DNA of 64,000 bases from an uncultured Thermodesulfobacteriota bacterium (GTDB lineage: Bacteria; Desulfobacterota; WTBG01; CAIYCZ01; CAIRTM01). Under the pieces are notes generated by a model. The model did no database searches. It had not been told where the DNA came from and saw only the letters and a list, made by a program, of their open reading frames with translations. Numbering within the stretch: position 1 is the first letter of the stretch; each line of letters starts with the position of its first letter. This document shows positions 1-64,000 of the stretch, piece after piece. The stretch covers positions 24,802 to 88,801 of the forward strand of contig CAZUMW010000009.1 in assembly GCA_964621615.1 (NCBI GenBank), given 5' to 3'. A program made the translations under genes and the position numbers.

Positions 1-1693
1 TGTCCAGGCCGAGGACCGCAAAATAGGTTTCCTCGGCTTTTTCATACGCGCCCCGTTGCTGTGCCCCGGCAGCATCAGCAAGCAGCGCGGCTATGGTCTC
101 CCGGCGGCGCTGCTGCTCGTAGGCGGCGGTGAAAGCCGCCCCCAGAATAAGGCAGATGATAGCGGCCGCTATGCCGGCAGAAGCAATTTTGTTGCGCAGA
201 ACCCATTTTTTCGTTCTTACCAGAATGTTGTCGCGCTTTGCGGAGACGCTCTTGCCGTCGAGGTACAGCAGCAGGTCGTTTTTGAGATCGGCGGCTGTCT
301 GGTACCGGTCATCTTTTTCGCGCGCCATCGCTTTCATGCACACGGCGCTGAGCTCCGGGGGGATCATGTTTTGCGGCGCCCGTATCTCAGGGCTCTGCAG
401 GATACGCTTCTGTGCTTTCTGCAGGGCCTCCCGCGCTGATTTGCCCCGATAGGGTGCCTGGTAGGTGAGAATTTTGTACAGGATACCGCCGAGCGAAAAT
501 ATGTCCGAGCGCTCGTCAAGCTCGGCGATATCGCCGCAGGCCTGCTCTGGCGACATATAGGAAGGCGTGCCGACTATCTGGCCCGCCGCTGTTCGATACG
601 GGTCTGACTCCGCCGTTTCCGGCGCTGCAGGGCCGCCTGCGGGCTGATCGTCCCGGCCCAGAACTTTGGCCAGGCCCCAGTCCATTATCATGGCCTCTCC
701 GAAATCGCCGACCATGATGTTTTCCGGTTTCAGATCGCGGTGCAGCACGCCTTTGGAGTGCGCATAGCTCACCCCGTCGCATATTTTCATAAATACCTGC
801 AGCAGGGTTACCGGGCTGTATTTCTGCTTCGAGCCTGCGTCTCCCTTGCCGATCCGGTTGATGATGTCCTCAAGGGTTTCGCCCTTGACGAGCTTCATCG
901 TGAAATAAATTTTTGACTCTTCATCGATGCCGATATCGTGTATCGGCACGATATTGGGATGCTCGAGCTGACCGGTTACCTGCGCCTCCTCGAGGAACCG
1001 CTTTATGTGTCCGGTGCTTGAGCTGACGCCGGGTAGCATGACTTTCATCGCGACTTTGCGCCTGATGTCCTGGTCGATAGTGGCGTAAACGGCTCCCATT
1101 CCGCCGCGGCCGAGCTCGGTGTCATAGATGTATTTTGTTTCGGAGGGGGAGCGGGAAATGACATCGTTGATTGTTGCGGCGCCGCTTTTGTCAAGCGATT
1201 TGCCCCTTTTGGCGTAGTAGAGCTGCGAGGTCAGCTCGAGGTCGACATCGGGCCTGACGTTGAGCATCTGCTGAATCACTTTTGTCGCTGCAATGCTTTT
1301 ATGGCCCTGCTGCACGGAGGCCTCCGGGGCGGCGTCCAGTTGGGGGGGGGGTGCCGAAAACTGTGTTTTTGTTTCGGTGTCATCAGGAGTCTGCGTTTCG
1401 GCATCAGCGGCGACGGTTTGGCCCGGATCATCGGCAATAGTTTCACCGGGCGGGGGCCCGGCATCCGGTTGCGGCCCGGCAATGGTTTTTTCATCCCCGG
1501 CCGAGCCATCTTCGGGGCGCTGCTGCTGATCTGCCTCGGTCCAGGCAACAGTTTCGCCGGAGCCCGGGGGTGAGGTGCCGCCGTCCCGGAGCTTTACGGG
1601 CAGGCAGTGATCGCAATACAGCTGCTCTCCGTGCCGGATCAGATTTTTTGTGATTGCTCGCCCGCAGGTGGGGCAGGTTTGTTGTGTTGTCAT
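1..1693 (-). CDS. Hanks-type Ser/Thr protein kinase with N-terminal zinc ribbon and C-terminal TM helix (3' end runs off the window)
   Basis: Missing from the ORF track because there is no stop in the window. Manual translation from ATG 1693 gives MTTQQTCPTCGR..YCDHC, then GRGGMGAVY, VAMK, RFLEEAQVTGQLEHPNIVP, HRDLKPENIM, DWGLAK, GTPSYMSPEQ, DIFSLG and a TM segment IASAGIAAAIICLILGAAFTAA. Confidence 0.93.
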   Translation of the reverse strand, partial: MTTQQTCPTCGRAITKNLIRHGEQLYCDHCLPVKLRDGGTSPPGSGETVAWTEADQQQRPEDGSAGDEKTIAGPQPDAGPPPGETIADDPGQTVAADAETQTPDDTETKTQFSAPPPQLDAAPEASVQQGHKSIAATKVIQQMLNVRPDVDLELTSQLYYAKRGKSLDKSGAATINDVISRSPSETKYIYDTELGRGGMGAVYATIDQDIRRKVAMKVMLPGVSSSTGHIKRFLEEAQVTGQLEHPNIVPIHDIGIDEESKIYFTMKLVKGETLEDIINRIGKGDAGSKQKYSPVTLLQVFMKICDGVSYAHSKGVLHRDLKPENIMVGDFGEAMIMDWGLAKVLGRDDQPAGGPAAPETAESDPYRTAAGQIVGTPSYMSPEQACGDIAELDERSDIFSLGGILYKILTYQAPYRGKSAREALQKAQKRILQSPEIRAPQNMIPPELSAVCMKAMAREKDDRYQTAADLKNDLLLYLDGKSVSAKRDNILVRTKKWVLRNKIASAGIAAAIICLILGAAFTAAYEQQRRRETIAALLADAAGAQQRGAYEKAEETYFAVLGLD

Positions 1694-1766
1694 GTCATGG
1701 TTTGCTGCTAAGTGTTATCCGGCAGTGCTTCGGCTTCTACTGCCAGCTGCACGCTGAAATATTCTG

Positions 1767-3065
1767 TCAGCGATTTTTAATTATTTCCAGGTTTTTTTGG
1801 ACTTTTTCAGCGCAAGCCCTGTCTTCGATCTGCGTATACAGCTCAAGTGAGCGGTTTAAAAAATCAACAGCATCTTCCTTGTCGCCAAGGTGATATGCAC
1901 TCATGCCGAGCGAGCACAGCGCGTGGGCTTTTTTTTCTTCCCGGCGGGCTTCGATGAAGCAGGTAAGCGCGTCGCTGTAGGCTGTGCGGGCTTTGCCGTA
2001 TATGCCGCGGCGGCGGTACAGATCGCCGAGATAGAGAAGCACATCGCCCTCCTGCTCTCTGCCGGCTGCTGATTTAAAAATCTCACGGGCTTCGCGATAC
2101 GCGGCAGCTGCCGCGTCTGTGTCGCCTTTCTGCTGAAGCTTGCCCGCCTTTTCAATAAGCGCCTCAGCCTTTGCGATGCGCTGTTTTTGCTGTCCTGGCA
2201 GGCGCTTGTAATCCTCCAGCTCAGAGAGCAGGCGATCGCTCCGGAACGCTTTCCGGTAATGCTGTTCAAGCAGTGAGCACAGCGTGAGGGCTTTTTGCTC
2301 TTCGGCGGACCTGCCGCCGGCCGCGCAGCCGCGCGCCTGCTTGAGCAGCCACACAAAAGCATCTTCAGCGTTTTTTTTCCGGCTCCGCACCAGAAGCCCG
2401 AGCCGCCGGTCGCTGCTCTGCTCCGCGGCGGCGATAAGCTCATTAATAAATTCCTCAAGAGAAAGCTCTTTTTCAAGGGGCCTGAGCTCTTCGGGCGACG
2501 GAATGTTTGCAAGGTTTTTTTTCGCAATATCAAGGACCCGGCCGTTGCCGCTTTTTTTGCTGAGCTCTATTGCTTTGCGGTAGTGATGTCCCGCCTTCCC
2601 GTAGTCACGGATAATAAAATGATAAATTGCGGCACAGTTGTTCCACGCTTCAGCCATGTCGGGGTCGAGCTCTATTGCTTTTTGAAAGAAGGTTAATGCG
2701 TTTTTGTACTTTTTGCGCATGTACAGGCTGTAGCCGAGCCCGTAGCACACAGCCGCGTTGCCGGGATTGTCCAGATAGCGTGATTCCATAAAAACAGCAG
2801 CTCCGGCGGTGTCCCCCAGGGCGCTGTAACACTGTATAATGCCCCGGTAGGGTTCAGTGCGGGCCGGCGCCTTATCTGCCGCTTTTTTGTAGATCTCGAG
2901 CGCATCGTTGTACCTGCCTGCCTCGAAAAGCTCCCCGGCCTTCGCAAGCTGCTGACCCGGCTCATGCCCGGCGTGCAGCGGCGGCAGCCCGGCTATAAAA
3001 AAAACAATCAAAAAAGCAATAAACGCTGCAGCAGCAGCTGATGATTCGGCTGTGTATCGGATCAT
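1767..3065 (-). CDS. Exported tetratricopeptide-repeat protein
   Basis: Signal-peptide-like N-terminus from ATG 3065 (MIRY..AFIAFLIVFFIAG) and multiple TPRs (YGLGYSLY, AEAWNNCA, LLYLGDLY, ALCSLG). The track start at 3284 overlaps the upstream gene and is unlikely. Confidence 0.8.
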   Translation of the reverse strand: MIRYTAESSAAAAAFIAFLIVFFIAGLPPLHAGHEPGQQLAKAGELFEAGRYNDALEIYKKAADKAPARTEPYRGIIQCYSALGDTAGAAVFMESRYLDNPGNAAVCYGLGYSLYMRKKYKNALTFFQKAIELDPDMAEAWNNCAAIYHFIIRDYGKAGHHYRKAIELSKKSGNGRVLDIAKKNLANIPSPEELRPLEKELSLEEFINELIAAAEQSSDRRLGLLVRSRKKNAEDAFVWLLKQARGCAAGGRSAEEQKALTLCSLLEQHYRKAFRSDRLLSELEDYKRLPGQQKQRIAKAEALIEKAGKLQQKGDTDAAAAAYREAREIFKSAAGREQEGDVLLYLGDLYRRRGIYGKARTAYSDALTCFIEARREEKKAHALCSLGMSAYHLGDKEDAVDFLNRSLELYTQIEDRACAEKVQKNLEIIKNR

Positions 3066-3168
3066 GGCAGGTTGCCTGCAGTGGTAATAGCCGGGCCGTT
3101 GATACAGCCTTTCCTGATGCAGCGGCGCCGCATGCTGCGGGCGCGGCAGCAGCGGGCGGGCCGGATGC

Positions 3169-3531
3169 TCAGGTGATGATATCAAGTATGGTGCCGACCA
3201 TTTCATCGTATGCCGGTATGATCGAGGCGCTGGCCCGATACCCGTATTGCGCGATTTTTGTTTGTATGAGCTCCTGCGATACATCCACGTTTGACATTTC
3301 CTTATAGCGCTCGGCTTCGGGAAGCCCCTCGGGTGCCTGAGTGCGGGGGCCCGGTTCGGCTGTGTGCGTAATGCAGGCTTTCGGGCTGCCTGAGGAGGAT
3401 GATTCTATAGCAGTCCCCGCGCGCATGTAGCTGTAGGTATTTATATTGGCGATATTGTTGGCATGTACCGCCAGCTTGACCGTATGTGCGGTCAGTCCTG
3501 CAAGGGCTGCATGCAGCGGGCTTATTTCCAT
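3169..3531 (-). CDS. Small flagellar basal-body rod/hook-domain protein (FlgC/FlgE-like termini)
   Basis: N-terminal HANNIAN and C-terminal SNVDVSQELIQ..YRASA..DEMVGTILDI match the terminal motifs of rod proteins; 120 aa. Confidence 0.75.
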   Translation of the reverse strand: MEISPLHAALAGLTAHTVKLAVHANNIANINTYSYMRAGTAIESSSSGSPKACITHTAEPGPRTQAPEGLPEAERYKEMSNVDVSQELIQTKIAQYGYRASASIIPAYDEMVGTILDIIT

Positions 3532-3603
3532 GGGCGCATGCTCCCGTTTTAGTCCATAGGTGCTGCAGGGACGCTCTGCCCGCGGTGCTTGAAATCCACC
3601 TGC

Positions 3604-4047
3604 TTAGAGGTAGTCACCGCGGTTGAATTTGATGATTTCGACCGAAGAGCGGATAAGCACCTCATCAAGTACCGGCTTTATTTCGTCATGCGGCGGCAGT
3701 GTTTCGGAAACGCTTTTGAGGGAGTCGGTTTCACGTTCGAGGTCGTGAACAACAGGGGAAATATCTTTCAGTGCGGATGCGCTGCCGAGCTTGCGGGAAT
3801 AGGTCTCCATGAGATCCAGCAGTGAGGAAATGCGTGAAGCCAGCGAGTCGTGGTCCTGGACGGTTTCCAGAGCGACTCTGGCGGCGGCGTTCAGGGCCTG
3901 CAGATCCGGTACAGACGATGCTTTAGCGGCCTTTGGTGCCATGTTTTTCTGAAGGTGTGCCTCAAACGCCGCTTTATTGCTTCCGGTGTGTTTTTTGTGT
4001 TCCGGAGCGGCTTTGTTGACTATGTTTCCGGGATCGGAAATTTTCAT
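3604..4047 (-). CDS. Hypothetical protein, helical, 147 aa
   Basis: Clean ORF preceded by a GGGGG RBS-like run, co-oriented with neighbours; no family recognised. Confidence 0.65.
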   Translation of the reverse strand: MKISDPGNIVNKAAPEHKKHTGSNKAAFEAHLQKNMAPKAAKASSVPDLQALNAAARVALETVQDHDSLASRISSLLDLMETYSRKLGSASALKDISPVVHDLERETDSLKSVSETLPPHDEIKPVLDEVLIRSSVEIIKFNRGDYL

Positions 4048-4128
4048 CGGAACCCCCTGAAAAAACGATGTTATGATTATATGTATCGTCGAAAAACAAG
4101 CAAAAGTAAAGTGAAAAAATTACATATA

Positions 4129-4881
4129 TCAGGAGCGCCGCTGTTGTTCGGATACGCCCCTCGGAAGATCCTGGCGCAGATGCTTCTTAAACCAGAAAAG
4201 ACTTTTTTCAACAGCGGCCTCCCGGTCCGCAGGCCTGCTGATCGAGTGGTCGCCTGAGGGAAAAATAATAAGTTCTTTTGGCTGGTTAACGCGGGAAATG
4301 ATATTTTCAGCGTGAGCGGCCGGCACAATGGCATCCTGTTTGCCGTGTATGACCTGCACGGTATGAAGGCGCTTGAGCGCCGGCAGCGGATCATATGCTG
4401 CGGTATCCGAAAAAAAAGAGTGGCTGAGCTTATCCAGGTCCTGCTGTGGAACCGTGTGAAAAATGTCTTCGATGATGCAGGGGGCGGCCCACAGAGAGAC
4501 GGCCTGCACAGGGCTCTGCGCTGCAAAGAAAATGGAGACGAAGCCGCCGAACGAGCTGCCGAGGATGCCGCGCGACGTGCCGATTCGGGGGTGGCTGCTC
4601 ACGTAGCCGGCAACTGCCGTCAGATCCTGCAGGCGGCCGGATGCTGTTGTTTCCGCGATTGTTCCCGAGCTTTCGCCGCAGCCGGCAAAATCAAATAGCG
4701 CCACCGCAATGCCGCTCCGGGAAAAGCGTTCGGCAATTGCAGCGAATTTATCGCTTGCTTTTGAGCTGAACAGGCCATGGCAGGTGATGACGCAGGGCGG
4801 ATTGCTGATGTCAGGAATATGCAGCACGCCGCTTATGGTGTGGCTGCCTTCCGACAGGAGAAAGGGCTCTTTGCGGATCAT
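4129..4881 (-). CDS. Alpha/beta hydrolase
   Basis: CHGLFS, nucleophile elbow GSSFGG, and HGKQD and GDH acid/His motifs. Confidence 0.88.
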   Translation of the reverse strand: MIRKEPFLLSEGSHTISGVLHIPDISNPPCVITCHGLFSSKASDKFAAIAERFSRSGIAVALFDFAGCGESSGTIAETTASGRLQDLTAVAGYVSSHPRIGTSRGILGSSFGGFVSIFFAAQSPVQAVSLWAAPCIIEDIFHTVPQQDLDKLSHSFFSDTAAYDPLPALKRLHTVQVIHGKQDAIVPAAHAENIISRVNQPKELIIFPSGDHSISRPADREAAVEKSLFWFKKHLRQDLPRGVSEQQRRS

Positions 4882-4910
4882 TTTTTACGCTGTATTGCTA
4901 TGGGGACGCC

Positions 4911-5900
4911 TTATGCTTCGCTGCTGCTGTTGTCGCTTTCGGCGCTGTCTGCATCAGGGGCCGACTCTTCAGCCTGCTTAAGGGTGCTCAGCTCAGGGCA
5001 GATTTTTTTGAGCCGGTGCTTTTCTACAAGATAGACGGTCTTTTTGCCTGCGACGCGGCAGTAGTGCTGATAGGCGTTCTTTTCTTTGCCCATCTCAAGC
5101 GTGTAGGTTGTGCCGCCGCTGCACAAAGCAGACATGGTCCGCACCGGGCGGTCGAGCCCGAATTCTTCCGGCGATCCCTTCGCAAAGCCGGCTGCCTCCA
5201 TGCCCGCAAATGCCTGCACCGCTTTGGCTGCTTCATCCTGGTTGGCTGTAAAGGTTTCCGGCCCGGTAACCTGCCAGATGCCGCTGTCGGCTTTTGCAAG
5301 CTGGAGGGTTTTGTCGCCGGAAACGGTGATCTTTGTTATCTTTTTTGTGTCGATGCTGAATATTGTTTTATCCCGCCACCCCTCGATTTTTTTATTGAAA
5401 TCATTTTTGACAATGCCGGCGGCGAGCATTACACGATTGCGGTCGTGCCTGCGGATATACGTGCTGAAAACATCGGGGCCGTTTTTGCCGATAAAAAAGT
5501 GTGCCAGCTGATTGCCGGAGGAATCCTCTATCAGAACCTCAACCCCCTTTTCGCCGGTAACCTCAAAATTGTCGAAATTATCGGGGTTTTGAGAGGCAAC
5601 CGTATCGCTTCGAAGGGAGCCAACAGCGCTCAGCATTTTGTTTACCGCCGATGTGTCGGCAGAAAATGTTTCATTGTCAGCCGCGACTGTCCAGGATTTT
5701 GTGCCGTTTTTTGTAAACTGAAACAGTGCCGTGTCGGGAGCCGTCAGGGTTATGGAAGCGGCCTGCTCCTTTTTGAATTCGGGAAACAAAAGAGGCGGCG
5801 CCTCTTTTTTGCCGCTTTCGGCCGGGCGCTCGATAATGTAATACAGCACTCCCAGAATCAGAAAGGCTCCTGCCAGTAGTGCAAGGCGTTTTAGTTGCAT
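4911..5900 (-). CDS. DUF4340 domain protein (Gld-like ABC accessory)
   Basis: N-terminal anchor and two repeated domains (FEVTG../FGLDRP..); last gene of a GldA/F/G-like cluster. Confidence 0.75.
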   Translation of the reverse strand: MQLKRLALLAGAFLILGVLYYIIERPAESGKKEAPPLLFPEFKKEQAASITLTAPDTALFQFTKNGTKSWTVAADNETFSADTSAVNKMLSAVGSLRSDTVASQNPDNFDNFEVTGEKGVEVLIEDSSGNQLAHFFIGKNGPDVFSTYIRRHDRNRVMLAAGIVKNDFNKKIEGWRDKTIFSIDTKKITKITVSGDKTLQLAKADSGIWQVTGPETFTANQDEAAKAVQAFAGMEAAGFAKGSPEEFGLDRPVRTMSALCSGGTTYTLEMGKEKNAYQHYCRVAGKKTVYLVEKHRLKKICPELSTLKQAEESAPDADSAESDNSSSEA

Positions 5901-5948
5901 GGTACAGCCCCCGTGCTGATTGAAAAGGAAACAGTCGGAAAAGAGGGG

Positions 5949-7586
5949 TTACAGAACAATGCCCCTTCGTTTGCGCCGCCTGCGCGCGTATGCCTGAAAA
6001 AGGCCGAAGACCGCAAGCGCTGCAGGAACGGCAAGCAGGTTAATATAGCGGACAGCGGTTTTTGTGCTGTCAGACGTAATATGCAGCGGCCGCTCGCCGG
6101 CTTCCCGCGAGCGTATATCCATCAAATAGTCACCCAGTATAAACCAGTCCATCGCGTTCAGAAAAAAGCTCCGGTTACCCTCGAAGCGTGCAGGAAACTG
6201 GCCGGTGATGAAGCGCGCATTACCCACAACGATTATTTGTGTTTCAGGGCTTTTAGCAGTGATTGTCCGCGGCTCGCCGGGCTCGCTTTTGTCCTGTCCG
6301 GCCGTTTCTTCCGTGGCGGTTGCATTGTCGTTGTCTTTTAACTCTGCCTCGGGGACGGCTTTGCCCGTAAAAAAGCTGTCAAACCTGCCCGACAGCTCGA
6401 CGGCCACGGTGCGCTTTGTGAGGCTCCCCGGTGACGGCTGAAAGGGCTGCTGGGGGTTGAGGTTGAAATAGCCCTTTTGCGTCCAGCTGTGCTCGGTTGT
6501 TTGTGCGATAACGGTGGCGCTGACGCTGCTGTTATCGGCGACAACCTCAAGCGGGCTCGGCCACGGCAGAACCATGCTTTCAAGGCGGCTGATTATAGGG
6601 TGGTCGGTTTCGGTGCTTTGCCGCAGAATGCGCACCCAGAACGGATAGGGCACCATGATATTGAACATGCCGCTCTGGAAGGAGGCCTGGGCATGGGATT
6701 TGTCAAGCACCAGCTCCGGCAGCACCTTGACGCCCCAGTGCTCGAGCAGATCCGTAACCGGCGATTCAATCAGCTGCCCCTGAAGGCCGCGCTGCTGATT
6801 TATGTCGACCCGGTCTATGAGAAACAGGGCTTTGCCGCCCGACATGACATACTGGTCTATCTCAAACAGGTCCCGGTCAGTGAGCTTTCTGGGGGAGGCA
6901 ACCACCAGCGCCGCGATATCATCCGGTATCGGCTTGCCGCCTTCGGTGGAAACGGTTTTTGTCCAGTACTGTTCTTTGAGGGCGCCATTGATTGCGCTGA
7001 GCTCGCTGTGCAGGCCGGGCTCGCCGTGTCCGGTCAGAAAGCCGATGGTCTCCACGGTGTCGCGGGTGACCCGCAGGATTTTGCTGGTAAGGTCATATTC
7101 CAGAGAAACTGTATCCGTCAGGGCGGGAATAACCTCTTTGTTGTCTCCGTACAGAACGGCAAGGCCCATGTACACATTGGTCATCGCCGCCTGATTTTTC
7201 TCAATGATATTGAGCCTGAGCTGAGGGATGCCCATGAAGCGAAGCTTGCGCTGCAGCATGGGGTCATCTGTCGGGTCGATATACTCGACGGCGATATTGC
7301 CCTCACCGTAAATTTCATATTCGGCGATGATGTCTTTGATCTGACTGGTGACGGTAACCATGTAGGGGGGCAGATCCTTTGACAGATATACCTTGATGTT
7401 GACGATATCATCAAGATCGCTGAGCATCTGACGGGTTGACTCCGAGATGGTGAATCGCTTGTTTTCCGTCAGGTCCGCGCGAAAAAAGTGGCGGTAGGAA
7501 AACGCGTTGACAACGCCCAGAATGCCCGCCAGCAGGAGAACCATGAGGACGACGTTTGTTCCGTATGCAGCTTTTTTTAAACCCAT
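5949..7586 (-). CDS. GldG-family ABC transporter auxiliary protein
   Basis: RADLTENKRFTISEST, EYDLTS, IGFLTGHGEP, IDQYVMSGG, FFLNAMDW and a C-terminal TM followed by RRRKRR. Confidence 0.88.
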   Translation of the reverse strand: MGLKKAAYGTNVVLMVLLLAGILGVVNAFSYRHFFRADLTENKRFTISESTRQMLSDLDDIVNIKVYLSKDLPPYMVTVTSQIKDIIAEYEIYGEGNIAVEYIDPTDDPMLQRKLRFMGIPQLRLNIIEKNQAAMTNVYMGLAVLYGDNKEVIPALTDTVSLEYDLTSKILRVTRDTVETIGFLTGHGEPGLHSELSAINGALKEQYWTKTVSTEGGKPIPDDIAALVVASPRKLTDRDLFEIDQYVMSGGKALFLIDRVDINQQRGLQGQLIESPVTDLLEHWGVKVLPELVLDKSHAQASFQSGMFNIMVPYPFWVRILRQSTETDHPIISRLESMVLPWPSPLEVVADNSSVSATVIAQTTEHSWTQKGYFNLNPQQPFQPSPGSLTKRTVAVELSGRFDSFFTGKAVPEAELKDNDNATATEETAGQDKSEPGEPRTITAKSPETQIIVVGNARFITGQFPARFEGNRSFFLNAMDWFILGDYLMDIRSREAGERPLHITSDSTKTAVRYINLLAVPAALAVFGLFQAYARRRRKRRGIVL

Positions 7587-7591
7587 AGGCT

Positions 7592-8308
7592 TCACTTCCA
7601 TTTTCTGCTTTCAATTGACATCTGATTTAAAAACAGAAAAAATCCGATAACAGACAGGTAATAAGTTATATCTCTGGAGTCGATAACCCCTTTGCCGATG
7701 CTTTCAAAATGCGATCCGAGCCCCAGGAAAGACAGCAGGGGAACAACGGAAGAGGGCAGGCTGAGCAGAACGAAATTCTCTCCGACGATAAGCAGCCCGA
7801 AGCAGATAATAATGGCGACAATAAACGCGATGATCTGATTCTCGGTAAGGCTGGATGCGAACATGCCGATCGACAGATACGCGCCCCCGAGCAGGAAGGC
7901 GCCGATGTAGCCGCCCCATATGGGCCCGGTATCCGGGTTTCCGAGAAACAGTACGCTGAGCGGCAGGGGAAAGGTAAGCGCTATGGTGATTACCAGGAAC
8001 ACAAAACAGGCCAGGAATTTTCCCAGGGTGATTTCCCAGTCCCTGACCGGAAGCGTCATCAGTATTTCCATGGTTCCGAGCTTTTTCTCCTCTGCCCAGC
8101 AGCGCATGGTAACGGCGGGCGCCAGAAAGAGAAACACCCAGGGCAGCACCGAGAAGAACGGGCGCATTGTGGCCTGGTTCATGATAAAGAATGTTCTGAA
8201 AAACAGCCAGTTGGTAACGCCGAGGAACGTGATAATCACGATATAGGCGACCGGGGAGCTGAAATATGATCTGAATTCTTTCCGGAAAATCGTGCCTGTG
8301 TTTTTCAT
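7592..8308 (-). CDS. GldF-like ABC-2 permease
   Basis: KEFRSYFSSPVAY, TMRCWAEEKKLGTMEILMTLP, SLTENQIIAF; multi-TM. Confidence 0.9.
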   Translation of the reverse strand: MKNTGTIFRKEFRSYFSSPVAYIVIITFLGVTNWLFFRTFFIMNQATMRPFFSVLPWVFLFLAPAVTMRCWAEEKKLGTMEILMTLPVRDWEITLGKFLACFVFLVITIALTFPLPLSVLFLGNPDTGPIWGGYIGAFLLGGAYLSIGMFASSLTENQIIAFIVAIIICFGLLIVGENFVLLSLPSSVVPLLSFLGLGSHFESIGKGVIDSRDITYYLSVIGFFLFLNQMSIESRKWK

Positions 8309-9243
8309 GACACCTCACGCGTTGTCAGATCAAGAAATACGTCTTCAAGGTTAACGGTTTTGTGTGAAAGCTCGGTAAGGCTCCAGCCGTTTTCTGCAGC
8401 CGCGAAAAATACCTGCTCGCTGAGCTCCTGAGCGGCGCCGGTAAACAGCTCGAAGCGGCTGATGCCGTCGATTTCCCCAAGATTTTTTATCTCGTTTACA
8501 TTGTCAAGCCCGCCGAGCGTTTCCTGAATAGCATCAGCGGGGCCGCGAACGGCTGCAATGACCGTGTGGCCGCCGTGGGCCATTGTTGCCAGCTCCTGCG
8601 GGGTGCCGCTGCCCACGATTTTCCCCTTATTCATGATCAGCACTCTGTCGCAGGTTGCGGAAACTTCGGGAAGTATGTGTGAGCTTAGGATAACCGTTTT
8701 TTCTTTGCCGATTGATTTGATCAGGTTCCGTATTTCGATTATCTGATGCGGGTCGAGGCCGATCGTCGGCTCGTCGAGTATGAGAATTTCAGGGTCGTGG
8801 ATGAGCGCCTGCGCCAGGCCGAGGCGCTGGCGGAATCCTTTGGAGAGCTCGCCGATATCTTTTGCGATGATGGACCCAAGCCCGCAGATATCGACGACCT
8901 GCTTTATTTTTGCTCTTTGCTGATGCCGTGGAATGCTGCGCATGGCGGCGATAAACCCGAGATATTCAAGAACCCCCATATCCATATACAGGGGGTTGTT
9001 TTCAGGCAGATAGCCGATGCGTTTTTTTACCTCCTCGGGATGCTGATCCACATTGTATCCCGCGATTGAGGCGGTCCCGCCGGTTGCCGGAATAAAGCAG
9101 GTCAGTATTTTCATGGTGGTCGACTTGCCGGCCCCGTTCGGTCCGAGGAAGCCGACGACATCACCTTTTTCAATGCGGAAGGACACTCCGTCGACCGCCT
9201 GCGTTGGCCCATAGTTTTTGCTGAGATTTGCAACCTCGATCAT
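8305..9243 (-). CDS. GldA-like ABC ATP-binding protein
   Basis: Walker A GPNGAGKST, signature LSKGFRQR, Walker B ILILDEPT. Confidence 0.93.
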   Translation of the reverse strand: MIEVANLSKNYGPTQAVDGVSFRIEKGDVVGFLGPNGAGKSTTMKILTCFIPATGGTASIAGYNVDQHPEEVKKRIGYLPENNPLYMDMGVLEYLGFIAAMRSIPRHQQRAKIKQVVDICGLGSIIAKDIGELSKGFRQRLGLAQALIHDPEILILDEPTIGLDPHQIIEIRNLIKSIGKEKTVILSSHILPEVSATCDRVLIMNKGKIVGSGTPQELATMAHGGHTVIAAVRGPADAIQETLGGLDNVNEIKNLGEIDGISRFELFTGAAQELSEQVFFAAAENGWSLTELSHKTVNLEDVFLDLTTREVS

Positions 9244-9287
9244 GCAAAGCCCTTCAGCTGAATTGTGTGTCTGTATTTTAGTGGATA

Positions 9288-9316
9288 TTTATAATCACTT
9301 ACCGCCCGGAGGTCAA
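9288..9316 (-). promoter_or_regulatory. Sigma70-type promoter for the Gld-like operon
   Basis: TTGACC-N17-TATAAA on the minus strand, 45 bp upstream of the ATG. Confidence 0.55.
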
Positions 9317-9465
9317 GCGCCTCTATAAGAAAAATGAAAAAAAGAAATGAGTGGAAAAAATCGTAGTGAAAGCTGAAGCGCTTGTCAAGAATAAATATTG
9401 CAGGAAATCTCTGCGCTCTGCCGGGTTCGGCGGTGAGCGCACTATGACCGGCGCGCCTGCGGGCT

Positions 9466-10854
9466 CTATCGGCGGTAGCGCTGTTTCTGATACAGCAGGT
9501 CGTAGCGTATTTGTCCGTCGCTGCTGCCTTGTGCAACACCCTGTACCACTGTCTGTCCGAGGCTTCTGCACCGCGGGTCGCTTCCTGCACCTGATGCGAT
9601 GCTGAGGCCGTCCCGGCAGGTTTCATGGTTCATTATCCGCAGGGCTTTAAGGCGCTGATACGGTGAAAGGGCGCTCATGCTGATTCCGGGAATCTGTTCG
9701 ACGTAGCGCCTGTTGCTGCGGCTGAGCGCCTGTTTTGTCTGTTCGGTTTTGTATTGCTCGATAAGAAGCCGTATCCGGGGATCTTCGGGAATCGATTTGT
9801 CGAGAGCCGTGCAGGAATACCGGACGGTGTTCTTTGCCGAAAGCGCGGTCATTTTTTCCTCGAGAGCGGCCCGCTGTGCCGCCAGGTCCTCTCTGCGTAC
9901 CTCATCGGGCGGGCGCTGCTCCAGCCGCCTGAGCTCGCCGATTTTTTTTTGAAGCGCCTCCCGGGCCGTGTGATCAGCAAAGGGCGCCTCAGGATCGATA
10001 ACATGAAGCCTTAGAACGGCTGCATAATTTCCGCCGGAGCCGGGGGAGGCAAGCACGGTGCCGCTTATCAGCCGGGGCGCTTTATCGCGGGCGGGCCCTG
10101 CGGACCCGAGGATGAAATCAATGCCCGCCACCTGCCGCGCCAGCGCCGCGTTTTTCTGCGGCGGCAGCTGTGACAGCGCGATGATAATGGAGCAGCCTTT
10201 ATCCTTCAGGCGGCCCGCCGCGGTTTCAGCAGCCTCAGGGGGGGGGGCGGCTGTAACGGGACCGGCGCGCGAGGCGCCGGCCTCCCCGGCAGCGGCTATG
10301 CCGAAGATGCCGATTTTCAGCGAGCCTGTTCGCTTTATAACCCAGGGCTCGAAAAGACTTTGATTGGTCTCTTTCTGCCGTACGTTGGCGGAAATGCAGG
10401 CAAGCCCGGGGTCGCTCCCCGCCGCTTTCAGGTATTCGGCAGCAGGCCCGCTGTCTCTGAGGCTCACGTTGACCGCATCCGTTCCCATGAGGGCGAGCGC
10501 GTCAAACACACAGCGGGCGCTGCTGTCGCGGGTGCCGTACGGGAAATCCTCCGGCGGCAGCAGGTTCCCGGCATCAAGCAGCAAAACCGAACCGCTTTTT
10601 GAGCGGTGCTCGTGAGCAAGGGATGCCCGCCGTGCGAGGCCGCCCTGGCTTCTGCACCCGCACCCCCGCGGTTCCAGGGCGCCGCTGGTGTTGCCGGTAA
10701 CGATGATAGTAAGGGAGGCCGGCTCAAAGGGCTTTTTGAGCGCGGTGGGAATGCCGGCGCATGAGGCCGCTGTCAGCAGTGCTGCAATGGCGGCAGCAAT
10801 CACAGCTGTGTGAGCGCCGGCACTATGCAGATAATAATTTTGATTTTCTTTCAT
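9466..10854 (-). CDS. Lipoprotein with UshA/5'-nucleotidase-like N-terminal domain (CGC motif) and an extra C-terminal helical domain
   Basis: Lipobox-like TAASC; TGNTSGALEPRGCGC..GGLARR, LLLDAGN, ISANV, KIGIFGI, GIDFILG. Confidence 0.72.
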   Translation of the reverse strand: MKENQNYYLHSAGAHTAVIAAAIAALLTAASCAGIPTALKKPFEPASLTIIVTGNTSGALEPRGCGCRSQGGLARRASLAHEHRSKSGSVLLLDAGNLLPPEDFPYGTRDSSARCVFDALALMGTDAVNVSLRDSGPAAEYLKAAGSDPGLACISANVRQKETNQSLFEPWVIKRTGSLKIGIFGIAAAGEAGASRAGPVTAAPPPEAAETAAGRLKDKGCSIIIALSQLPPQKNAALARQVAGIDFILGSAGPARDKAPRLISGTVLASPGSGGNYAAVLRLHVIDPEAPFADHTAREALQKKIGELRRLEQRPPDEVRREDLAAQRAALEEKMTALSAKNTVRYSCTALDKSIPEDPRIRLLIEQYKTEQTKQALSRSNRRYVEQIPGISMSALSPYQRLKALRIMNHETCRDGLSIASGAGSDPRCRSLGQTVVQGVAQGSSDGQIRYDLLYQKQRYRR

Positions 10855-10927
10855 ATCATAACATGATACCATAATTTAATTATAAATAAAGATCAAACTG
10901 GAAGCTGCTTTCGCTTCAGGGGCACAT

Positions 10928-11761
10928 ATGCAAAAGACCGGAACAGGGTGCAGCGCCGTAAAAGCCGGGCTGCTTGTGATGGACCGCTTTCGACCGGCCG
11001 CGCCCGCGGCTGCTTCGGCGATCTGCCTGCTTGTGCTGCTGTGCGCGCATGCGCCTGCTGCAGCCGGGGAGAGCTTCCCCCGCCCCCGAGGGCCGGTTAA
11101 CGATTTTGCCGGTGTCATATCGCCCCGGATCGAAGCCGCCATGGAGAATCTCTCCCGGGAAGTCCTTCGCAAGACAGGTGCTGCGGTGGTGGTTGCCGCC
11201 GTTGACACGGTGGGCGACAGCGATCCGGCTCTGTATGTCAATGAGCTGTATGAGGCATGGGGTATCGGCAAAAAAGGCGAGGATAAAGGGGTGCTTATAC
11301 TCCTTGCGCTGAAAGAGCGGGCGGTGCGCATCGAAAACGGATACGGCGTCGAAGGGACCCTGCCCGACGGGCTTGCGGGAAGCATACTTGACCGCTATTG
11401 CGTGCCGTACCTCAAGCAGGAGCAATACGGCAAGGGGCTTTTTAATGCTATGGCGGCGGTAAGCGGCGTGATCGCCAAGGACGCGGGCGTCACTATCGGC
11501 CAGGGCGTGCCCCGGCAGCAGCAGCGCACGGCCGCGCGACGCTCAGGCGGGTCCATTATACCGCTTATCGTTGTAGCTTTTTTCTTTTTGTCTCTTTTTT
11601 CGCGGCGGGGGCGCGGTCTTCTGCCCCTTGTGCTTCTTATGGGCATGTCCGGGCGCGGCGGGCTGAGCGGCGGCGGCTTCGGCAGCGGCGGGTTCAGCGG
11701 CGGGTTCGGGGGGTTCGGCGGCGGGCTGAGCGGCGGCGGCGGAGCCGGCAGAAGCTTTTGA
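10928..11761 (+). CDS. TPM domain (DUF477) membrane protein with Gly-rich tail
   Basis: VNDFAGVI, WGIGKKGEDKGVLIL, RIENGYGVEGTLPD and a GGF-repeat tail ending GGGGAGRSF. The true start may be ATG 10979. Confidence 0.92.
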   Translation: MQKTGTGCSAVKAGLLVMDRFRPAAPAAASAICLLVLLCAHAPAAAGESFPRPRGPVNDFAGVISPRIEAAMENLSREVLRKTGAAVVVAAVDTVGDSDPALYVNELYEAWGIGKKGEDKGVLILLALKERAVRIENGYGVEGTLPDGLAGSILDRYCVPYLKQEQYGKGLFNAMAAVSGVIAKDAGVTIGQGVPRQQQRTAARRSGGSIIPLIVVAFFFLSLFSRRGRGLLPLVLLMGMSGRGGLSGGGFGSGGFSGGFGGFGGGLSGGGGAGRSF

Positions 11762-11913
11762 CCGGAATCGTTTCGCGCATGCCCCGCACGGCAGTGCGCG
11801 GCCAAGCGCAATGTATATCAATAAATCAGTGCCGATTATTTTTCAGAAGAGCACGGCGTTGAAATTATTTTTTTGGACGCTGCTGCTGTAACCAATTAAA
11901 GGAGCCATGAGCG

Positions 11914-12654
11914 ATGGCAAAAAGGCCGCACAAGCCCGAGCTGATCTTCGGCGATTTTGTCCACGACTTCAAAGAGCTTCTGGGGCAGGAGCTGCTCAGC
12001 GTTATTGTCTATGGCAGCGCCGCCCGGGGAGAGTACGTTGCCGGAAAGTCCGATATTAACTTTATGGTGATACTGGCAGAGGATGCCATAGATCGCCCGG
12101 CGCGCATGATGCCGCTGATAAAAAAATGGCACAAGCGCTCGGTAAGCACGCCGCTTTTTCTGACCAAAGGATACATTTCGTCATCTCTTGATTCATTCCC
12201 CATAGAGTTTTTGAATTTCAAGTCAGCCTACCGGCTGATCTACGGCGAGGATGTGCTGCAGGATCTGCAGTTTGACAGCAGCCTGCTCCGCCTGCAGTGC
12301 GAGCGCGAGCTCAAGGGCAAGCTGCTGCAGCTGCGGGAGCGCTTTCTTGAAACCGAGGGCAGGCGGGGCCGCATCGAAGAGCTGATTCGTGTGTCGCTCA
12401 CCACGTTTTTATCAATCTTCAGGGCGGTCGTGTTCCTCGAGGGCAGCGAGCCCCCCGGCAATAACAATGAGCTCATCGCTGCCGTGTCCCGCTGTGCGGG
12501 CCTTGACAGCGAGCTGTTTGCTTATCTTGCCGAAATCAGACAGCGGACGCGCACGCTTGATAAAGCAGGCGCTGCCGGGATCATGGAGCGCTACATCGGG
12601 CAGGTGCGAAAGCTGGCGCAGCATATCGACCGCTGTGAGGAGGGCCGGGCCTGA
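11914..12654 (+). CDS. Nucleotidyltransferase-domain protein
   Basis: VYGSAARGEY..SDINF motif, DSFPIEFL and LRLQCERELKGK; lies between the TPM and LemA genes. Confidence 0.82.
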   Translation: MAKRPHKPELIFGDFVHDFKELLGQELLSVIVYGSAARGEYVAGKSDINFMVILAEDAIDRPARMMPLIKKWHKRSVSTPLFLTKGYISSSLDSFPIEFLNFKSAYRLIYGEDVLQDLQFDSSLLRLQCERELKGKLLQLRERFLETEGRRGRIEELIRVSLTTFLSIFRAVVFLEGSEPPGNNNELIAAVSRCAGLDSELFAYLAEIRQRTRTLDKAGAAGIMERYIGQVRKLAQHIDRCEEGRA

Positions 12655-12741
12655 CCGGTGCTGATGAGCTGGGCTGCTTTTTATATCTAATGGGTTGAAA
12701 CGCTATTTTGCTTTATGCACTTTCGATCGGAGGCAACGGGT

Positions 12742-13308
12742 ATGAGAAAAAAATATTCCTCGCCAGCGCTTTTCTGCGCGGCGCTGTACTGTCTTTGTGC
12801 GCTGTCGGGATGCGGCACCTACAACCGCCTCGTGACCCTTGATGAAGAGGTCAGCGAGTCCTGGGCACAGGTTGAAAACCAGCTGCAGCGCCGGATGGAT
12901 TTAGTGCCCAATCTTGTGGAGACGGTCAAGGGGTATGCAAAGCACGAAAGAGAGGTTTTTACCGAGGTTGCCGAGGCGCGCTCAAAGGTTGCCGGGGCGG
13001 GGTCAATCCCGGAAAAAATAAACGCAAACAGGCAGCTGTCCTCTGCGCTCAGCAGGCTGCTGCTTGTGGTTGAGCGCTATCCCCAGCTGAAGGCAAACGC
13101 CTCCTTTGTCCGGCTTCAGGATGAGCTTGCCGGCACGGAGAACCGCATCGCCGTTGCCCGCCGGCGGTACAATGAAGCGGTGAAGCGCTATAACGTCGCC
13201 ACCAGGAAGTTTCCGTCAAACATGATTGCCTCCGCATTCGATTTTGAAAAGGCTGAATTCTACAAGGCTCCCGAGCAGGCGAAAAGCGCCCCGAAGGTGT
13301 CATTTTAG
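12742..13308 (+). CDS. lemA: LemA family protein
   Basis: SGCGTYN, WAQVENQLQRRMDLVPNLVETVKGYA, YPQLKAN, LQDELAGTENRIAVARRRYN; RBS GGAGG. Confidence 0.93.
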   Translation: MRKKYSSPALFCAALYCLCALSGCGTYNRLVTLDEEVSESWAQVENQLQRRMDLVPNLVETVKGYAKHEREVFTEVAEARSKVAGAGSIPEKINANRQLSSALSRLLLVVERYPQLKANASFVRLQDELAGTENRIAVARRRYNEAVKRYNVATRKFPSNMIASAFDFEKAEFYKAPEQAKSAPKVSF

Positions 13309-13319
13309 CAGGCGGGGCT

Positions 13320-14996
13320 ATGCCGGATACAGAAAAACCGCTGTGGAGGCACGTGCCGCGATCCATGTTTAAAACCTATGTATGTAACGAGGCGGCCTGG
13401 ACAGTGCGCGACGGCTTTGACGCTTCGCTTCTCGACAGCCTGCCTGCCCGCCTTGCACGCTATGAAAAGCACCCTGAGCTTGCGCTGGTAAAGGACAATA
13501 ATGTGCGGAGCGTTTTTTCCTGCAGCCCATCCGGCCCGGCAGAAAAAGCGCTGTTTATCAAGCGCTATAAGTGCCGGGGGCTGTCCGACCGGCTTAAGCA
13601 CCTTGTGGTGCCTTCAAAGGCGCGCTCTGAGTGGAAGGCGCTGCTGCGCTTCGAGCAGAGCCGGCTTCCCTGCCCCCGTGCCCAGGCCTTTATGGAAAAG
13701 CGAGCTCTGGGCCTTCTTCGTGAAAGCTGCCTTATTACCGAGTCGCTTGCGCCGGCAGTGGAGCTCAATGACCGTGCCGCCGCGCCGGCGGCATCCCCCG
13801 CGGAAAAAAGAGACATCATAGTATTGCTCGCCGATATGGTTCGCGCGCTTCACGGGCACAATATTTTTTACCGAGATCTTCATGCAGGAAATATTTTGAT
13901 GCGGCGCTCTGAATCCGGCGCTCCCCGCCTGTTTTTCATCGATTTGCACCGCGCGGTTTTTTTGCCCCGGATTTTTGGCTGGATGCGCACGCGCGATCTT
14001 GCGCAGCTGTGCAATTCGCTGGGCGGCACCATGGCGCAGCGATTGCTGTTTTTGCAGCGCTACAGCGGGGCTGATTCGTGCAGGGATAAGCCGTGTCAGG
14101 GCCTGTGGCGCGCGGTCGGGCATAAAGCAGCCGCGCTCGAGCGCCGGCGCATACTAAGCCGCAGCAAGCGGTGCGTAAAAAACAGCTCGGTTTTTGAGTG
14201 CGAGCGATCATTTAAAGAGCGCTACTGCGGGCGGAAGGATTTCGGCAGGGACGCTGCGCGCGCAGCGCTGGCGGCGCATAAATCCCGCCTGAGCAAAAAA
14301 GACAGCATCAAATCGTCTTCAAAATCTGCTCTGACATGCCACGGCGAACATGAAAGCGGCCCGCTGTGCGTGAAAGAGTACCGGTACCTCGGGGCGGCCT
14401 ATATGATTAAAAACCTGTTCCGGCGGTCGCGCGCCATGAAAAGCTGGCTGGCGGCGCACGGGCTGATCGTCAGAGGCATCAGCACGCCGCAGCCGCTTGC
14501 GCTTGTTGAGCGGCGCCTGGGCCCTCTGGTGGTTGAAAGCTTTCTTGTTACCAGGTGGCTGCCGGATGCTCCGGCGTTGAACGATTATATCAGGAGCCGG
14601 GTCAGCGCCTTTTCGCCGGGCAAAAGAAAATCGTTTATCAGGTCACTTTCCCGCAGCCTCGGGACGCTGCACCGGCAGGGGATCTATCATGCCGATTTGA
14701 AGTCAAACAACATCCTTGTTGAAGATCGGGGCCGGGGCGGCGGCTGGACGTTCTACTTCATCGATCTTGACCGCGTTCGCTTCGCGCGGCAGGTAACCGA
14801 TTATCAGCGCATCAACAATCTGGCGCAGATCAACGCTTCAGTGGCAAGCGTGATGACGGTCAGGGAGCGGCTGCTGTTTTTCCGCCTGTATGCGGCGGAA
14901 GAGCCTTTTTTCGCCGAGCGCAAACACTGGTATCGCCTGATTATGCATATCGGCAGGCACAAAGTAACCGAGCCGTACGGGGTGCGCTTTCACTAG
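13320..14996 (+). CDS. Lipopolysaccharide kinase (Kdo/WaaP/InaA family) with two kinase domains
   Basis: Two HxD/RD..N..D cores: YRDLHAGNIL..FIDL and HADLKSNNIL..FIDL. Confidence 0.85.
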   Translation: MPDTEKPLWRHVPRSMFKTYVCNEAAWTVRDGFDASLLDSLPARLARYEKHPELALVKDNNVRSVFSCSPSGPAEKALFIKRYKCRGLSDRLKHLVVPSKARSEWKALLRFEQSRLPCPRAQAFMEKRALGLLRESCLITESLAPAVELNDRAAAPAASPAEKRDIIVLLADMVRALHGHNIFYRDLHAGNILMRRSESGAPRLFFIDLHRAVFLPRIFGWMRTRDLAQLCNSLGGTMAQRLLFLQRYSGADSCRDKPCQGLWRAVGHKAAALERRRILSRSKRCVKNSSVFECERSFKERYCGRKDFGRDAARAALAAHKSRLSKKDSIKSSSKSALTCHGEHESGPLCVKEYRYLGAAYMIKNLFRRSRAMKSWLAAHGLIVRGISTPQPLALVERRLGPLVVESFLVTRWLPDAPALNDYIRSRVSAFSPGKRKSFIRSLSRSLGTLHRQGIYHADLKSNNILVEDRGRGGGWTFYFIDLDRVRFARQVTDYQRINNLAQINASVASVMTVRERLLFFRLYAAEEPFFAERKHWYRLIMHIGRHKVTEPYGVRFH

Positions 14997-15020
14997 GGCC
15001 TGAATCTATTTTTTGCCGCA

Positions 15021-15320
15021 TCAGGCGATGCAGTCATATTGCTGTATGTCGGGCGGGGCTTCCAGAAGCTCGTCCATCTGCCCCAACGCGTTTTTTATAT
15101 GTTCGGAGGAGAGGTGCTTTTGCAGCGCCTGCTCATTCTCCCACTGCTCGACAAAAGTAAACTCCTCCGGGGCCTGGCGGTTATTGAGAAGATAATAAGC
15201 GATACAGCCCGCCTCATTGCGGGTTGGCCCGATAAGAGCGCTGAGCGCGGCTTTGAGCGTATCGGCTTTATCTTTCCGGGCCTTCATTCGTGCGATAACA
15301 TGAACGCTGCGTGTCTGCAT
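15021..15320 (-). CDS. Antibiotic biosynthesis monooxygenase (putative quinol monooxygenase)
   Basis: TRNEAGCIAYYL, FTFVEQWENEQALQKHLSSEH. Confidence 0.88.
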   Translation of the reverse strand: MQTRSVHVIARMKARKDKADTLKAALSALIGPTRNEAGCIAYYLLNNRQAPEEFTFVEQWENEQALQKHLSSEHIKNALGQMDELLEAPPDIQQYDCIA

Positions 15321-15460
15321 GAGAATCCTCCCTGAGTGTGTCTGTGATATGAAATAAATAATACCCTTTCCCGGCCGGCGGGGACGTTTAGTGTATCATG
15401 GTTTTTGCCCGGAGTGAACGGGTATCTGCCGGGCGGCCACCCCCTGATATGGAGGTCATA

Positions 15461-16612
15461 ATGAAAATCCTGCACCTGTACAGCAACTGGAAATGGACCG
15501 GGCCTGCCGAACATGCTCTTAATCTGGCGCGCAGCTTTCAGCGGGCAGGCCATGATGTAACATTCTGCTGCTCCCCGCCGCCGGAAGGCGTTCCTGACTC
15601 GATTGTCGATGCCGCCCGCCGGTCGGGGATTGAGCCGCTTGCTGAATTCAGATTGAACAAACATTTTAACCTGTCGGACAATATGAAGGATATCCGCCCG
15701 CTGTGGTCTTTTCTGCGCCGCGAAAAGTTCGATATTATCCACTGCCATCTGCCCAATGATCATGCTCTTGCGGGCGCGGCTCTCCGGCTCAATCCGGCCC
15801 GGTCAGCGCTTGTCAGGTCCTGCTATGAGGGCAGCGGCATGCCAGGGGGGCTGCGGTTCCTGATGTCGCTGATGCTGCTTACCGACGGCCTGATCACCAT
15901 ATCGGAGCGAACGCGCTCCCAGGTTGTCCGCAGGCGCTGTATCGGGGCGCACAAGGTCTGGAAGGTGGATGTGCCGGTTGACCTTGAGCGGTTTAACCGT
16001 GCCTCCGTGCAGGGCGGGCGCGCCGTCTATTGCCTGTCTGAGGATGCTGTAGTCGGAGGTATCGTTGCACGCGTGCAGACGCACCGGCGCTTTGAGGTGC
16101 TGCTCGAGGCCCTGCAATATGTGATTCGTGAATTTCCCGGATTCAGGTTTATGATAATCGGCCGGGGCACCCATATTGAGGATATCGCCATCAGGCCCTC
16201 ACAGAAAATGGGCATACGCAGCAACCTCATTTTTACCGGATATAAAAAAGAGGACTTTATTTCCACCCTGTCATGCCTTGATTTCAAGGTGTTTCTGGTG
16301 CCCGGATCGGACGGCTCGTGCAGGGCGGTGCGGGAGGCTATGGCAATGGGAATACCGGTCATCGCCGCCGACCGCGGCATGCTTGCAGAGATAGTCGATC
16401 ACGGCAAAAGCGGACTGGTGATTGATGATACGCCCGAGAAGCTGGCCGAGGCCATTATGTATATGGTTGAGCATCCAGAAAAGCGCCGGGAGATGGGAGC
16501 CGGCGCACGTGAAAAAGCACGCTCACTTTTCAGCCCCGCTGTGCAGGCCGAGCGGGTTGAGCAGATATATGAGCATGTCATGAAAAAAAAACAAAAGAAG
16601 GCGGGGAAGTAG
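15461..16612 (+). CDS. Glycosyltransferase family 4
   Basis: MKILHL, DIIHCH, EAMAMGIPVIAADRG..EIV; RBS GGAGG. Confidence 0.9.
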   Translation: MKILHLYSNWKWTGPAEHALNLARSFQRAGHDVTFCCSPPPEGVPDSIVDAARRSGIEPLAEFRLNKHFNLSDNMKDIRPLWSFLRREKFDIIHCHLPNDHALAGAALRLNPARSALVRSCYEGSGMPGGLRFLMSLMLLTDGLITISERTRSQVVRRRCIGAHKVWKVDVPVDLERFNRASVQGGRAVYCLSEDAVVGGIVARVQTHRRFEVLLEALQYVIREFPGFRFMIIGRGTHIEDIAIRPSQKMGIRSNLIFTGYKKEDFISTLSCLDFKVFLVPGSDGSCRAVREAMAMGIPVIAADRGMLAEIVDHGKSGLVIDDTPEKLAEAIMYMVEHPEKRREMGAGAREKARSLFSPAVQAERVEQIYEHVMKKKQKKAGK

Positions 16613-16634
16613 CACTCCGGTGAGCCGGGCGGGC

Positions 16635-16982
16635 TTATTGCTTGTCTGCCTTTTTGTCTTTCTTTTTCTTCTTTTTGCCGCTTTCCTGCTGCGAGGCCTG
16701 CTCTTTTTGCTTTGCTTTCTTTTTTGCGCCGGCCTGTTTTTTCTCTTCTGCGCGCTGCTGCTTTTTCTGTGCGGCTTTGGCAACAACCTGCTCGCGCTCA
16801 TCGATTGAAGCAATCGCCTTTTGTGTTCTTCTCAGCTCCGCCTGGAAATGCTTCAGCACTTTATCTTTTTTTATGTCGCTGCCCTCTGTGCCTCTTTGGG
16901 TGAGAATGCTGCGCCGCTGTTTGATCATCTGCTGGTACTCTTCCCTTTGCCGCAACCGGGTCTCTTTCTGGTTTGATCCCAT
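16635..16982 (-). CDS. Hypothetical, highly basic Lys/Gln-rich protein
   Basis: RBS AGGAG upstream; coiled-coil-like with a KKKKKK tail. Confidence 0.7.
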   Translation of the reverse strand: MGSNQKETRLRQREEYQQMIKQRRSILTQRGTEGSDIKKDKVLKHFQAELRRTQKAIASIDEREQVVAKAAQKKQQRAEEKKQAGAKKKAKQKEQASQQESGKKKKKKDKKADKQ

Positions 16983-17230
16983 GTGAGTGCTCCTTTTTGT
17001 GTCCAAAAGTGTTATATGAACTGCATATCAGGCTGAAGCAGCTTGAAAAAAGCAGCATACATTGTAATAAAGTTTTTCATTTTATGCAAGCATATTACGC
17101 ACCGGCGCGGCGATAATTTTTCAATGCGCGCGCTTTGCTGAGGATAAAAGGGCTGCGGACACGCCCGATATGCAGCTGTGTGAATACGCACGGGGCGGCT
17201 TTCTTGACACGCGGCTTGCTGCACGCCGTG

Positions 17231-17741
17231 TCAGAGCCTGGTTTTAACCGCATCAGGGTGCGGATGTGCTTTTATCTCACTAAGCGCCGCCTGCAGATCA
17301 TCGTCCGGCAATGCGAAATTTTTCAGCTCGCCTGCCATATACTTTTCGTACCCCGACAAATCAAGCAGGCCGTGCCCGCTGTTTGTACCACGCCTGGGCG
17401 ACAGCTGAGTTCGGCTTGTGGCTGCCAGCGGGGCTCACGCTTTCATCTTTGAAATAGATCCGGGCCGGGGTTTTTAAATGTTTTTCCAGATACACAGCCC
17501 GGCGCAGGGGGCTCGGCCGCCACCGGTACAGCATACCGATAATATCCTCAGGTATGTCAATCCACCGCTGCGTGCTGACTTCCTGCTCGATGAGGTTCAT
17601 CGGGAAAATCTGCGCAAGCGCATCGGGGGTGACCGGATTGCCGTCTGCATCAACAGGAGGCAGGGCTTTTAAGTCGGCTCCCAGGTTATACCACTGGCGC
17701 GGTATGTCATGCTCAGGCAACTGGATCTTTATATCTGCCAT
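17231..17741 (-). pseudogene. trpB2: TrpB2 (TrpB-like PLP enzyme) with a large internal deletion and frameshift
   Basis: N-terminus IPRQWYNL..IYFKDESVSPAGSHKPNSAVAQAWY is joined at about 17381-17384, in another frame, to the C-terminus SGHGLLDLSGYEKYMAGEL..stop at 17231. Confidence 0.85.
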
Positions 17742-17986
17742 TGTAAACGATCTCATTTTTGTTTACGTGTAGCCATTGTTAAAGTGATTAATATACTCCA
17801 AACTGCATTAATGCACAAGAGCAATGATTTTCATGTTCACAGATGCAGCATATGTGTGCAATAATACCTGCATTCGCCGCTTTCCGGTGACAGCGCCGGA
17901 CGGTTCCAGAGACAAAATATCAGCCCGGCCTGACCGGGCGGCACCTGAATACGCCAATACGCACATGGATTGCCGGAGATCGCCGC

Positions 17987-18547
17987 ATGAACAAACTTCG
18001 CTTTCGCCCCATGGAGCAGGGGGATATCGATCATATCGCCCGATGGATTAATGATGAGCAGGTGTTTAAACATCTCTACATGCTGTGGCACCCGATGCCC
18101 GCTGAGGCGCTCCGTGCGTGGTATGAACAGGAAAGAGCTGCCAGCGCACACATGTTTGTATTCTTTGCCGGGGAAGGCGGCCGTGAGCCTGCGGGCATGG
18201 GCCTGGTGCATTATATCCATGAAAAGAACCGGTGCGCGGAGCTCTCGCTCATTATAAACCCGGCTTTTTTCAACCAGGGGCTCGGCACGCACATATTAGC
18301 CATGCTGACCCGCTACAGCTTCGATGTGCTGAACCTGCATAAGATTTTTGTCCACTGTGTCGAGTATAACCGGAAGATGATTTCGATTCTCGCAAAAACA
18401 GGATTTGTCCGGGAGGGTGTGTTCAGAAAGGAGCTTTTTTTCAGCGGGCAGTATCACGATATATACCGGTACGGGTGTTTGCAATCCGAATATTATGACA
18501 AGAGCCATTCTGAAAAAAGCGGTAAAAAAACACACAATACAACGTAA
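17987..18547 (+). CDS. GNAT N-acetyltransferase (RimJ/RimL type)
   Basis: LRFRPME, NQGLGT, FDVLNLHKI, GFVREGVFRK. Confidence 0.88.
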   Translation: MNKLRFRPMEQGDIDHIARWINDEQVFKHLYMLWHPMPAEALRAWYEQERAASAHMFVFFAGEGGREPAGMGLVHYIHEKNRCAELSLIINPAFFNQGLGTHILAMLTRYSFDVLNLHKIFVHCVEYNRKMISILAKTGFVREGVFRKELFFSGQYHDIYRYGCLQSEYYDKSHSEKSGKKTHNTT

Positions 18548-18548
18548 A

Positions 18549-18577
18549 AGGCAGCCGGGCTAAAAACCCGGCTGCCT
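18549..18577. terminator. Hairpin terminator between convergent units
   Basis: AGGCAGCCGGG-CTAAAAA-CCCGGCTGCCT, an 11-bp stem right after the GNAT stop. Confidence 0.7.
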
Positions 18578-18593
18578 CGGGGAAAATTTATTC

Positions 18594-18734
18594 TTAATAT
18601 TTTTTTTGCTTTTCTTTGTGTTGCTCCTCCTCCATCTGCTTCATCTGTTTGCTGCCGCTTTGTTCTTCCCAGTACGGGCTGACGCCGAAGAATTTGTACG
18701 TTGAAGCAGCATAATCTGGAAGAGCTGACGTCAC
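18594..18734 (-). pseudogene. Orphan 3' gene remnant resembling the C-terminus of PRC-barrel proteins
   Basis: Reads LPDYAASTYKFFGVSPYWEEQSGSKQMKQMEEEQHKEKQKKY-stop; no RBS, and only about 20 bp separate it from the upstream terminator. Confidence 0.5.
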
Positions 18735-18756
18735 CCCGGGGGTAGGCTTTTTTTAC

Positions 18757-18790
18757 AAAAAAGGCGGAGCCCCCTTTAAAGCGGCTCCGC
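18757..18790 (-). terminator. Rho-independent terminator of the beta-propeller gene
   Basis: GCGGAGCC-N11-GGCTCCGC followed by C and T6 on the minus strand. Confidence 0.8.
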
Positions 18791-18813
18791 TCTGTTTATG
18801 CAGCCGGTAGCGT

Positions 18814-20529
18814 TTATTGTTCCGCGCCGAACAGGCCGGGGTTAACAACCAGCCCGGGGGTTGCGCTTACCGGGCCGTGACTGACTGCTTCCCCGAAAAT
18901 ATCGATATCCTCTATTATGTATGAATAGCGCGTCCTGTTTTTCACGCCAGTGTCTATATAGCGATAGCGCGCGCCGGCTGTCTGCGAGCCTCTGGCCGGT
19001 ATCAGCCCGCTGTTAATCTGTGTGTAGCCCCCTTTGTTTTTAGAGCGATATATGTTAAAGCCTGCGCTGTCCACTTCCGATGCGGTGGCCCAGGTGAGAA
19101 CGACTTTTCTGTTGCCCGGCGATGCGTTCAGATCGCTTATCGTTACAAGAGTCTGGCAGGTACAGTCCTGACACTGTCCGGAGGGGCAGTCTGCATCTGA
19201 TTCACAGGTTTCACCGGGCTCGATTACCCCGTTGCCGCACTCAGGCTCCACGCACGTGCAGCCGTCGCAATACCGGCCGGCAGGGCAGTCGGCATCCGAT
19301 TCGCACTCTTCGGCCCCTTCCACTATTCCGTTACCGCAGACCGGCTGAACACACTGACATCCCTGACAGAATTGACCTGCGGGGCAGTCGGTGTCAATTT
19401 CGCACTGCTCTCCCGGGTCGAGGGTGCCGTCCCCGCAGAGCGGCTCGCCTTTGAGCAATGTCCCGCTGCTGCCCGCAATGAATACGGTATCGGCTGAACT
19501 GCCCCACACGCTGTTCAGGTCTGAGCCTGTGCTTGAGGGCATGGCGGCCCAGCTGCTTCCGTCATGGTGCAGAATCGTGCCGCTGTTTCCCACCGCATAC
19601 ACATCGCCTGCTGCAGATCCCCATACGGCATTGAGATTATTACCTGTCGGGGAGTCCATGGTAGACCAGGAAGTACCGTCATAGTGCAGAATCGTTCCGA
19701 ATTCGCCAACAGCGAATATATCATCGGCCGCGCTCCCCCAAATGCCGTAAAGCGTTTCAGTCGATCCGGTTTCAACCGCAGTCCAGTCATACCCTTCTTT
19801 CCAGCCGGTGGTGTGGATAATGTTCGTATGGGTACCGCTTTGACACAGCATCAATGTATTTTTTTTGCACCCGTATTCACCAACCGCGTAGACATTCTGC
19901 TCGGAGCTGCCCCACACGCCGTACAAATCGATGTTGAACATGGTCGGCGGGTCGCTTTCAGCCTTGTTCACATTGCTGTTGTCAATGTCAAGGTACTGCA
20001 TGTTGTAGTAATAGGTAGCAATAAGAAACGAGCCGATAAACAGATTTCCCGGGGCCCATATTTTGTTCACTGAAACGCCCCATAAATCATATATACCCTT
20101 ACCGCTGAGGTTATTTGACGATACTTTTTCCCAGCCGGACCCGTTAAAGTAATAAACAGTTCTGTTCTGCCGGGCGCCGATGAATACGTTGTCTCCGTCT
20201 GCTCCCCATATTGTCTGCAGATCCCGATCAGCTTTGTCCGGGCTGAAATCGGCGAGCCTCCATTCGCGGCCCGTATAGTGCAGTACCGTTCCGGCCCCCG
20301 TCGGGCCGACATCCCCGATCGCGTAAATATTCGATGAGCCGCTTCCCCAGATATCGTTCAAGTCCGTGCCGGATAAATCATACGTCTCAGTCGATGTGCA
20401 CGCAGGGCTGATTGAGCCTACATCGATCTGCACCCATTGAAACGCACAGGTGTTTACCGGCAGAAGCATACAGAAAACAGTAAGTGCGGCTATTGTTGCT
20501 GTATGCGTGTGCGCTGTGTATTTCCGCAT
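18814..20529 (-). CDS. Secreted beta-propeller protein with three Cys-rich repeats and a C-terminal Ig/FN3-like domain
   Basis: Signal peptide; seven [LI]xx[IVL]WG(S)..[IV][YFW]A[VI]G repeats; three CG[DN]G..E.CE.D.DCP.G..C..C.C repeats; tail LTWATASEVDSAGFNIYRS..IEDID..GPVSATP. Confidence 0.85.
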   Translation of the reverse strand: MRKYTAHTHTATIAALTVFCMLLPVNTCAFQWVQIDVGSISPACTSTETYDLSGTDLNDIWGSGSSNIYAIGDVGPTGAGTVLHYTGREWRLADFSPDKADRDLQTIWGADGDNVFIGARQNRTVYYFNGSGWEKVSSNNLSGKGIYDLWGVSVNKIWAPGNLFIGSFLIATYYYNMQYLDIDNSNVNKAESDPPTMFNIDLYGVWGSSEQNVYAVGEYGCKKNTLMLCQSGTHTNIIHTTGWKEGYDWTAVETGSTETLYGIWGSAADDIFAVGEFGTILHYDGTSWSTMDSPTGNNLNAVWGSAAGDVYAVGNSGTILHHDGSSWAAMPSSTGSDLNSVWGSSADTVFIAGSSGTLLKGEPLCGDGTLDPGEQCEIDTDCPAGQFCQGCQCVQPVCGNGIVEGAEECESDADCPAGRYCDGCTCVEPECGNGVIEPGETCESDADCPSGQCQDCTCQTLVTISDLNASPGNRKVVLTWATASEVDSAGFNIYRSKNKGGYTQINSGLIPARGSQTAGARYRYIDTGVKNRTRYSYIIEDIDIFGEAVSHGPVSATPGLVVNPGLFGAEQ

Positions 20530-20631
20530 TTTTAGTACCTCTTTCTCATACGTATTGATTAATGTAATGGTTAGCGGGCCTAACGCTTGACACATGTAAA
20601 ATAATTGTAATACCGAACTATTGCTAGTGTA

Positions 20632-20660
20632 GTTATACGGTAGGGATAAAATCGTGTCAA
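20632..20660 (-). promoter_or_regulatory. Near-consensus sigma70 promoter for the beta-propeller gene
   Basis: TTGACA-N17-TATAAC on the minus strand within an AT-rich spacer. Confidence 0.7.
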
Positions 20661-20909
20661 GATAAATGTTTTCGTATTATAAAGAAAAATAACGAAAACA
20701 TTCACATATCAATGTGACAAAAATAGCTAAATTAATATATGCTACCCGCCTTTTTTATACATTATAATCATAAAAACAACTTCTTAGTAAATATTGAGGG
20801 GGAGCGGCTACCCGCAGCGGCTCTGCTGACATGCGCAGCGGAGTAAAAAAGCAATAACGCGTGCAGGGGGTGATGTGTGCAGCAAAAACGCTGATACAGC
20901 GCTGCGGTT

Positions 20910-22556
20910 CTATCGGCGGCGGATGGATGCGCGCACGCGGTTAATAAGCGCGTTGGTTGATGCGTCGTGGGCTGTTACCTCGCCGGGGCTGCTGAGCTCA
21001 GGCAGGATTTTTTTTGCCAGCTGCTTTCCCAGCTCGACCCCCCACTGGTCAAACGAGCAGATATTCCACAGCACGCCCTGAACGAACACCTTATGCTCAT
21101 ACATGGCAATGAGCGCGCCCAGGGCTTTCGGAGTGAGCTTCTGAAACAGAAGGGTGTTGCTGGGGCGGTTTCCCTCGCACACGCGGTGGGGGGCAACGGT
21201 GTCGATTGTCTGACGATCGGCGCCCGCTTGTCTCATTTCCTCCTCGACCTGCTCCCGTGATTTTCCGTTCATCAGAGCCTCGGTCTGCGCAAAGCAGTTT
21301 GCCAGCAGCATTGCGTGATGATCGCCGCGGGGATTGTGGCTTTCAATGGGGGCGAGGAAATCGCAGGGCACCATTTTTGTTCCCTGGTGAAGGAGCTGAA
21401 AAAACGCGTGCTGCCCGTCTGTGCCGGGCTCTCCCCAGATAACGGGAGCGGTGGACACAGATGCCGGCTTGCCGCTTTGCTGCACGTGCTTGCCGTTTGA
21501 TTCCATGTCAAGCTGCTGAATATAGGCCGGCAGAAAGCGCAGATAGTGGTCATAGGGCAGAATTGCATGGCTCTGACAGCCGAGCGTGTTGTTGTAGAGC
21601 ACTCCCAGAAGCGCAAGAATTACCGGAATGTTTTCGATGAACGGCGCACGTTTGAAATGCTCGTCCATGTCGTGTGCTCCCTGCAGGAACTCCTCGAAGC
21701 GGTCCATGCCCACGCTCAGCACCACCGGAAGGCCGATCGCCGACCATACCGAGTAGCGCCCCCCGACCCAGTCCCAGAATTCAAACATGTTTTCAGGAGC
21801 TATGCCGAAGCGCTCGACCTCATCCTTGCTGGTCGAAACAGCCACAAAGTGCAGGGGGACGCGGTCAGGGCTGCCTGCTGACTGCAGAAACCAGTCGCGC
21901 GCCGTCCGGGCATTTGTCATGGTCTCCAGCGTGGTGAACGTTTTTGAGGCGATAACAAAGAGGGTGGTTTCGGGGCTGCACCGCTTCAGGGTTTCAGCGA
22001 TATGGGTTGCATCAACATTTGAAACGAAATGCGCTCTCAGCTCAGGGTGTGCGTACGGGGCGAGCGCCTCGGTTACCATGAGCGGCCCGAGGTTGGAGCC
22101 CCCGATGCCGATATTGACTATATCGGTAATCCGCCGGCCGCTGTAGCCTTTCCACTGCCCGCTTCTTACCCGGTCTGAAAAATCCCGCATGCGGTCGCGC
22201 ACCGATATTACATCGGGCATGACATTTCTGCCGTCAGTATATACAGGCTCTGCGCTCATGTTTCTGAGAGCTGTATGCAGCACCGCCCTGTTTTCGGTTA
22301 TGTTTATTTTTTCACCGGCAAACATGCTCCTGATCCAGCCGGCCAGATCCTGCTCATGTGCAATACCGATCAGCAGAGACATGATCTGTTCGGTAATGAG
22401 GTTTTTTGAATAGTCAAGGACAATGCCGGCCCCCTCGCAGCTGAACCGCTCGCAGCGATGCGGGTCCTCCTGAAAGCACGTTGATATAGACAGGCGTTTC
22501 AGCTGATCGATATGGTGCGCAAGCCGCTGCCAGCAGCTGGCGTTGTCGGTGCTCAT
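20910..22556 (-). CDS. pgi: Glucose-6-phosphate isomerase
   Basis: [51 protein letters not shown]. Confidence 0.98.
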
Positions 22557-22636
22557 GGGAGCTCCTTTCTGTAGTGCGGTTATTTTTTTGCAGGAATTAT
22601 ATCAAACTGTCTGCTTTTTATGAAAACCTATTTTCC

Positions 22637-22664
22637 TTGACTTTGCATGCTGGTGGGATACAAT
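22637..22664 (+). promoter_or_regulatory. Sigma70-type promoter for recJ
   Basis: TTGACT-N16-TACAAT. Confidence 0.55.
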
Positions 22665-22708
22665 TGGTGAAATTTGTATTACGTCTTTTTCTCCCCATTT
22701 TTTGTCTT

Positions 22709-24433
22709 ATGGAAAAAGCAGACACGCTATGGCGTATAGCCGAACCCCGCCGGGACCTCTGCATAGAAATTGCCCGCTCGCTTAACATTTCCCCCCTTGT
22801 TTCACAGGTAATGATAAATCGCGGGATTACAACCCCTGATGCGGCTGCATCCTTTCTTTCCTCGAATCTTCGAGATCTGCATTCGCCGTTCCTGATGAGG
22901 GGCATAGAGCAGGCTGCACAGCACACCTGCGAAGCCGCCCTCGCGGGCAGGCCGATATGCATATACGGGGATTATGATGTCGACGGCATCACCGCAACAG
23001 CGGTCATGGTTCTGTTTCTTCAGGCCGCCGGTGCATCAGTGTTTTTTCACATCCCGACGCGTCTCGATCACGGATACGGGCTGAGCGCTGATGCGGTCAG
23101 GCAGCTCAAAAGCCGCGGCGTCCGGCTTATCATTACCGTAGACTGCGGAATCTCAGATGGTGAGGCCATAGAAAGCGCCCGCCGCGAGGGCATAGATGTC
23201 ATAGTGACCGATCATCATGAGCCCCCCGACGCCCTGCCGCCCGCCTGCGCAGTGGTGAATCCCAAGCAGCCGGGATGCCCGTTTCCCTTTAAGGGGCTTG
23301 CGGGAGTGGGTGTTGCGTTTAATCTGGTTATGGCGATGCGGAAAATGCTGCGTGATCAGGGGTTCTGGGACGGCGTGCGCGCTGAGCCCAATTTGCGGGA
23401 CTATCTTGATCTTGTTGCGCTGGGAACGATTGCGGACATTGTTCCGCTCACGGATGAAAACCGCATTTTTGTCAAACAGGGCCTCGGCGTGCTTGCCGAA
23501 AGCAGAAGGCCGGGCCTGCGCGCATTAAACCGCGTCAGCGGCGTTACGGCCGGCCGGATTTCCTCCCACACCGTTGCCTATCGTCTGGCCCCCCGCCTGA
23601 ACGCATCGGGCCGTATCTCAGATGCAGAGCTTGCAGTGCGGCTTCTGCTTACCGAAGATGAAAAAGAAGCCGATGCTCTTGCCCGCCGTATTGATGAGGA
23701 AAACACGAGGCGGCAGAAAATTGAACGTAAAACCCTTGCAGATGCCCGCTCACAGATCGTGCAGGGGGATGCGATACCCGATGCGCTGGTCATGGCATCG
23801 GCGGACTGGCATCCGGGCGTGGTGGGGCTCTGTGCCTCCCGCCTGTGCGATGAATATAACCGGCCTGTTGTTCTGTTTGCGCTTGACCCCGAAACAGGCG
23901 ATGGCAGAGGGTCGGGCAGAAGCATCGAGGGATTTGATATCTACAGCGCGCTGAAACAGTGCTCCTCTGTTTTGAAAAGCTTCGGGGGCCACCGTGCTGC
24001 CGCGGGGCTCACAATAGCGCGTGACAATATGGATGCATTTATCGAGCGTTTCGACGAAGTTGCCCGCATGCAGTTCGAGCGCAGGGACTTTACCCCCGTT
24101 ATTCCCATTGATGCGGAAATAGCCCTGGAGCTTCTTACCTGGGATATCCTTGTTGAGCTTGAAAAGCTCGAGCCGTTCGGAGCGGCTAATCCGGAGCCGG
24201 TATTCAGCGTGCGGGATATCAGGCGGTACAGCTCCATGGTTGTCGGAAACGGTCACCTGAAGCTCAAAATAATGGAGCAGGGGCAGTTTTTCGATGCTAT
24301 CGGGTTCAATATGGCATCGCGCTACAGCTTAAGCGATGAGGCGATTCATCTGGCGTTCGTTCCCCGGTTCAACTTTTTTAATGGCGAAAAAAGCATCCAG
24401 CTCAATCTCAAAGACATTAAGCTGCTTTCGTGA
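22709..24433 (+). CDS. recJ: Single-stranded-DNA-specific exonuclease RecJ
   Basis: IYGDYDVDG, ITVDCG, TDHH, LGTIADIVPL, PRLNASGR, GSGRS, FGGHRAAAG, LEPFGAANP. Confidence 0.97.
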   Translation: MEKADTLWRIAEPRRDLCIEIARSLNISPLVSQVMINRGITTPDAAASFLSSNLRDLHSPFLMRGIEQAAQHTCEAALAGRPICIYGDYDVDGITATAVMVLFLQAAGASVFFHIPTRLDHGYGLSADAVRQLKSRGVRLIITVDCGISDGEAIESARREGIDVIVTDHHEPPDALPPACAVVNPKQPGCPFPFKGLAGVGVAFNLVMAMRKMLRDQGFWDGVRAEPNLRDYLDLVALGTIADIVPLTDENRIFVKQGLGVLAESRRPGLRALNRVSGVTAGRISSHTVAYRLAPRLNASGRISDAELAVRLLLTEDEKEADALARRIDEENTRRQKIERKTLADARSQIVQGDAIPDALVMASADWHPGVVGLCASRLCDEYNRPVVLFALDPETGDGRGSGRSIEGFDIYSALKQCSSVLKSFGGHRAAAGLTIARDNMDAFIERFDEVARMQFERRDFTPVIPIDAEIALELLTWDILVELEKLEPFGAANPEPVFSVRDIRRYSSMVVGNGHLKLKIMEQGQFFDAIGFNMASRYSLSDEAIHLAFVPRFNFFNGEKSIQLNLKDIKLLS

Positions 24434-24579
24434 AGCATGAAGCGCGGAGGCGGTGCTTTTGCTGTATTCGCATACATGCCGGGTACCCGCAGTGTGAGCC
24501 GGGCGCCCAGTGCCTGCAGCGCGGGCGCGTATGACAACGAGGCCGGACTGTGTGCCTCACAGGTGCGGAGAAACACACA

Positions 24580-25191
24580 ATGCCTGCCGGCTGTGACGAA
24601 AAAGAGCTTCTGAATCAGTGTATAGCAGGCCGTGCCGATGCCTGGCACCGGTTCATCGAGCGCTATTCCTCCCTTATTTATTTTGCAATTCATGCCGTCA
24701 TGAAAAGCAGGTCTCCCGGCTCCCCGGGTGATGAAATTAACGATCTGCACAATGATGTGCTCCTGTCGCTGATGGAGAAAAACGGCCGAAAGCTCCGCCA
24801 GTATGAGGGCAAAAACGGCTGCACGGTATCCACCTGGATCAGGGTTATCGCAGTGCGGATGACAATCGACCATTTGAGAAAACAAAAAGATGAGATTTCT
24901 GTTTCAGATCAGCAGCCCCGGCCCCAGCCCGAACCTGCCGCCGACGGGGGCTCACGCATGCTGGATGCGCTCGAGGAGAAGGAAAAACAGGCGATCATGG
25001 ATGAGCTTATCGCAGAGCTCCCTGCGCGGGACCGCTTTTTTTTACGGCTTTTTTATTATGAACGGGTCCCGACCCCCCAGATAGCATCGCTTCTCAAGAC
25101 GACAAACAATGCCGTGTACAGCAAAGCACACTATATTAAAGATAAGCTCAAGGCGGCGGTGGAAAAAAAAGTTTCACAGAAAAAGCGCTAG
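24580..25191 (+). CDS. ECF-type RNA polymerase sigma-70 factor
   Basis: Region 2 (AWHRFIERY, DLHNDVLL, TWIRVIAVRMTIDHLRK) and region 4 (LPARDRFFLRLFYY..IASLL..VYS..LK) only; about 203 aa; GGAG RBS. Confidence 0.92.
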   Translation: MPAGCDEKELLNQCIAGRADAWHRFIERYSSLIYFAIHAVMKSRSPGSPGDEINDLHNDVLLSLMEKNGRKLRQYEGKNGCTVSTWIRVIAVRMTIDHLRKQKDEISVSDQQPRPQPEPAADGGSRMLDALEEKEKQAIMDELIAELPARDRFFLRLFYYERVPTPQIASLLKTTNNAVYSKAHYIKDKLKAAVEKKVSQKKR

Positions 25192-25263
25192 CCGCCGTCT
25201 ATAAGTGTGTACAAGAACTGCTGCGCACATTCAGGGTACCGCTCCCGGGGGATTATTGCTTCC

Positions 25264-25965
25264 ATGGAACAGCTTATTGCCGGTTATTTTAAAAAAAACA
25301 AGGAAAATCAAAATGCGCTGCCCTGTCCGTCAGAGGAGACCCTCTGGGACTATATGAGCGGAAGGCTTCCGGCACGGGCGTCGGAACAGGTTGCGCAGCA
25401 TTTGTGCAGCTGCGATCTGTGTGCCCGGACTCTGGTTGCCGCGGCTGAAACCGAGCCGCCTGCCCTTGAGGAGGTGCCGGGCCAGGGATGTGCTCCCCTG
25501 GTCAGCAGGCGGGTTCTGCAGCAGATCCCCCAGCCGGTGAGCGCCGGATGGCGGGGATGGGGGCGCGCCCTCGCAGAGCGTATCCGCGAAGCGGCGGGCG
25601 CCGCTGCCGGGTGGCTGTATCCCGCCTCTGCCGAGTATGTGTATGTGCGCGGAAGAACGCACGTCATATCAAAAAACCTTGTTGTTCTTGAAAAAGAATT
25701 TAAAGATATAACGCTTGAAATCGAGCTGGAAAAGACCGATACACAGAGTACCGATATAAAAGTGTATGCCCGGCGCCCGGGAATCGGAGCCCCGGCGGAC
25801 GGCCTGAGAATAAACCTGTACGCCGGCGATGCGGAAACGGCTTCCTGTGTGACGCACCGGGGGGAGGCGCTTTTTGAGCAGCTCGGATTCGGTGAATACC
25901 GGCTTCGGGTGATGGAGAACGAAAAAAACCGGGGTGAAGTGTTACTTACCATCAAGGAGCAATAG
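25264..25965 (+). CDS. Soluble zf-HC2 (ZAS) anti-sigma factor with a C-terminal Ig-like domain
   Basis: CPSEETLWDYMSG..HLCSCDLC (HxxxCxxC); no TM segment; beta-rich C-terminus (LRINLY..ALFEQLGFGEYRL); directly follows the sigma gene. Confidence 0.85.
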   Translation: MEQLIAGYFKKNKENQNALPCPSEETLWDYMSGRLPARASEQVAQHLCSCDLCARTLVAAAETEPPALEEVPGQGCAPLVSRRVLQQIPQPVSAGWRGWGRALAERIREAAGAAAGWLYPASAEYVYVRGRTHVISKNLVVLEKEFKDITLEIELEKTDTQSTDIKVYARRPGIGAPADGLRINLYAGDAETASCVTHRGEALFEQLGFGEYRLRVMENEKNRGEVLLTIKEQ

Positions 25966-25967
25966 CC

Positions 25968-28900
25968 ATGGCCGAGGACAGAGAGCAAAAACAGACCCGG
26001 GGTGCTTCAGCAGAGCCCGCCGGCATAGAGCAGCTGCTTGCCGACCGTCAGAAAATAGACGAGGAGCTGAAAGCGAAGTTTTCCCAGGACGTGACGGTTA
26101 TGTTCACGGACATAAAGGGCTCTACCAGCTTTTTTGAAAGCTACGGCGATATTGAAGGGCGCCTGATGGTTCAAAAGCACAATGATCTGCTGTTTCCCGT
26201 TGTGCAGAAATTCGGCGGCAGGGTTATAAAGACAATCGGGGATGCCATTATGGCGGCTTTTGACAGCCCCGAAGCGGCGGTACGCGCGGGCATTGAGATG
26301 CAGAGCAACCTGCAGGAGCACAACCGCGGGAAAAAGGATAAAAAAGATCAGATTCATGTAAGAATAGGCATTAATACGGGCGAGGGCCTGGTCGAGAAAA
26401 GCGACATATTCGGCGATGTTGTCAATGTTGCCGCGCGGGTCGAATCGCTGACCGAGCCGGATGAAATTCTCGTTTCCGCACCCGTATACGACCAGGTGCG
26501 CTCAACGGATGACATTATCTGCCGCTATGCACAGCAGACCCGGGTGAAGGGCAAAGAGGAGCCTATGGATGTGTATCGGGTTATATGGGCCGAAGAGGAG
26601 TGCGCTGCGGGCGTGACCCGCGGCGCCGCGTCTGCGGCAAAGGCTGCGCGGAAGCGGGCCGCCGACCGGCGCCGGCTTGAAATCGATATCAGCAGAGACG
26701 GAACCACCATCAAAGTCTCTGCAGCCGAAAAGAGCCGGCAGACCCAGAGCACTATCAGGCCCTATGAAGAAATGCAGGTATCGATGGTCGATGTCGATCA
26801 GCGCTGCAGCGAAATCACCCAGCTTTTGAACAGGGCGAACACCCGCGGGAAGGTTTCTAAAGACATTTTAAACAAGCTTCGGGATGTGGGCAACGTGCTG
26901 TTTGACATGCTGCTGACAGCACAGACAAAGGATGCTTTGCGAAAGGCCCGCGTCGACGATCTGATTTTTCACATCGAGGACAGCCTGGTGCAGATACCCT
27001 GGGAGCTGCTTTACGACGGGGACCAGTTTCTCTGCCAGAAGTTCAATATGGGCAGGCTGGTAAAAACCAGGCGCCAGATATACGATATCAGGCAGCGAAG
27101 CCTTTCCCGCCCCCTTAAAATGCTCATTGTCTCAGACCCGCGCGGGGACCTTGCGAATTCCTCAAAAGAGGGCCGGGCCATCAGGGAACACCTCGACAGG
27201 CATGCGGAGCTGATCAGCGCCAATCAGCGAAGCGGCCAGATCACGACATCCTATCTTATGGAAAAAATCCGGAATTTTGACATCGTTCACTATGCCGGCC
27301 ACGCCGACTATGATCACGAGGATCCCTCACACAGCGGGTGGCTGCTTGCGGGCGGCAAGTTTACCTCTGCAGACATTGTCAAGCTGGCGGGCGGGCGCCC
27401 CATGCCTGCGCTTGTGTTCTGCAATGCCTGCCAGTCTGGACAGACAGAGGAGTGGAAGCTCGGCGCGCAGTACAGCCGGGAAATATTCGGCCTGGCAAAT
27501 GCCTTTCTGCTGGCCGGCGTTCAGCATTATATCGGCACCTTCTGGGAGATACTCGATGAGCCGGGCGCACACTTTGCGGAGGCATTTTACCGGTCGGTTC
27601 TAGACGGCGCCACAATCGGGGAAGCCGTGAGGCAGGCCCGCGCGGAGCTGATCAAGCAGCACGGTGAGGACACGATCGTGTGGGCCAGCTATATGCTGTA
27701 CGGCGATCCGGGAATGAGCTATTGTGATTTTGACGATGAGCAGGAAGCTGAGGAGCCGCATGATGCACAGCCCCGCGTCAGGGAAGCCGCACAGGTGCGG
27801 GGTGCGCCCAGCGACGTTGTTGCCTTTGAGACGCCGCAGCCGCGCGCTTCGCGGAGCAAATACGTTATTGCCGCAGCCGCGGCGATTGTTGCGTGCGCTG
27901 CAGCTCTTCTGCTTGCCGGACGCTTTTTCAGCTCCGGAACAGATCCCTACAGTGCGGCATATGCGCAGCTGCAGGCACATAAAGTAGAGGATGCACGAAA
28001 AGCCTTTTCAGGGCTTGCCGAAGATGACCCGCGCCGCTACGAGGGCCTTGCCGCCGTCCGCTATGAGCTCGGCGATTATGACGGATCATTTACATTAAGC
28101 TCCCGCGCTCTGGAGATAGCGCCTCACAGCGTGTATGCGCATGTGCTGCAGGGGCGGGTGCTGCTGTCCCGCGGCCGTGAGGCTGACGCGCTCCAGCACT
28201 TTCAGGCAGCAGCCGGCAAAAGCGGCGGCATCTCCTGGCAGAAGGCAGAGGCGCTGAACGGAATCGCCCGCATCTGGTCCGAGTGGGGAGATACGCAGAA
28301 AGCCATGCAGTTTTACGCCCGCGCGGCAGAGCTTAACCCGAGGAGCCCGGAAATTGTTACAAACCGTGCATTTGCCATGCAGAAAACGGGCAACACCGCC
28401 GGAGCTGTGTCCGGCTTTAAGGACGCCGCCGGCCTTAACCCGCAGGATCCCTATGCATCGGTATTCCTTGCCGAAGCGCTGAAAAAGCAGAAAGCCGAGC
28501 AGGACAGCAAGCGCCGTGAGCGCATCGACAAGCTGGTTGATGAGCTTGCGGAAAACTTTGATGCCGGCGGCGCCGCGGCCGCGCAGCAGGACACGTGGAC
28601 GTCCCGGCCGCTCACCCTCAGCTTCATAAACATAACCGGCAAAGGCGCGCCGGCGCAGCGCGAGGGCGCTGACGAGTTTTTTCTCATGCAGCTGAGCGCG
28701 CTGCTGCAGGGAAGCGGCCGGGCTCAGGTTGTCGAGCGCGAGCTTCTGGAGCAGGTGCTTCAGGAGTTGAAGCTGAGCGCAACCGATCTGGTCAATCCCG
28801 ACACCGCGGTTCGCCTGGGCAGGATTCTTTCCGCCCGCGTTATTGCCACCGGATCTATTATGCGCTATAGTAATCAAATTCAGGTCAGCCTGCGCCTCAC

Positions 28901-29267
28901 CGATACTGAAACAACCGCGCTGAAGGGCGTTATCGCGGAAAGCGGTACGGACCCTGCAGAGCTTGCCCGGCAGATCGCCGGGGAAATAACACAGCAGCTC
29001 ACGAAAGCATACCCGATCCGCGGCAGCGTTGTCGAGCTCGACGGGAATCAGCTGCTGCTCGATATCGGCAGCGCTCTGGGGGTAACGGAGGGCATGGAGT
29101 TTACGGTCCTTGACGAGGTTCGCCCGGAGAGCGGCGGGCGTATGCGGCTGCGCCCTCTGGGAACAGCGCGGATTGCATCTGTTGCTCCTGAATACGCCTA
29201 TGCCGAGCCCTCTGGGAACAGCGGGTCTTTCAAACCGGGATTGAAGGTAAAGCAGCTGGTGCAGTAA
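25968..29267 (+). CDS. Membrane protein: class III adenylate cyclase - CHAT protease - TM - TPR - CsgG-like - FlgT_C-like
   Basis: Cyclase motifs MFTDIKGST, KTIGDAIMA, RIGINTG, DIFGDVVNVAARVE; CHAT motifs PWELL, IVHYAGH, VFCNAC, AFLLAGV..IGTFW; TM VIAAAAAIVACAAALLLA; TPRs; VVERELLEQVLQELKL..LGRILSA. Confidence 0.9.
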   Translation: MAEDREQKQTRGASAEPAGIEQLLADRQKIDEELKAKFSQDVTVMFTDIKGSTSFFESYGDIEGRLMVQKHNDLLFPVVQKFGGRVIKTIGDAIMAAFDSPEAAVRAGIEMQSNLQEHNRGKKDKKDQIHVRIGINTGEGLVEKSDIFGDVVNVAARVESLTEPDEILVSAPVYDQVRSTDDIICRYAQQTRVKGKEEPMDVYRVIWAEEECAAGVTRGAASAAKAARKRAADRRRLEIDISRDGTTIKVSAAEKSRQTQSTIRPYEEMQVSMVDVDQRCSEITQLLNRANTRGKVSKDILNKLRDVGNVLFDMLLTAQTKDALRKARVDDLIFHIEDSLVQIPWELLYDGDQFLCQKFNMGRLVKTRRQIYDIRQRSLSRPLKMLIVSDPRGDLANSSKEGRAIREHLDRHAELISANQRSGQITTSYLMEKIRNFDIVHYAGHADYDHEDPSHSGWLLAGGKFTSADIVKLAGGRPMPALVFCNACQSGQTEEWKLGAQYSREIFGLANAFLLAGVQHYIGTFWEILDEPGAHFAEAFYRSVLDGATIGEAVRQARAELIKQHGEDTIVWASYMLYGDPGMSYCDFDDEQEAEEPHDAQPRVREAAQVRGAPSDVVAFETPQPRASRSKYVIAAAAAIVACAAALLLAGRFFSSGTDPYSAAYAQLQAHKVEDARKAFSGLAEDDPRRYEGLAAVRYELGDYDGSFTLSSRALEIAPHSVYAHVLQGRVLLSRGREADALQHFQAAAGKSGGISWQKAEALNGIARIWSEWGDTQKAMQFYARAAELNPRSPEIVTNRAFAMQKTGNTAGAVSGFKDAAGLNPQDPYASVFLAEALKKQKAEQDSKRRERIDKLVDELAENFDAGGAAAAQQDTWTSRPLTLSFINITGKGAPAQREGADEFFLMQLSALLQGSGRAQVVERELLEQVLQELKLSATDLVNPDTAVRLGRILSARVIATGSIMRYSNQIQVSLRLTDTETTALKGVIAESGTDPAELARQIAGEITQQLTKAYPIRGSVVELDGNQLLLDIGSALGVTEGMEFTVLDEVRPESGGRMRLRPLGTARIASVAPEYAYAEPSGNSGSFKPGLKVKQLVQ

Positions 29268-29525
29268 TGACCGAACGAACATCTCTTTTGTGGAAAAGAA
29301 AGACACCGTAAGGGGTGTGAACCGCTCCTGTGTGGTGATAACGAACGTGATTGGGTCACCGATAACAATAGAAATAAAGAAACAGGAAAACCCGGATAAT
29401 AGGCTGTTTAGTAATTGAGGGCAAAAAAAAAGAGACTGTCACTTATCGGCGGACACGCTTACGCTTTGTCCGCCTTACCTGATATTCACAAACTGATTTC
29501 AGTTATTAAAAAAATTTTTTGAGGG

Positions 29526-31616
29526 GTGACGACGGTGAAAACATACAGAATATTAGCTTTGCTGCTTGCTTCTGCGCTGCTTGTAAGCGCGGTGCCGGGG
29601 TGCAATACACCGCCTGACCCGAAGTACCGGAAGGACGGAACGCAGTACGGGGTCACGGACGGTTTGTTCCGCGACCGGTGGTGGAATTATTACGAGCGGG
29701 GCCTTTCCTTTTCCGACGGGGAATTCTGGAAAGAAGCCGCAGAGGATTTCCGGGAAGCGCTCAGGCAGCGGGACAGCGACCAGCGCCTCGCCCGGACCTA
29801 CGGAATGCACTTTACCGATTATTTTCCGCACCGGGATCTGGGGGTTGCCCTGTATCACCTGGGCCGGTTCGATGAGGCCCGGCGCGAGCTTGAGACATCG
29901 CTTGCCGCTGTAGAAACCGCGAAGGCGAAATTTTATCTGAACCGGGTCAGGAAGGCAATCATCGCCGCAAGCAATGCCGATACCGCCCGCCCCTCGATAG
30001 AGGTTTCCTCCGTTCCCGCCGATGCGGTCAGCAACAGCTTCAGCATGACGCTCGAGGGTGAAGTGGCCGATGACACATATGCAGAAAAAGTTGCGGTCAA
30101 CGAAGATCCCGTTTTTGTTGAGCTGTCTGCAAAGCGGATTCCCTTTAGCAAGAAGATCAGGCTCAAAAAAGGGCTCAATGAAATAAAAATTAAATCCACG
30201 GACCTCATGGGCAAGAAATCCGAAAAAACGGTCACTGTCTACGGCGACTATCAGGGGCCCCTTGTCAATGTCAGCAATTACGCCGACGGGCAGAAGACCG
30301 CACAGGGAAGGGTCGTCCTGCACGGATCGCTTGCAGACGCAACCGGCATCACTACCTTTAAAATCAACGAGCAGGTCCTTGCCTATAACAAAGAGCGGGA
30401 AGTGGACTTCACGTTTGCGGTGAACCTCGAGCAGGGCTCAAATGAAATCATGCTTGCGGCGACGGATACAGCGGGCAACACAACGCGCGGAACGCTCAAT
30501 CTGGTTTATGTGCCGCGCCTTGCAGAAGAGCCGGCTCCTGAGAAACCATTGTATGCAGGCGAGCCGATCCGGGTGGCCCTTCAGGGCTCGGGCGTGCTCG
30601 ACACAGGTCAGCACCGGCTGTATGCCGCAGCGCGGCCGGGGGGGGCGGCAGGCTCCTTCAGGCTGAATCTGAAAGACCTGGCGGAGACGCAGACCGTCTA
30701 TTACAAAACAATGTATATTGACGGCAGCGTTACCGGGCGCCATCCGGTTGAATCGGTTTCGGTTAACGGCGATCCGCTGATGATCATTCCGGGTAAAACA
30801 ATTTATTTTAACGAGCTTGTCGAGCTCGATGAGGGTGAAAACACGCTGAGGATAACCGTTGAAGATGCGCAGGGGAACACCGAATCCCGGACCGTCACGA
30901 TCGTCAGGCGGGTTCCCTCTGTTCATCAGGTCGACTCGCGTATGAGCATTGCCATTCTGCCGTTTGAGAAAAAGGGTGAAATCACCCCGGCCTCGGATAT
31001 TATCTATGATAATCTTATCAGCTCCTTTTTTGACCAGAACCGCTTTCATATCGTCAGCCGCGGCGAAGAGCTGGAATCAGCCCTCAGAGAGCAGAAGCTG
31101 AGCCGGACCGATCTCGTGGACAAGAGCGCCGCCGTGGAGCTGGGCAGGCTGGTCGCCGCCGAGGCGGTGCTGATGGGCTCCATTCGCGAAACCGCGGATG
31201 CCGTGGAAATCTATGCCCGGATGGTCAACACGGAAACGTCATCGCTGCTTGAGGTGAAGGACGTGTACGGTCAGGACAAATCCCTGGCAAGCCTGCAGTA
31301 TCTGACAAACGGCCTTGCGCTGAAGTTTGTGCACAGCTTTCCGCTGGTCGAGGGTATGGTGCTCAAGGTCGACGGCGACACGATATATGCTGACTTCGGT
31401 ACCGATCAGCAGATTAAAAAGGAAATGAAATTTATCGTGTTCCGGGAGGGGGAGAAAATAATTCACCCCGTAACCGGCCGGGTGCTCGGCAGCAACACCG
31501 AAGAGCTCGGCGTTGCGCGAGTGGTGAATGTGTTTGAGGATATGTCGCTCGGCAAGCTGGTTGCTGATATTGATCACGGGCTTATTAAACAAAAGGACCT
31601 CATTATTACAAAATAG
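29526..31616 (+). CDS. Lipoprotein: TPR - Ig-like repeats - CsgG-like - FlgT_C-like
   Basis: Lipobox VPGC; TPR (YFPHRDLGVALYHLG); Ig repeats with GLNEIKI / GSNEIML / GENTLRI; SIAILPFE..EQKLSRTDLVD..LGRLVAA; EGMVLKVDGD. Confidence 0.85.
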   Translation: MTTVKTYRILALLLASALLVSAVPGCNTPPDPKYRKDGTQYGVTDGLFRDRWWNYYERGLSFSDGEFWKEAAEDFREALRQRDSDQRLARTYGMHFTDYFPHRDLGVALYHLGRFDEARRELETSLAAVETAKAKFYLNRVRKAIIAASNADTARPSIEVSSVPADAVSNSFSMTLEGEVADDTYAEKVAVNEDPVFVELSAKRIPFSKKIRLKKGLNEIKIKSTDLMGKKSEKTVTVYGDYQGPLVNVSNYADGQKTAQGRVVLHGSLADATGITTFKINEQVLAYNKEREVDFTFAVNLEQGSNEIMLAATDTAGNTTRGTLNLVYVPRLAEEPAPEKPLYAGEPIRVALQGSGVLDTGQHRLYAAARPGGAAGSFRLNLKDLAETQTVYYKTMYIDGSVTGRHPVESVSVNGDPLMIIPGKTIYFNELVELDEGENTLRITVEDAQGNTESRTVTIVRRVPSVHQVDSRMSIAILPFEKKGEITPASDIIYDNLISSFFDQNRFHIVSRGEELESALREQKLSRTDLVDKSAAVELGRLVAAEAVLMGSIRETADAVEIYARMVNTETSSLLEVKDVYGQDKSLASLQYLTNGLALKFVHSFPLVEGMVLKVDGDTIYADFGTDQQIKKEMKFIVFREGEKIIHPVTGRVLGSNTEELGVARVVNVFEDMSLGKLVADIDHGLIKQKDLIITK

Positions 31617-31640
31617 CGGCTGTTTCAAGCGCGCCTTTAA

Positions 31641-31670
31641 AAAACCCGCCCGCGTACGGGCGGGTTTTTT
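31641..31670. terminator. Bidirectional Rho-independent terminator
   Basis: AAAACCCGCCCG-CGTA-CGGGCGGGTTTTTT. Confidence 0.88.
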
Positions 31671-31734
31671 TCTGTAAATCCTGCATGCCCTTTTGTGTCC
31701 CGCTCCCGGCTTTAAACTCCTGTTAAACTTCAGC

Positions 31735-31764
31735 TTGACACATACTGCATTAGCTACTAATAAT
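31735..31764 (+). promoter_or_regulatory. Sigma70-type promoter for the FadL-like gene
   Basis: TTGACA-N18-AATAAT (or N17-TAATAA). Confidence 0.55.
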
Positions 31765-31811
31765 GGTAAAAATTCCTCACTTTTTACTATTGATACGGCC
31801 CGGGGGCTCCA

Positions 31812-33191
31812 ATGAAAAAATGGTATATCCTTTTTGCCGCATCGGCAATATGTATGTGCCTGATTTCGTCTGCAGCGGCACAGACTCAGGTTGCCGGCTT
31901 CACCATACCGCGCATTAAAGTCGCTTCCTCTCCCAATCCTGTCGGCTCCGGGGCGCGGGCACAGGGAATGGGCGGAGCGTTTATCGCCGTCGCAGATGAT
32001 GCCACAGCGGCTTCCTGGAACCCCGGGGGGCTTATTCAGCTGGAGCGGCCGGAGGTTTCATTTGTGGTGAACATGACCCACCGCAGGAAAGACCTGCATT
32101 TTTCCGAGCACCCCGGCTCGCCCGATACCCATGAAATATATCGAGAGGATTTGAATTATTTCAGCGTTGCATTTCCGTTCCGCGCATTTGATAAAAACAT
32201 GATCGTATCGCTCAACTATCAGCGCCTGTATGATTTCTACGACGATATGGAGTTTGATTTTGAGTATAACACCCTGTCGCCCGGCTCGTTTTTCCACAGC
32301 CGGATACAGACCGACTATCGCCAGCGCGGCGGGCTCAAGGCAGTGTCGCCCGCCTTTGCCATACAGCTCACCCCGCGGTTTTCCGTCGGTATTACCTTCA
32401 ACATCTGGACTGACAACCTCGGCTTTGATAACGAGTGGAAAAATGTCTATGAATACCGCGTGACCGGCTCCGCGTTTCTCCATGCAAATCAATCGCTGAT
32501 TAAATTCCGGGGCAGATCCGTTGACTGGCAGGAGAATGAAAATTTTGAAGGCTTTAACATGAACATCGGCTTTCTCTGGGATATAAACAGCAAAGTAACC
32601 ATCGGCGGAGTGCTCAAAACCCCGTTTACCGCCGACATCGACAGAACCACCTACCGGTCAACCTATCAGGCATACGGGACGACACCGCCGCTGCGGGTTA
32701 TCCCGCAGGTGAGCAAAGAAAGCATACAGATGCACTTTCCGCTGTCGTTCGGGATCGGCATAGCGCTTCGCCTTTCAGACAGGCTCACCCTGTCCGGGGA
32801 TGTCTATTATACGGACTGGTCTGATTTCTGGATACGATCGGGCGGCGTAAAAATAACCCCCATAACCAGCGGCCGCCGCAGCGACGCTCATGTGCACGAT
32901 ACGACGCAGGTGCGCCTTGGCTGCGAGTATCTGTTTATCCTTGAAAAAACAATTGTTCCGCTCAGGTTCGGCGCCTTTTATGACCCGCAGCCCACGCGGA
33001 AAAACCCCGATGATTATTTCGGCATTACGGCCGGTACGGGAGTGATGTTGGGCCCGCTGGTTATCGATTGCTGCTACATTTACCGGTGGGGCGACGATGT
33101 TATGGGCGATTCCATTCAGCTTTCCGGCGGCAGCGTTGAAGCTGATGCGGATCAGCACCGGTTTCTGCTGTCGGTTATATATCATTTTTAG
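31812..33191 (+). CDS. FadL/OmpP1/TodX-family outer-membrane beta-barrel
   Basis: Signal peptide; hatch motif GSGARAQGMGGAFIAVADDATAASWNPGGL; amphipathic strands; terminal aromatic residue (YHF). Confidence 0.87.
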   Translation: MKKWYILFAASAICMCLISSAAAQTQVAGFTIPRIKVASSPNPVGSGARAQGMGGAFIAVADDATAASWNPGGLIQLERPEVSFVVNMTHRRKDLHFSEHPGSPDTHEIYREDLNYFSVAFPFRAFDKNMIVSLNYQRLYDFYDDMEFDFEYNTLSPGSFFHSRIQTDYRQRGGLKAVSPAFAIQLTPRFSVGITFNIWTDNLGFDNEWKNVYEYRVTGSAFLHANQSLIKFRGRSVDWQENENFEGFNMNIGFLWDINSKVTIGGVLKTPFTADIDRTTYRSTYQAYGTTPPLRVIPQVSKESIQMHFPLSFGIGIALRLSDRLTLSGDVYYTDWSDFWIRSGGVKITPITSGRRSDAHVHDTTQVRLGCEYLFILEKTIVPLRFGAFYDPQPTRKNPDDYFGITAGTGVMLGPLVIDCCYIYRWGDDVMGDSIQLSGGSVEADADQHRFLLSVIYHF

Positions 33192-33290
33192 CTGACGGTT
33201 CTTTATTGAAAAATCTGTTGCGATCATAATAGCCGAGTTCAGGCCCGGACAACCACGGACCGGGAAACCAGCTGGCTGCCACGCTCACCT

Positions 33291-33938
33291 ATGATGCCTG
33301 AAAACGAGCCCACATTACCTGTCCGGTTTCAAAGCGAAATACAGGCGTTTGTGCAAAGGGATGCGCATTCACCGCCGCCCCGCGGAGCCGTGCTGTTCGT
33401 GGGCAGCAGCATAGTGCGCTTCTGGGACTCGCTCGCCGCCGATATGTCTCCGCTTCCGGTAATAAACCGCGGATTCGGCGGTGCCTGCACCTGGGAGGTG
33501 CTGCACTATATGGACAAAATTGTCACCCCCTGCGATCCGCGCATTATCGCCTACTACTGCGGAAGCAATGATATCGGATTTGATGCCACAGCAGCTGATA
33601 TTTACCGGCGCTTTCACCTGTTTGTTCAGCGGTGCCGTGAGAGAACCGCCTGCTGCGGTATTTATTTTATATCAATTATCGCAGCTCCTCAGAAGCGCCA
33701 TCGATGGGGTGAGGTTGCAGCAGCAAACAGCATGGTCGAGCGCTATGCAGCGCATGCGCCCGTGGTCGGCTTTATCGATGTGAACCCGGCGCTGTGCAGC
33801 GGCGCTTCCGGGCCGCGCGCGGACCTTTTTGCCCCGGACGGGCTTCATCTGACACCGGCAGCTTACCGGAAGCTTTCTGCGGTGATCAAACCTGTTATCG
33901 AGAACAGGTGGAATGCGATATGCCGAAGCGGCTCATGA
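33291..33938 (+). CDS. SGNH/GDSL hydrolase
   Basis: FVGSS, INRGFGG, YCGSND and DGLH blocks. Confidence 0.9.
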   Translation: MMPENEPTLPVRFQSEIQAFVQRDAHSPPPRGAVLFVGSSIVRFWDSLAADMSPLPVINRGFGGACTWEVLHYMDKIVTPCDPRIIAYYCGSNDIGFDATAADIYRRFHLFVQRCRERTACCGIYFISIIAAPQKRHRWGEVAAANSMVERYAAHAPVVGFIDVNPALCSGASGPRADLFAPDGLHLTPAAYRKLSAVIKPVIENRWNAICRSGS

Positions 33939-34870
33939 TTATTATTGGAGGGGCCTGTCAGGCGGTGCCGCCTGTCTGCGGGCTGCAGCGGATGCGCTTA
34001 TTTGTTCTGCTGGCAGGCGGTGCTGCGGTGTGTTTCCTGTGCGGGTGCGCCGCGCAGAGCCGCCTTTTTGTGCTTACCGGCATGGAGCGATCATTTCCCG
34101 CGGAAACGATTGTGCGCACCGAAGACGGCACAGCGGTGTCCTTTGAAATCATGATCGACGATTTACAAACCGCCGGGGTGCTGTATATCGGCGAGCAGCA
34201 TGTAAATCCTTACCACCACCGGGCTCAGCGGCAGATCATGGAAGCGCTGGCCCGGACGCGCCGCGTTATTGTCGGTATGGAAATGTTTGCCGCTCCCTAT
34301 CAGCATGTGCTTGATGAGTGGTCGCAGGGAGCGCTGGACCGGCAATCATTTATTGAAAAAACCCACTGGTATGCAAACTGGAAATACGATTTTGATTTAT
34401 ATGCCGGCATACTCGAGACCATCAGCGAACATCATATTCCGCTTGTCGGCCTGAATGTGCCGTTTGACATTCCCGCCAAGGTAGCGGTCGGCGGCCTGTC
34501 GAACCTGCTCGATGCCGATCGCGTTCATCTGCCGGATGTTATCGATGTATCGCAGCAGCTCCACCGCGCCTACGTTAAAAAGGTTTTTGAGCGCCATCAC
34601 ATGAGGGGGCGCGACAACTTCGAGTATTTTTATCAGGCCCAGTGCGTGTGGGAGGAGGCGATGGCGGAGAGGGTTGCATCATGCCTTAACGGCGATGAAA
34701 TAATTATCGTGCTTGCCGGCAACGGTCACATCATCAAGGGGTTCGGCATACCCGACCGCGTGCGCCGGCGCCGCGCGGTGTCCAGCAGGACGGTGTATTT
34801 GACCACCCCGGGCCAGGAGGCGGAACGCGATTATGCCGATTATATCTGGATAACGCAGAAAGCACATTGA
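33920..34870 (+). CDS. ChaN-family (DUF399) lipoprotein
   Basis: Lipobox LCGC; LYIGEQHVNPYHH, GMEMF, QCVWEEAMA, LAGNGH. Start uncertain. Confidence 0.85.
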   Translation: MPKRLMIIIGGACQAVPPVCGLQRMRLFVLLAGGAAVCFLCGCAAQSRLFVLTGMERSFPAETIVRTEDGTAVSFEIMIDDLQTAGVLYIGEQHVNPYHHRAQRQIMEALARTRRVIVGMEMFAAPYQHVLDEWSQGALDRQSFIEKTHWYANWKYDFDLYAGILETISEHHIPLVGLNVPFDIPAKVAVGGLSNLLDADRVHLPDVIDVSQQLHRAYVKKVFERHHMRGRDNFEYFYQAQCVWEEAMAERVASCLNGDEIIIVLAGNGHIIKGFGIPDRVRRRRAVSSRTVYLTTPGQEAERDYADYIWITQKAH

Positions 34871-34909
34871 GGAGCCATATTTTGATGGCCCTAAAAAGGT
34901 CCGTTTGGT

Positions 34910-35138
34910 GTCATTGCGAGCAATTGACCCCGGCGCTTCGCATCGGTGTTGTTGATGTAAAGAACATGGATGGTTTTGCCCGCCAGTGTCTTTTCGTTGT
35001 CGCTGTCGTTGTCGTAATCTAAAGGAGCGTGAACAGCGAGGTATGCACGATTACGACAACGACAACGAGAGCTTTTTTCCACCCAAGGAATATCAATGAG
35101 TTACATCATTTTCCTTAGGGGCGAAGCGAAGCAATCTC
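34910..35138. repeat. Fragments of a TCATTGCGAG..GAAGCAATC REP-like family
   Basis: GTCATTGCGAG at 34910 and TCATT..GCGAAGCGAAGCAATCTC at 35106-35138. Confidence 0.45.
34994..35068. repeat. Palindromic element built from (GACAAC)n units, copy 1
   Basis: TCGCTGTCGTTGTCGTAATC (35000-35019) and GATTACGACAACGACAACGA (35049-35068) form a 19/20 inverted repeat with a 29-nt loop. Confidence 0.8.
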
Positions 35139-35186
35139 TTCTGTTGTAATTCAGATTTGTCAATCCCATGAAAACAGGAATCCAGT

Positions 35187-36410
35187 ATGAACACCAATGC
35201 TGACCGAATAAGCCCGCGCGAGCGGCGGGTGCTGCTGGCGACCTGCTTTACACACTTCATGAGCCATGTAAATGTGCTTGCCTTTCCTGCGCTTGTCCTG
35301 CCGCTTTCCCGAAGCCTGGATATGGAGATTAGCGGTGTGATGGATCTTTCTTTTTTGATGTACCTGCTGTACGGGCTTTCGGCGATTATGTGGGGTGCTG
35401 CGGCAGACCGGTGGAGCGCCTCTTCGCTGCTTCGCCTGTTCCCGGCCGGCTGTGCGCTGAGCTGCTTTGCTGCGGCATGGGCGATCGGCTCGCCCCGCCA
35501 GCTGAGCATCTGCCTTGCAGCGCTGGGCTTTTTTTCCGGCATCTATCATCCGGTGGGGCTGGGATACATTTCTCAAACCATTCGCCGCGTAAGCCGGGGG
35601 TTTGCCTGGAACGGTATTTTCGGCAATCTCGGCGTTGCGCTTGCCCCGCTTGCAGCCGGTGCGCTGGTATGGCTGCACGGCCCCGCGGCCTGCTATGTTT
35701 TCCTTGGTTCGGTCAACCTGCTGGGGCTCTTTTTCGTGCGCGGCCTTCGTGATCCCGGTACCGGTATGCACGAAGACGAACCGGTGCCGGCGCCGTCTTC
35801 CGGGCATTTGAAGGGATTCGTTATTCTGCTGGGGATTATGATGCTGGGCGGTATCGTGTACCGGGGGGCGACGCTTGTGCTGCCCGCCTTTGTCGAGCTG
35901 AGAAGCATGTCCGCCGTTCGATCCCTTTTTTCATTTGACGGGACGGCCGAGTCCGTAACCTTTATCGCCACGGTCATTGCCTCAGTGATTTATCTGTTCG
36001 GGATTCTCGGCCAGTATTCCGGCGGGCGCGTTGCCGAGCGCTATGATCTCAGGTACTGCTATCTGTGCTTTCATCTCGTGCCCGCCTGTGCAGCTTTCTG
36101 CATCTCGGCTGCATATGGGTTCCCGCTTGTGGGCTGCGCGGCTGTGTACTTTTTCTTTCTTCTGGGGATGCAGCCTATTGAGAACACGCTGGTTGCCCGG
36201 CTTGCATCCGATGCTTTTCGGCACTCAGCCTATGGGGCAAAATTTGTGCTGACATTCGGCGTCGGCTCCCTGTCCGTGAAAATGATTTCAGTCATAGAGC
36301 ACCGCTATGGTATGGCGCCCGTGTTTGTAATGCTCGGCGCGGTTTCCTGCCTGCTTGTCATGGGAATCCTGCTTTTGATTTCACGGACCCGCCCTCAGAT
36401 GTCGTCCTGA
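35187..36410 (+). CDS. MFS transporter
   Basis: About 12 TM segments; GAAADRWS, SGIYHPVG, GGRVAERY. Confidence 0.92.
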   Translation: MNTNADRISPRERRVLLATCFTHFMSHVNVLAFPALVLPLSRSLDMEISGVMDLSFLMYLLYGLSAIMWGAAADRWSASSLLRLFPAGCALSCFAAAWAIGSPRQLSICLAALGFFSGIYHPVGLGYISQTIRRVSRGFAWNGIFGNLGVALAPLAAGALVWLHGPAACYVFLGSVNLLGLFFVRGLRDPGTGMHEDEPVPAPSSGHLKGFVILLGIMMLGGIVYRGATLVLPAFVELRSMSAVRSLFSFDGTAESVTFIATVIASVIYLFGILGQYSGGRVAERYDLRYCYLCFHLVPACAAFCISAAYGFPLVGCAAVYFFFLLGMQPIENTLVARLASDAFRHSAYGAKFVLTFGVGSLSVKMISVIEHRYGMAPVFVMLGAVSCLLVMGILLLISRTRPQMSS

Positions 36411-36504
36411 TTTCCCGAACGCCTCTGAAGAAAGTTGGAAAAAATATTTTTTACATTTGAATTGATATCAAACGTGTCCACAATACATTAAAGCAATAAA
36501 CAAC

Positions 36505-36546
36505 AGCCGGTTGCGGGGGCTTTGCAGAGCCCCGCCCGAACCGGCT
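36505..36546. other. GC-rich imperfect hairpin in an AT-rich spacer
   Basis: AGCCGGTT-GCGGGGGCT..AGCCCCGC-CCG-AACCGGCT. Confidence 0.5.
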
Positions 36547-36696
36547 TCGTTACATTATTTTGGACACCGGTGAATTGATATAGATTGTTTGTTGCCTATG
36601 CAATGATAATATTGAAATTTTTTATTTTTTATATTATTGGTGTTAATTGATAAACAATCGTGAAAAACGTTCGTATTTTTCAGACTGATATGTCGT

Positions 36697-37278
36697 ATGA
36701 ATTTATCTGTACGGATCTCCAGTGCAAATGATGTGCCCTGCATAATTAAAGATTATGGTCATTTAAATATTCTTTTCAGGATGACCTACGGCAGGTATGT
36801 GCTTAAACGGGAATATTATGCCTACAAAAAACTTTCAGGGCTTGAAGGTATAACAGAGTGTCTTGGTTTCAAACGGCCCGGTGCGCTTGCCTTCAAACCC
36901 ATTCCCGGAAAAACGCTCAGCCGTTTTAAACGGGGTGAGGTGGCGCCCGTTGTATTTGAACGGCTTGAATCACTGCTTGCGAATATCCATTCCAGGGGTG
37001 TTGCTCACGGTGATATTCACCGGTCAAATATAATGATTGCCGAGAACGGCAGGGTCTATATTATCGACTTTGCCTCTGCGGTTACTTCCGGTGACCCGGA
37101 GAATCCACATTTTTTATTCACGATTTTCAGGATGCTCGATATAAATGCCCTGAAACGTATAAAATCACGATATCTTATGCAGCATTGCCCGAAGCCGGAG
37201 GGGTTCATTGGCAAGTGTTACCGTATTGCACGGCGAATCAAATCAAAAACAAAAAAAATAAAGCGGCTTTTATTCTGA
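36697..37278 (+). CDS. Small protein-kinase-fold enzyme (RIO1/Kdo/LPS-kinase-like)
   Basis: IIKDY, RE..AY..L, HSRGVAHGDIHRSNIMI..YIIDFA; AT-rich. Confidence 0.8.
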   Translation: MNLSVRISSANDVPCIIKDYGHLNILFRMTYGRYVLKREYYAYKKLSGLEGITECLGFKRPGALAFKPIPGKTLSRFKRGEVAPVVFERLESLLANIHSRGVAHGDIHRSNIMIAENGRVYIIDFASAVTSGDPENPHFLFTIFRMLDINALKRIKSRYLMQHCPKPEGFIGKCYRIARRIKSKTKKIKRLLF

Positions 37279-37317
37279 ATTTCATAGTTTGGATATTTTT
37301 CCTCAGGAGGCTATGGG

Positions 37318-37893
37318 ATGCTGCCTGGTATAGCTAAAAAAGTCAATACAATTTTCAACAACAAAACAGTAAGAAAAGTGCTGTTAAAGTGTCGTTACCC
37401 CCTGTTTTTTGCCTTTGCGCTCCTTACGCTTGGCTACATAAAACGTGAATGGTTTATACCTGCTGTTTTGGTTTCTTTCACTGGCACATGTATTCAGTGC
37501 TGGTGTTTCGCTACCCTGGAGAAAAACAAGATCATTTGCTGGAAAGGGCCGTATCTGCTGGTGAGAAACCCAATGTACATCGGCCGCTATTTTATCATTT
37601 TCGGGTTTTTGCTACTGCTCGGCAATATATGGATTTTGATACTGTTTGCAATACTCTATTACTTTTATATGGTTAACCGTGTGCAGCGGGAAGAGAACAA
37701 ATTGAAAAGTATTTTCGGCGAAGCCTATGAAGAGTACTGCAATAAGGTTAACCGCTTTATGCCTTCTTTGAAAAATTACGACCACACGCAGTTTTTTCAG
37801 TTTTGCCTTACAACCTTCCTGCGCAACAACGGGCACTGGAATTTTACGTTGGTCCTTGCGGCACTTCTCAGCGCCTTTATCATAGTGAAATAA
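37318..37893 (+). CDS. Isoprenylcysteine carboxyl methyltransferase / PEMT-family membrane methyltransferase
   Basis: GPYLLVRNPMYIG, REENKLKSIFGEAYEEYCNKVNRF; AT-rich. Confidence 0.87.
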   Translation: MLPGIAKKVNTIFNNKTVRKVLLKCRYPLFFAFALLTLGYIKREWFIPAVLVSFTGTCIQCWCFATLEKNKIICWKGPYLLVRNPMYIGRYFIIFGFLLLLGNIWILILFAILYYFYMVNRVQREENKLKSIFGEAYEEYCNKVNRFMPSLKNYDHTQFFQFCLTTFLRNNGHWNFTLVLAALLSAFIIVK

Positions 37894-38259
37894 TATGTTC
37901 TCATAGATAGTCATGGCAGCAGGCGCGGGCCTTTTGTTGCTGGTGGCCGGTTTGCGAACAGCTGTTTTCTGACAGGCAGGAGCGCGGCGCATATCCATCG
38001 CAATATAGTGGTATTATTCATGTTGTCCATCAGCTTTTTTTTGTGCTTTTACCTTCTGAAAACCTCAAAAGAAGAATCGCGTCAGCCGCTTTGATCTTTT
38101 CGCCCCAGTTTGCAACAGCGATCCAGATCACAAAAATGTTCTCACCTTCAGGTTTTGATTTACAATAAAGGAATCCGTACAGGGTGCGCTTCCCAACCTG
38201 TTATGAATGTGCTATTTAGTAAAATAAATTCAATCTCACCACAGCACCTGTAATAACAC

Positions 38260-40029
38260 ATGAAATGGTACCGCTCGCTTCGAACAAAGCTGACCCTGAT
38301 ACTTATGGCGGCAAGCCTTGCAGCCACCTGTGTTACATCGGTCGCGTTTGTTGCGCTTGAGCTCTACACCCGCCGAAGCCTCCTTGTCGATGATATTACC
38401 GCCCAGGCCGAGCTGCTTGCCCGCAATTGCCAGGCAGCCCTTGCATTCAGGGTTCCTGAGGATGCCGATGCGATCCTGAACTCTCTGAAAAGCAAGACCG
38501 ATATTGCATATGCCTGCATATTTGACGCTGAGGGTGATGTGTTTGCCCAATACCGTCATCCCCGTGCACAAGAGCGCGCTTTTCTGCACGAGTCGGCTGA
38601 CGAGCGCCATGTCATCCGTGACAGGACCATGCACGTATACCGTGACATTTATCTGGATGAGAAGCCGGTCGGGGCGGTGTATATACAGGCTGACATGAAG
38701 CGCATATATTCGGCGCTTCGCCGCGATATGGCCCTGCTCGGGCTTGTGCTGCTGCTGGGAGCGCTTGTCGCCTTTGTGCTTTCGGCGCGGCTGCAGCGGC
38801 TTGTTTCGAAACCGGTTCTTGCCCTGGCAGAGACAGCCGGGGCTGTTTCGCATAACAATGATTACTCGGTGCGGGCCGAAAAGAAAAGCGGCGATGAAAT
38901 CGGCGTATTGATCGATGCCTTCAACACAATGCTCAACCGCATTCAGGAGCACGAGGTCGCCCTGAACGCCAGCACCGAGCGATTCCGGTCCCTGGTTGAG
39001 ACGACAAGCGACTGGATATGGGAAACCGATGCAAAGGGCTATTATACATATGCGAGCCCGGCGATACAGCCCATTCTCGGCTATCGGCCCGAGGACATTA
39101 TCGGCAGGCGGCTGTCTGATTTTATGCCTGAATACGAGTCAGCGCATGCGGGGCGGTCCATGCGCCGCAGGATGAAATCCTGTAAGCCGATTGTTATGTT
39201 TGAAACAAAACAGCTCCACCGCAACGGCGGGCTGGTGGTAATGGAAACCAGCGGGGTCCCTTTTTTTGACGGGTCAGGAACGCTGCTCGGCTACCGGGGG
39301 GTCGCCAGGGATGTTACAGAGCGGAGGCAGCTGGTGAGCGAGCTTGCAAATAAGACTCGCGAGCTTGAAAGTTTTGTGTATACTGTTTCACATGACCTGA
39401 AGGCGCCGCTGGTAAGCCTTGGCGGGTTCAGCTCCCTGCTTGTCAATCGCTATGGCGATATGCTGGACGCGGACGGCCGCCATTATCTGGAGCGGATTCA
39501 GGCAAACACGGCGCATATGGGCCGCATGATCGCAGAGCTTCTGGAGCTGTCGCGCATAGGGCGCGTTGTGGGGGATCGTAGCGCAGTGAATATGGACGAG
39601 CTGGCGGCGAAAGTCAGGGAGGATTTGCGGCCGGAGCTTGAGCTCAGGAACATCGATCTCAGAATACTCTCGCCGCTGCCGCGGCCTGTTGCCGATCGCG
39701 ACCGCATCGCGCAGGTTCTTGAGAATCTTTTTTCAAACGCGATACAATTTATGGGCGATCAGCAGGAGCCTGCTATAGAAGCCGGCTCGAGCGGGCAGCA
39801 GTCCGGCAAATATCTTTTTTTCGTCCGCGACAACGGAATCGGCATAGAGCCGGAATATTACGAAAAAATTTTCCAGCTGTTTCAGCGGCTTAACGACATC
39901 GACACAGACGGCACGGGGATCGGGCTGGCAATCGTTAAGCGAGTCATCGAGCATCATGGCGGCAGCATCTGGGTTGAATCACAGAAAGGGGAGGGCAGCA
40001 CGTTTTTCTTTACCCTCCCGGCGGAATAG
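38260..40029 (+). CDS. Sensor histidine kinase (periplasmic sensor-HAMP-PAS-HisKA-HATPase)
   Basis: Two TMs, HAMP DEIGVLIDAFN, PAS, H-box VSHDLKAPL, NLFSNA, DNGIGI, GTGIGL. Confidence 0.95.
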   Translation: MKWYRSLRTKLTLILMAASLAATCVTSVAFVALELYTRRSLLVDDITAQAELLARNCQAALAFRVPEDADAILNSLKSKTDIAYACIFDAEGDVFAQYRHPRAQERAFLHESADERHVIRDRTMHVYRDIYLDEKPVGAVYIQADMKRIYSALRRDMALLGLVLLLGALVAFVLSARLQRLVSKPVLALAETAGAVSHNNDYSVRAEKKSGDEIGVLIDAFNTMLNRIQEHEVALNASTERFRSLVETTSDWIWETDAKGYYTYASPAIQPILGYRPEDIIGRRLSDFMPEYESAHAGRSMRRRMKSCKPIVMFETKQLHRNGGLVVMETSGVPFFDGSGTLLGYRGVARDVTERRQLVSELANKTRELESFVYTVSHDLKAPLVSLGGFSSLLVNRYGDMLDADGRHYLERIQANTAHMGRMIAELLELSRIGRVVGDRSAVNMDELAAKVREDLRPELELRNIDLRILSPLPRPVADRDRIAQVLENLFSNAIQFMGDQQEPAIEAGSSGQQSGKYLFFVRDNGIGIEPEYYEKIFQLFQRLNDIDTDGTGIGLAIVKRVIEHHGGSIWVESQKGEGSTFFFTLPAE

Positions 40030-40087
40030 CGCTGCGGCGCTCCATGAAAGTGTTCCGGCATGGCGGGTTCCTATGTATCAAGGCACA

Positions 40088-40513
40088 ATGGATATTTTAG
40101 TTGCAGAGGACAATCACGATCATCTCGAGCTTATTGTGCAGGCGCTCAATGAGCAGCTGGGACCGGAATGCCGGATTGCGGTTGCGGGTGACGGGCAGCA
40201 GGCGCTTGATTACCTTTACCGGAAGGGGATGCATGCTGCCGACAGCAGCCATTTTCTGCCTGATCTCATACTGCTTGATCTCAATATGCCGAAAGTGGAT
40301 GGCCGTGATGTGCTTAAAGCGGTGAAGGAAGACGCTGAGCTGAGAACGATTCCGGTTGTTGTTCTGACGACCTCAACGCACGATCGGGACATAGCGGAAA
40401 GCTACCGCAGCGGCACGAATTCCTATATTGTCAAGCCGGTTATGTTTGACGAATTAAGGAAGGTTATCAGAGACATCACCGGTTACTGGGCTGCGACCAA
40501 TACCGGCCCTTGA
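40088..40513 (+). CDS. Single-domain response regulator (Rcp1-like)
   Basis: ILVAEDN, PDLILLDLNMPKVDG, IPVVVLTTS, NSYIVKP. Confidence 0.95.
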   Translation: MDILVAEDNHDHLELIVQALNEQLGPECRIAVAGDGQQALDYLYRKGMHAADSSHFLPDLILLDLNMPKVDGRDVLKAVKEDAELRTIPVVVLTTSTHDRDIAESYRSGTNSYIVKPVMFDELRKVIRDITGYWAATNTGP

Positions 40514-40551
40514 GAAAAGCTGATGCGCGAACCGGCTTCCGGAATACAAAC

Positions 40552-42123
40552 ATGGACAGCCACGAACCAATAGCCATTCTTATTGCAGAAGATAATCAGG
40601 ACCACTGTGAGCTGATGCAAAACAGCCTTGTTCAGTCAGAGCTTGACTGCACTGTCGACACAGTTGCGTCCGGGATTGACTGCTTTGACCGCGTTGCCGC
40701 CGGCGGCTATGATATCGTTATACTGGATTACCGCATACCCCGGATGGACGGCCTTGCGGTTCTTGCTGAAATGCGCCGCATGAACCTGGATGTGTCCGTT
40801 ATCATGGTGACCGGCATGGGAGATGAGCGAATTGCCGTTGAGGCGCTTAAAAGCGGTGCATATGACTATATAGTCAAAAGCGATGATTTTTTCGCGGAGC
40901 TTGTTCATACAGTAAAGCAAAGCGTCGAGCATCGCCGCCTGCGCACTGATCAGGAGCGTCTGCTTGCCAGGCTGCGCCATTCGGAGCAGCGCTACAGAAC
41001 GCTTTTTGAGGATTCCCCTCTGTCGTTGTGGGAGGAGGATTTTTCTGATGTGAAAAAGTATATCGATTCTCTGCGCGCATCGGGAGTAAGCGACTTTGAA
41101 AGCTATTTTGAAACGCATCCCGACAGCGTCGGCCGGTGTGTGTCACTGGTTAAAATAGTTGATGTCAATAAAGCGACCCTGGCGCTTTACAAGGCGGCCA
41201 CGCCGGAGGATCTGCGATCCGGGCTTCAGCATGTCATGGTTCCTGATTCATATGAGGCGGTGAAGCAGCAGCTTGCTGCGATCGCGGAAGGGCATACATC
41301 ATTTGCATGCGAAACCCAGAACAGAACCCTGGCCGGCGAGCCCATCTGCGTCCGGCTGCACTGGACTACGGCGCCCCCGGGTGATACGGGCTACGGGAAA
41401 GTACTCGTGTCGGTAGTTGATATAACCCAGATGCGCGCGCTTGAGCGGGAGCGGGCAAATCTCATTTCGATGTTTGCCCATGACATTAAATCTGCCCTGG
41501 TGGTGATTGAGAGCTTTGTGCAGCGGATGCGCAAGAAGCTGGATTCCCTGGAGCGGTACCGCCAGGAGAACTATCTTGACATTATTCAGAAGGAAGCTGA
41601 AAAGCTTGAGTTTATGGTGAGCGATTTTATGGAATTTTCGATGCTCAGGACAGGTGCGCTTCGCTATCAGTTTTCCTCTGTTTCTCTTGAGTCTCTTCTG
41701 CGGGATGTGCTTGAATCCTATCAGCCCCGGGCCGGCCAGTGCGGCGTCACAATCCGGCTTGAGCGCAGCTCTGCTCTGCCGGACATAGAGGCAGACGGCG
41801 AGCGGCTGCGCCGCGTTTTTACAAATATTATCGACAATGCGCTTAAATTTTCGCCGGATAACGGAACTGTTTCCATTGAGCTGGAAAGCCGCGGCGATGC
41901 TGTCCGGATTGCGATACGCGATCAGGGTGAAGGTATACCCCCATCGGATCTTAAAAAAATTTTTGATCCTTTTCACTGTTCCGGACCTCATGGACAGCAT
42001 GGTCACGGCCTCGGCCTGGCAACCGTTAAGGCGATTGTCGATGGCCACAGCGGCGCGGTACACGCAGAAAGCCACCCAGGGGCAGGAACAACGTTTTTTG
42101 TCACGCTTCCCTGCAGCCAATAG
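40552..42123 (+). CDS. Hybrid REC-PAS-histidine kinase
   Basis: ILIAEDN..ILDYRIP..YDYIVK; H-box FAHDIKS; NIIDNALKF; DQGEGI; GLGL. Confidence 0.92.
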   Translation: MDSHEPIAILIAEDNQDHCELMQNSLVQSELDCTVDTVASGIDCFDRVAAGGYDIVILDYRIPRMDGLAVLAEMRRMNLDVSVIMVTGMGDERIAVEALKSGAYDYIVKSDDFFAELVHTVKQSVEHRRLRTDQERLLARLRHSEQRYRTLFEDSPLSLWEEDFSDVKKYIDSLRASGVSDFESYFETHPDSVGRCVSLVKIVDVNKATLALYKAATPEDLRSGLQHVMVPDSYEAVKQQLAAIAEGHTSFACETQNRTLAGEPICVRLHWTTAPPGDTGYGKVLVSVVDITQMRALERERANLISMFAHDIKSALVVIESFVQRMRKKLDSLERYRQENYLDIIQKEAEKLEFMVSDFMEFSMLRTGALRYQFSSVSLESLLRDVLESYQPRAGQCGVTIRLERSSALPDIEADGERLRRVFTNIIDNALKFSPDNGTVSIELESRGDAVRIAIRDQGEGIPPSDLKKIFDPFHCSGPHGQHGHGLGLATVKAIVDGHSGAVHAESHPGAGTTFFVTLPCSQ

Positions 42124-42377
42124 CCCCGTGGGGAATGTTGAAAACCCACTTCTTCCCCGCCCTTTCATATAAGAGCACAAGCGCCCGGCCGGCCGGATTT
42201 TTTTGCCGGCTTACAAAAATACCACGATATATTTAAGCAGCCCACGGACGCCCCCCGATTTTCATTCCGCCTCCTACCTCATAAATTAACACGCTGTTAA
42301 TTCTGCGGTAACTTTTTATGTGCATATAGTAATTTGACAGGAACAGTGAGTTTAAAAAATGCGCAGGAAGCTGAATC

Positions 42378-42905
42378 ATGTTCGCCGCGCTGTGCAACCG
42401 GGTTTCATATCTGGACACCTTTTTTTTCAAGTCGCTATGCCGAGGGCATAACGCGAGGCCGCTATCCGCATGTGTCCGCGCTATCTCCCGCAGTGCCGAC
42501 GGTTACCTGTATCCTGTGATTGCCCTTGCGGTTCTGATCTGCTTTCCGGAGCACGGCCGCTCCTTTGCTCTTGCCGGCGCAGCGGCATATGCTGTAGAGC
42601 TTCCGCTGTATAAAATACTCAAAAATACCATCAAGCGGGACCGTCCGTTTGCCGTGCTTGCAGAAATTCACAGTGCTGTTGTGCCGATAGACCGGTTCAG
42701 CTTCCCTTCAGGGCATACTGCAGCTGCCGTTATCATGGCAACGCTGCTTGCTCATTTTTTTCCAATGCTGTCGGTTCCCGCCTTTATCTGGGCTGCTCTT
42801 GTGGCGTTTTCGCGTATTTATCTCGGCGTTCACTATCCCACGGATACGGTCGCGGGCGTGGCTCTGGGCTTTTTCAGCGCACAGGTCGGGCTTGCTCTGC
42901 TGTGA
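42378..42905 (+). CDS. PAP2-family phosphatase
   Basis: KNTIKRDRP, SFPSGH, SRIYLGVHYPTD. Confidence 0.93.
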   Translation: MFAALCNRVSYLDTFFFKSLCRGHNARPLSACVRAISRSADGYLYPVIALAVLICFPEHGRSFALAGAAAYAVELPLYKILKNTIKRDRPFAVLAEIHSAVVPIDRFSFPSGHTAAAVIMATLLAHFFPMLSVPAFIWAALVAFSRIYLGVHYPTDTVAGVALGFFSAQVGLALL

Positions 42906-43969
42906 ACATTCTGTATGGTATTCAGGCCACCGGCAACGGCCATATCAGCCGCTCACGCGAGGTGGTCGGCGCTTTAAAGAATGCAGGCCACAGCGTTTTT
43001 GTCATATTCAGCGGCCGAGATGCATCCCGGCTATGGAATGTTGAGCCCTTTGAGCCGTATGGTGTCTATGCAGGCATGACCTTTTGTTATGCGCGTGGGA
43101 GGATAAAGTATCTATCCACTCTGAAACAGCTCAGCCCCGTTCGCCTGTATCGCGATATCGTGTCGTTTCATGCACGGCCGTTCGACCTTGTTATAACCGA
43201 TTTCGAGCCGCTTTCAGCCCGTATTGCGCGGCGAAACAAAATCCCCAGTGTGGGTATCGGCCATCAATATGCGTTCCGGTATGCCATTCCCACAGCCGGG
43301 GGAGATCCCCTCGCACGGCTTGTTCTGCGGTATTTTGCACCTGCAGACCATGCGCTGGGCCTCCACTGGCATCATTTTGACGAGCCGATACTGCCCCCGA
43401 TACTGCCCCCGATGAGCGATGATGGCCGAGAGCCTGATCCGGATAAAATACTGGTTTACTTCCCGTTTGAATCCCGGCGTGACGTGCTGCAGCTCCTTGC
43501 ACCGTTTAGAAATGTCCGCTTCCATTATTATGCTGATGTGCCTGACCGAATCGAGCGGGGGAATGTGCTGCTGTGCCCCCACTCACGAAGCAGCTTTTTG
43601 CAGGATCTGCACACCTGCTCAGGGGTTATTACCAATGCCGGGTTTGAACTTCCCAGCGAAGCGCTTCGGATGGGTGCAAAGCTGCTGGTAAAACCTCTTG
43701 CAGGCCAGTTTGAGCAGGAATCTAATGCGCACACGCTTGAGCAGCTGAGGCTTGCGGCGGTTATGCGAGGCCTTGATCCGCAGGCTGTCAGCACATGGCT
43801 TGCAGCACCGCAGCCAGCGCCCGTCAGATATCCGCAGATAGGGAAATTTATTGCAGACTGGGTTGTTCGGGGACGGTGGTCAGAGGTGCGCGATGCCGTT
43901 GCGTCGGTGTGGAGGCAGGTAGAGGCCGGATCGGGGAAACGCGCGTTTCAGGAATGCTTTTCATTATGA
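42902..43969 (+). CDS. MJ1255/VC2487-family glycosyltransferase
   Basis: ILYGIQATGNGHISR, VITDFEP, GIGHQYAF, NAGFELPSEAL, GQFEQESN; GTGA overlap with the PAP2 gene. Confidence 0.87.
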   Translation: MNILYGIQATGNGHISRSREVVGALKNAGHSVFVIFSGRDASRLWNVEPFEPYGVYAGMTFCYARGRIKYLSTLKQLSPVRLYRDIVSFHARPFDLVITDFEPLSARIARRNKIPSVGIGHQYAFRYAIPTAGGDPLARLVLRYFAPADHALGLHWHHFDEPILPPILPPMSDDGREPDPDKILVYFPFESRRDVLQLLAPFRNVRFHYYADVPDRIERGNVLLCPHSRSSFLQDLHTCSGVITNAGFELPSEALRMGAKLLVKPLAGQFEQESNAHTLEQLRLAAVMRGLDPQAVSTWLAAPQPAPVRYPQIGKFIADWVVRGRWSEVRDAVASVWRQVEAGSGKRAFQECFSL

Positions 43970-46309
43970 GGGTGATTGATTTGCCGGTAAGGCCGCCTGT
44001 ATTGCTTTTAAAAGCTCAGCTATCGTGTACGGCTTCTGGATGTAGCGATATTTTTTTTCCTGGATGATGGTTCGCTGCGATTTTTCGTCTGTGTAGCCGC
44101 TGCACAGAATGGCCTGGACCGCCGGGTTTCTTCCGCGGATTTTTTCCACGAGGTCAAGCCCGTTTTCATCCGGCAGCACCACATCGCTGAGCACCAGAAG
44201 GATCTGATCGCTGTGCTGCTCAAACAGCGCAAGGGCCTCGCCGGCATCCGCAGCGTCATGTACCGTATAATTGTGCAGGCGGAGTGCCTCCGCACAGAAC
44301 AGGCGCACCTCCTTTTGATCCTCGACAACAAGAATATGCTCATTGTTGCCCCTCAGGGCTTCGGGGCTTAGCGGCTGTGTGCTGCTTTCCTGGGGGGGAA
44401 CGAACACCGCCGGCAGGTGCATGTTAAACGTGGTGCCCGCTGACGGATTGCTGTCCACGGCAATCCATCCGCCGTGCTGCTTCACGATGCCGTATACCAC
44501 GGCGAGGCCGAGGCCGGTGCCGCTGCCTGAGTCTTTGGTGCTGAAAAACGGCTCAAAGATACGCTCTGCGGTAGCGGGGTCCATGCCGATGCCCGTATCC
44601 GAAAAAGACACGCGAATATACTTTCCGGGACGCGCATCCGGGATGCTGCGGCACTGCTCCGGCGTTATTGTGACATTTTGGCTGCTGATAGTGAGCTCGC
44701 CGCCCTGGGGCATGGCGTCCCTGGCATTGACGACCAGATTCATGATAACCTGTTCCATGTTGCCGGCATCGGCCCGCACCGTCCACAAATCGTGGGCAAG
44801 GCAGTTTGAAAAATGAATGTTTTCGCCAATCAGGCGGCCGAGCATTTTGTGCATGTTTTCGATCGTGGTGTTTATGTTAATCAGGGTCGGCTCCATCGGC
44901 TGCTTGCGGCTGAACAGCAGCAGCTGCCGGGTAAGGGCCGCAGCCCGTACAGCGGCACGCTGAACCTGGCTCAGCTTGCTGTACAGGGGGTGCGATTCGT
45001 CAAGCTCAAGCATGCCCATTTCAACATACCCCTGAATGGTGGTTAAAAGGTTGTTGAAATCGTGCGCCACGCCCCCCGCCAGAATGCCGACAGCTTCCAT
45101 TTTCTGTGCCTGGAGCAGCTGTGCATAGATCTTTTTTTTCTCCTCATCAGCCTGTTTGTTTTCTGTTATGTCAGATATGACGACATAGCGGCCGGTTGTC
45201 TGACCGTCGACGCGGCATACGGAGTACCGGTTGTTTATGCACCGGCGGGTTCCGTCTTTTCGGGTTATCCAGTATTCTAGCTCACGCGGCGGGATGCCGG
45301 TCTCTTTCATTTCGGCATCTATCACCCTCAGCCGGCGGTGCTCTTCCGGGGCGGCAAGCCCCATTCCGTCCAGCTGCGTCAGCTCTTCGCGGGTGTAGCC
45401 CAGTATATCGCTGGCTCTGTTGTTGGCGTAGACGATCCGGTCGTTTTCTATAATCAGGAGCCCGTCCTGAATATTGTCAACCATGCGGCGGAAGCGATCT
45501 TCGCTTTCCTGAAGCGCCTCATCGGCACGAATGCGCTCGGCGATTTCCCGCTCCAGCTCATTGCGGGCTTTTTCCGCATCATTGGCGCGCGACTCGGCAT
45601 TTTCAGTTGCCTCGATCAGTGCGCGGTCGCGCTCCTGAATCTGATCGAGCATGCTGTTGAAGGCATTCATGAGCAGCCCCATTTCATCATTTGTTGATGG
45701 GACTGCGCGGACGCTGTAATTTTTTTTCTCTGAAACAGTGCGGGCGGTTTCGGTCAGCGACAGTATCGGGCGGGAGATTATGCGCTGGAGCTGCACGGCG
45801 ATAAGCGCAGCTGCGCATGCTCCCATAATTATCACTATCAGTATAATCATCAGATCGTATTTCAGGGCATTGGCGATTTGCTGCATATCGGAGCACAGGT
45901 ATACCGATCCGATGCGCGAATCGCCGAGGCGTACGGGATGCAGAATGTGCAGGTGCTTTTTGCTGAATGCGTATCCGCTTTTAAGGTATTCCGGCGGTGT
46001 GAGGCTGCCGCTGACCCCGGAGCGCGTGTACTGGGCAAACAGCTCGCCGTCTGCGGTATAGACACTGGCCGTAATAATTGATGATTTAGCCCACAGAGCG
46101 CTGAGAATCTCGCGAGCGTCTTCCGGAACGCCGAACGCGATCGCTGCCTGTGCGTTGCTGCCGATTACCTGCGCCTGCACCGTTAAATCAGCAACCAGCG
46201 CGCGGCGCATGGCGACGATATCAAACACGACAAACGCGCAGCATGAGATGAGCATCGCTGCGGTGCTGGTCAGTATCAGGATTGCGGTCAGCTTTTTTTT
46301 AATGGTCAT
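43964..46309 (-). CDS. Hybrid sensor kinase (sensor-HAMP-PAS-HisKA-HATPase-REC)
   Basis: Two TMs, HAMP, PAS, AGGVAHDFNNLL, NLVVNARDA, GTGLGL, and a C-terminal REC domain. Confidence 0.95.
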   Translation of the reverse strand: MTIKKKLTAILILTSTAAMLISCCAFVVFDIVAMRRALVADLTVQAQVIGSNAQAAIAFGVPEDAREILSALWAKSSIITASVYTADGELFAQYTRSGVSGSLTPPEYLKSGYAFSKKHLHILHPVRLGDSRIGSVYLCSDMQQIANALKYDLMIILIVIIMGACAAALIAVQLQRIISRPILSLTETARTVSEKKNYSVRAVPSTNDEMGLLMNAFNSMLDQIQERDRALIEATENAESRANDAEKARNELEREIAERIRADEALQESEDRFRRMVDNIQDGLLIIENDRIVYANNRASDILGYTREELTQLDGMGLAAPEEHRRLRVIDAEMKETGIPPRELEYWITRKDGTRRCINNRYSVCRVDGQTTGRYVVISDITENKQADEEKKKIYAQLLQAQKMEAVGILAGGVAHDFNNLLTTIQGYVEMGMLELDESHPLYSKLSQVQRAAVRAAALTRQLLLFSRKQPMEPTLININTTIENMHKMLGRLIGENIHFSNCLAHDLWTVRADAGNMEQVIMNLVVNARDAMPQGGELTISSQNVTITPEQCRSIPDARPGKYIRVSFSDTGIGMDPATAERIFEPFFSTKDSGSGTGLGLAVVYGIVKQHGGWIAVDSNPSAGTTFNMHLPAVFVPPQESSTQPLSPEALRGNNEHILVVEDQKEVRLFCAEALRLHNYTVHDAADAGEALALFEQHSDQILLVLSDVVLPDENGLDLVEKIRGRNPAVQAILCSGYTDEKSQRTIIQEKKYRYIQKPYTIAELLKAIQAALPANQSPS

Positions 46310-46940
46310 ATGGGCTGCCGCTCCGGTTATGCGGGTGTGCTGCTTTGAAAGCGGTGTGCATACGGTGCTCCTGCTGCTTTGAGGTTGGCGATGGGGGGCC
46401 GCTGAGCACCCGGACCGCCGCTCTAAGCATTTTTGAGCTTATGGTCAGCCCCGCAGCGTTTGCCCGGCGAAGGTTAACCGCAAACCGGATCCGTCCGCTG
46501 ACCGTATGAAATTCAATAATGCCGCCGGCTTCGACAAATCCGTTAATGTCCGAGACGGTCAAAACCGGCGCGCTGTCAATATTCTGCAGTATTTCTGTGA
46601 GGTTGTTTTGCTCTGATGAGCTGACATACAGGATTTCATAACGCTCCAGGTCACAATCCTTCCGGTACGGGCCCAGATAGGTAACGGCGAGATGTCTGCT
46701 TTTTGCGTGAAGATACGTCCCGTCAATTTCATTGAAATAGTTTTTGAAGGGGCTTGTTCCCAGAACGGCGATCCTCAAAGGGTTTTCGCCGGTGCGAGGG
46801 CTCGCCACGGGGGAGGCTGTTTCCGAGACCTGGCGGGATGAGGGCGGGGATGCTGCCTCCTGCCCCTCCCCCGGCCAGGTGACAAACATAATGAATTTGT
46901 AAATGTAGGCCGCTTTTACCTTGAATTCAGGGGCGGTCAT
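46299..46940 (-). CDS. YfiR-family (DUF4154) periplasmic protein
   Basis: KVKAAYIYKFIMFVTWP, VLTVSD, RIRFAVNL..AGLTISSKML. The real start is probably upstream (see findings). Confidence 0.9.
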   Translation of the reverse strand: MTAPEFKVKAAYIYKFIMFVTWPGEGQEAASPPSSRQVSETASPVASPRTGENPLRIAVLGTSPFKNYFNEIDGTYLHAKSRHLAVTYLGPYRKDCDLERYEILYVSSSEQNNLTEILQNIDSAPVLTVSDINGFVEAGGIIEFHTVSGRIRFAVNLRRANAAGLTISSKMLRAAVRVLSGPPSPTSKQQEHRMHTAFKAAHPHNRSGSPYDH

Positions 46941-47098
46941 TTGAGCGTAGGCTGCGGCCGCGCCGCCGCATACCGCGGCTATTAAAAAAGCGGCAACAGC
47001 AGGCGATACCGCTTTGCGGCAGCGGGAAAGCAGACCGGCCCTGATCGCATGAAGCGCTACGCGGTGCGGCGCCTGCGCGGGTTCATTTTGTCTGCAGC

Positions 47099-49096
47099 TT
47101 AGTACTTTATTGTAATGCCTACGGTAGTCGAACGCTCCGGCCCCCCCGGTATAGTGTCAATATTCCTGCGCACAACCTCTGCATACGTGTAGTCTTCATC
47201 AAAAAGGTTGTTTACCGTTAAAAACAGCTCTATATGTTTGTTAATAGCCGGCCGGTAATACACGGCTATGTTTGTGGTAAAAAAGGAATTCGACTCTTCC
47301 CAGTCATCCCGATACCGCGTTGCGGTGCTCAGGGTGAGACAGTCCCAGGGCTTGTATGTGACGCCGAAATTCACCATATGGCGAATGATATAGTCGAGGT
47401 GCTCATGCGTTTCGTGGTTTTTTGTGTCGAAGGTATAGGTGCCGTTAAGAAAAAACGTGACTGTGTCCCGGTATGAATATTTCAGCTCGTACTCGAGTCC
47501 GTGAATTTCCTGCTTGTCCGCATTTTCATAGGTCGGCATGCCGTCCGGCCCCTCGACGCGGTATATGGGATCGCTGAGCTTGTTCCAGAAATAGACAAGT
47601 GATGCGGACAGGCTGTTCTGAAAGCTGTAATACAGGCCGGCATCGAGACCCCGCATCGTTTCAGGATCAAGGTGACGGTTGCCCCGAATAACCGGGGTCG
47701 ACGTGCTGAACAGCTCGTAATAATTCGGCGAGCGATACGAGGTTCCATACAGCAGCTTGGCCACCAGCCCCGGCATAAGCCGGTAGACAAGGCCGGCGCG
47801 ATAGTCGGCGTGATTTTTTGTAACGCTGTTATAGGTGTAGCGCAGCCCCCCCACAAAATCGAGCTTTTTGCTTATCGAGTAATTGAGGTTGCAGTACCAG
47901 GCTTTATCGCTCGTGTGCTGATCCGTCCGCCACGGGGAGATGGCCAGGCCGTGTGAGGTGCGGCGGCTCGCCACCTTGTAGGGATTTGCATGGTAGCGGT
48001 CATACAGTATCCCGGTTATCAGGTGAAGGCGGTCCGGGAGCGTTATCTCAGCGTACAACTCAGCGCCGTATTTGTAATTGTTATAGGATGATTTGGCCGG
48101 GTCATGCGCAGACGGGTCAATGGTGTATACGCCGTAAATGCGGTAGGAGCGGTCAGAATAGTCGTATCTCAGCGTTCCGTGCAGGGTGAGCCAGCTGTTG
48201 CAGCGGTGAGCATACCGGGCATCAATGAAAAACTGGTGTTTGTCCAGCTCGCGCGCCCGGAAGGCCCTGTCCGGCAGCAGGCCGATTTTGGGGGTGTTTT
48301 TTTCATTGAAATATGACAGATCGATTTCGAGATCTTTGTATGCAACTGTTAAGAACATGGTGGTGTAGTTCATATAGTGGCGGTGTGACAGCCCGCGCCC
48401 GCTTTCATCCTGCTCGGGCTTGATCCTGAGCGTATCGCCGTGCTGATCTCTTACCGATGCTGCCAGAAAGTAGCGAAGGTCGCCCCTGGTCTGCGCTGTT
48501 GTGAGGCGGGCTTCATGCGTGTCAAACGAGCCGTACTGATATCTGAGCTCACACCCTGCATCGGGCATTGTCTTGCGGGTTATGATGTTGATAACGCCGG
48601 TGAGCGCGTTTGTCCCGTACAGCACTGATGCGGGCCCGCGCACCAGCTCGATTTTTTCTATTGCATTTATCGGGATTGCGTTTACCTCGAACGCGCCCTG
48701 GGCGGGATAGTAGGTCGGGTGGCCGTTTACGGTAAAGAGGACTTTTGAGTTGAAGTGCTGCCTGCCGAAATTGTTCCGGATTGAGAGCTGGTTGAACGGT
48801 GTTACGTAGGAATCGTAGTGAAATATGCCCGGCATGAAAGCGATTGCCTCTGCCACGGTATGCACGCCGAGATTTTTTATGTCCTCGCGGGTGAGGACGC
48901 TTGCGATGCCCGGGGCATATGCCACGGATTCCTCTCGTTTGGACACCGCCTCAACGGAAACGGCCATCAGCTGCTCGAAGGGCATTTCGAACAGGCTGTC
49001 CGATTCTTTTTCACCGGCGCGCGCCGGCCCGGCACCGCCTATGGTGAGCAGAAGCGCGCTCAGGAGAAGACAGCTGTAGACAATTTTTTTTACCAT
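47099..49096 (-). CDS. TonB-dependent receptor
   Basis: Signal peptide; SLFEMPFEQLM, plug domain IEKIELVRGPASVLYG; barrel; terminal NNLFDEDY..GITIKY. Confidence 0.93.
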   Translation of the reverse strand: MVKKIVYSCLLLSALLLTIGGAGPARAGEKESDSLFEMPFEQLMAVSVEAVSKREESVAYAPGIASVLTREDIKNLGVHTVAEAIAFMPGIFHYDSYVTPFNQLSIRNNFGRQHFNSKVLFTVNGHPTYYPAQGAFEVNAIPINAIEKIELVRGPASVLYGTNALTGVINIITRKTMPDAGCELRYQYGSFDTHEARLTTAQTRGDLRYFLAASVRDQHGDTLRIKPEQDESGRGLSHRHYMNYTTMFLTVAYKDLEIDLSYFNEKNTPKIGLLPDRAFRARELDKHQFFIDARYAHRCNSWLTLHGTLRYDYSDRSYRIYGVYTIDPSAHDPAKSSYNNYKYGAELYAEITLPDRLHLITGILYDRYHANPYKVASRRTSHGLAISPWRTDQHTSDKAWYCNLNYSISKKLDFVGGLRYTYNSVTKNHADYRAGLVYRLMPGLVAKLLYGTSYRSPNYYELFSTSTPVIRGNRHLDPETMRGLDAGLYYSFQNSLSASLVYFWNKLSDPIYRVEGPDGMPTYENADKQEIHGLEYELKYSYRDTVTFFLNGTYTFDTKNHETHEHLDYIIRHMVNFGVTYKPWDCLTLSTATRYRDDWEESNSFFTTNIAVYYRPAINKHIELFLTVNNLFDEDYTYAEVVRRNIDTIPGGPERSTTVGITIKY

Positions 49097-49254
49097 GCGG
49101 GCCGCCTGTACAGAGTGCGGGCTGCCGTGGCATATGGTATCAGGAAGAATAATGGTGTGTATGCTGTTCATCTCACCACATGCGGCGATGGAAAACCGGT
49201 TTTTGAATGTAGCGTTAACGTGTGCGCGCCGGTGAAAGCCTGCATCATCCGAAA

Positions 49255-50289
49255 TCACCGGGGCGCGTGTTCAAGGACAGCAGCAGCATTGAGCACTGTT
49301 TCCAGAAGACCGGGAAACTCGCGGCGGCGCCTGAGCGTATTTTTTAAATGATCGAGCCCTGCAGGGATATACCGCAAAAATTCCCGTTTTCCTTTTTTCA
49401 GCCCCAGAAATGAAAACGCCGCCAGCGCCTGCATGGTGCGCTGCAGCGATGCGTAATCCAGCAGCGTGAAAAACTGTTCAGTGTCGCTAAATGTATTCTC
49501 ACACAAATCATTCAGGGTGTCAATGTAGTAGTGTGCAATCAGGCGCTGCTCGTCGGGCTCAAGCACGAAATAGGCATCCTTAAGCAGCGAGGCCAGGTCA
49601 TAGTGAACGGGACCGCGGGTGGCTGTCTGGAAATCGATAATGCGTATCTGATCGTTTTTTACATAAATATTTTTTGACTGAAAGTCCCGGTGCATAAAAT
49701 GCCGGGGGGCGCCGGACAGCGCTGCCGCCAGCATATGGTATTCCTGCTCGAGCGCGCTGGTGCTGTTTCCGGTGACTGCACACATCGCCTCCAGGAATGA
49801 CTCTTTAAAATAGTGTGTTTCAAAGCGAAACGCTTCATAGCCGAAGCAGCGCCCCTTCAGCGCGGGGCACATCTCAAGGTCTGTGCCTGCCCGGCTGTGG
49901 AGGCGGGCAAGGAATGCCGCAGCGCGCCGGTACCAGGATCGTACTTCCAGCCGGGTGGAGCATCCGTGCAGTACGGTTTCAAGGCTGCTGTCGCCGAGAT
50001 CCTCCATGATAAGCAGCCTGTTTGGCATATCGGCGGCAATTATGTGCGGCGCGCCGAGCCCCCGGTCAAAAAGAAATGCTCCGATGTCGCAATACTGCTG
50101 AAGCTCATGGTTTGAGCGCGGATCGTGCATGATGACATACCCGTGGCTTCCGGACCGGAGCCGGTAAAAGACCCGGTCCGACCCCCCTCTGGCAAGCTCG
50201 CACAAAACAGGATTTTCAGAGCGCAGGCCCGGAATTGCCTCATAAGCAAAATCAAGCATTTTCCTGTGCAGCAAACTCCCTTCAGACAT
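49255..50289 (-). CDS. Phosphotransferase, AmgK-like (MurNAc/GlcNAc anomeric kinase)
   Basis: RGGSDRVFYRL, MEDLGD, HRDFQSKNI, IDFQ..GP..YDLASLL; adjacent to a nucleotidyltransferase. Confidence 0.8.
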   Translation of the reverse strand: MSEGSLLHRKMLDFAYEAIPGLRSENPVLCELARGGSDRVFYRLRSGSHGYVIMHDPRSNHELQQYCDIGAFLFDRGLGAPHIIAADMPNRLLIMEDLGDSSLETVLHGCSTRLEVRSWYRRAAAFLARLHSRAGTDLEMCPALKGRCFGYEAFRFETHYFKESFLEAMCAVTGNSTSALEQEYHMLAAALSGAPRHFMHRDFQSKNIYVKNDQIRIIDFQTATRGPVHYDLASLLKDAYFVLEPDEQRLIAHYYIDTLNDLCENTFSDTEQFFTLLDYASLQRTMQALAAFSFLGLKKGKREFLRYIPAGLDHLKNTLRRRREFPGLLETVLNAAAVLEHAPR

Positions 50290-51211
50290 ATTCGATCCAC
50301 CCATCGCCGATAACCGCGTTTGTAATGCGGGCGTTTTGCTGTATGCGTGCGTTGTCCCATATCACGGCGTTGTTCAGATACGCGCCGTCGCCGAATGTGC
50401 AGCTGCTGCCGGCAGCAATAAAGCCCTCGAACCGGACATTTCTGCCAAAAGCACACCCCGGGCCGAAATGCTGCCGGCTTTTGGGGATAATACGGCTTTC
50501 CACGAGGGCGCATTTGTCTACAAGAATGTCCCTGTGGGCGCGATGATAGCGTGCAGCTGAGCCGATATCACACCACGCCGGTGCTTCAGGGATATATGCG
50601 CATATCGACCCCGGCCTGCGAAGGACAGCGCGCAGCAGCACGGGTATAAGGTCACCGGGCCCGGCGGGCATATCCGTCAGCAATTCAGTGCTCAGGCAGG
50701 CTATGCCGGCATAGGCAAGCGTTGCAGCCAGGCCGGGAGGGGTAAGGGTGTTGCGGAGATCGACGATATGGTTGTACGTGTTTATGCCTACATTGTTATG
50801 CGGGGGGTGATCGTGCAGAGCCAGCGCGCCGAGAAGCCGCTCCGAGCGGCATAGCGCCATGAGGGGCTCAAGTGCGATGTTGCTGAGTATATCGCCGTTA
50901 TGAACGATGAAATAATCGCTGTCTTTCAGCCATGAGCGGAATCCGCCGATCCCCCCGCCTGTGCCGAGAATCTGCGGTTCATGAGAGTAATATACCGGCA
51001 TGCCGGGCATGTTTTCTGAGATGCAGCTGCGGATACGGCCGGCATGGTAATGCGTGTTTATGCCGACTTCCGTTATGCCGCTTTTTTTGAGCTTGTGCAG
51101 AATGTGACAGATCAGGGGGCGGTTCAAAATGGGAACCAGCGGCTTCGGCACTATGGATGACAGCGGCCGCAGGCGCATGCCGTATCCTGCTGCAAGAATT
51201 ATAGCCTTCAT
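50282..51211 (-). CDS. NDP-sugar pyrophosphorylase, MurU-like
   Basis: MKAIILAAGYGMRLRPL..PKPL, LGTGGG, HNGD, WCDIG; short beta-helix tail. Confidence 0.85.
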   Translation of the reverse strand: MKAIILAAGYGMRLRPLSSIVPKPLVPILNRPLICHILHKLKKSGITEVGINTHYHAGRIRSCISENMPGMPVYYSHEPQILGTGGGIGGFRSWLKDSDYFIVHNGDILSNIALEPLMALCRSERLLGALALHDHPPHNNVGINTYNHIVDLRNTLTPPGLAATLAYAGIACLSTELLTDMPAGPGDLIPVLLRAVLRRPGSICAYIPEAPAWCDIGSAARYHRAHRDILVDKCALVESRIIPKSRQHFGPGCAFGRNVRFEGFIAAGSSCTFGDGAYLNNAVIWDNARIQQNARITNAVIGDGWIEYV

Positions 51212-51306
51212 GGTCTGCCGGTTTTGTGATAGGTTACGGTCATATGTGAAACGCCCTCTCTTATATATCATACGGAAATGTGAATTAAAAGAAAGGAGCT
51301 GATTCA

Positions 51307-51738
51307 ATGCGGGATATGACACACGGCGAAATTATGGACTTCATTTCCTACTGGACATGGGGGACCCTCATCGGTGTTGAGCGCAGCCGCCCGTATGCCG
51401 TCGAGCTGTCTTATGGCACGGACGGAGATTTTCTGTACTGCGGCTCGATGCCCGGAGGGCGCATGGCCAGATGCGTGCGCTCCAACCCTGAAGTCGCGTT
51501 CAAGATCTGTGAGTGCGGCCGGAACTATGCGCGATACCGGGCGGTGCTTATTGAAGGCAGAGCGGAGCTGCTCACTGCAGCAGAGGATATCCGGTACGCT
51601 GTTCGCCGCATTGCACTGCAGGCGGGGCTTCCCGAGCATGCCTTTGACGGCATCGTGCAGCGCGTCGCCGGTCATCCGGAAAGCAACTCGGTAAAAATCC
51701 CCCTGTCACGCGTGAGCGGAAAAAGCGCAGGGTATTAG
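51307..51738 (+). CDS. Pyridoxamine 5'-phosphate oxidase-like FMN-binding protein
   Basis: PYAVELSY, SNPEVAFKI, YRAVLIEGRAE, SGK. Confidence 0.82.
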   Translation: MRDMTHGEIMDFISYWTWGTLIGVERSRPYAVELSYGTDGDFLYCGSMPGGRMARCVRSNPEVAFKICECGRNYARYRAVLIEGRAELLTAAEDIRYAVRRIALQAGLPEHAFDGIVQRVAGHPESNSVKIPLSRVSGKSAGY

Positions 51739-51790
51739 TGCTTCCCTAACCCGCACACGCCGGAAGAGATCAGTTTTTCTGGCAGCCATT

Positions 51791-51861
51791 GCAATCGTTG
51801 TCATATTCGATGCAACAGTGATCAGTGAGGCAAACACGATTACGACCACGGCAACGATTGC
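51791..51861. repeat. Palindromic (GACAAC)-type element, degenerate copy 2
   Basis: GCAATCGTTG..CAACGATTGC arms; ACACGATTACGACCACGGCAACGA matches copy 1 at 21/24 positions. Confidence 0.65.
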
Positions 51862-51928
51862 GTTTAGCACTGAATTTTTTGCGCTCTTATGTCAATCAAT
51901 AAATGCTTAATGCCTGTCATTCTTTGGG

Positions 51929-51957
51929 TTGACGCACACTAAAATTTTTCCTATACT
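51929..51957 (+). promoter_or_regulatory. Sigma70 promoter for the substrate-binding protein gene
   Basis: TTGACG-N17-TATACT. Confidence 0.7.
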
Positions 51958-52011
51958 CACGCACATTATCTGTCCGGGTTAATCATTTTTCAGCCTATGA
52001 TGGAGGGGACG

Positions 52012-53337
52012 ATGAAAAAAGGATATGTACATTTTTTTTCTGTTACGCGCACGGGGGCGCCGCCTGTAATCGCCGCCGCTCTTTGTGCGGGTATAGCAGC
52101 GCTGCTGCTCTGTGTGAACCCTGACGCTTATGCCGCTCAGACTGTCAAGCTGGGCTTTATCTATCCGAAAACCGGCTCGTACGCTCTTGTCGGGGCTGAT
52201 GAGTTTCAGGGTGCCCGGCTTGCGGTTAAGGAGGTAAACAGTGCCGGCGGCATACAGGGTAAAAAGCTGTCACTCGTATCGCGGGATACCGGCGCAACGC
52301 CCGAGACCGCCGTTTCCGCCGCGGCGGATTTAATAGACAAACAGGGCGCTCGCATGATATTCGGCGGCGCCACCAGCAGCGTTGCTCTGGCAGTAAGCGA
52401 TCAGTGCCAGAAGAAAAACACCCTTTTCATGGCAACCGTTGCCGGCACCCCTTCGCTGACCGGTTCGGATGCCCACCGCTGTACCTTTCGCGTCGGCTAC
52501 AACTCATGGATGGATGCCAGCGCGCTTGCATTTTTTCTCAATGAGCACTATCCCGACAAAAAGTATTTTTATATCACTTTTGATGCGCCGCTGGGAAAGC
52601 GTATTGAGAGCAATATCCGCCAGCTGACCGGCACCGAAGATACCGGCGTTCACAAGTCGGTGCTCACCCCGTTTCCTACCGCAAAGCCGGATGATTTCCG
52701 CCGGGCGATAAAAGCGGCCGAGAAAGAAAACCCGGATGTTCTGCTTATGGTTCAGCTGGGCAAAAACATCTCAACGGGGATAATGCAGGCGACCGTTCTG
52801 GGCGTAAAAGACAGGATGCAGGTCGTGGTGCCGTTTTTAGAGCTGACCTCAACCCAGGGGCTTCCGCCCAAGCTGCTTGAAGAAGTGATCGGGACCACTG
52901 ACTGGGCATGGCAGGTACCGTTCCGGTTCCGCTACAGGCGCGGCATGTCGTTTGTTGATACCTTCAAAAAAACTTATAACCGCTATCCGTCATGGGGAGC
53001 TGTTACTGCATATACAGCTGTGCATGAATACGCTGATGCCGTGCGCCGCGCCGGCTCTTTTGATACCGCAGCGGTTATCAGAGCGCTTGAGGGCCATGAG
53101 TTTGTGCTGCTTAAAAACAAGCAGACGTGGCGCTCCTTTGATCACCAGTGCGTTCAGTCTGTCTACATTTTGCGGGGCAAGCCGGCATCCGAGGCGGTTC
53201 ATGACGAGTCGCGCCGTGATGTGTTTGAGGTGCTGACCAGCATACCCGGATCACACTGCGCGCGCAGCCGGGATGATTTCGAGCTGGTACGGAAAAATGC
53301 GGGCAAGTCCGTTTCCCTCGAGCCGCTGCCTGAATGA
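52012..53337 (+). CDS. Branched-chain amino acid (LivJ/K-type) ABC substrate-binding protein, with no permease nearby
   Basis: VKLGFIYPKTG, LAVKEVNSAGGIQGK, GGATSSVA, YRRG..FV..F...Y.RYP, ALEG; RBS GGAGG. Confidence 0.88.
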   Translation: MKKGYVHFFSVTRTGAPPVIAAALCAGIAALLLCVNPDAYAAQTVKLGFIYPKTGSYALVGADEFQGARLAVKEVNSAGGIQGKKLSLVSRDTGATPETAVSAAADLIDKQGARMIFGGATSSVALAVSDQCQKKNTLFMATVAGTPSLTGSDAHRCTFRVGYNSWMDASALAFFLNEHYPDKKYFYITFDAPLGKRIESNIRQLTGTEDTGVHKSVLTPFPTAKPDDFRRAIKAAEKENPDVLLMVQLGKNISTGIMQATVLGVKDRMQVVVPFLELTSTQGLPPKLLEEVIGTTDWAWQVPFRFRYRRGMSFVDTFKKTYNRYPSWGAVTAYTAVHEYADAVRRAGSFDTAAVIRALEGHEFVLLKNKQTWRSFDHQCVQSVYILRGKPASEAVHDESRRDVFEVLTSIPGSHCARSRDDFELVRKNAGKSVSLEPLPE

Positions 53338-53341
53338 CCGC

Positions 53342-54100
53342 TCATATTCCCGCATAGAGCATAGTGATCCAGCTGCGCAGTATGCTGTGAGCATACGTTT
53401 TCAGAGTGCAGCCCGGCTCTGCGATGAGCCCGGTCATGTCGAGGAAGGTTTCTGCAGCCGGAAATATTTCCGGATCGTGCGTGTGCATGCATATGCCCTC
53501 GTATGCATTTCTTCCGAGCACAGCGTCGTCATACGGCTTAATGCGTATTTGAGAGGCATGCGCTCGTATCGCTTCTTTTTTGACTTCGCGGTACGGGGAA
53601 ATATCGACTGCTTTTGTGAAGGGCAGGCCCTGGATTGACGACCATACGGCATACCCCCATAGTGTCTGAGCCCCTGCGCCCGCCTGCCTGACCGCCTTCG
53701 CTGTCAGCTCTGTTACGCGCAGATGAGTCGGGTGGCGCTCAAACGGGCATGGAGCGTATATGATTGCCGGCCTGACAGCGCCGATAATGCCGGCAATGTC
53801 CCCCGCAGCTTTTTCTGCGGAGCTCTCCTCCGACAGATCGGAGCGTGCATACTGCAGAAAAAATGCGCCTGCAGCGCCCAGGATCTGCAGCGCGGCACGC
53901 GCTTCGCGCTCGCGCAGCTCCGAGCCGGCGGTTACGTATACCGCTACAACCGGAGCGCCGCCGGCAGCGTGCCCGGCCAGGGTACCGCCCGCTCCGATAA
54001 CATCGTCATCCGGGTGCGGTGCTATTACCAGTACCGTATCGGTGTGCTTTCCCCAGTCAGGGGCTTTTCCAGCGCCGGTGGAAACAAACTTTTTTTGCAT
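53342..54100 (-). CDS. PIG-L family deacetylase
   Basis: APHPDDDVIGAGGT, ERHPTH, KKEAIRAHASQ. Confidence 0.9.
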   Translation of the reverse strand: MQKKFVSTGAGKAPDWGKHTDTVLVIAPHPDDDVIGAGGTLAGHAAGGAPVVAVYVTAGSELREREARAALQILGAAGAFFLQYARSDLSEESSAEKAAGDIAGIIGAVRPAIIYAPCPFERHPTHLRVTELTAKAVRQAGAGAQTLWGYAVWSSIQGLPFTKAVDISPYREVKKEAIRAHASQIRIKPYDDAVLGRNAYEGICMHTHDPEIFPAAETFLDMTGLIAEPGCTLKTYAHSILRSWITMLYAGI

Positions 54101-54145
54101 TCAGCCCGCTCATCTAACACGCTGCGGCCTGCTCTCCGGTTTCTG

Positions 54146-54685
54146 TCAGTCCCGAAGCGCCGGAGACATGTAGGTCAAAAATGCAACTTTCAGCTCCGAG
54201 CCGTTTTCTTTGGCCAGAACCATTCTTATGGTTATCGGCTCCTCGACGCCCGAGCATTTTACCAGATAATAAATAATATAATAGGGCGGCTGCTTCTCAA
54301 TGCGCAGCACCTGGCAGCGCCCGGGCATGCCGATGCGCTCTTTTCGCCGCTCATTTATTCGCAGAAAGGTGCTTTTGTCGCTGTGGGCGCGCTTCCAGGC
54401 CTCATTGAAGTCGCGGATGTATCTGTCATGATCATCCTCCCGGATTGCCTCAAGAATATTGTCGATAATCGGCCGGGCCTGCTCGACTACTTTCTTCAGC
54501 TCCTTTTCCGCCTGCTCCTTTCGCTTCTTTTTTCTGGCTTCGGCTGCCTCCTTTTCCCGTTGATCATCCTGTGATTTTTCAACGTTCGCGGGCTCGGCTT
54601 CAGCGGGCTCTGTGCGCGTTTGCTTAACCGAGCAGGCAGCTGTCATCAGGTATGCGCCCAGCAGGATTATCAGTGCGTGCTTCAT
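54146..54685 (-). CDS. Lipoprotein, DUF3887-like C-terminal domain
   Basis: Lipobox TAAC, charged linker, small alpha/beta domain; RBS GGAGGG. Confidence 0.7.
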   Translation of the reverse strand: MKHALIILLGAYLMTAACSVKQTRTEPAEAEPANVEKSQDDQREKEAAEARKKKRKEQAEKELKKVVEQARPIIDNILEAIREDDHDRYIRDFNEAWKRAHSDKSTFLRINERRKERIGMPGRCQVLRIEKQPPYYIIYYLVKCSGVEEPITIRMVLAKENGSELKVAFLTYMSPALRD

Positions 54686-54716
54686 ACAGGTTCCCTCCGT
54701 AAGAAATAGTAACAGG

Positions 54717-56300
54717 TTATTGTATCTGAACAATACGGGTGCCCGGATAGTAGTGCTCAAGAATGGCGGCAGGCGAATGGCCCGCGTGCGCCATAGAGTA
54801 GGCGCCCCACTGGCTCATCCCTACGCCGTGCCCATAGCCGCTGCCCTCAAAAACATAGCCGTCTTTTGTTTTCTGAATGCTGAAAAGCGTGCTTTTTACG
54901 GTGCCCGGTCCGAGCATAAGCCTGAAGCTGTTGCCGCTCAAAAGCAGCGGCTTCCCGTCAATGCTCAGCTCGATTTTTTGTATGCGCCGGGTGTCCGAGC
55001 GGGCCAGCGGGCTCAGCCCGGCAAGCTCGCGGGCGTGTATGTCAAAACCCGCAAGATGATCACATATGGAGGCGCCGGTCAGGGTGGAGCGCCAGCGTGA
55101 GCCGGGGCGGCCTTTGCTGAAATCATCCGCGACGGCAGTAAGGTAGCTCCGCCGTCCCGCCCACACGCCGCTGAGCGATTCGGTGCGGCCGCCGCTGTTT
55201 GCATGATACAGGGTCAGCGGGACCCTGCGATTGTGTATCAGTATGCGGCCGGCAGTGGCTTTTACCGCCTGCGTTGTAGCCGGGTGCTCTCTGCTCATCC
55301 CGCCGTATACCTGTGACGATGTCGTTGAAAAAACATCATAGGGCTTTTTGCAGCGCAGGCACATGTGATAAACCGCATAGGTACGTGCTGCGATTGCCTG
55401 CGCCTGCAATGCTGCGGCAGGCCATGCGGGGGATACCTCGCGGGGAAGCACGCCGTATAAATACTCATCCAGCAAAACCCGGTTAATAGCGATCAGCCTG
55501 CTGCCGGCGCGATGAAGGTGTATGAGACCGCGGTATGGCGTGCCGTTTACACGAAGCGCGCGGTGCGCTTCAGGCTGGACGGAAACGGTGCCGGAGCCAA
55601 GCGGCTTTCCGTCCATGAATATGTGATCATAGCCGTCTATCACCCTGCAGGAGACCTCGTTTTTTTTAGCCAGCATACTTCCGTCACTGCTGATGACCCG
55701 CATCCCTCCGGGGCATGAAATGTTCAGCTGTCCGGTGCCTGCGCCGATCAGCACCCGGACATGTGTGCGCAAGCGGTCCCCCGCACTGGTGCGTACGCGC
55801 CCCTGATCGTCCAGATGGGGCAGCGGGGGATGCTGCCCGGGGCCGGCTGTGCCGTTGTCTTGTCCGTGACCGCCGGAGGTTATGCGCTGTGCAAGCTCGC
55901 TGATCCTGATGAGTTCAGCGCTGCCCGCGCCTGCGTTCCGTGCCGCGCGCAGGTGATGCAGCGCCTGCCCGGTATCTCCGATATAATTGTAATAAAGCTC
56001 TCCAAGCGCCAGATGCGCTGAAGCCGCAACCTGCTGATTCCCCGCGTTCATGCAGATGTCGCGGTAAAAGCTGATCGCCTCAAGATAGCGGCCCCGTTCG
56101 CGGTATGTGTCCGCGCGGTCAAGAAGTGCGCTGAAATCCCAATCCGCTTCTGGGTTTCGCTGAGCATCTGACAAAGCGCTGCCCATGCATCCGCTTGCGA
56201 ATGCCGTGCTGCACAGCAGCGCGGCGAGCAAAGCGGCTCGTATCACAGCGGCGGTAACGGTGTGGCGGCGTGTGCTGAAGCGATGCGCTATCTTTTGCAT
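54717..56300 (-). CDS. SpoIID/LytB-domain protein with an N-terminal TPR
   Basis: YLYGVLPRE, AQAIAARTY, SQVYGG, YHANSGG, GSGYGHGVGMSQWGA, ILEHYYPG. Confidence 0.92.
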   Translation of the reverse strand: MQKIAHRFSTRRHTVTAAVIRAALLAALLCSTAFASGCMGSALSDAQRNPEADWDFSALLDRADTYRERGRYLEAISFYRDICMNAGNQQVAASAHLALGELYYNYIGDTGQALHHLRAARNAGAGSAELIRISELAQRITSGGHGQDNGTAGPGQHPPLPHLDDQGRVRTSAGDRLRTHVRVLIGAGTGQLNISCPGGMRVISSDGSMLAKKNEVSCRVIDGYDHIFMDGKPLGSGTVSVQPEAHRALRVNGTPYRGLIHLHRAGSRLIAINRVLLDEYLYGVLPREVSPAWPAAALQAQAIAARTYAVYHMCLRCKKPYDVFSTTSSQVYGGMSREHPATTQAVKATAGRILIHNRRVPLTLYHANSGGRTESLSGVWAGRRSYLTAVADDFSKGRPGSRWRSTLTGASICDHLAGFDIHARELAGLSPLARSDTRRIQKIELSIDGKPLLLSGNSFRLMLGPGTVKSTLFSIQKTKDGYVFEGSGYGHGVGMSQWGAYSMAHAGHSPAAILEHYYPGTRIVQIQ

Positions 56301-56550
56301 GCAGGAATGGTTATACCCTCAAAAAAAAGTTTTCTCATTATGCTCTGCAGGCTCCCCGTTTTTGTTTGCGTAAATATATAATACTAACAGTGGTGAAAAT
56401 CAAATCCAATCAGAAAAAAATTTTTATACCCCGGCTGCGCCTGTGTGCCTGTATGTCAGGCCCGCAGCTCCGGCCAGTGATTGCACCGGCACAGCCGCAG
56501 ACATGCCGCATTGATGTAATGGTATGCAAATGCGCTTCGCCGCCGCTTAG

Positions 56551-56579
56551 TTGACTTGCGATGATTTCGTACTTATGTT
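56551..56579 (+). promoter_or_regulatory. Sigma70-type promoter for clpB
   Basis: TTGACT-N17-TATGTT; no CIRCE element seen. Confidence 0.55.
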
Positions 56580-56657
56580 TTAACTCGACAGAAACGAAGA
56601 AACTGCCGGCCTGCAGGTCGCCGGCAGCAGCAATAAAGCGGAAAGGAGTTCGTGCAT

Positions 56658-59237
56658 ATGCGATTCGACAAACTTACTATAAAATCACAGGAAGCGCTTA
56701 GCGAGTGCCAGCAGCTGGCTGAGCGATACGCGCATCAGCAGATAGAGCCCGAGCACCTGCTCGCTGCGGTCATTTCCCAGCAGGGGAGCGTTGCGGGAGC
56801 GATCGTCAAAAAATGCGGAGCAGACACTCAATCGGTACTCTCGGAGGTTTATCAGAAGCTTGAGAAATATCCCCGGGTAAGCGGGTCAGGGATTGACCAG
56901 ATATACATGTCGCCTGCAACGAAGAAAGTTCTTGATGCCGGTTTCAAGGAAGCGCGCGGAATGAACGATGAGTATGTAAGCGTTGAGCATCTGCTGCTCG
57001 CTCTCAGCAGCGCCAGGGACACCGGAGCAGCATCAATACTGCAGTCATCAGGCGTGACCCATGATCTTATATTAAAGGCCTTAACTGAAATCCGCGGGGC
57101 GCAGCGGGTCACCGACCAGAATCCGGAAGAAAAATATCAGGCGCTTGAGCAGTATGCGCGCGATATGACGGAGCAGGCGCGAAGCGGGAAGCTTGACCCT
57201 GTTATCGGCAGAGATACCGAGATCAGGCGTGTCATCCAGGTTCTTTCCCGGCGCACAAAAAACAATCCCGTGCTTCTGGGTGAGCCGGGCGTCGGAAAGA
57301 CAGCCATCGTGGAGGGGCTGGCAAAAAGAATAATTGACGGCGATGTTCCCGAGGGGCTGAAGGAGAAGCGCATCGTCAGCCTTGACATGGGCTCCCTTCT
57401 CGCCGGGGCAAAATACCGTGGCGAGTTCGAGGACCGCCTGAAGGCGGTGCTCAAAGAGGTACAGGAAGGGCAGGGGCAGATCATCATGTTTATCGACGAG
57501 CTGCACACTGTTGTGGGAGCAGGCGCCGCCGAAGGTGCGGTTGATGCATCGAACATGCTCAAGCCTGCCCTTGCGCGCGGAGAGCTGCGATGCATCGGCG
57601 CTACCACGCTTAAGGAGTACAGAAAAAATATTGAAAAAGATGCGGCGCTTGAGCGCCGGTTTCAGCCCGTTTTTGTCCAGGAGCCCGATGTCGAAGACAC
57701 GATTTCAATCCTTCGCGGGCTGAAGGAGCGCTATGAAGTTCATCACGGGGTGCGAATCCTTGACTCGGCTATTGTGTCTGCGGCAACGCTTTCCAACAGA
57801 TACATAACCGACAGGTTTCTGCCCGATAAGGCCGTTGACCTGATCGACGAGGCGGCTTCGGCGCTGCGCATGGAGATCGACAGCCTCCCGGCTGAGATCG
57901 ATGAGATACAGCGCAGGCTTACGCAGGCTGAAATTGAGCGCGAGGCGCTTAAAAAGGAGGATGATCCGGCATCACGGGAGCGGCTTGCAAAGCTCGACAG
58001 CGAAATCGAGGAACTCAGAGAGAACTGTGATGAAAAGAAGCGGGTATGGGAGGAGGAAAAAAGCAATCTTCTGAAAATTCAGCATCTCAAAGAGCGCATC
58101 GAACAGGCCAGGAACGAAGAGCAGGCAGCTGAGCGGTCGGGCAATTATGAGCGTGTGGCAGAAATACGGTACGGTGTTATCGGTGAGCTCGAGAAACAGC
58201 TTCAGGATGAAAATGAGCGCCTTGAGCAGATACAAAAGGAAGACAAGATGCTCAAAGAGGAAGTTGATGCTGAAGATATTGCACAGATTGTTTCCAAGTG
58301 GACCGGCATTCCGGTGTCGCGAATGATGGAGGGCGAAATTGAAAAGCTGGTTCACATGGAAGAGCGCATAAAGCAGCGCGTTGTCGGGCAGGATGAGGCT
58401 GTTGAGACGGTATCAAATGCTGTCCGCCGCGCCCGCTCCGGGCTGCAGGATCCAAACAGGCCGCTGGGCTCGTTTATATTTCTCGGGCCGACCGGCGTCG
58501 GCAAAACAGAGCTCGCGCGCGCTCTTGCCTCGTTTCTGTTTGACGATGAGCAGGCCATGGTGCGCATGGACATGTCAGAGTTCATGGAAAAGCACTCGGT
58601 TGCCAGGCTCATCGGAGCCCCTCCGGGGTACGTAGGCTATGAGGAGGGGGGCTATCTTACTGAGGCGATACGGCGCAGGCCGTATGCTGTCATATTGTTT
58701 GATGAGATCGAAAAAGCGCATGCCGATGTGTTCAATATTCTTCTGCAGATCATGGATGACGGCCGGCTGACAGACGGGCAGGGGCGCACCGTTGATTTCA
58801 AGAATACGATTATCATCATGACCTCGAACCTCGGCAGCCAGGTCATGCTTGAAATACAGGACCAGAAGCGCACCGAGCGGGTTATGGAGATTCTGCGGCA
58901 GGCTTTTAAGCCGGAATTCTTAAACCGGGTGGATGAGGTTGTTCTGTTTAATAATCTTGGCCGCGATGAGCTTAAGCAGATTGTGGATATTCAGCTTGCG
59001 CTTCTGCGGGCACGCCTTGCCGAAAAGGATATCAGCCTGAACCTCACGGACAAAGCGCTTGACTTTATTGTCGGCCACGGCTACGACCCCGTATACGGCG
59101 CACGGCCGCTGAAGCGGGCTATTCAGCGGCATATTCAGGATCCGCTTGCCATGCTTATTCTTGAGGGCAGGTACAGGGACGGGGGAGAGGTAACGGTCGA
59201 TGTAGACGCTTCAGGAGACAGGCTGGAGTTTGCGTAA
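56658..59237 (+). CDS. clpB: ATP-dependent chaperone ClpB
   Basis: Two AAA+ modules ([16 protein letters not shown]), middle coiled coil, YGARPLKR. Confidence 0.98.
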
Positions 59238-59301
59238 CGCTCACCCCGCGTACAGCGAGGGCGCCCCGGCAATTAAACGGATATGCCGGATTGTGTGAGT
59301 C

Positions 59302-59327
59302 GCCCCCGCCTGAAGGGCGGGGGCTTT
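59302..59327. terminator. Terminator hairpin between convergent clpB and glgP
   Basis: GCCCCCGCC-TGAAG-GGCGGGGGC-TTT. Confidence 0.7.
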
Positions 59328-59376
59328 CCGTTTGCAGGCAGCAGCGGGAGGCGCAGCGCGTCTGCCGGCGTGCTGC

Positions 59377-61875
59377 TTACGGAGGGTTTTCAACCAGCGG
59401 GACCTCAACGCTTTCTGCATGCCAGATTCCGGAGGCATATTGCCTGATGGTATGATCGCTGGAAAATTTACCGCACCGCGCGGCATTGAGGATGGACATT
59501 TTTGTCCATCTTTTTTTATTGCTGTACGTGCTTTCAGCCGAATCCTGGGCCGTTACATATGCATCGAAGTCTGCAAGCAGGCAGTATTCATCGCGGGTGA
59601 CGATTTCATCGTAGATCGGGCGGAACAGCCCCGGCTCGCCCGGTGAGAAAAAATCAGATGCAATCAGGTCCATGACCCGCTTCAGGAGCGCCGAGCTTTC
59701 TATAAAGTCCCGGGGGCGATAGCCGCTCTTTTTAAGCTCGATGACCTCATCGGCGTTCAGGCCGAATATGAAAATATTGTCTTCGCCGACCTCCTCGCGA
59801 ATCTCGATGTTTGCGCCGTCAAGGGTTCCCATGGTGATTGCCCCGTTCAGGGCAAGCTTCATATTGCTGGTTCCGGAAGCCTCTTTTCCGGCGGTCGAGA
59901 TCTGCTCTGACAGGTCTGCTGCGGGTATGATGCGCTCTGCAAGCGTTACGCGGTAGTTTGATAAAAAGTTTACCCGCAGATAGCGGTTTACATCCGGGTC
60001 GCTGTTAACGATGTCGGAAATATAGTTAATGAACTGTATTATAAGCTTAGCGCGGGTGTATCCCGGGGCCGCTTTTCCTCCGAAAATGCACGTGCGCGGC
60101 ACCCCCCCCGCATCCGGTGACTCCTTGAGCTGAAGGTATTTTGCAATGATAAAAAGGGCGAACAGCAGCTGGCGCTTGTATTCGTGAATGCGCTTCACCT
60201 GAACATCGATTATGGAGTCCGGGTGTATCTCGACCCACTCCTCCTTCCAAACATGCTGAGCGAGCCGGTGCTTACAGGAAAGCTTGACCTCACGCCATCG
60301 CTGCTGAAATGAGTCGTCATCGGCGAACCGCTCGAGCTCTCGGAGCTGCTCGAGGTCCCTGAGCCACCCGTCCCCGATTGCCTCGGTTATAAGGCTGGAA
60401 AGTCCGGGATTTGACACCTTTATCCAGCGGCGCGGGGTTATGCCGTTGGTCTTGTTGTTGAATTTGTCCGGCCACAGGTCGCAGAATTCTTTCAGGATGG
60501 TTGTTTTCAGCAGGTGCGTGTGCAGCTCGGCAACGCCGTTTATCGAATGGCTTCCGATCGTGGCAAGATAGGACATGCGAATGCGCTTTTCCCCTTCTTC
60601 GGAAATAATGGACATTCTGCGAAGCCGATCGCTGTCTCCGGGGTTACGCCGCGAAACATCTTTCAGAAAATTGTGGTTGATGAGGTAGATTATTTCAAGG
60701 TGGCGCGGCAGCACGCGCTCAACCAGGGAAACGGGCCACTCCTCGAGCGCTTCGGGCAGCACGGTGTGGTTTGTATAGGAAAATGTTTTTGTTGTTATAT
60801 TCCATGCCGTATTCCAGTCGAGGCCCTCTTCGTCAAGGAGCAGGCGCATAAGCTCCGGTATGGCAAGTGCGGGATGGGTGTCGTTCAGCTGTATGGCAAC
60901 CTTGTCCGGGAATGTGGAGATGTCGGCGTTGTCTTCTTTGAACCGCCGCAGTATGTCCTGCACTGAGGCTGACACAAGAAAATATTCCTGCTTGAGCCGA
61001 AGCTCCTTTCCTTCAAAAAAATTGTCATTCGGGTACAGCACCTTTGTGAGGTTTTCGCTGACCACTTTATTGCCGCAGGCAGACATGTAGTCGCCGGTGT
61101 TGAAATCGTCGAGATTGAATTCCTCAGTGGCTTTTGACGACCACAGGCGCATTGTATTGACGTTGCTTGTCATATAGCCGGGAACAGGCGTGTCATACGC
61201 CATTGCGATTACTTCCTCACCGCCGTGCCAGGCTGTTTTCGGCATTCCGAATGCGTCGGCCTTGTGGCTGACCGTGCCGCCGAAGCGCACTTTGAAATTA
61301 TATTCAGGCCGCTCGATTTCCCACGGGTTAGGCCGGGCAAGCCAGTTGTCGGGTGTTTCAATCTGCCGGCCGTCTTTAATCCGCTGGTGAAACAGGCCGT
61401 ACTCATATCGAATGCCATAGCCGTGAGCGGGGATGCCGAGCGTTGCCATTGAGTCAAGAAAGCAGGCGGCAAGGCGGCCGAGCCCTCCGTTGCCCAGCCC
61501 GGCGTCAACCTCATAGCTGCGGATCGACTCCAGGTCCATATCGATTTCCTCGAGCGCTGTGCGGCACATTTCATACAGGCCGAGGTTGATGAGGCTGTTT
61601 TCAAGCGATTTGCCGATGAGGTATTCCATGGAGAGGTAGTACACGCGCTTGGCATTTCTGTTGTGGTATGTCTGCTGCGTTGCGATCCAGCGCTCGACCA
61701 GCCGCTCAACAACCGCATAGGCGGTGCTCAGGAAAAGATCGTATCCTGTTGCCGTGTACTGGTCTTTTGCCAGCCGGTACTCAAGATTGTTCATTATCGA
61801 AGTCTTGAGCGCTTCCGGCGTGTTTTCCTTGTAGATTATGTGCCAATTGATAAGCGGTGATTTTGCCTTTGCCAT
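59377..61875 (-). CDS. glgP: Glycogen/starch phosphorylase
   Basis: GLGNGGLGRLAACF, QLNDTHP, KRIHEYKRQ, EASGTSNMK, GTLDGANIEI. Confidence 0.98.
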   Translation of the reverse strand: MAKAKSPLINWHIIYKENTPEALKTSIMNNLEYRLAKDQYTATGYDLFLSTAYAVVERLVERWIATQQTYHNRNAKRVYYLSMEYLIGKSLENSLINLGLYEMCRTALEEIDMDLESIRSYEVDAGLGNGGLGRLAACFLDSMATLGIPAHGYGIRYEYGLFHQRIKDGRQIETPDNWLARPNPWEIERPEYNFKVRFGGTVSHKADAFGMPKTAWHGGEEVIAMAYDTPVPGYMTSNVNTMRLWSSKATEEFNLDDFNTGDYMSACGNKVVSENLTKVLYPNDNFFEGKELRLKQEYFLVSASVQDILRRFKEDNADISTFPDKVAIQLNDTHPALAIPELMRLLLDEEGLDWNTAWNITTKTFSYTNHTVLPEALEEWPVSLVERVLPRHLEIIYLINHNFLKDVSRRNPGDSDRLRRMSIISEEGEKRIRMSYLATIGSHSINGVAELHTHLLKTTILKEFCDLWPDKFNNKTNGITPRRWIKVSNPGLSSLITEAIGDGWLRDLEQLRELERFADDDSFQQRWREVKLSCKHRLAQHVWKEEWVEIHPDSIIDVQVKRIHEYKRQLLFALFIIAKYLQLKESPDAGGVPRTCIFGGKAAPGYTRAKLIIQFINYISDIVNSDPDVNRYLRVNFLSNYRVTLAERIIPAADLSEQISTAGKEASGTSNMKLALNGAITMGTLDGANIEIREEVGEDNIFIFGLNADEVIELKKSGYRPRDFIESSALLKRVMDLIASDFFSPGEPGLFRPIYDEIVTRDEYCLLADFDAYVTAQDSAESTYSNKKRWTKMSILNAARCGKFSSDHTIRQYASGIWHAESVEVPLVENPP

Positions 61876-61940
61876 AGTAGCTCCGAAAAATGCGCCCCCT
61901 TACATGAGCGCTGTTTCCCTGCCCCCGGCCCCTGCGACGC

Positions 61941-63092
61941 CTACTGAGCAGTGTTTTTGGGAGGCTTGCCGGTTTTTTGCTTCCGGCTGACTGTTTTGTT
62001 TTTGCGCCCGAAGACCCGCACGTCGATGGACGGCTGCTCCTTGTCATCGGTTTCAATGATAATTTTACCCCGCAATAGAATTTTGCTGTAGCTTGCGGGC
62101 ACCGTTGCGGTGATCCGGTAGCGCTTTCCTTTTTCAACCGTTTCATAGGCGACAGAAAGCTCCTGAACCGTTGAGCGAACGCCCGTAATATGAAAGGTGG
62201 TGTCTGCCGAGGATGCTTCGAGCATAAGCTCACGGGTGTGCTCTTTGCCGGATTCGAACCGTCCGAACGACATATATGAAGGGTTTGTTTTTATGTTGCC
62301 GATAATCCACCCGTACACATACACCCGCAGCTGCTTTACTTTTTCGTGGTCGGTGTGCACGGTGACCACATCCCGGAAGCGCCCGACATCAATGCCGGGG
62401 AGCAGCGTTATTTTTATGTGCTTGTCCTTATGGCCCGGAAACCCGTTCGGGCTTGCTTCCAGCTGAATGTGTTTGTTTCGTGAGGTTACCGAGGTTATGC
62501 GGCATCGTTCGGCATCCTTGCCGCTCAGCGCCACATAGCGTGATGTGCGCTTGAGGTCTTTTTTGTTCAGCCTGCCGAAATTGATCCGGCTCGGCCGTGT
62601 CGCCAGCACCACCTTGACATCGGCGATAACGGAGAGCTGCACCACTTTGTTGTCAGGATCGTTTGTGTATACCCGGATGGTTTTTTTATGCGTGCCGCCC
62701 CGGGAGCCCACTTTGAACGTGACGTTGATTTTCCCTTCCCCGCCCGGGGGAATTTTCCTGGCCGAAGCCAGGGCTGCGGTACAGCCTCAGCCGGATTTTA
62801 CTTTCTGAATGTCAAGCTCTGCGCCCCCGCTGTTTTTGAAAGCGAAGGTGTGCTTGAGGCGCGAGTTCTGTGCGCTATCCCCGAAATCATGTACGCGCGC
62901 ATCGAATACGATGCGGGGTGCTTTGACGCTGCCGTCCTGTTTTTTCTGCTGAGCCGCGGGCTGCTCACCGGAAGCGGGCTGCTTTGCTTCCGTGCCATCT
63001 GCAGCGCGGACGATCGATGCGCATGCCGCAACAAAGACAATTGCGGCGCACGCAGCGCGCATAAATGTGGATCCATAGCCGTTTCTGTGCAT
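61941..63092 (-). CDS. DUF1573-domain exported protein with an in-frame TGA (probable selenocysteine)
   Basis: Track ORFs 62787-63134 and 61941-62711 are one frame: ..HTFAFKNSGGAELDIQKVKSG-TGA-GCTAALAS..IPPGGEGKI... The TGA sits at the first Cys of the family CGC motif. Confidence 0.87.
62757..62786 (-). promoter_or_regulatory. Candidate bacterial SECIS element
   Basis: Directly 3' of the TGA: GGCTG-TACCG-CAGCC, overlapping CCTGGC-TTCG-GCCAGG, whose G-containing loop lies 20 nt downstream of the UGA. Confidence 0.6.
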
Positions 63093-63262
63093 AAAGCGTG
63101 ACCTTTCTCTGTGCGTTTTTTTGGCTGACTGCAAAATGAGCTTGAAAACCCGTCAGCCACTGTGCTAGGTATTAAACTGCCGGTTCCGCACGATGGTTGT
63201 ACTATATATATCCACGGTACATATGAAAAGTATTTTTTCATTATACCACAAAGGAGGATAAC

Positions 63263-63706
63263 ATGAAAAAAGTTATAGTACTTCTGGTGAGCATCTTCGT
63301 TTTTCTACCCTCAGCTGCGGGCGCGCACTGCGATGCGTGCCGGGGTGCGTTTCAGATCCGGCACATTGATTGCCTGGACATGCATGCCGGCGACGGAGCG
63401 CTCACGATCACTGTGTGCCTGACCATGTCTGACGGCAGGGAGTATATCGTGCCGGTAACAGTGTACGATGATCTCCGGGCGAGGCTTGAATTTGCTTCCG
63501 GCACCACCATCGAGGCGCGCCCCGGCTCCATTGAAATATTCTCCGGAGACGGCTATCAGCAGTTCGACGACATCGACAACACTACCAGCTTCCTTGTTGC
63601 CTATGACAGCACAGAGTGTCTGATCGCGGCGGTCCTGTGCCTTACAACGGGATTCACCGGCGTTGGGCTGCTGTTTTGCTACTGGGCCTATGTGGCCTGC
63701 TTTTAG
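63263..63706 (+). CDS. Exported hypothetical protein with a Cys-rich hydrophobic C-terminus
   Basis: RBS AGGAGG, signal peptide, CDAC, tail CLIAAVLCLTTGFTGVGLLFCYWAYVACF. Confidence 0.8.
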   Translation: MKKVIVLLVSIFVFLPSAAGAHCDACRGAFQIRHIDCLDMHAGDGALTITVCLTMSDGREYIVPVTVYDDLRARLEFASGTTIEARPGSIEIFSGDGYQQFDDIDNTTSFLVAYDSTECLIAAVLCLTTGFTGVGLLFCYWAYVACF

Positions 63707-63798
63707 CCGCAGATCGATCCGTGGCGTTTGTTTGCCGCCTTTTTGACAGGTACGGAACGCCGGCGTACCATTAATGATGCTCATTGGAGGCCTTTGAC

Positions 63799-64000
63799 AT
63801 GAAATACACTGTAATTCTGACAATGATCGGCGCTGTGCTGCTTGCAGCTGCAGCTTCCTGTGACAATGCAAAAAAAAGCGGCGCCGGCACGGAAAATGTC
63901 GTTGTTGAACAGCGGGGTGATACCATAGCTGTACAAAGCAGGGACGGATCGCTGGCCATAGAGGGAAACGAGCAGAAAGCACGGATAAAAATCAAAACCC
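63799..64000 (+). CDS. Lipoprotein (5' part only)
   Basis: RBS GGAGG; MKYTVILTMIGAVLLAAAASCDNAKK.. with lipobox AASC; runs off the window. Confidence 0.75.
   Translation, partial: MKYTVILTMIGAVLLAAAASCDNAKKSGAGTENVVVEQRGDTIAVQSRDGSLAIEGNEQKARIKIKT

Follow-up and report, generated by a model that had tools for sequence, protein, structure and literature searches.

A widespread gene triad points to control of an ECF sigma factor by a membrane-bound CHAT protease

Can an ECF sigma factor be set free by a CHAT protease that answers to the cell envelope rather than to a CRISPR effector? The question is raised by a cluster of five genes in the 64-kb stretch of DNA analyzed here (the window), for which a first-pass annotation had proposed that CHAT cuts an anti-sigma factor within a five-part trans-envelope cascade. 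An ORF check found all five ORFs, co-oriented on the plus strand, and profile matches agreed with the domains that had been assigned to them. The tight junction described between the second and third genes also held, with 2 nt separating the end of the anti-sigma stop codon (25965) from the ATG of the cyclase-CHAT gene (25968).

The first gene (24580..25191, plus strand; alternative start GTG 24550) encodes an ECF-type sigma-70 family factor of 203-213 amino acids. The protein contains sigma-2 and sigma-4 regions only (Sigma70_r2 and Sigma70_r4_2), as expected for sigma-70 group 4, and scores 74.1 bits against TIGR02937 (sigma70-ECF; cut-off 42.9). Scores against specific NCBIfam sigma models all fell far under their cut-offs, including 27.9 bits for the CASP-sigma model (cut-off 100). 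The main text of the Casas-Pastor ECF classification makes no mention of a CHAT or cyclase context.

The second gene (25264..25965, plus strand, from ATG 25264; alternative start GTG 25207) encodes a soluble anti-sigma factor of 233 amino acids, the length also given by the database gene call P0121. Its maximum 19-residue hydropathy is 1.06, and it has no transmembrane (TM) segment. The window protein matches Pfam zf-HC2 only weakly (16.8 bits, under the 22.2 cut-off), while several homologs do match. Its N-terminal helical domain carries the H-x3-C-x2-C motif and upstream Cys of class I ZAS proteins, and across 69 homologs the full motif, C-x24-H-x3-C-x2-C, is invariant or nearly so (zinc ligands C21, 99%; H46, C50, and C53, 100%). 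An AF2 model has a three-helix bundle (residues 24-62), a low-confidence linker, and a beta-sandwich (131-230) with pLDDT >90. Gene adjacency suggests that this protein binds and inhibits the sigma factor, a homolog of which lies upstream of the anti-sigma gene in 63 of 66 loci.

The third gene (25968..29267, plus strand) encodes a protein of 1099 amino acids that Pfam domains, hydropathy, and alignments identify as a single-pass membrane receptor. From N- to C-terminus it comprises a class III adenylate cyclase, a disordered linker, a pre-CHAT and CHAT region, a TM helix, TPRs, a CsgG/LpoB-like domain, and a small beta domain, with Pfam matches to Guanylate_cyc (1.4e-24, 87 bits) and CHAT (6.3e-41). 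There are 852 database relatives at E<=1e-10, and the family spans hundreds of 50%-identity clusters. An AF2 model of residues 1-620 has a pTM of 0.80. The cyclase domain (residues 36-207; 26073..26588) resembles the Ma1120 adenylyl cyclase (TM 0.93, 35% identity) and retains every residue expected of a class III adenylate cyclase: the metal ligands D48 and D92, the adenine-specifying K88 and D146, and the transition-state residues N153 and R157 are each invariant or at least 90% conserved. The proposed cascade had left this apparently intact enzyme unexplained.

The linker that follows (26589..26672) has pLDDT <50 at residues 212-231 and contains a candidate autocleavage site, V216-T217-R218-G219, with R218 encoded at 26619-26621. 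A [VT]-R-[GSA] motif occurs at a fixed linker offset in 62 of 108 homologs, as compared to 9.7 +/- 3.0 in shuffles; among 30 of the 46 non-matching linkers that were listed, 29 have an Arg within TRR, KRS, or [VL]R[RK] at a similar offset. The pre-CHAT and CHAT region (26673..27722; PF12770, 141 bits) bears the His-Cys dyad expected of a clan CD protease, H445 (27300-27302) and C488 (27429-27431), which is invariant in alignments of 18, 12, and 62 sequences, cyclase-less variants included. The only strongly hydrophobic segment, at residues 632-651 (27861..27920; hydropathy 2.57 over 19 residues), is flanked on its N-terminal side by an R/K-rich stretch, and the predicted topology is therefore N-in, C-out. 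A periplasmic sensor part (27945..29264) would then hold the TPRs (27945-28577; TPR_19, 3.5e-10), the CsgG/LpoB-like domain (28605-29012; CsgG, 7.8e-8, partial; LpoB, 1e-4), and the beta domain (29013-29264).

The fourth gene (29526..31616, plus strand) encodes a lipoprotein with a signal peptide and lipobox (...AVPGC), TPRs, three Ig-like domains, and a C-terminal CsgG/LpoB-like and beta module; Pfam matches include Glucodextran_B (9e-24), Big_13, and CsgG (9.7e-7). This module is paralogous to that of the receptor (31% identity, E = 1e-20). The earlier label 'CsgG-like' is apt insofar as there is a partial profile match (positions 45-105 of 210), and the domain is better described as TolB-N/LpoB/CsgG-type, not a CsgG channel: whole-protein CsgG scores are 32 and 29 bits, and LpoB matches the same region. 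We rejected a curli secretion channel, given the partial match and the absence of curli genes. The fifth gene (31812..33191, plus strand) encodes a beta-barrel of the FadL/PorV superfamily, with a signal peptide, a C-terminal aromatic residue (YHF), a PorV-like N-terminal motif, and an above-cut-off match to Toluene_X/FadL (2.4e-15, 56.4 bits; cut-off 29.7). Scores under cut-off led us to reject orthology to FadL (19 versus 585), BamG (74.9 versus 250), and PorV (18.5 versus 250); the PorV_fam score, 46.9, was likewise under cut-off.

The five genes do not obviously form a single operon. A gap of 258 bp precedes the lipoprotein gene, an intrinsic-terminator-like hairpin and T-run (31648..31672, plus strand; GCCCGCGTACGGGCGGGT then TTTTTTT) follows it, and a sigma-70-type promoter-like site (31735..31764, plus strand; TTGACA-18-AATAAT, 11 of 12 matches) precedes the barrel gene, which in the window is thus predicted to be transcribed separately, from its own promoter and behind a predicted terminator. 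No ECF promoter motif was found in common among the regions that precede the sigma, lipoprotein, and barrel genes. The surroundings are those of an ordinary chromosome, with pgi and recJ upstream and LPS, ClpB, and glycogen phosphorylase genes nearby. A search across the window found no CRISPR array, and there were no cas genes or domains among the 35 larger ORFs scanned against Pfam (most of those of at least 220 aa). Within that scope, the locus thus lacks the array, the cas domains, and the CASP-sigma-model match of a type III-E Craspase module.

To ask which parts of the cluster belong together, we compared 99 related loci, 85 of which were informative (upstream sequence of 900 bp or more). 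The 80 metagenome loci are mostly rather close kin (51-78% CHAT identity), such that counts do not represent independent events. In 66 of the 85 loci, the gene directly 5' of CHAT is that of the anti-sigma, bearing out the expectation that the genes would co-occur in other genomes. The two genes mostly overlap by 14 or 4 nt, or lie within 5 nt of each other, and independent gene calls agree on the adjacency in loci L081-L084, L167, and L168. Dozens of loci, drawn from several phyla, share the arrangement, which puts it far beyond chance; at least four gene orders occur with the gene set retained, which argues for a functional rather than merely inherited linkage.

The linkage of the sigma/anti-sigma pair appears to track CHAT, and not the cyclase or the envelope partners. 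Adjacency persists in lineages without the cyclase domain or without the lipoprotein and barrel; cyclase-less CHAT-TM proteins from Nitrospirota, Binatia, Desulfonema magnum, and unclassified MAGs retain the pair, and anti-sigmas at only 24% identity still overlap the CHAT gene despite having a different giant protein as the neighboring partner. A CHAT-less cyclase-TPR-CsgG-like paralog, found at one locus and hence a single control, has no sigma/anti-sigma pair. About 20% of loci (~17 of 85) have an intact cyclase-CHAT gene without an adjacent pair; in L096 and L097, for instance, the CHAT gene comes straight after recJ, where the close relative L082 has the pair. In those genomes, then, either CHAT acts on something else or serves another purpose, or the pair is encoded at a different place. 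The lipoprotein (27 of 30 fully flanked loci) and barrel (21 of 30) are frequent partners in the Desulfobacterota/Nitrospirota branch, with other partners replacing both elsewhere. Thus, three proteins make up the conserved core: an ECF sigma factor, a soluble anti-sigma that combines a zinc-binding domain with a C-terminal beta-sandwich, and a CHAT protease that crosses the membrane once. Of the five-part cascade first proposed, this triad stands; the lipoprotein and barrel are replaceable, the barrel is probably transcribed on its own, and even the pair is not found next to CHAT in about a fifth of loci.

What might CHAT cut? In the anti-sigma, one residue equals the zinc ligands in conservation. 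This is Arg129 (R148 when the long ORF is read), encoded at 25648..25650 on the plus strand within a Y-V-R-G motif. It is found in 69 of 69 locus-derived homologs, preceded by V/I in 57 and followed by G/S in 66, and is kept in 131 of 133 independent 50%-cluster representatives. In the AlphaFold model it comes right after a segment with pLDDT<50 (124-128) and ahead of the first strand, making this [V/I]-R-[G/S] motif, where the disordered linker meets the beta-sandwich, a candidate CHAT cut site with Arg129 as the proposed P1 residue. Separase, a relative of CHAT, has Arg at P1 (PMC11506125), as do metacaspases (bioRxiv 10.1101/2023.06.23.546230). Alternatively, the invariant Arg could be structural, for example in capping the beta-sandwich, or serve as a docking residue. 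Csx29 of Craspase cuts Csx30 after Leu or Met, unlike the Arg that is likely at P1 here, so a P1 Arg is not a general rule for CHAT proteases.

From the observed gene content, domains, conserved catalytic and motif residues, gene linkage, and predicted disorder at both motifs, we infer how the proteins would interact, where cleavage would fall, and in which direction, and from what kind of cue, a signal would reach a regulon. At rest, the soluble anti-sigma would hold the sigma factor through its zinc-bound three-helix domain, with the beta-sandwich probably docked on the cytoplasmic part of the receptor. An envelope cue would be sensed by the periplasmic domains of the receptor (TPR and CsgG/LpoB-like). 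In the Desulfobacterota/Nitrospirota branch, the receptor probably does this while bound to the lipoprotein's paralogous domain, and the FadL/PorV-like barrel may keep that lipoprotein at the outer membrane. The signal would pass through the single TM helix and switch on the cytoplasmic CHAT protease, which would cut the anti-sigma after the invariant Arg of [V/I]-R-[G/S], at the junction of linker and sandwich; loss of the anti-sigma remnant would then leave the sigma factor free for RNA polymerase. The N-terminal adenylate cyclase would provide a second output, cAMP, and may itself be released or regulated by a cut at the T-R-G motif of the linker. We think it probable, with moderate confidence, that the module works in this way, as a receptor that switches on its ECF sigma factor by regulated proteolysis. 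The comparative evidence (linkage, the invariant dyad, an invariant and exposed Arg motif, and no CRISPR array in the window or cas gene among the ORFs scanned) makes CHAT acting on the anti-sigma the best-supported reading. The initial proposal that CHAT frees the ECF factor with no CRISPR effector is thereby supported in part, with the cutting itself still inferred.

Several known systems free a sigma factor by proteolysis of its partner, including Csx29-Csx30-CASP-sigma, CalpL-CalpT-CalpS, and DdvA (PMC10028731, PMC11506125, bioRxiv 10.1101/2023.06.23.546230). As in Craspase (Cas7-11/Csx29 TPR-CHAT/Csx30/Csx31/CASP-sigma), a cytoplasmic CHAT protease that stays off until signaled is proposed to cut a soluble partner and free an ECF-like sigma factor. 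However, Craspase is activated by the binding of target RNA to a CRISPR effector, whereas the protease here is fused to a membrane receptor and adenylate cyclase, and NCBIfam models of the Csx30 families detect no similarity in the anti-sigma, which is of the ZAS type. Like our locus, DdvA/DdvS of Myxococcus xanthus combines an ECF sigma/ZAS pair, a CHAT domain, and a single TM helix independently of any CRISPR effector, with CHAT-driven proteolysis proposed as the trigger; in DdvA, though, a periplasmic TPR-CHAT is fused to the anti-sigma, and self-cleavage is proposed to precede intramembrane proteolysis by RseP (PMC11506125). In the present module, CHAT belongs to a separate receptor and faces the cytoplasm, and with a soluble anti-sigma the need for an intramembrane step would fall away. 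We rejected a DdvA-type single polypeptide for the window, as its anti-sigma has neither TM segment nor CHAT domain and CHAT lies N-terminal of the receptor TM helix. The DdvA type is also narrow (Myxococcota and one Comamonas species), compared to hundreds of 50%-identity clusters for the family described here.

In the type III CRISPR system CalpL/CalpT/CalpS (SAVED-Lon), the target is likewise a soluble anti-sigma-like protein in complex with an ECF-like sigma factor, and a signal activates the protease that cuts it, but this protease is of the Lon type and its activator is cyclic oligoadenylate, with no membrane receptor or CHAT domain. The SAVED-CHAT/PCaspase/PCc-sigma cascade also encodes a CHAT protease together with a sigma factor, but CHAT, activated by cA3 via SAVED, cuts a second caspase, and the sigma factor itself is cleaved (bioRxiv 10.1101/2023.06.23.546230). 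Classical regulated intramembrane proteolysis (RseA-DegS-RseP and relatives) shares the logic of an envelope signal leading to anti-sigma proteolysis and ECF sigma release, but there a TM anti-sigma is cut by periplasmic and intramembrane proteases, whereas in our module it is the receptor that spans the membrane and bears the protease, with the anti-sigma in the cytoplasm. Finally, the cyclase has all the canonical catalytic residues of receptor-type class III enzymes (Ma1120/Rv1900c-type, CyaB), yet it sits at the extreme N-terminus, with the whole CHAT protease between it and the TM helix.

Could the receptor instead control its partner without cutting it? In such a partner switch, it would bind and sequester, or release, the anti-sigma via the beta-sandwich, with CHAT a scaffold or cleaving only itself. 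The dedicated, highly conserved C-terminal domain of the anti-sigma, with its pLDDT >90, looks like an interaction module, and tight gene coupling would suit any stoichiometric complex; moreover, the CHAT domain of DdvA was found at rest, and mutating its dyad gave no phenotype in the conditions used (PMC11506125). However, a His/Cys dyad invariant in >60 diverse homologs is unexpected for a pure scaffold, and the position of the invariant Arg, at a disordered junction, looks more like that of a cleavage site, leading us to consider a purely non-proteolytic switch improbable. We also weighed a looser linkage, in which the receptor mainly signals through cAMP, CHAT processes its own receptor (by a cut at T-R-G that frees the cyclase, for example) or other proteins, and the ZAS anti-sigma senses thiol or zinc stress alone. 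RsrA-type ZAS domains are redox switches, the six cyclase catalytic residues and the Arg motif of the disordered cyclase-CHAT linker are conserved, and about a fifth of loci keep the dyad without the pair, all of which would fit. Against it, cyclase-less receptors keep the pair and the CHAT-less paralog lacks it, most loci have the end of the anti-sigma gene overlapping the beginning of the CHAT gene, and a Crp-like gene occurs in only 1 of 99 loci, with no cAMP receptor gene conserved nearby. We regard this reading, too, as having only a small chance of being right.

The pairing of a protease with a cyclase also recalls anti-phage systems such as Pycsar, CBASS, and caspase-type systems, with an abortive-infection effector and a signal generator. 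The cyclase domain matches PycC models of Pycsar (3.3e-13), the CHAT region weakly matches BovA, and associations of CHAT with ECF sigma factors are reported in conflict systems (PMC8195603). But the chromosomal setting is ordinary, with recJ synteny retained in L082, L096, and L101; PADLOC gives no match for the sigma factor, anti-sigma, or barrel, and for the lipoprotein only a weak generic TPR match (E = 0.0094). The K88/D146 pair points to ATP rather than pyrimidine nucleotides as substrate, the sensor is periplasmic, with partners in the envelope, and the locus encodes no effector bearing a cNMP-binding domain. Pycsar was rejected outright, the effector gene being absent and the specificity residues ATP-type, and a role in conflict more broadly is very unlikely.

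Regulated proteolysis of the anti-sigma by the receptor's own protease thus remains our preferred reading. Our literature search found no paper joining a CHAT domain with a class III adenylate cyclase and none on such an architecture, in line with the claim that no system so built has been characterized; that claim had overlooked DdvA/DdvS, a CRISPR-independent system with a CHAT-bearing anti-sigma, albeit of different architecture (PMC11506125). We judge the module to be a new architecture among protease-released sigma factors, beside Craspase, CalpL, and DdvA. A bolder possibility, which we offer only tentatively and think rather doubtful, is that it belongs to a large, unrecognized class of 'receptor caspases', in which a cytoplasmic CHAT protease, prompted by an envelope signal, cuts the anti-sigma after the V-R-G Arg and also its own linker at T-R-G, freeing or switching the cyclase, and that Craspase-like CRISPR modules derived from this older housekeeping design. 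If so, one receptor would have two outputs, an ECF regulon and cAMP. We conclude that the module is widespread and uncharacterized, and that, as judged by comparative evidence, its CHAT protease most likely cuts the soluble anti-sigma with no CRISPR system involved.

Five open reading frames on the + strand fill window positions 24550-33191, and ORF, Pfam and NCBIfam matches bore out the domains and common orientation that the first-pass annotation had given them. The first encodes an ECF sigma factor (24580-25191; TIGR02937 scores 74.1 bits, above its 42.9 cut-off, and Sigma70_r2 and r4_2 also match) and the second an anti-sigma of 233-252 aa (25264-25965) with a weak zf-HC2 match. The third (25968-29267) encodes a 1099-aa receptor with class III cyclase (1.4e-24) and CHAT (6.3e-41) domains, one hydrophobic segment (residues 632-651), TPR repeats, and a CsgG/LpoB-like domain that is only partial. 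The fourth gene (29526-31616) specifies a lipoprotein that combines TPR and three Ig-like domains with a C-terminal module paralogous to the receptor's own C-terminal periplasmic module (31% identity, E = 1e-20), and the fifth (31812-33191) a barrel of the FadL/PorV superfamily. Only 2 nt lie between the anti-sigma stop codon (ending at 25965) and the receptor ATG (25968), as previously noted. However, 258 bp separate the receptor gene from the lipoprotein gene, and between the lipoprotein and barrel genes there is a strong hairpin-plus-T terminator-like element (31648-31665) and a sigma-70-type promoter-like site (31735-31764, 11/12 to consensus), the latter upstream of the barrel gene. Thus, the notion of a single five-gene unit must be tempered, and these elements suggest that the barrel gene probably has its own transcript in this organism. 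A 31-nt direct repeat (29147-29232) lies within the receptor gene, at its 3' end; its two copies share 81% identity and are separated by 55 nt (GCTGCGCCCTCTGGGAACAGCGCGGATTGCA).

The surrounding window is ordinary chromosome, containing pgi, recJ, an LPS-core kinase and glycosyltransferases, histidine kinases, a TonB receptor, ClpB, and glycogen phosphorylase. We found no CRISPR array and no Rfam match in the window, and no cas domains among the 35 larger ORFs scanned against Pfam, which comprise most, not all, of those of at least 220 aa. Two long ORFs on the - strand, at 18814-20595 and 9466-10872 (593 and 468 aa), had no Pfam match at the thresholds used. Positions 36001-38000 have a GC content of 0.45, compared to ~0.55 elsewhere, and include a short kinase-like ORF with APH/TCAD9/Pkinase fragments (36697-37278) and a PEMT-like methyltransferase (37318-37893); this stretch may be acquired DNA or a gene remnant. 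Just beyond the barrel gene, the ORFs listed for a GDSL lipase (33291-33938) and the haem-binding protein ChaN (33794-34870) share 145 nt; as the ChaN domain begins at residue 120, the true start of that ORF is probably further downstream.

The receptor belongs to a large family, with 852 database relatives at E<=1e-10. Among the best 120 of these, almost all are ~1050-1130 aa with the same domain list, and those that are named come from Desulfobacterota/Thermodesulfobacteriota metagenomes. In alignments of 18 and 62 homologs (39-73% identity), the cyclase metal-binding aspartates (D48, D92), adenine-specifying pair (K88, D146), and transition-state pair (N153, R157), as well as the CHAT dyad His445/Cys488, were invariant or at least 90% conserved. 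An AlphaFold2 model of residues 1-620 (pTM 0.80) consists of the cyclase (39-206), a disordered linker (212-231), and a pre-CHAT plus CHAT unit (236-585), with a disordered loop (490-507) just past the catalytic cysteine. The modelled cyclase closely matches the Ma1120 adenylyl cyclase of Mycobacterium avium (TM 0.93). Foldseek matches to this 620-residue model were mostly to cyclases, which masked any nearest CHAT structure, and the best hit in PDB sequence searches with the CHAT and periplasmic domains was only the CHAT protein 8tl0 (E = 0.008 with a profile). Given the basic residues preceding the transmembrane helix and the nature of the enzymes, we place the N-terminal 630 residues in the cytoplasm.

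The first-pass annotation had proposed that the CHAT protease cuts the adjacent anti-sigma and so frees the sigma factor, and the sigma/anti-sigma pair does travel with CHAT. We scanned 99 related loci, 13 from species-representative genomes, six distant homologs retrieved by exact look-up, and 80 from metagenomes found with a CHAT-only alignment, by searching their six-frame ORFs with the window proteins and an anti-sigma HMM. Of the 85 loci in which at least 900 bp of sequence precede the CHAT gene, 66 have an anti-sigma homolog immediately upstream of it, with the sigma factor also present in 63 of the 66. Most often the anti-sigma and CHAT genes overlap by 14 or 4 nt or lie 2-5 nt apart, and independent gene calls concur. 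Where at least 5 kb was available on both sides (30 loci), we found the lipoprotein in 27, the barrel in 21, the sigma factor in 24, and the anti-sigma in 25. There are at least four gene orders, including sigma/anti-sigma/CHAT/barrel/lipoprotein, sigma/anti-sigma/CHAT/lipoprotein/barrel, barrel/lipoprotein/sigma/anti-sigma/CHAT, and divergent arrangements. Retention of the gene set through rearrangement argues for functional linkage, with the caveat that kinship among many of the loci makes the counts non-independent.

The variants reveal which parts go together. Cyclase-less CHAT-TM-CsgG-like proteins occur in Nitrospirota, Desulfonema magnum, and unclassified MAGs, and a cyclase-less CHAT-TM-DUF4384 protein occurs in Binatia; all still have the sigma/anti-sigma pair directly upstream. 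Two anti-sigma homologs with only 24% identity to the window protein (loci L167 and L168, looked up apart from the 99) overlap CHAT genes of 707-726 aa by 4 nt, each with a sigma gene upstream. Their partners are different: in L167 (7345-16412) the downstream gene encodes an 1843-aa protein with 17 LVIVD repeats, a beta-propeller, and a legumain-like Peptidase_C13 domain, which may be a second clan-CD protease of the same module, and in L168 (7248-13993) a large uncharacterised gene follows the CHAT gene. In contrast, the sole CHAT-less receptor paralog that we found, a cyclase-TPR-CsgG-like protein in a Desulfamplus sp. MAG (L013, 8197-14538), adjoins a lipoprotein homolog and has no sigma/anti-sigma pair; in their place upstream is a sigma-54 activator, whose GAF domain could be a cyclic-nucleotide receptor. 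We conclude that the core is a sigma/anti-sigma/CHAT triad, to which the cyclase and envelope partners are lineage-specific additions. In the Binatia locus (L007, 9974-14501, Candidatus Binatia MAG), the periplasmic DUF4384 replaces the CsgG-like domain, and a second, soluble TPR-CHAT protein of 841 aa follows the CHAT-TM protein.

In about 17 of the 85 loci, an intact cyclase-CHAT gene has no adjacent sigma/anti-sigma pair, suggesting that CHAT may have further substrates or that the pair is encoded elsewhere in the genome. In two such loci (L096, L097) recJ abuts the CHAT gene, and their close relative L082 has the order recJ/sigma/anti-sigma/CHAT. Two others (L137, 1055-4303; L149, 2778-6026) have, directly upstream of cyclase-CHAT, a gene for a 1083-aa protein that combines zinc-ribbon, Ser/Thr kinase, and FGE-sulfatase-like domains. 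In L085 a response regulator lies upstream of the receptor gene instead of the pair; the receptor homolog there (P0094) has an additional helical N-terminal domain of ~200 residues (10001-10600) before the cyclase, and a Pup-proteasome gene cluster is found downstream. A Crp-type cNMP-binding regulator directly follows the module in one locus (L081, 15994-16698, - strand); it is absent from the other 98 loci and from the window, so we rejected it as a conserved nearby cAMP receptor. Enumeration of k-mers and bipartite motifs in 38-54 unique regions upstream of the sigma, lipoprotein, and barrel genes yielded no shared ECF-type promoter, and no signal above that of closely related sequences. 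Recurring GGTGAT/GATAAC words were discarded as a promoter once they were traced to coding sequence at the 3' end of the lipoprotein gene.

We then considered what CHAT might cut. The anti-sigma family is fast-evolving, with only 4-21 relatives recovered by a word-indexed search; an exhaustive profile search of 1.84 billion cluster representatives (50% identity) gave 916 matches at E<=1e-10. Among the best 150 of these, ~130 are full-length, at ~210-270 aa, the remainder being large proteins of beta-sandwich repeats. Across the 69 unique sequences taken from the loci, the ZAS motif (C21, H46, C50, and C53, numbered from the ATG at 25264) is 99-100% conserved, and none has a convincing transmembrane segment. 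Within the N-terminal two-thirds just one further residue, Arg129, is fully invariant, in the context [P/A/Y]-[V/I]-R-[G/S], with the arginine in 69/69, a following G/S in 66/69, and a preceding V/I in 57/69. An equivalent arginine is present in 131 of 133 independent representatives, six of them with a one-residue shift allowed. In an AlphaFold2 model (19 sequences, mean pLDDT 77), a three-helix bundle (24-62) is followed by a low-confidence linker with two helices, a segment with pLDDT<50 (124-128), and, from residue 131, a confident nine-strand beta-sandwich. Arg129 is thus predicted to sit exactly at the junction of flexible linker and folded domain, the kind of place that site-specific proteases would be expected to cut, although it may instead be structural. 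Foldseek matched the C-terminal domain only to generic Ig-like sandwiches, and ChrR appeared at rank 21.

The receptor has a similar motif. Its disordered cyclase-CHAT linker (26589-26672) includes V216-T217-R218-G219, with R218 encoded at 26619-26621, and [VT]-R-[GSA] occurs at the same offset after the cyclase domain in 62 of 108 homologs, compared to 9.7 +/- 3.0 in shuffled linkers. The other 46 lack it; among 30 of these that were listed, 29 have an arginine in a related context (TRR, KRS, [VL]R[RK]). The motif resembles the anti-sigma's [V/I]-R-[G/S]. Its conservation suggests that self-cleavage at this site could free or regulate the cyclase, a lead rather than a finding, as the shuffle control leaves shared ancestry in.

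The proposed protease/anti-sigma/sigma logic has counterparts in type III CRISPR modules, namely Csx29-Csx30-CASP-sigma, CalpL-CalpT-CalpS, and SAVED-CHAT-PCaspase-PCc-sigma (PMC10028731, PMC9825189, bioRxiv 10.1101/2023.06.23.546230). The window module does not belong with them: there is neither a CRISPR array nor a cas gene among the scanned ORFs, its sigma factor scores 27.9 against 100 for the CASP-sigma model, and its anti-sigma is a ZAS protein. The nearest precedent independent of a CRISPR effector is DdvA/DdvS of Myxococcus xanthus, for which it has been proposed that CHAT first cleaves its own protein and that RseP then makes a second cut (PMC11506125). In DdvA, one polypeptide joins the periplasmic TPR-CHAT to a transmembrane ZAS anti-sigma, whereas here a cytoplasmic CHAT on a separate receptor faces a soluble anti-sigma. 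ECF sigma genes also adjoin some caspase-containing conflict systems described by Aravind's group (PMC8195603), but those architectures differ. Full-text searches found no paper joining a CHAT domain, an adenylate cyclase, and a sigma factor, and the main text of the ECF reclassification paper makes no mention of CHAT, caspase, or cyclase.

In the mechanism we infer, the anti-sigma would bind sigma with its ZAS domain and use its beta-sandwich to dock on the receptor. An envelope signal would be sensed by the TPR and CsgG/LpoB-like domains in the periplasm, in this branch probably jointly with the lipoprotein's paralogous domain and the FadL/PorV-like barrel. Relayed inward, the signal would turn on CHAT, which would cut after Arg129 and free sigma to act on its regulon, with cAMP from the cyclase as a parallel output. 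We lean towards this scheme, in which CHAT cleaves a soluble anti-sigma to release an ECF sigma factor, as the probable one. A partner switch without proteolysis would also release sigma, but sits poorly with an invariant CHAT dyad, and we consider it unlikely. Marginally less likely still is a receptor devoted mainly to cAMP signalling, with CHAT doing something else and the ZAS protein independently sensing redox; how the cyclase-less and CHAT-less variants behave, together with the overlap of the anti-sigma and CHAT genes, argues against it. That the module is a phage-defence system is very improbable: PADLOC returned only generic PycC-type cyclase matches in its favour, against which stand the housekeeping gene context and the periplasmic sensor. 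For cleavage of the soluble anti-sigma by a CRISPR-free CHAT, the comparative evidence is strong and there is now a specific candidate cut site; the five-component trans-envelope cascade of the first-pass annotation applies to particular lineages.

ECF sigma factors are among the main bacterial signalling routes, and their known modes of activation are proteolysis of membrane anti-sigmas, partner switching, kinases, and sigma extensions. If our reading is correct, a transmembrane receptor whose cytoplasmic caspase-like protease targets a soluble anti-sigma would add another mode to these. Regulated proteolysis of anti-sigmas by caspase-like proteases is of a known kind; the predicted receptor architecture appears undescribed and, from the homologs, widely distributed. 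The receptor family extends across Thermodesulfobacteriota, Nitrospirota, Binatia, Tectomicrobia, and unclassified lineages, with Desulfonema magnum strain 4be13 (L008) as a cultured carrier. With 916 anti-sigma matches, part of them large beta-sandwich repeat proteins, and 852 receptor relatives, the mode would be common. It would also give a non-CRISPR setting to the CHAT-to-sigma logic that has recently come to light in type III CRISPR systems, and it prompts one to ask why a single receptor combines a protease with a cAMP synthase.

Follow-up and report, generated by a model that had tools for sequence, protein, structure and literature searches.

Conserved arginine motifs in the linkers of a cyclase-CHAT protein and its neighbouring anti-sigma factor are candidate cut sites of an Arg-specific protease

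The locus described here encodes a membrane-anchored CHAT protease beside a sigma/anti-sigma pair, and a short arginine motif recurs in the linkers of both the protease and the anti-sigma factor. This raises the question of whether the motif marks sites at which the protease cuts its neighbour and itself. In the window, the whole 64,000-nucleotide stretch of DNA that was analysed, a first-pass annotation had listed four [TV]-R-G motifs as candidate CHAT cleavage sites. Translation confirmed the position of each, with three in reading frame 25968-29267 (at 25995, 26616 and 27795) and one in frame 25207-25965 (at 25645). We found that three of them look like cut sites of a candidate protease-operated gene switch that is as yet undescribed. 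All features given below lie on the forward strand.

The motifs belong to a conserved cassette of four genes, found in MAGs of Thermodesulfobacteriota, Nitrospirota and Nitrospinota, which encode an ECF sigma factor, a soluble zinc-finger anti-sigma factor, a cyclase-CHAT-TM-TPR protein and a lipoprotein. The first gene (24550..25191, a 213-aa ORF with a probable ATG start at 24580) gave a product that matched TIGR02937 at 74.1 bits (cutoff 42.9). Sigma70_r4_2 scored 30.2, above the Pfam cutoff of 25.7, and Sigma70_r2 scored 21.3, just below its cutoff of 24. With sigma-2 and sigma-4 regions only and the TIGR02937 match, the product is classed by profile as an ECF (group IV) sigma factor. Its gene lies directly upstream of the anti-sigma gene in 47 of 50 metagenome loci, and also 5′ of it in most genome loci. 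The fourth conserved member encodes a 696-aa lipoprotein (29526..31616) with TPR, Ig-like repeats and a CsgG/LpoB-like domain detected by Pfam and a VPGC lipobox in the translation; this gene adjoins the cyclase-CHAT gene, on either side, in most of 80 genome loci.

The linkage between the anti-sigma and cyclase-CHAT genes is especially tight. In the window, 2 nt separate the anti-sigma stop from the cyclase-CHAT start codon. The cyclase-CHAT gene is the next gene downstream in 46 of the 47 anti-sigma-centred metagenome loci, and a sigma/anti-sigma pair accompanies it in 38 of 53 CHAT-centred genome loci. This near-obligate adjacency suggests that the anti-sigma factor is a dedicated partner of the protease. 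At the sole anti-sigma locus lacking a cyclase-CHAT gene (L129), the neighbouring gene encodes Lgt fused to Peptidase_C25. Peptidase_C25 is another clan CD family, with Arg/Lys specificity.

The cyclase-CHAT gene encodes a 1099-aa protein (25968..29267) made up of a class III adenylate cyclase, a small alpha/beta domain, a CHAT domain, a transmembrane (TM) helix and periplasmic TPR, CsgG/LpoB-like and beta-barrel parts. Pfam matches to CHAT (141 bits) and Guanylate_cyc (87 bits) were accompanied by TPR and CsgG matches, more than 1200 homologs were found at E<=1e-20, and the AlphaFold model of residues 1-651 had a mean pLDDT of 83.7. The earlier domain calls proved sound, namely Guanylate_cyc at aa 36-199, CHAT at aa 306-580 followed by the TM helix, and a zinc finger and a beta-sandwich in the anti-sigma factor. 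The cyclase domain (26073..26564) was recognised by PF00211 and by a Foldseek match to the Ma1120 adenylyl cyclase (E = 2e-16, target-normalised TM-score 0.91). Its residues D48, D92 and R157 are invariant, and homologs keep N153, K88 and D146 in at least 90% of cases; in this enzyme family, the six would correspond to the two metal-binding Asp, the adenine-specifying Lys and Asp, and the transition-state Asn and Arg. Judged by the profile match and this catalytic residue set, supported by the predicted fold, aa 36-199 is a class III adenylate cyclase. The single TM helix (aa 630-649, 27855..27914) was predicted as a helix by AlphaFold and coincides with a hydrophobic stretch preceded by basic residues.

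The CHAT domain (26883..27707) matched PF12770 over the full profile length, with 141.1 bits against a cutoff of 24. H445 (27300-27302) and C488 (27429-27431) are present in 115/115 homologs, stand just after predicted strands 439-443 and 482-485, and match the catalytic His-Cys dyad of Csx29 in the alignment. By profile and His-Cys dyad, the protein is a member of the caspase-like CHAT proteases (PF12770, clan CD). The loops flanking the dyad are acidic, with D390 in 107 of the 115 homologs, D394 in 109, D447 in 108, E/D527 in 113 and D530 in 111, and also E531. By secondary-structure equivalence rather than superposition, D390 and D394 lie in the loop after strand 1, and E527, D530 and E531 in that after strand 5. 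Loops at these two places carry the P1-binding residues in caspases, where they are Arg, and in the Arg-specific MALT1, where they are Asp or Glu. In the Met/Leu-specific Csx29, the equivalents of 527, 530 and 531 are K, S and N. The acidic loops may contribute to a putative S1 pocket for a P1 arginine, a feature expected of the Arg-specific clan CD proteases (separase C50, HetF, gingipain R, metacaspase/paracaspase).

The cytoplasmic part of the protease has only two internal segments with a pLDDT below 50 in the AlphaFold model, 212-226 and 591-630, and each holds one motif. The linker between cyclase and CHAT (aa 212-226, 26601..26645) carries T217-R218-G219 (26616-26624), candidate self-cleavage site 2. 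The R218 column keeps Arg in 114/115 homologs, the preceding P2 residue is T in 62 and V in 38 (100/115, 87%), and P1′ is S, R, A or G, often R, with a Lys/Arg-rich stretch following. The juxtamembrane linker (aa 591-630, 27738..27857) carries V610-R611-G612 (27795-27803), candidate self-cleavage site 3. Arg occupies this column in 97/110 homologs, and in 101/113 after a linker-only realignment in which no neighbouring column exceeded 45/113. The P1′ residue is small in 87%, with 36 Ser, 32 Gly and 29 Ala. The P4 position is taken by G, A, P or T at site 2 and by A, G or M at site 3. A match to [VILMTF]R[GSA] was present in 69/115 site-2 linkers against 18.7 in composition-matched shuffles (3.7-fold), and in 81/113 site-3 linkers against 20.3 (4-fold), and none of 500 shuffles equalled the observed count.

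Two further [TV]RG tripeptides occur in the protease. T10-R11-G12 in the N-terminal tail (25995..26003) was rejected as a cleavage site and assigned to chance, as the tail is unalignable and Arg is found in 3 of 37 aligned homologs. The other, within N-T292-R-G-K-V (T292-R293-G294, 26841..26849), had been overlooked in the first-pass annotation. It falls in a conserved loop between helices 273-289 and 298-315 with a pLDDT of ~70, and N291 is kept in 107/115 homologs, R293 in 82/115 and G294 in 114/115. From its conservation and modelled position, we judged N-T292-R-G to be a structural loop and not a cut site.

The anti-sigma candidate (25207..25965) was recognised by its zinc-finger motif, its AlphaFold model and the neighbouring sigma gene. 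Its longest ORF has 252 aa, and the likely start, ATG 25264 in the public gene call, gives 233 aa. The protein is laid out as N-terminal ZAS helices, a disordered linker and a C-terminal beta-sandwich, with no TM segment. In the AlphaFold model, helices span 24-63, 78-87 and 99-114, pLDDT is below 50 at 115-129, and the beta-sandwich (131-230) has a pLDDT above 90. The zinc-finger motif C-x24-H-x3-C-x2-C is conserved; H46, C50 and C53 never vary within the close subfamily and, together with C21, are at least 90% conserved over 136 representatives. The zf-HC2 profile gave 16.8 bits, under the cutoff of 22.2, and 30.8 bits for the L129 homolog. Having H-x3-C-x2-C, a predicted N-terminal helical domain and an adjacent ECF sigma gene, the protein is assigned by motif and model to the zinc-binding anti-sigma (ZAS) factors, and is a candidate inhibitor of the cassette ECF sigma factor.

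At the junction of its linker and beta-sandwich stands V147-R148-G149 (V128-R129-G130 from ATG 25264; 25645..25653), a candidate P2-P1-P1′ site. The R148 column is Arg in 134/136 family representatives, where mean column identity is 25%, and Arg was also found in 44/44 genome loci and 67/68 metagenome loci of independent sets. P2 is V, I, L or M in 129/135 (96%), P1′ is Gly in 104 and Ser in 18, together 122/135 (90%), and P4 is A or V. At all three conserved sites, Arg is almost never swapped for Lys. The first-pass annotation had set as its check that xRG be conserved within otherwise variable linkers. This was borne out for R148, R218 and R611, and failed for the aa-10 site (3/37), so the list of candidate CHAT cleavage sites stands for three conserved sites in disordered linkers and loses T10-R-G. 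As for the form of the motif, Arg is upheld, but a strict Gly at P1′ is unconserved in the protease (S/R/A/G at site 2, S/G/A at site 3), and a better notation is hydrophobic/Thr - Arg - small residue. P1′ differs among the sites, being mostly G in the anti-sigma factor and often R at site 2.

Such motifs could be chance RG tripeptides in a fairly GC-rich genome (~55% GC). RG dipeptides in the protease are indeed at about their expected frequency (8 against 6.2, i.e. not enriched), and T10-R-G is unconserved, both in keeping with chance. The [TV]RG tripeptide occurs four times where 0.67 would be expected (P = 0.004 by shuffling, post hoc). Retention of Arg in 114/115, 97/110 and 134/136 sequences across phyla, in otherwise unalignable sequence, refutes a chance origin for the three conserved sites; it stands for aa 10 only, and as an account of the whole set it is highly improbable.

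A serious rival, which we consider unlikely though well worth weighing, is that the arginine motifs are binding or structural elements that are never cut. R148 would then cap or anchor the first sandwich strand or contact sigma, R611 and its tail would form a docking strand for the anti-sigma beta-sandwich or for dimerisation, and R218 would belong to a basic hinge, as the Lys/Arg-rich stretch after site 2 would fit. The anti-sigma arginine is the final residue of the pLDDT<50 segment 115-129 and directly abuts the first sandwich strand (131-136), which makes a structural or sigma-contacting role possible. A look-alike control points the same way: the top match of the anti-sigma motif weight matrix in most homologs is a Y-P-hydrophobic-R-G that opens the periplasmic C-terminal beta-barrel (Y1015-P-I-R-G1019, 29010..29024). 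Since this barrel motif is beyond the reach of a cytoplasmic protease, a hydrophobic-R-G before a strand can be purely structural. However, hhalign detected no homology between the anti-sigma beta-sandwich and the barrel (probability 4%), all three arginines lie in segments with a pLDDT below 50, and three unrelated linkers, in a pair of nearly always co-encoded proteins, share the hydrophobic-Arg-small pattern, with Arg strictly favoured over Lys.

Site 3 bears on the structural rival from both sides. A conserved [ED]-x-[VI]-x-F lies 5-9 positions past the arginine (D616-x-V618-x-F620 in the window) and, with kinship among the loci ignored, was found in 25/38 loci with a sigma/anti-sigma pair against 2/15 without. 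Such conservation on the C-terminal side, tracking the pair, fits a docking strand and suggests docking beside cleavage or in its place. The R[GSA] core, by contrast, is kept in 12/15 loci without the pair, and anti-sigma docking alone therefore does not account for it.

The motifs might also be genuine processing sites or degrons that serve another protease, such as a housekeeping or trypsin-like enzyme or Lon/Clp with adaptors, with the CHAT substrate lying elsewhere. An exposed arginine in a disordered linker is open to proteases in general, and proteolytic cascades of the DegS/RseP/ClpXP type break down canonical anti-sigma factors (PMC11506125, PMC10028731). Yet a generic target needs no conserved P2 and P1′, the anti-sigma and CHAT genes are adjacent in 46/47 loci, and the Pfam scan of the window and of the genome-locus neighbourhoods found no other protease gene conserved in the cassette. 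We regard this account as improbable. A similarly low probability is given to the proposal that the anti-sigma factor is the sole substrate and the motifs within the protease are pseudo-substrates, keeping the enzyme inactive until a signal comes from the periplasm, in the manner of securin and separase (PMC11506125). Besides this precedent, the proposal gains from the same motif pattern in substrate and enzyme, and from sites 2 and 3 being kept in loci without a sigma/anti-sigma pair. It loses from the AlphaFold model, which docks neither linker on the CHAT domain and leaves both at pLDDT <50, and from the fact that pseudo-substrates usually lack a cleavable P1-P1′ pair.

The reading we prefer, with about even confidence, is that the motifs at R148, R218 and R611 are P2-P1-P1′ sites for an Arg-specific CHAT protease, the one encoded in the cassette itself, which would release sigma and process itself. 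This reading draws on conservation, structure prediction and analogy. The TPR/CsgG-like part, together with the lipoprotein, would sense a signal in the periplasm that activates the protease, and the protease would cut the anti-sigma factor between its sigma-binding zinc-finger domain and the beta-sandwich. A cut C-terminal to the sigma-binding domain is insufficient alone for sigma release, and a further degradation step is assumed, in which the sigma-binding fragment would turn unstable and the ECF sigma factor would be freed. By geometry, a cut at the candidate site R611 would free the cyclase and protease from the membrane, and one at R218 would part the cyclase from the protease.

More tentatively, and as something we would call possible rather than probable, the cassette may be an undescribed two-output envelope sensor that is widespread in Thermodesulfobacteriota and Nitrospirota. 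Its signal-activated, tethered protease would cut the anti-sigma factor after the invariant Arg, turning on the ECF regulon, and would cut itself at two sites, releasing soluble cyclase and protease; the [ED]-x-[VI]-x-F after R611 would serve as the anti-sigma docking site. If this is true, transcription and cAMP signalling would be tied together by one proteolytic event.

Among known systems, HetF of Anabaena, the founding CHAT protease, is one that cuts after Arg. It cuts PatU3 at Y-R117|S118, substitutions of R117 confer resistance, and S118A weakens cleavage (PMC9457339). Like the cassette enzyme, HetF is prokaryotic and membrane-associated, and its site, with P1 Arg, a small P1′ and an aromatic P2, follows hydrophobic-R-[GSA]; it also has one specific substrate, PatU3. 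Compared by description, it differs in that this substrate is a cell-division/heterocyst regulator and in having neither a cyclase fusion nor a sigma partner. The first-pass annotation had invoked separase, the eukaryotic relative, as its precedent. That holds insofar as separases cut after Arg in an unstructured motif, self-cleave and are controlled by pseudo-substrates (PMC11506125), but HetF, a prokaryotic CHAT protease cutting Y-R|S, is closer. Separase (C50, clan CD) is eukaryotic, with other regulation and domain context, and its motif is (S/D/E)xExxR; no conserved Glu stands at P4 in the three sites, where this position is mostly A, G or P, or A/V in the anti-sigma factor. Known CHAT proteases lack one shared specificity, and craspases cut after Met or Leu.

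A parallel in logic to the proposed switch is the type III-E CRISPR Craspase, in which a signal-activated TPR-CHAT protease, Csx29, cleaves Csx30, a soluble protein that binds and inhibits the ECF-like CASP-sigma. The site lies in a flexible loop and not in the sigma-binding domain. The N-terminal Csx30 fragment was undetected on expression in E. coli, which fits the authors' hypothesis that sigma is released once the remaining fragment is degraded (PMC10028731). The cassette protease, in contrast, is membrane-anchored, cyclase-fused and equipped with a periplasmic sensor, its inhibitor is a classical zinc-finger anti-sigma factor, and the cut would follow Arg and not Met or Leu as with Csx29. 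Cas7-11 (gRAMP), crRNA, Csx30 and Csx31 were not found at the locus. The window held no CRISPR array, a Pfam scan of 20 neighbouring ORFs (2 of them without any match) gave no cas-family match, and the sigma factor scored 27.9 bits against the III-E sigma model, with a cutoff of 100.

DdvA/DdvS of Myxococcus xanthus combines related parts in another order. A CHCC zinc-finger anti-sigma domain holds the ECF sigma factor, and a CHAT domain with a flexible juxtamembrane linker was proposed for self-cleavage as the first release step (PMC11506125). In DdvA, the CHAT domain is within the anti-sigma factor itself, as a periplasmic TPR-CHAT part with an incomplete active site, whereas that of the cassette is cytoplasmic, in a separate, cyclase-fused protein, and the anti-sigma factor is soluble. 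DdvA-like proteins have been reported only in Myxococcota and one Comamonas species. The proposed switch also resembles the action of DegS/RseP/ClpXP on RseA and of CalpL on CalpT, where signal-dependent cutting of the anti-sigma factor frees an ECF sigma factor and the sigma-bound fragment has to be degraded further. Classical regulated proteolysis, however, involves a membrane-spanning anti-sigma factor and serine and metalloproteases, whereas in the scheme proposed for the cassette, a membrane-tethered caspase-like cysteine protease would act in the cytoplasm on an anti-sigma factor that is soluble.

The cassette consists of four genes in one direction downstream of recJ: an ECF sigma factor gene (24550-25191; TIGR02937, 74 bits), an anti-sigma gene (252-aa ORF, 25207-25965) whose product matches zf-HC2 weakly and lacks a hydrophobic segment, a gene for a 1099-aa cyclase-CHAT protein (25968-29267) that opens 2 nt past the anti-sigma stop, and a gene for a 696-aa lipoprotein (29526-31616) with TPR, Ig-like repeats and a CsgG/LpoB-like domain. 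The 1099-aa protein carries a class III cyclase (aa 36-199), a CHAT domain (aa 306-580; 141 bits), one TM helix, TPR and a CsgG/LpoB-like domain. The longest ORFs of the first two genes are probably too long; the most likely starts are ATG 24580 for sigma and, from the public gene call and homolog N-termini, ATG 25264 for the anti-sigma (233 aa). The remaining window is ordinary chromosome, encoding PGI, RecJ, ClpB, glycogen phosphorylase, histidine kinases and a TonB receptor. We found no CRISPR array or cas genes within the window, and PADLOC assigned no defence system, giving generic Pycsar matches to the cyclase domain and one weak BovA match (E 1e-4) to the CHAT region. In eight close loci, no conserved ECF-type promoter was found 5' of sigma; the intergenic regions were too diverged for alignment.

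The first-pass annotation had read four [TV]-R-G motifs as candidate CHAT cleavage sites. All four lie where it had placed them, T10-R-G (25995), T217-R-G (26616) and V610-R-G (27795) in the protease and V147-R-G (25645) in the anti-sigma, and we identified a fifth that it had overlooked, N-T292-R-G-K-V at 26841. The RG dipeptide is not enriched in the protease (8 vs 6.2 expected); [TV]RG is enriched (4 vs 0.67 expected, shuffle P = 0.004), a post hoc result that is weak alone. The RG of D-P-R-G-D-L (27126-27149; aa 387-394) is clearly not a linker site: it lies in the loop past CHAT strand 1, with RG(D) beside the active site, and in this loop P391 and L395 are invariant and D390 and D394 are conserved at >90%.

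We then assessed the conservation of each site. Cyclase-CHAT homologs numbered >1200 proteins at E<=1e-20; the top 120 all have the full architecture and are from MAGs of Thermodesulfobacteriota, Nitrospirota and Nitrospinota, and site statistics were taken from 115 homologs of 46-71% identity. At R218, in the linker between cyclase and CHAT (site 2), Arg was found in 114/115, with T (62) or V (38) before it (P2) and S (36), R (31), A (21) or G (13) after it (P1'). At R611, in the juxtamembrane linker between CHAT and the TM helix (site 3), Arg occupied 97/110 positions and Lys a further 6, with L (43), V (22), F (9), T (8) or I (7) at P2 and S (34), G (33) or A (29) at P1'. When this linker was realigned alone, the Arg column held R in 101/113, and the flanking columns reached at most 45/113. 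The pattern [VILMTF]R[GSA] occurred in 69/115 cyclase-CHAT linkers, vs 18.7 in composition-matched shuffles (maximum of 500, 31), and in 81/113 juxtamembrane linkers, vs 20.3 (maximum of 500, 32). R11, by comparison, was Arg in 3/37, with P2 and P1' both unconserved, and the N-terminal tail that holds it was unalignable among homologs; this aa-10 motif is the only one accounted for by chance. The fifth motif was judged structural. It reads N291-x-R293-G294 (26838-26849) followed by [KR]-[VLI]-[ST], in a loop directly before CHAT that joins two confidently predicted helices (273-289 and 298-315), and R293 was conserved in 82, N291 in 107 and G294 in 114 of the 115 homologs.

An exhaustive search with the anti-sigma profile matched up to 657 representative clusters at E<=1e-10, among them a few giant repeat proteins that are not anti-sigma factors; columns were counted in 136 full-length representatives with a mean column identity of 25%. 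R148 (R129 from ATG 25264) was Arg in 134/136, with V/I/L/M at P2 in 129/135, and G in 104 and S in 18 at P1'. Zinc-finger Cys/His and a few sandwich residues aside, nothing in the family is conserved more strongly than this motif, and the Arg recurred in independent sets of translated genome loci (44/44) and metagenome loci (67/68). Conservation in homolog linkers therefore holds for anti-sigma R148, R218 and R611 and fails for R11; with three of its four sites conserved and one not, the Arg-cleavage interpretation of the first-pass annotation is partly supported.

The predicted structures place these residues in similar surroundings. In an AlphaFold2 model of protease aa 1-651 (115-sequence alignment, mean pLDDT 83.7), just two internal segments fell below pLDDT 50, 212-226 and 591-630, each with one conserved Arg; the N-terminal tail was also low (55-59). 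The anti-sigma model, numbered from ATG 25264, showed zinc-finger helices (24-63), two further helices (78-87 and 99-114), a segment below pLDDT 50 (115-129) whose last residue is the Arg, and a beta-sandwich (131-230) with pLDDT >90. Thus, each of the three conserved Arg is predicted to be disordered and sits at a boundary between domains. A Foldseek search with the anti-sigma model returned generic Ig-like/beta-sandwich matches only (E around 1e-2). Its aa 165-228 (25756-25947) matched 9 to 24 tandem stretches in giant proteins of 1900-4000 aa (P0158, P0163, P0184 and others), indicating that the C-terminal half of the sandwich belongs to a widespread repeat-domain family.

The CHAT domain has an intact catalytic dyad, H445 and C488, present in 115/115 homologs and aligned with the catalytic His and Cys of Csx29. 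Acidic residues are conserved in the loops that follow strand 1, strand 5 and the catalytic His: D390 in 107/115, D394 in 109, D447 in 108, E/D527 in 113, D530 in 111 and E/D531 in 97. In the caspase-fold topology these loops give the P1-binding residues, Arg in caspases and Asp/Glu in the Arg-specific MALT1; in the Met/Leu-specific Csx29 the equivalents of 527/530/531 are K, S and N. The acidic loops, placed by secondary-structure topology and alignment, are no more than suggestive of P1-Arg acceptance. Foldseek of the aa 1-651 model against the PDB returned cyclases only, the CHAT part searched as a single sequence matched no PDB sequence, and a profile search gave weak matches only (8tl0 and Csx29), so that these searches yielded no structural neighbour of known specificity for the CHAT domain. 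We consider it improbable that the motifs are cut by a different protease, and equally doubtful that the two internal motifs of the protease serve as pseudo-substrate inhibitors.

Gene linkage ties the protease to the anti-sigma. Among CHAT-centred genome loci with enough 5' DNA, the sigma/anti-sigma pair lies directly upstream in 38/53, and the lipoprotein gene adjoins the cyclase-CHAT gene in most. In a metagenome scan for anti-sigma loci, made with a narrower anti-sigma alignment than the most diverse one, the cyclase-CHAT gene was immediately downstream in 46/47 loci with at least 900 nt of 3' sequence, and sigma was upstream in 47/50. The single anti-sigma-centred locus without a cyclase-CHAT gene, L129 (1781-6296), encodes sigma (1781-2398), an anti-sigma (2493-3164) with the motif V-A-V-R-G-P, and, as convergent neighbour on the minus strand, a 789-aa Lgt-Peptidase_C25 fusion (3927-6296) of the gingipain family, clan CD. 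Peptidase_C25 is a clan CD family with Arg/Lys specificity, and in this single anecdote one membrane-tethered clan CD protease may have been swapped for another. Across the homologous loci L001-L080, the TPR/Ig/CsgG-like lipoprotein is a constant companion of cyclase-CHAT; its gene follows cyclase-CHAT in the clade of the window and precedes sigma in most Desulfobacterales-type loci. In L001-L003 the lipoprotein and cyclase-CHAT genes are about 1.4 kb apart, with apparently one additional gene in the gap. A close homolog (L008:7001-10270) has an in-frame stop shortly past the CHAT domain (GFSYL*LEQ), lacks sigma and anti-sigma and is abutted by recJ; either this copy is decaying or it encodes a naturally soluble cyclase-CHAT protein. 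In locus L009 the anti-sigma is reduced to an 80-aa remnant.

From the conservation, predicted disorder, linkage and intact dyad we infer, at about even odds, that the three hydrophobic-Arg-small motifs mark where the cassette's own CHAT protease, specific for Arg, cuts. The trigger would presumably be periplasmic, acting through the TPR/CsgG-like half and the lipoprotein. A cut after anti-sigma R148 would part the sigma-binding zinc-finger domain from the beta-sandwich; going by Csx30 and RseA, that domain would thereby become open to degradation and sigma would be freed. Cleavage at R611 would release cyclase-CHAT from the membrane, and cleavage at R218 would part the cyclase from the protease. 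Class III cyclases work as dimers, so dimerisation is, speculatively, one possible coupling route.

A docking or purely structural role for the conserved Arg motifs is the less probable reading, at roughly one chance in four, and several observations bear on it. When we scanned 70 cyclase-CHAT proteins with a weight matrix of the anti-sigma motif (P3 to P9'), the top match was neither site 2 nor site 3 and instead a periplasmic Y-P-hydrophobic-R-G at about aa 1018; an extended likeness among the sites was rejected, leaving hydrophobic-R-small only. In the window this is Y-P-I-R-G (29010-29024), which opens the periplasmic C-terminal beta-barrel, with P1016 and G1019 conserved at 90% or more. 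A cytoplasmic protease is unable to reach it, and homology of the anti-sigma sandwich to this barrel or to the CsgG-like domain was rejected (hhalign 4% and 0.1%). A hydrophobic-R-G before a strand can thus serve simply as a structural start signal, and the anti-sigma Arg directly adjoins sandwich strand 1. Site 3 linkers of L001-L080 also carry a conserved [ED]-x-[VI]-x-F 5-9 positions past the Arg (27810-27827; aa 615-620). This tail was present in 25/38 loci with the sigma/anti-sigma pair vs 2/15 without it (Fisher P = 7e-4, phylogeny-uncorrected), while the R[GSA] core was present in both groups (33/38 and 12/15). That the tail tracks the pair while the core stays suggests that the anti-sigma may dock on it as a strand and that the Arg has an intrinsic role.

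The cleavage reading has precedents. HetF, the protein behind the CHAT name, cuts PatU3 between R117 and S118 (T-N-Y-R|S-P-E); R117 substitutions confer resistance, and S118A weakens cleavage (PMC9457339). The sites here share its hydrophobic-Arg-small pattern. Separases cut after Arg in (S/D/E)xExxR, and in craspases the residue preceding the cut is Met or Leu (PMC11506125). In Csx30, which is soluble and inhibits an ECF-like sigma, the site cut by the craspase Csx29 is on a flexible loop that is not part of the sigma-binding domain, and the N-terminal Csx30 fragment was undetected on E. coli expression, which fits the authors' degradation hypothesis (PMC10028731). DdvA is an anti-sigma carrying its own periplasmic TPR-CHAT, for which self-cleavage in the juxtamembrane linker is hypothesised (PMC11506125). 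Our literature searches found only Craspase, DdvA, SAVED-CHAT and HetF, and no description of a cyclase-CHAT protein with an ECF sigma/anti-sigma pair. If cleavage occurs as proposed, this would be the second Arg-specific prokaryotic CHAT protease after HetF, and the cyclase fusion could couple proteolysis with cAMP signalling. Control of sigma by a CHAT protease has been demonstrated only in CRISPR type III-E and proposed for DdvA; the cassette here is chromosomal and CRISPR-independent, and suggests the same logic in a large uncharacterised family away from any defence island. What we propose as new is such control of an ECF sigma by a cytoplasmic, membrane-tethered, cyclase-fused protease through a soluble ZAS anti-sigma. 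In contrast to the DegS/RseP route, a caspase-like protease tethered to the cytoplasmic side of the membrane would here act on a soluble anti-sigma.

Follow-up and report, generated by a model that had tools for sequence, protein, structure and literature searches.

Gene content of the locus

The locus lies within a window of 64,000 nucleotides, the whole stretch of DNA that was analysed, and comprises a set of five genes on the forward strand: an ECF sigma factor, a zinc-type anti-sigma, a cyclase-CHAT protein, an outer-membrane lipoprotein and a FadL-like porin. The original prediction viewed the cyclase-CHAT gene alone. Two genes upstream of it, the translationally coupled one for the anti-sigma-like protein and the one for the ECF sigma factor, were overlooked, as were the lipoprotein and porin genes downstream. 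The genes and features are, in order:

24550..25191, + strand: ECF-type sigma factor, likely true start ATG 24580
25207..25965, + strand: soluble anti-sigma-like protein, likely start ATG 25264, giving 233 aa
25645..25653, + strand: V-R-G motif of the anti-sigma linker (R148 of the 252-aa ORF, R129 in the 233-aa numbering), candidate CHAT cleavage or recognition site
25968..29267, + strand: cyclase-CHAT-TM-TPR-CsgG/LpoB-like protein, 1099 aa, with an AAGGAG ribosome-binding site 8 nt upstream
26073..26585, + strand: class III nucleotidyl cyclase catalytic domain, aa 36-206, with catalytic D48, K88, D92, D146, N153 and R157
26589..26672, + strand: disordered cyclase-CHAT linker, aa 208-235, with V-T-R218-G (R218 at nt 26619-26621)
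26673..27707, + strand: CHAT (caspase-like) protease with an N-terminal beta/helical extension, aa 236-580, dyad H445 and C488
27714..27854, + strand: disordered CHAT-membrane linker, aa 583-629, with Q-V-R611-G (R611 at nt 27798-27800)
27855..27938, + strand: single transmembrane helix, aa 630-657, N-terminus cytoplasmic
27945..28577, + strand: periplasmic TPR repeats, about aa 660-870 (Pfam TPR_19, TPR_2, TPR_12, TPR_1)
28605..29264, + strand: periplasmic CsgG/LpoB-like alpha/beta domain and C-terminal beta domain (Pfam CsgG, LpoB)
29526..31616, + strand: lipoprotein with lipobox ..AVPGC, one TPR, three Ig-like domains (Glucodextran_B/Big) and a CsgG/LpoB-like C-terminal module
31648-31665, + strand: terminator-like hairpin, then a T-run (consensus scan only)
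31735-31764, + strand: sigma-70-like promoter TTGACA-18-AATAAT ahead of the porin gene (consensus scan only; the whole hairpin-promoter stretch is 31648..31764)
31812..33191, + strand: FadL/PorV-like outer-membrane beta-barrel with a signal peptide (Pfam Toluene_X, E 2.4e-15)

The sigma factor was recognised by NCBIfam sigma70-ECF (TIGR02937, 74 bits against a cut-off of 42.9) and by Pfam Sigma70_r2 and Sigma70_r4_2, and it has regions 2 and 4 only. In the case of the porin gene, the NCBIfam matches to BamG and PorV stayed under their cut-offs. Rfam and tRNA scans were empty.

In the anti-sigma-like protein, a disordered linker joins an N-terminal zinc-type anti-sigma helices domain to an Ig-like beta-sandwich at the C-terminus. 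The Pfam zf-HC2 match (16.8 bits) is under its threshold of 22.2 and the NCBIfam match to a ChrR-type anti-sigma is weak. The zinc motif C..HxxxCxxC (C40, H65, C69 and C72 of the ORF) is 84-92% conserved among 142 family representatives, and no hydrophobic (membrane) helix was detected in the protein. An AF2 model, built on only 9 sequences, shows the beta-sandwich at aa 132-230 (pLDDT above 90), preceded by helices at about aa 24-62 and 78-118; Foldseek matches of this model were limited to Ig-like sandwiches of a generic kind and weak ones to ChrR. Word-indexed searches reached only 4, then 8 such proteins, and it was an exhaustive profile search that revealed the family, which counts 949 clusters (50% identity) at E<=1e-10.

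A shared ECF-type promoter (5-mer, N14-18, 4-mer) was also searched for upstream of 32 sigma genes. The best pattern was present in 7 of the 32, against a shuffled maximum of 4, and was rejected because it is probably coding sequence of the upstream gene.

Conservation of the gene cluster

Synteny was counted over 81 non-redundant genome loci, 32 of them well flanked (at least 6 kb on each side). In the well-flanked loci an orthologue of the lipoprotein was found in 31, of the porin in 26 and of the sigma factor in 23 cases; among related loci with at least 2.2 kb of upstream DNA, the sigma orthologue was present in 46 of 63. Hundreds of Thermodesulfobacteriota, Nitrospirota and related genomes carry the five-gene set; in species-representative genomes, at least 321 stretches were confirmed as matching. 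The same genes were seen in 11 loci at 38-74% identity and also on long metagenomic contigs, and the position of the cluster between recJ/pgi and ordinary chromosomal genes is kept in at least eight related genomes. We regard the domain architecture and the cluster membership as highly probable.

In 53 of 73 loci the anti-sigma gene immediately precedes the cyclase-CHAT gene, and in the window the ribosome-binding site of the cyclase-CHAT gene sits within the anti-sigma gene end. Two loci (L050, L070) have the sigma gene moved away and the anti-sigma gene still joined to cyclase-CHAT. Two others (L066, L071) show a 133-aa anti-sigma remnant joined to cyclase-CHAT with no sigma gene nearby; this remnant keeps a T-V-R-S motif and the beta-sandwich, without the zinc motif. 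No anti-sigma gene adjoins cyclase-CHAT in 20 of the 73 loci (about a quarter), thus the anti-sigma cannot be the sole substrate of the protease.

Genes for cNMP-binding proteins were considered as a conserved core partner and rejected as anecdotal, since such neighbours occur in only 5 of 81 loci, which by a rough estimate is about the chance level for these genomes. Within the cluster they were found in L016, L044 and L058, which would speak for a real cNMP output.

Architecture and topology of the cyclase-CHAT protein

The order of the parts in the 1099-aa ORF is class III cyclase, CHAT, one transmembrane helix, periplasmic TPR and CsgG/LpoB-like domain. Database searches returned 1476 homologues at E<=1e-5, and a survey of the best 120 of these 1476 showed the architecture to be common to them. 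Residue conservation was counted over 108 full-length homologues; one record lacks the cyclase domain, so that the cyclase counts refer to 107.

The topology is N-in and single-pass, with a large periplasmic part. The Kyte-Doolittle profile (19-residue window) peaks at 2.57 over the transmembrane helix, which is the sole such segment in the protein, and no signal peptide was found. Lys and Arg are richer on the N-terminal side of the helix, in the window protein as well as in 77 of 95 single-helix homologues. Thus the cytoplasmic placement of both enzymes, as originally proposed, is borne out, and with both of them on a single-pass protein with a big periplasmic part, periplasmic control is topologically sensible.

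In the periplasmic part, the C-terminal domain reaches 32 bits with Pfam CsgG (cut-off 20.8) and 22.7 bits with LpoB (cut-off 22.3). Residues 935-1072 match window positions 31095-31532, the C-terminus of the lipoprotein, at 29% identity (E 1.4e-12), indicating paralogous modules. This was the sole match when a second copy of the cyclase-CHAT gene was sought within the window, and no such copy was found. Faint FlgT_C matches were observed in homologues.

Catalytic residues of the two enzymes

The cyclase domain was detected by Pfam Guanylate_cyc (PF00211) at aa 36-199 with E 1.4e-24 and 87.2 bits against a cut-off of 21.9. Its motifs are FTDIKG with the metal-binding D48, KTIGDA with K88 and the metal-binding D92, and DIFGDVVNVAAR, which holds D146, N153 and R157. 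These six residues align onto the catalytic residues of the solved adenylyl cyclase Ma1120 (4wp3, E 1.4e-26), and the AF2 model of the domain (pLDDT above 90) superposes on Ma1120 chain 5d0e_B with a TM score of 0.94 and an rmsd of 1.5 A. D48, D92 and R157 are each present in 107 of 107 homologues and N153 in 101 of 107.

The CHAT domain was matched over the whole Pfam model (PF12770) at aa 306-580, with E 6.3e-41 and 141.1 bits against a cut-off of 24, and its AF2 pLDDT is mostly above 85. H445 (codon nt 27300-27302) lies in HYAGH (aa 441-445, nt 27288-27302) and C488 (codon nt 27429-27431) in NAC (aa 486-488, nt 27423-27431); this His-Cys dyad is invariant in 108 of 108 full-length homologues. 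A single-sequence search of the PDB with the CHAT region gave no match, and a profile of nine CHAT regions gave weak matches to PDB sequences, to a SAVED-CHAT protein (8tl0, E 0.02) and to Csx29 (E 0.1). In Foldseek with the cyclase-CHAT model, the matches listed were cyclases, crowding out CHAT comparisons.

The original prediction had read both enzymes as apparently intact, and every motif it quoted was found where it had been placed. With the cyclase residues and the dyad present, aligned and conserved, this reading is confirmed, and the homologues gave no sign of a general loss of catalytic residues. Its assignment of ATP specificity fits the window protein through K88 and D146; it does not extend to the family. 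Here the substrate-specifying Lys/Asp pair is kept in only about 63-72% of members (K88 in 77 of 107 homologues, D146 in 78 of 107), and about 30-37% of homologues carry other residues, with E/A, D/H, S/H, G/H and others in place of the pair. At the substrate-specifying position, the Glu typical of guanylyl cyclases was found in 13 loci. For the window protein, the cyclase domain probably makes cAMP, as judged from these residues. The natural variant series (E/A, D/H, S/H, G/H) could reveal new nucleotide specificities.

An arginine motif in three disordered linkers

One isolated, near-invariant motif of the form [V/I/L/T]-R-[G/A/S/T] was found in each of three predicted disordered cytoplasmic linkers, namely the linker of the anti-sigma-like protein, the cyclase-CHAT linker and the linker that leads from CHAT to the membrane helix. 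In the cyclase-CHAT linker (AF2 pLDDT below 50 at aa 213-230), R218 is kept in 107 of 108 homologues (99%), with V/T/L/I at P2 in 104 and A/G/S/T at P1' in 88 of the 108. In the CHAT-membrane linker (pLDDT below 50 at aa 590-631), R611 is kept in 100 of 108 homologues, and a further 2 carry K instead; V/L/I stands at P2 in 81 and A/S/T/G at P1' in 95. A semi-conserved E-E-V-I-D-F stretch follows R611 in most homologues and is weak in the window protein. The anti-sigma linker Arg (R129) occurs in 141 of 142 representatives, with V/I/L/M at P2 in 131 and G/S/T/A at P1' in 122; the columns flanking this motif are about 25% conserved and pLDDT is below 50 at aa 118-130.

The P2 and P1' preferences thus match among the three linkers. 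Relative to shuffled linkers, the enrichment of the motif is 2- to 6-fold. It occurs in 96 of 108 cyclase-CHAT linkers (shuffled mean 15.7, maximum 29) and in 83 of 108 CHAT-membrane linkers (shuffled mean 21.4, maximum 34). A periplasmic linker practically lacks it (3 of 108), and the N-terminal tail shows no enrichment (10 of 106). Among 167 conserved positions in the cyclase-CHAT protein only three are isolated, and R218 and R611 are two of them.

From the conserved linker motifs solely, we infer that the CHAT protease would be specific for Arg at P1. The earlier suggestion that cleavage could release the cyclase gains support from the isolated R218 and from the recurrence of its motif in the other linkers, and self-cleavage of the cyclase-CHAT protein at R218 and R611 appears to us possible, at a little short of an even chance. 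The conserved Arg residues could also act as docking elements, as pseudosubstrates or through contacts absent from the AF2 models.

Proposed mechanism and alternative explanations

We propose that the cyclase-CHAT protein serves as the inner-membrane transducer of an envelope-signalling cluster, and that its CHAT protease cuts the anti-sigma as well as its own linkers after Arg. As a whole, and read from sequence as it is, this proposal may equally well be right or wrong. The periplasmic TPR/CsgG-like part would contact the paralogous lipoprotein module and, via the lipoprotein, the porin. A signal from the envelope or outer membrane would be passed through the single helix and activate the CHAT protease, which would cleave after Arg like its clan relatives separase and the metacaspases. 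A cut at R148 of the anti-sigma ORF, between the sigma-binding helices and the beta-sandwich, would free the ECF sigma factor. Self-cuts at R218 and R611 would take the cyclase domain and/or the protease off the membrane, and the homodimeric class III cyclase with its ATP-specifying Lys/Asp pair would make cAMP as a second output. Because of the neighbouring sigma/anti-sigma, lipoprotein and porin genes, the anti-sigma would be the likeliest protease substrate and transcription a main output. A direct role of the anti-sigma-like protein as substrate or partner of CHAT has, in our estimate, an even chance.

A more speculative extension, which we hold to be rather doubtful, is a one-shot, self-dismantling receptor. 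On an envelope signal, an Arg-specific CHAT protease would make three cuts at V-R-G/A/S, detaching itself from the membrane, severing the fused cyclase and cleaving the soluble anti-sigma; an ECF sigma regulon and a diffusible cyclic nucleotide would both follow from this one proteolytic event. Sister systems would then use other nucleotides, with the Glu-type pair probably cGMP, next to the Asp/His and Ser/His pairs. If true, these differing nucleotides could insulate paralogous pathways inside one cell.

Several other explanations were weighed against the proposal. Ligand-induced periplasmic dimerisation might yield cAMP and an active protease with substrates elsewhere, in parallel and with no proteolytic link to the sigma pair, which is in essence the main model of the original prediction; the zinc-type anti-sigma would then respond to a cue of its own, for instance thiol oxidation as known from RsrA or ChrR, and do no more than set operon expression. 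Class III cyclases require dimerisation, and the conserved HxxxCxxC of the anti-sigma family makes redox sensing possible. Furthermore, in the 20 loci in which no anti-sigma gene adjoins, the protease must serve another function. However, such parallel outputs leave unexplained why the anti-sigma, and not the sigma, stays joined to cyclase-CHAT, why a zinc-less V-R-S remnant is kept without a sigma, and why one isolated Arg motif is common to the anti-sigma and both CHAT-flanking linkers, and we consider them unlikely. The same three-linker evidence would also suit uncut V-R-G/A motifs that occupy the CHAT active site as pseudosubstrates or tethers, keeping the protease off and the anti-sigma membrane-bound until a signal displaces them. 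Securin inhibits the CHAT relative separase in this manner (PMC11506125). Nevertheless, three separate inhibitors for one active site are unparsimonious and the small P1' residue (G/A/S/T) suits a scissile bond. In addition, proteases of the caspase clan as a rule autoprocess at inter-domain linkers. Pseudosubstrates seem to us distinctly improbable.

Anti-phage defence or abortive infection of the Pycsar or CRISPR-ancillary type, with the cyclase making an alarm nucleotide and CHAT as effector, would be in line with the matches (E 3.3e-13 at best) of PADLOC PycC models to the cyclase domain, the weak match of BovA on the CHAT part and the role of CHAT proteases in type III CRISPR defence. Mobile or defence-like neighbours were seen in a few related loci: L014 lies near SLATT and reverse transcriptases of group II introns, L013 near bAvd. 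These PADLOC matches reflect domain-level homology only, and neither a CRISPR array nor any cas or other defence gene was found in the window. The chromosomal place on the recJ/pgi side, shared by the related genomes, the periplasmic, lipoprotein and porin partners, which are untypical for defence systems, and a Lys/Asp pair that specifies ATP and not pyrimidines all argue against defence, which we judge highly improbable. A Pycsar identity was rejected on the domain-level PycC homology, the purine pair and the housekeeping syntenic context. A similarly slight chance is given to a cyclase domain that makes no cyclic nucleotide and serves the protease as a non-catalytic scaffold for dimerisation or regulation. 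Its substrate-specifying pair is not conserved family-wide and the domain sits at the far N-terminus, distant from the membrane helix. This is countered by the retention of D48, D92, the transition-state R157 and N153, by variants that keep recognisable specificity pairs such as the guanylyl-cyclase Glu, and by the two cNMP-binding kinase genes that adjoin the cluster (L044, L058), both of which lie in Glu-type cyclase loci.

Comparison with known systems

In the literature searched in full text, neither a fusion of cyclase and CHAT nor the five-gene cluster is described. The closest solved relatives of the cyclase domain, the mycobacterial class III enzymes Ma1120 and Rv1900c (LipJ), have the same catalytic hexad, but are soluble or fused to a lipase-like domain and have no protease, membrane helix or sigma context. 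As in the FecA-FecR-FecI system, an ECF sigma factor is co-encoded with a transducer of the inner membrane and a protein of the outer membrane for trans-envelope control of transcription; unlike Fec, the cluster is without a TonB-dependent transducer or FecR, its anti-sigma is a soluble protein, and enzymes take the place of an anti-sigma domain in the inner-membrane protein.

As for proteases, metacaspases, which are clan relatives of CHAT, cleave after Arg. Separase, which self-cleaves and is held by its pseudosubstrate securin, shares a clan with the window CHAT, and the V-R-G/A sites flanking the window protease look analogous to those of separase self-cleavage. Separase cleaves after Arg in ExxR (PMC11506125). 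It differs in being eukaryotic and soluble, with no cyclase and another recognition motif.

ECF sigma factors governed by a dedicated protease of the cytoplasm, with a soluble anti-sigma as its target, are so far known mainly from CRISPR-associated defence modules, where Csx29 (Craspase) and CalpL cleave proteins that hold sigma. As here, Craspase (type III-E CRISPR, with Cas7-11/gRAMP, the TPR-CHAT protein Csx29, Csx30, Csx31 and an RpoE-type sigma) has a CHAT protease in the cytoplasm that is genetically tied to an ECF-type sigma factor. Both have a small sigma-holding protein and share the proposed logic of a signal, a CHAT cut and a freed sigma. However, the window contains no repeat arrays and no Cas7-11 gene, the five cluster proteins gave no cas-like PADLOC matches, and with the III-E sigma model the window sigma reaches only 27.9 bits (cut-off 100). 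Craspase is activated by target RNA, whereas the cluster would use a membrane receptor with the protease fused to a cyclase. The match of the window CHAT to Csx29 is marginal, and the window motifs point to a P1 Arg; to our knowledge the characterised Craspase protease is not Arg-specific. In CalpL-CalpT-CalpS, a signal-activated cytoplasmic protease is reported to cleave a soluble anti-sigma-like protein and so set free an ECF-type sigma, similar to our proposal; the differences are a Lon-like protease class (SAVED-Lon), activation by cyclic oligoadenylate and a type III CRISPR defence setting.

In DdvA of Myxococcus xanthus, a periplasmic CHAT domain is proposed to self-cleave and thereby release an ECF sigma factor (PMC11506125). 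DdvA/DdvS shares with the cluster the ECF sigma, the zinc-type anti-sigma domain, one membrane helix, TPR and CHAT, and the proposed trigger, self-cleavage in a flexible juxtamembrane linker, resembles the one proposed here (PMC11506125). DdvA is one polypeptide with a cytoplasmic zinc anti-sigma domain, a periplasmic TPR-CHAT and an incomplete active site (PMC11506125). Unlike DdvA, the window CHAT is cytoplasmic (N-terminal of the only helix), separate from a soluble, helix-free anti-sigma, and has a cyclase attached to it.

If true, the proposal would mean that the protease-sigma logic of CRISPR systems is carried into ordinary envelope signalling and coupled to cyclic-nucleotide signalling in one polypeptide, in a cluster that is widespread among sulfate reducers and nitrite oxidisers. 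The cluster offers three exact candidate cleavage sites. It would assign a predicted Arg specificity to CHAT proteases, which are mostly of unknown specificity. Compared with Craspase, CalpL and DdvA, we infer that the cluster would be a new form of protease-controlled ECF sigma signalling.

Protein architecture and gene cluster

The original prediction had placed an adenylate cyclase and a CHAT protease, both apparently intact, in one protein. This observation was confirmed by Pfam domains, by the motifs and by alignment to the nearest solved protein, the Mycobacterium avium adenylyl cyclase Ma1120 (E 1.4e-26, cyclase domain). Its interpretation is supported in part: it had viewed the gene in isolation and missed the sigma/anti-sigma and envelope partners that surround it (25968..29267). 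The cluster consists of the following genes:

24550..25191, + strand, ECF sigma factor (NCBIfam sigma70-ECF, 74 bits)
25207..25965, + strand, anti-sigma-like protein of 233-252 aa (weak zf-HC2 and ChrR-type anti-sigma matches)
25968..29267, + strand, cyclase-CHAT protein, a single long ORF of 1099 aa
29526..31616, downstream of the cyclase-CHAT gene, lipoprotein with TPR, three Ig-like domains and a CsgG/LpoB-like C-terminal module
31812..33191, downstream of the lipoprotein gene, FadL/PorV-like outer-membrane barrel

Both Pfam matches in the cyclase-CHAT protein lie far over the curated cut-offs (class III cyclase, aa 36-199, E 1.4e-24; CHAT, aa 306-580, E 6.3e-41). The cyclase motifs FTDI, KTIGD/GDA, DIFG and NVAAR are all located where they had been predicted, as are the CHAT motifs HYAGH (27288-27302) and NAC (27423-27431). 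In the alignment, D48, K88, D92, D146, N153 and R157 fall on the catalytic residues of Ma1120. When residues 1-641 were modelled with AlphaFold2 from 63 homologues (mean pLDDT 82, pTM 0.82), the cyclase part superposed on Ma1120 with a TM of 0.94 and an rmsd of 1.5 A. All the sequence criteria that were tested mark the protein as a true member of both the class III cyclase and the CHAT families. A signal peptide is absent, and the sole hydrophobic helix spans aa 630-657. K/R residues are richer on the N-terminal side of this helix, which places cyclase and CHAT in the cytoplasm and the last 440 residues in the periplasm. This latter portion holds TPR repeats and a CsgG/LpoB-like domain (Pfam), and its C-terminus is paralogous to the C-terminal module of the lipoprotein (29% identity, E 1.4e-12).

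Only 2 nt separate the anti-sigma-like stop codon from the cyclase-CHAT ATG, and the ribosome-binding site AAGGAG of the latter lies within the last codons of the former. The porin gene may be transcribed on its own, since a terminator-like hairpin plus T-run and then TTGACA-18-AATAAT, a near-consensus sigma-70 promoter, separate it from the lipoprotein gene (31648-31764).

Conservation of the cluster and the family

The same five genes recur, though their order varies, in related loci with identities as low as 38%. Of the 32 loci flanked by 6 kb or more on each side, the lipoprotein was found in 31, the porin in 26, the anti-sigma in 24 and the sigma factor in 23. The anti-sigma-like gene ends directly 5' of the cyclase-CHAT gene in 53 of the 73 loci with upstream DNA, drawn from 81 non-redundant genome loci. 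As in the window, several related genomes have pgi and recJ at the flanks of the cluster.

At E<=1e-5, 1476 proteins match aa 1-620, and nearly all of the best 120 of these have the cyclase + CHAT (+ TPR + CsgG-like) architecture. These best matches belong to metagenome-assembled genomes of Thermodesulfobacteriota ('Deltaproteobacteria') and Nitrospirae; those that have a name go no further than 'CHAT domain-containing protein' or 'class 3 adenylate cyclase/CHAT'. Scanning a single genome for each species yielded 321 confirmed stretches, some of them in Nitrospinia, Binatia, Desulfobacter, Desulfatiglans and Geobacter bins. Among 108 full-length members, the His and Cys of CHAT never vary; D48, D92 and R157 are retained in all 107 of these that have the cyclase domain, and N153 in 101. 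Two unusual arrangements were observed. Locus L080, from a Binatia bin, carries three tandem cyclase-CHAT-like genes (4371-12761). In locus L014 (8001-10725), the protein is divided: cyclase-CHAT (656 aa) and a CsgG/FlgT_C protein are encoded separately, with a SLATT gene and reverse transcriptases of group II introns nearby.

Substrate specificity and cyclic-nucleotide neighbours

The substrate-specifying Lys/Asp pair is present in only about 72% of the 108 full-length members. A genome-derived set of 85 rows (the window, the 81 loci and 3 more whose metal-site motif is non-canonical) showed K/D in 52, E/A in 13, D/H in 6 and S/H in 4, the remainder being G/H, D/Q, D/N and others. Such variants occur in loci L044, L052, L058, L066, L071, L073, L079, L081, L086-L088, L091, L092 and others. 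Glu at this position is a hallmark of guanylyl cyclases. With its K/D pair, the enzyme of the window is most likely an adenylyl cyclase, and the varied pairs elsewhere indicate that the family probably uses more than one nucleotide, suggesting sister systems with cGMP or something unusual.

A cNMP-binding gene lies inside the cluster in three related loci. In L016 (6782-7849), a gene for two cNMP-binding domains joined to rhodanese stands between the anti-sigma and cyclase-CHAT genes. L044 (4505-6157) and L058 (8745-10526), whose cyclases are of the E/A type, encode PilZ-cNMP-Ser/Thr kinases directly downstream. Overall, cNMP-binding neighbours in 5 of 81 loci are anecdotal, and they fit a real cyclic-nucleotide output. 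A Crp-type regulator follows the lipoprotein gene in L012 (13994-14698, - strand).

The anti-sigma-like protein

An exhaustive profile search at E<=1e-10 collected 949 clusters at 50% identity; most of the best 150 are 205-250 aa long. The zinc motif C-x24-H-x3-C-x2-C is 84-92% conserved among 142 representatives, and a hydrophobic helix is absent from all 12 orthologues examined. The AlphaFold2 model, with an input of just 9 sequences (mean pLDDT 73), has helices at the N-terminus, a disordered stretch at aa 118-130 (pLDDT below 50) and a confident Ig-like beta-sandwich at aa 132-230 (pLDDT above 90). Using this model, Foldseek returned nothing beyond generic sandwiches and weak matches to ChrR/SigE. 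The layout resembles that of ChrR, which joins a zinc anti-sigma domain to a C-terminal signal-receiving domain. The second domain is different here, and the present protein is soluble.

A conserved arginine in three linkers

While checking for a cleavage site, we observed one nearly invariant Arg amid the variable sequence of the cyclase-CHAT linker. The motif recurs in two further linkers.

Arginine motifs in the linkers; the last counts give [VILMT]R[GAST] against 200 shuffles
R218, V-T-R-G, cyclase-CHAT linker: Arg 107/108; P2 V/T/L/I 104; P1' A/G/S/T 88; motif 96/108, shuffled mean 15.7, max 29
R611, Q-V-R-G, CHAT-membrane linker: Arg 100/108 plus 2 Lys; P2 V/L/I 81; P1' A/S/T/G 95; motif 83/108, shuffled mean 21.4, max 34
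R129 (233-aa numbering; R148 of the ORF), Y-V-R-G, anti-sigma linker: Arg 141/142; P2 V/I/L/M 131; P1' G/S/T/A 122; motif 123/142, shuffled mean 56, max 73

As controls, a periplasmic linker (3/108, shuffled mean 23.5) and the N-terminal tail (10/106, shuffled mean 13.3) had no excess. An unbiased scan for positions at least 90% conserved with flanks averaging below 40% retrieved only N119, R218 and R611 from the 167 conserved residues of cyclase-CHAT (1099 aa), and R129 plus four others in the anti-sigma-like protein. AlphaFold2 gives a pLDDT below 50 to the segments around R218, R611 and R129. Release of the cyclase by cleavage, which the original prediction had offered as one possibility, gains support from the conserved lone R218 in a disordered linker.

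The anti-sigma linker has a second isolated conserved position, V71-P72 (233-aa numbering; window 25474-25479), in an AlphaFold2-disordered stretch; the Pro occurs in 94% of the 142 representatives, often preceded by Val. After the R611-equivalent Arg, most homologues have a semi-conserved E-E-V-I-D-F, which may be a docking strand; in the window, SDVVAF (aa 615-620, 27810-27827) is a weak version of it.

Other features of the window

From 36001 to 38000 the G+C content is 0.45, against about 0.55 elsewhere, and this DNA may have been acquired; it holds a small kinase-like ORF with APH/RIO/Pkinase fragments (36697-37278) and a membrane methyltransferase that resembles PEMT/ICMT (37318-37893). 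A dense signalling neighbourhood comprises, within 8 kb, two histidine kinases with CHASE8-HAMP-PAS domains and one receiver-histidine kinase hybrid (38260-40029, +; 40510-42123, +; 43964-46309, -). The ORF at 13320-14996 (+), which matches Kdo/WaaP-type lipopolysaccharide kinases twice and carries a fragment of a protein kinase, is surrounded by glycosyltransferase genes, and the region looks like an LPS core region. No Pfam matches were found for 18814-20595 (-, 593 aa) and 9466-10872 (-, 468 aa) at cut-offs of 1e-4 and 1e-5.

Proposed mechanism and comparison with known systems

The most economical reading of these sequences is an Arg-specific CHAT protease with three cognate sites. A cut in the anti-sigma would free the sigma factor, two cuts flanking the protease itself would free cyclase and protease from the membrane, and the cyclase would give a second output. 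Invariant acidic residues, D390, D438 and D530, may line the S1 pocket of the protease. An envelope or outer-membrane event is suggested as the input by the periplasmic TPR/CsgG-like part, by the lipoprotein module paralogous to it and by the porin. Every mechanistic step here is one that we infer, and the reading makes a specific prediction, namely three cleavage sites.

Alternatively, the linker motifs could be pseudosubstrates instead of cleavage sites. The outputs might also be parallel and independent, with no proteolytic link to the sigma pair. That would not account for the attachment of the anti-sigma gene: the sigma gene is relocated in loci L050 and L070 while the anti-sigma gene still adjoins cyclase-CHAT, and in L066 (709-1110) and L071 (9589-9990) a 133-aa anti-sigma-like remnant directly upstream lacks both the zinc motif and a nearby sigma gene, with T-V-R-S and the beta-sandwich retained. 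A non-catalytic cyclase is another alternative; the variable substrate-specifying pair speaks for it, and the metal-binding and transition-state residues, which stay fixed in an otherwise orthologous family, speak against it. Against a defence role, the window surroundings are those of a normal chromosomal region (pgi, recJ, glycosyltransferases, two-component systems, ClpB, glycogen phosphorylase), and searches of the window for a CRISPR array, tRNA or Rfam match found none.

Self-processing at inter-domain linkers is common in caspase-clan proteases. Separase, a CHAT relative, cuts after Arg (PMC11506125). A full-text literature search found no paper on the cyclase-CHAT fusion or on the five-gene cluster. 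Identities as Craspase, DdvA-type anti-sigma or Pycsar were rejected, defining features of each having been tested and found missing. In CRISPR-linked systems a sigma-holding protein is cut by a CHAT or other protease: Csx29 of Craspase cuts Csx30, and CalpL cuts the sigma-holding CalpT. The M. xanthus anti-sigma DdvA has its own periplasmic TPR-CHAT, for which self-cleavage was proposed (PMC11506125). Judged from sequence, the cluster is a candidate new form of a known principle, in which proteolysis controls an ECF sigma factor, with an unusual cyclase fusion.
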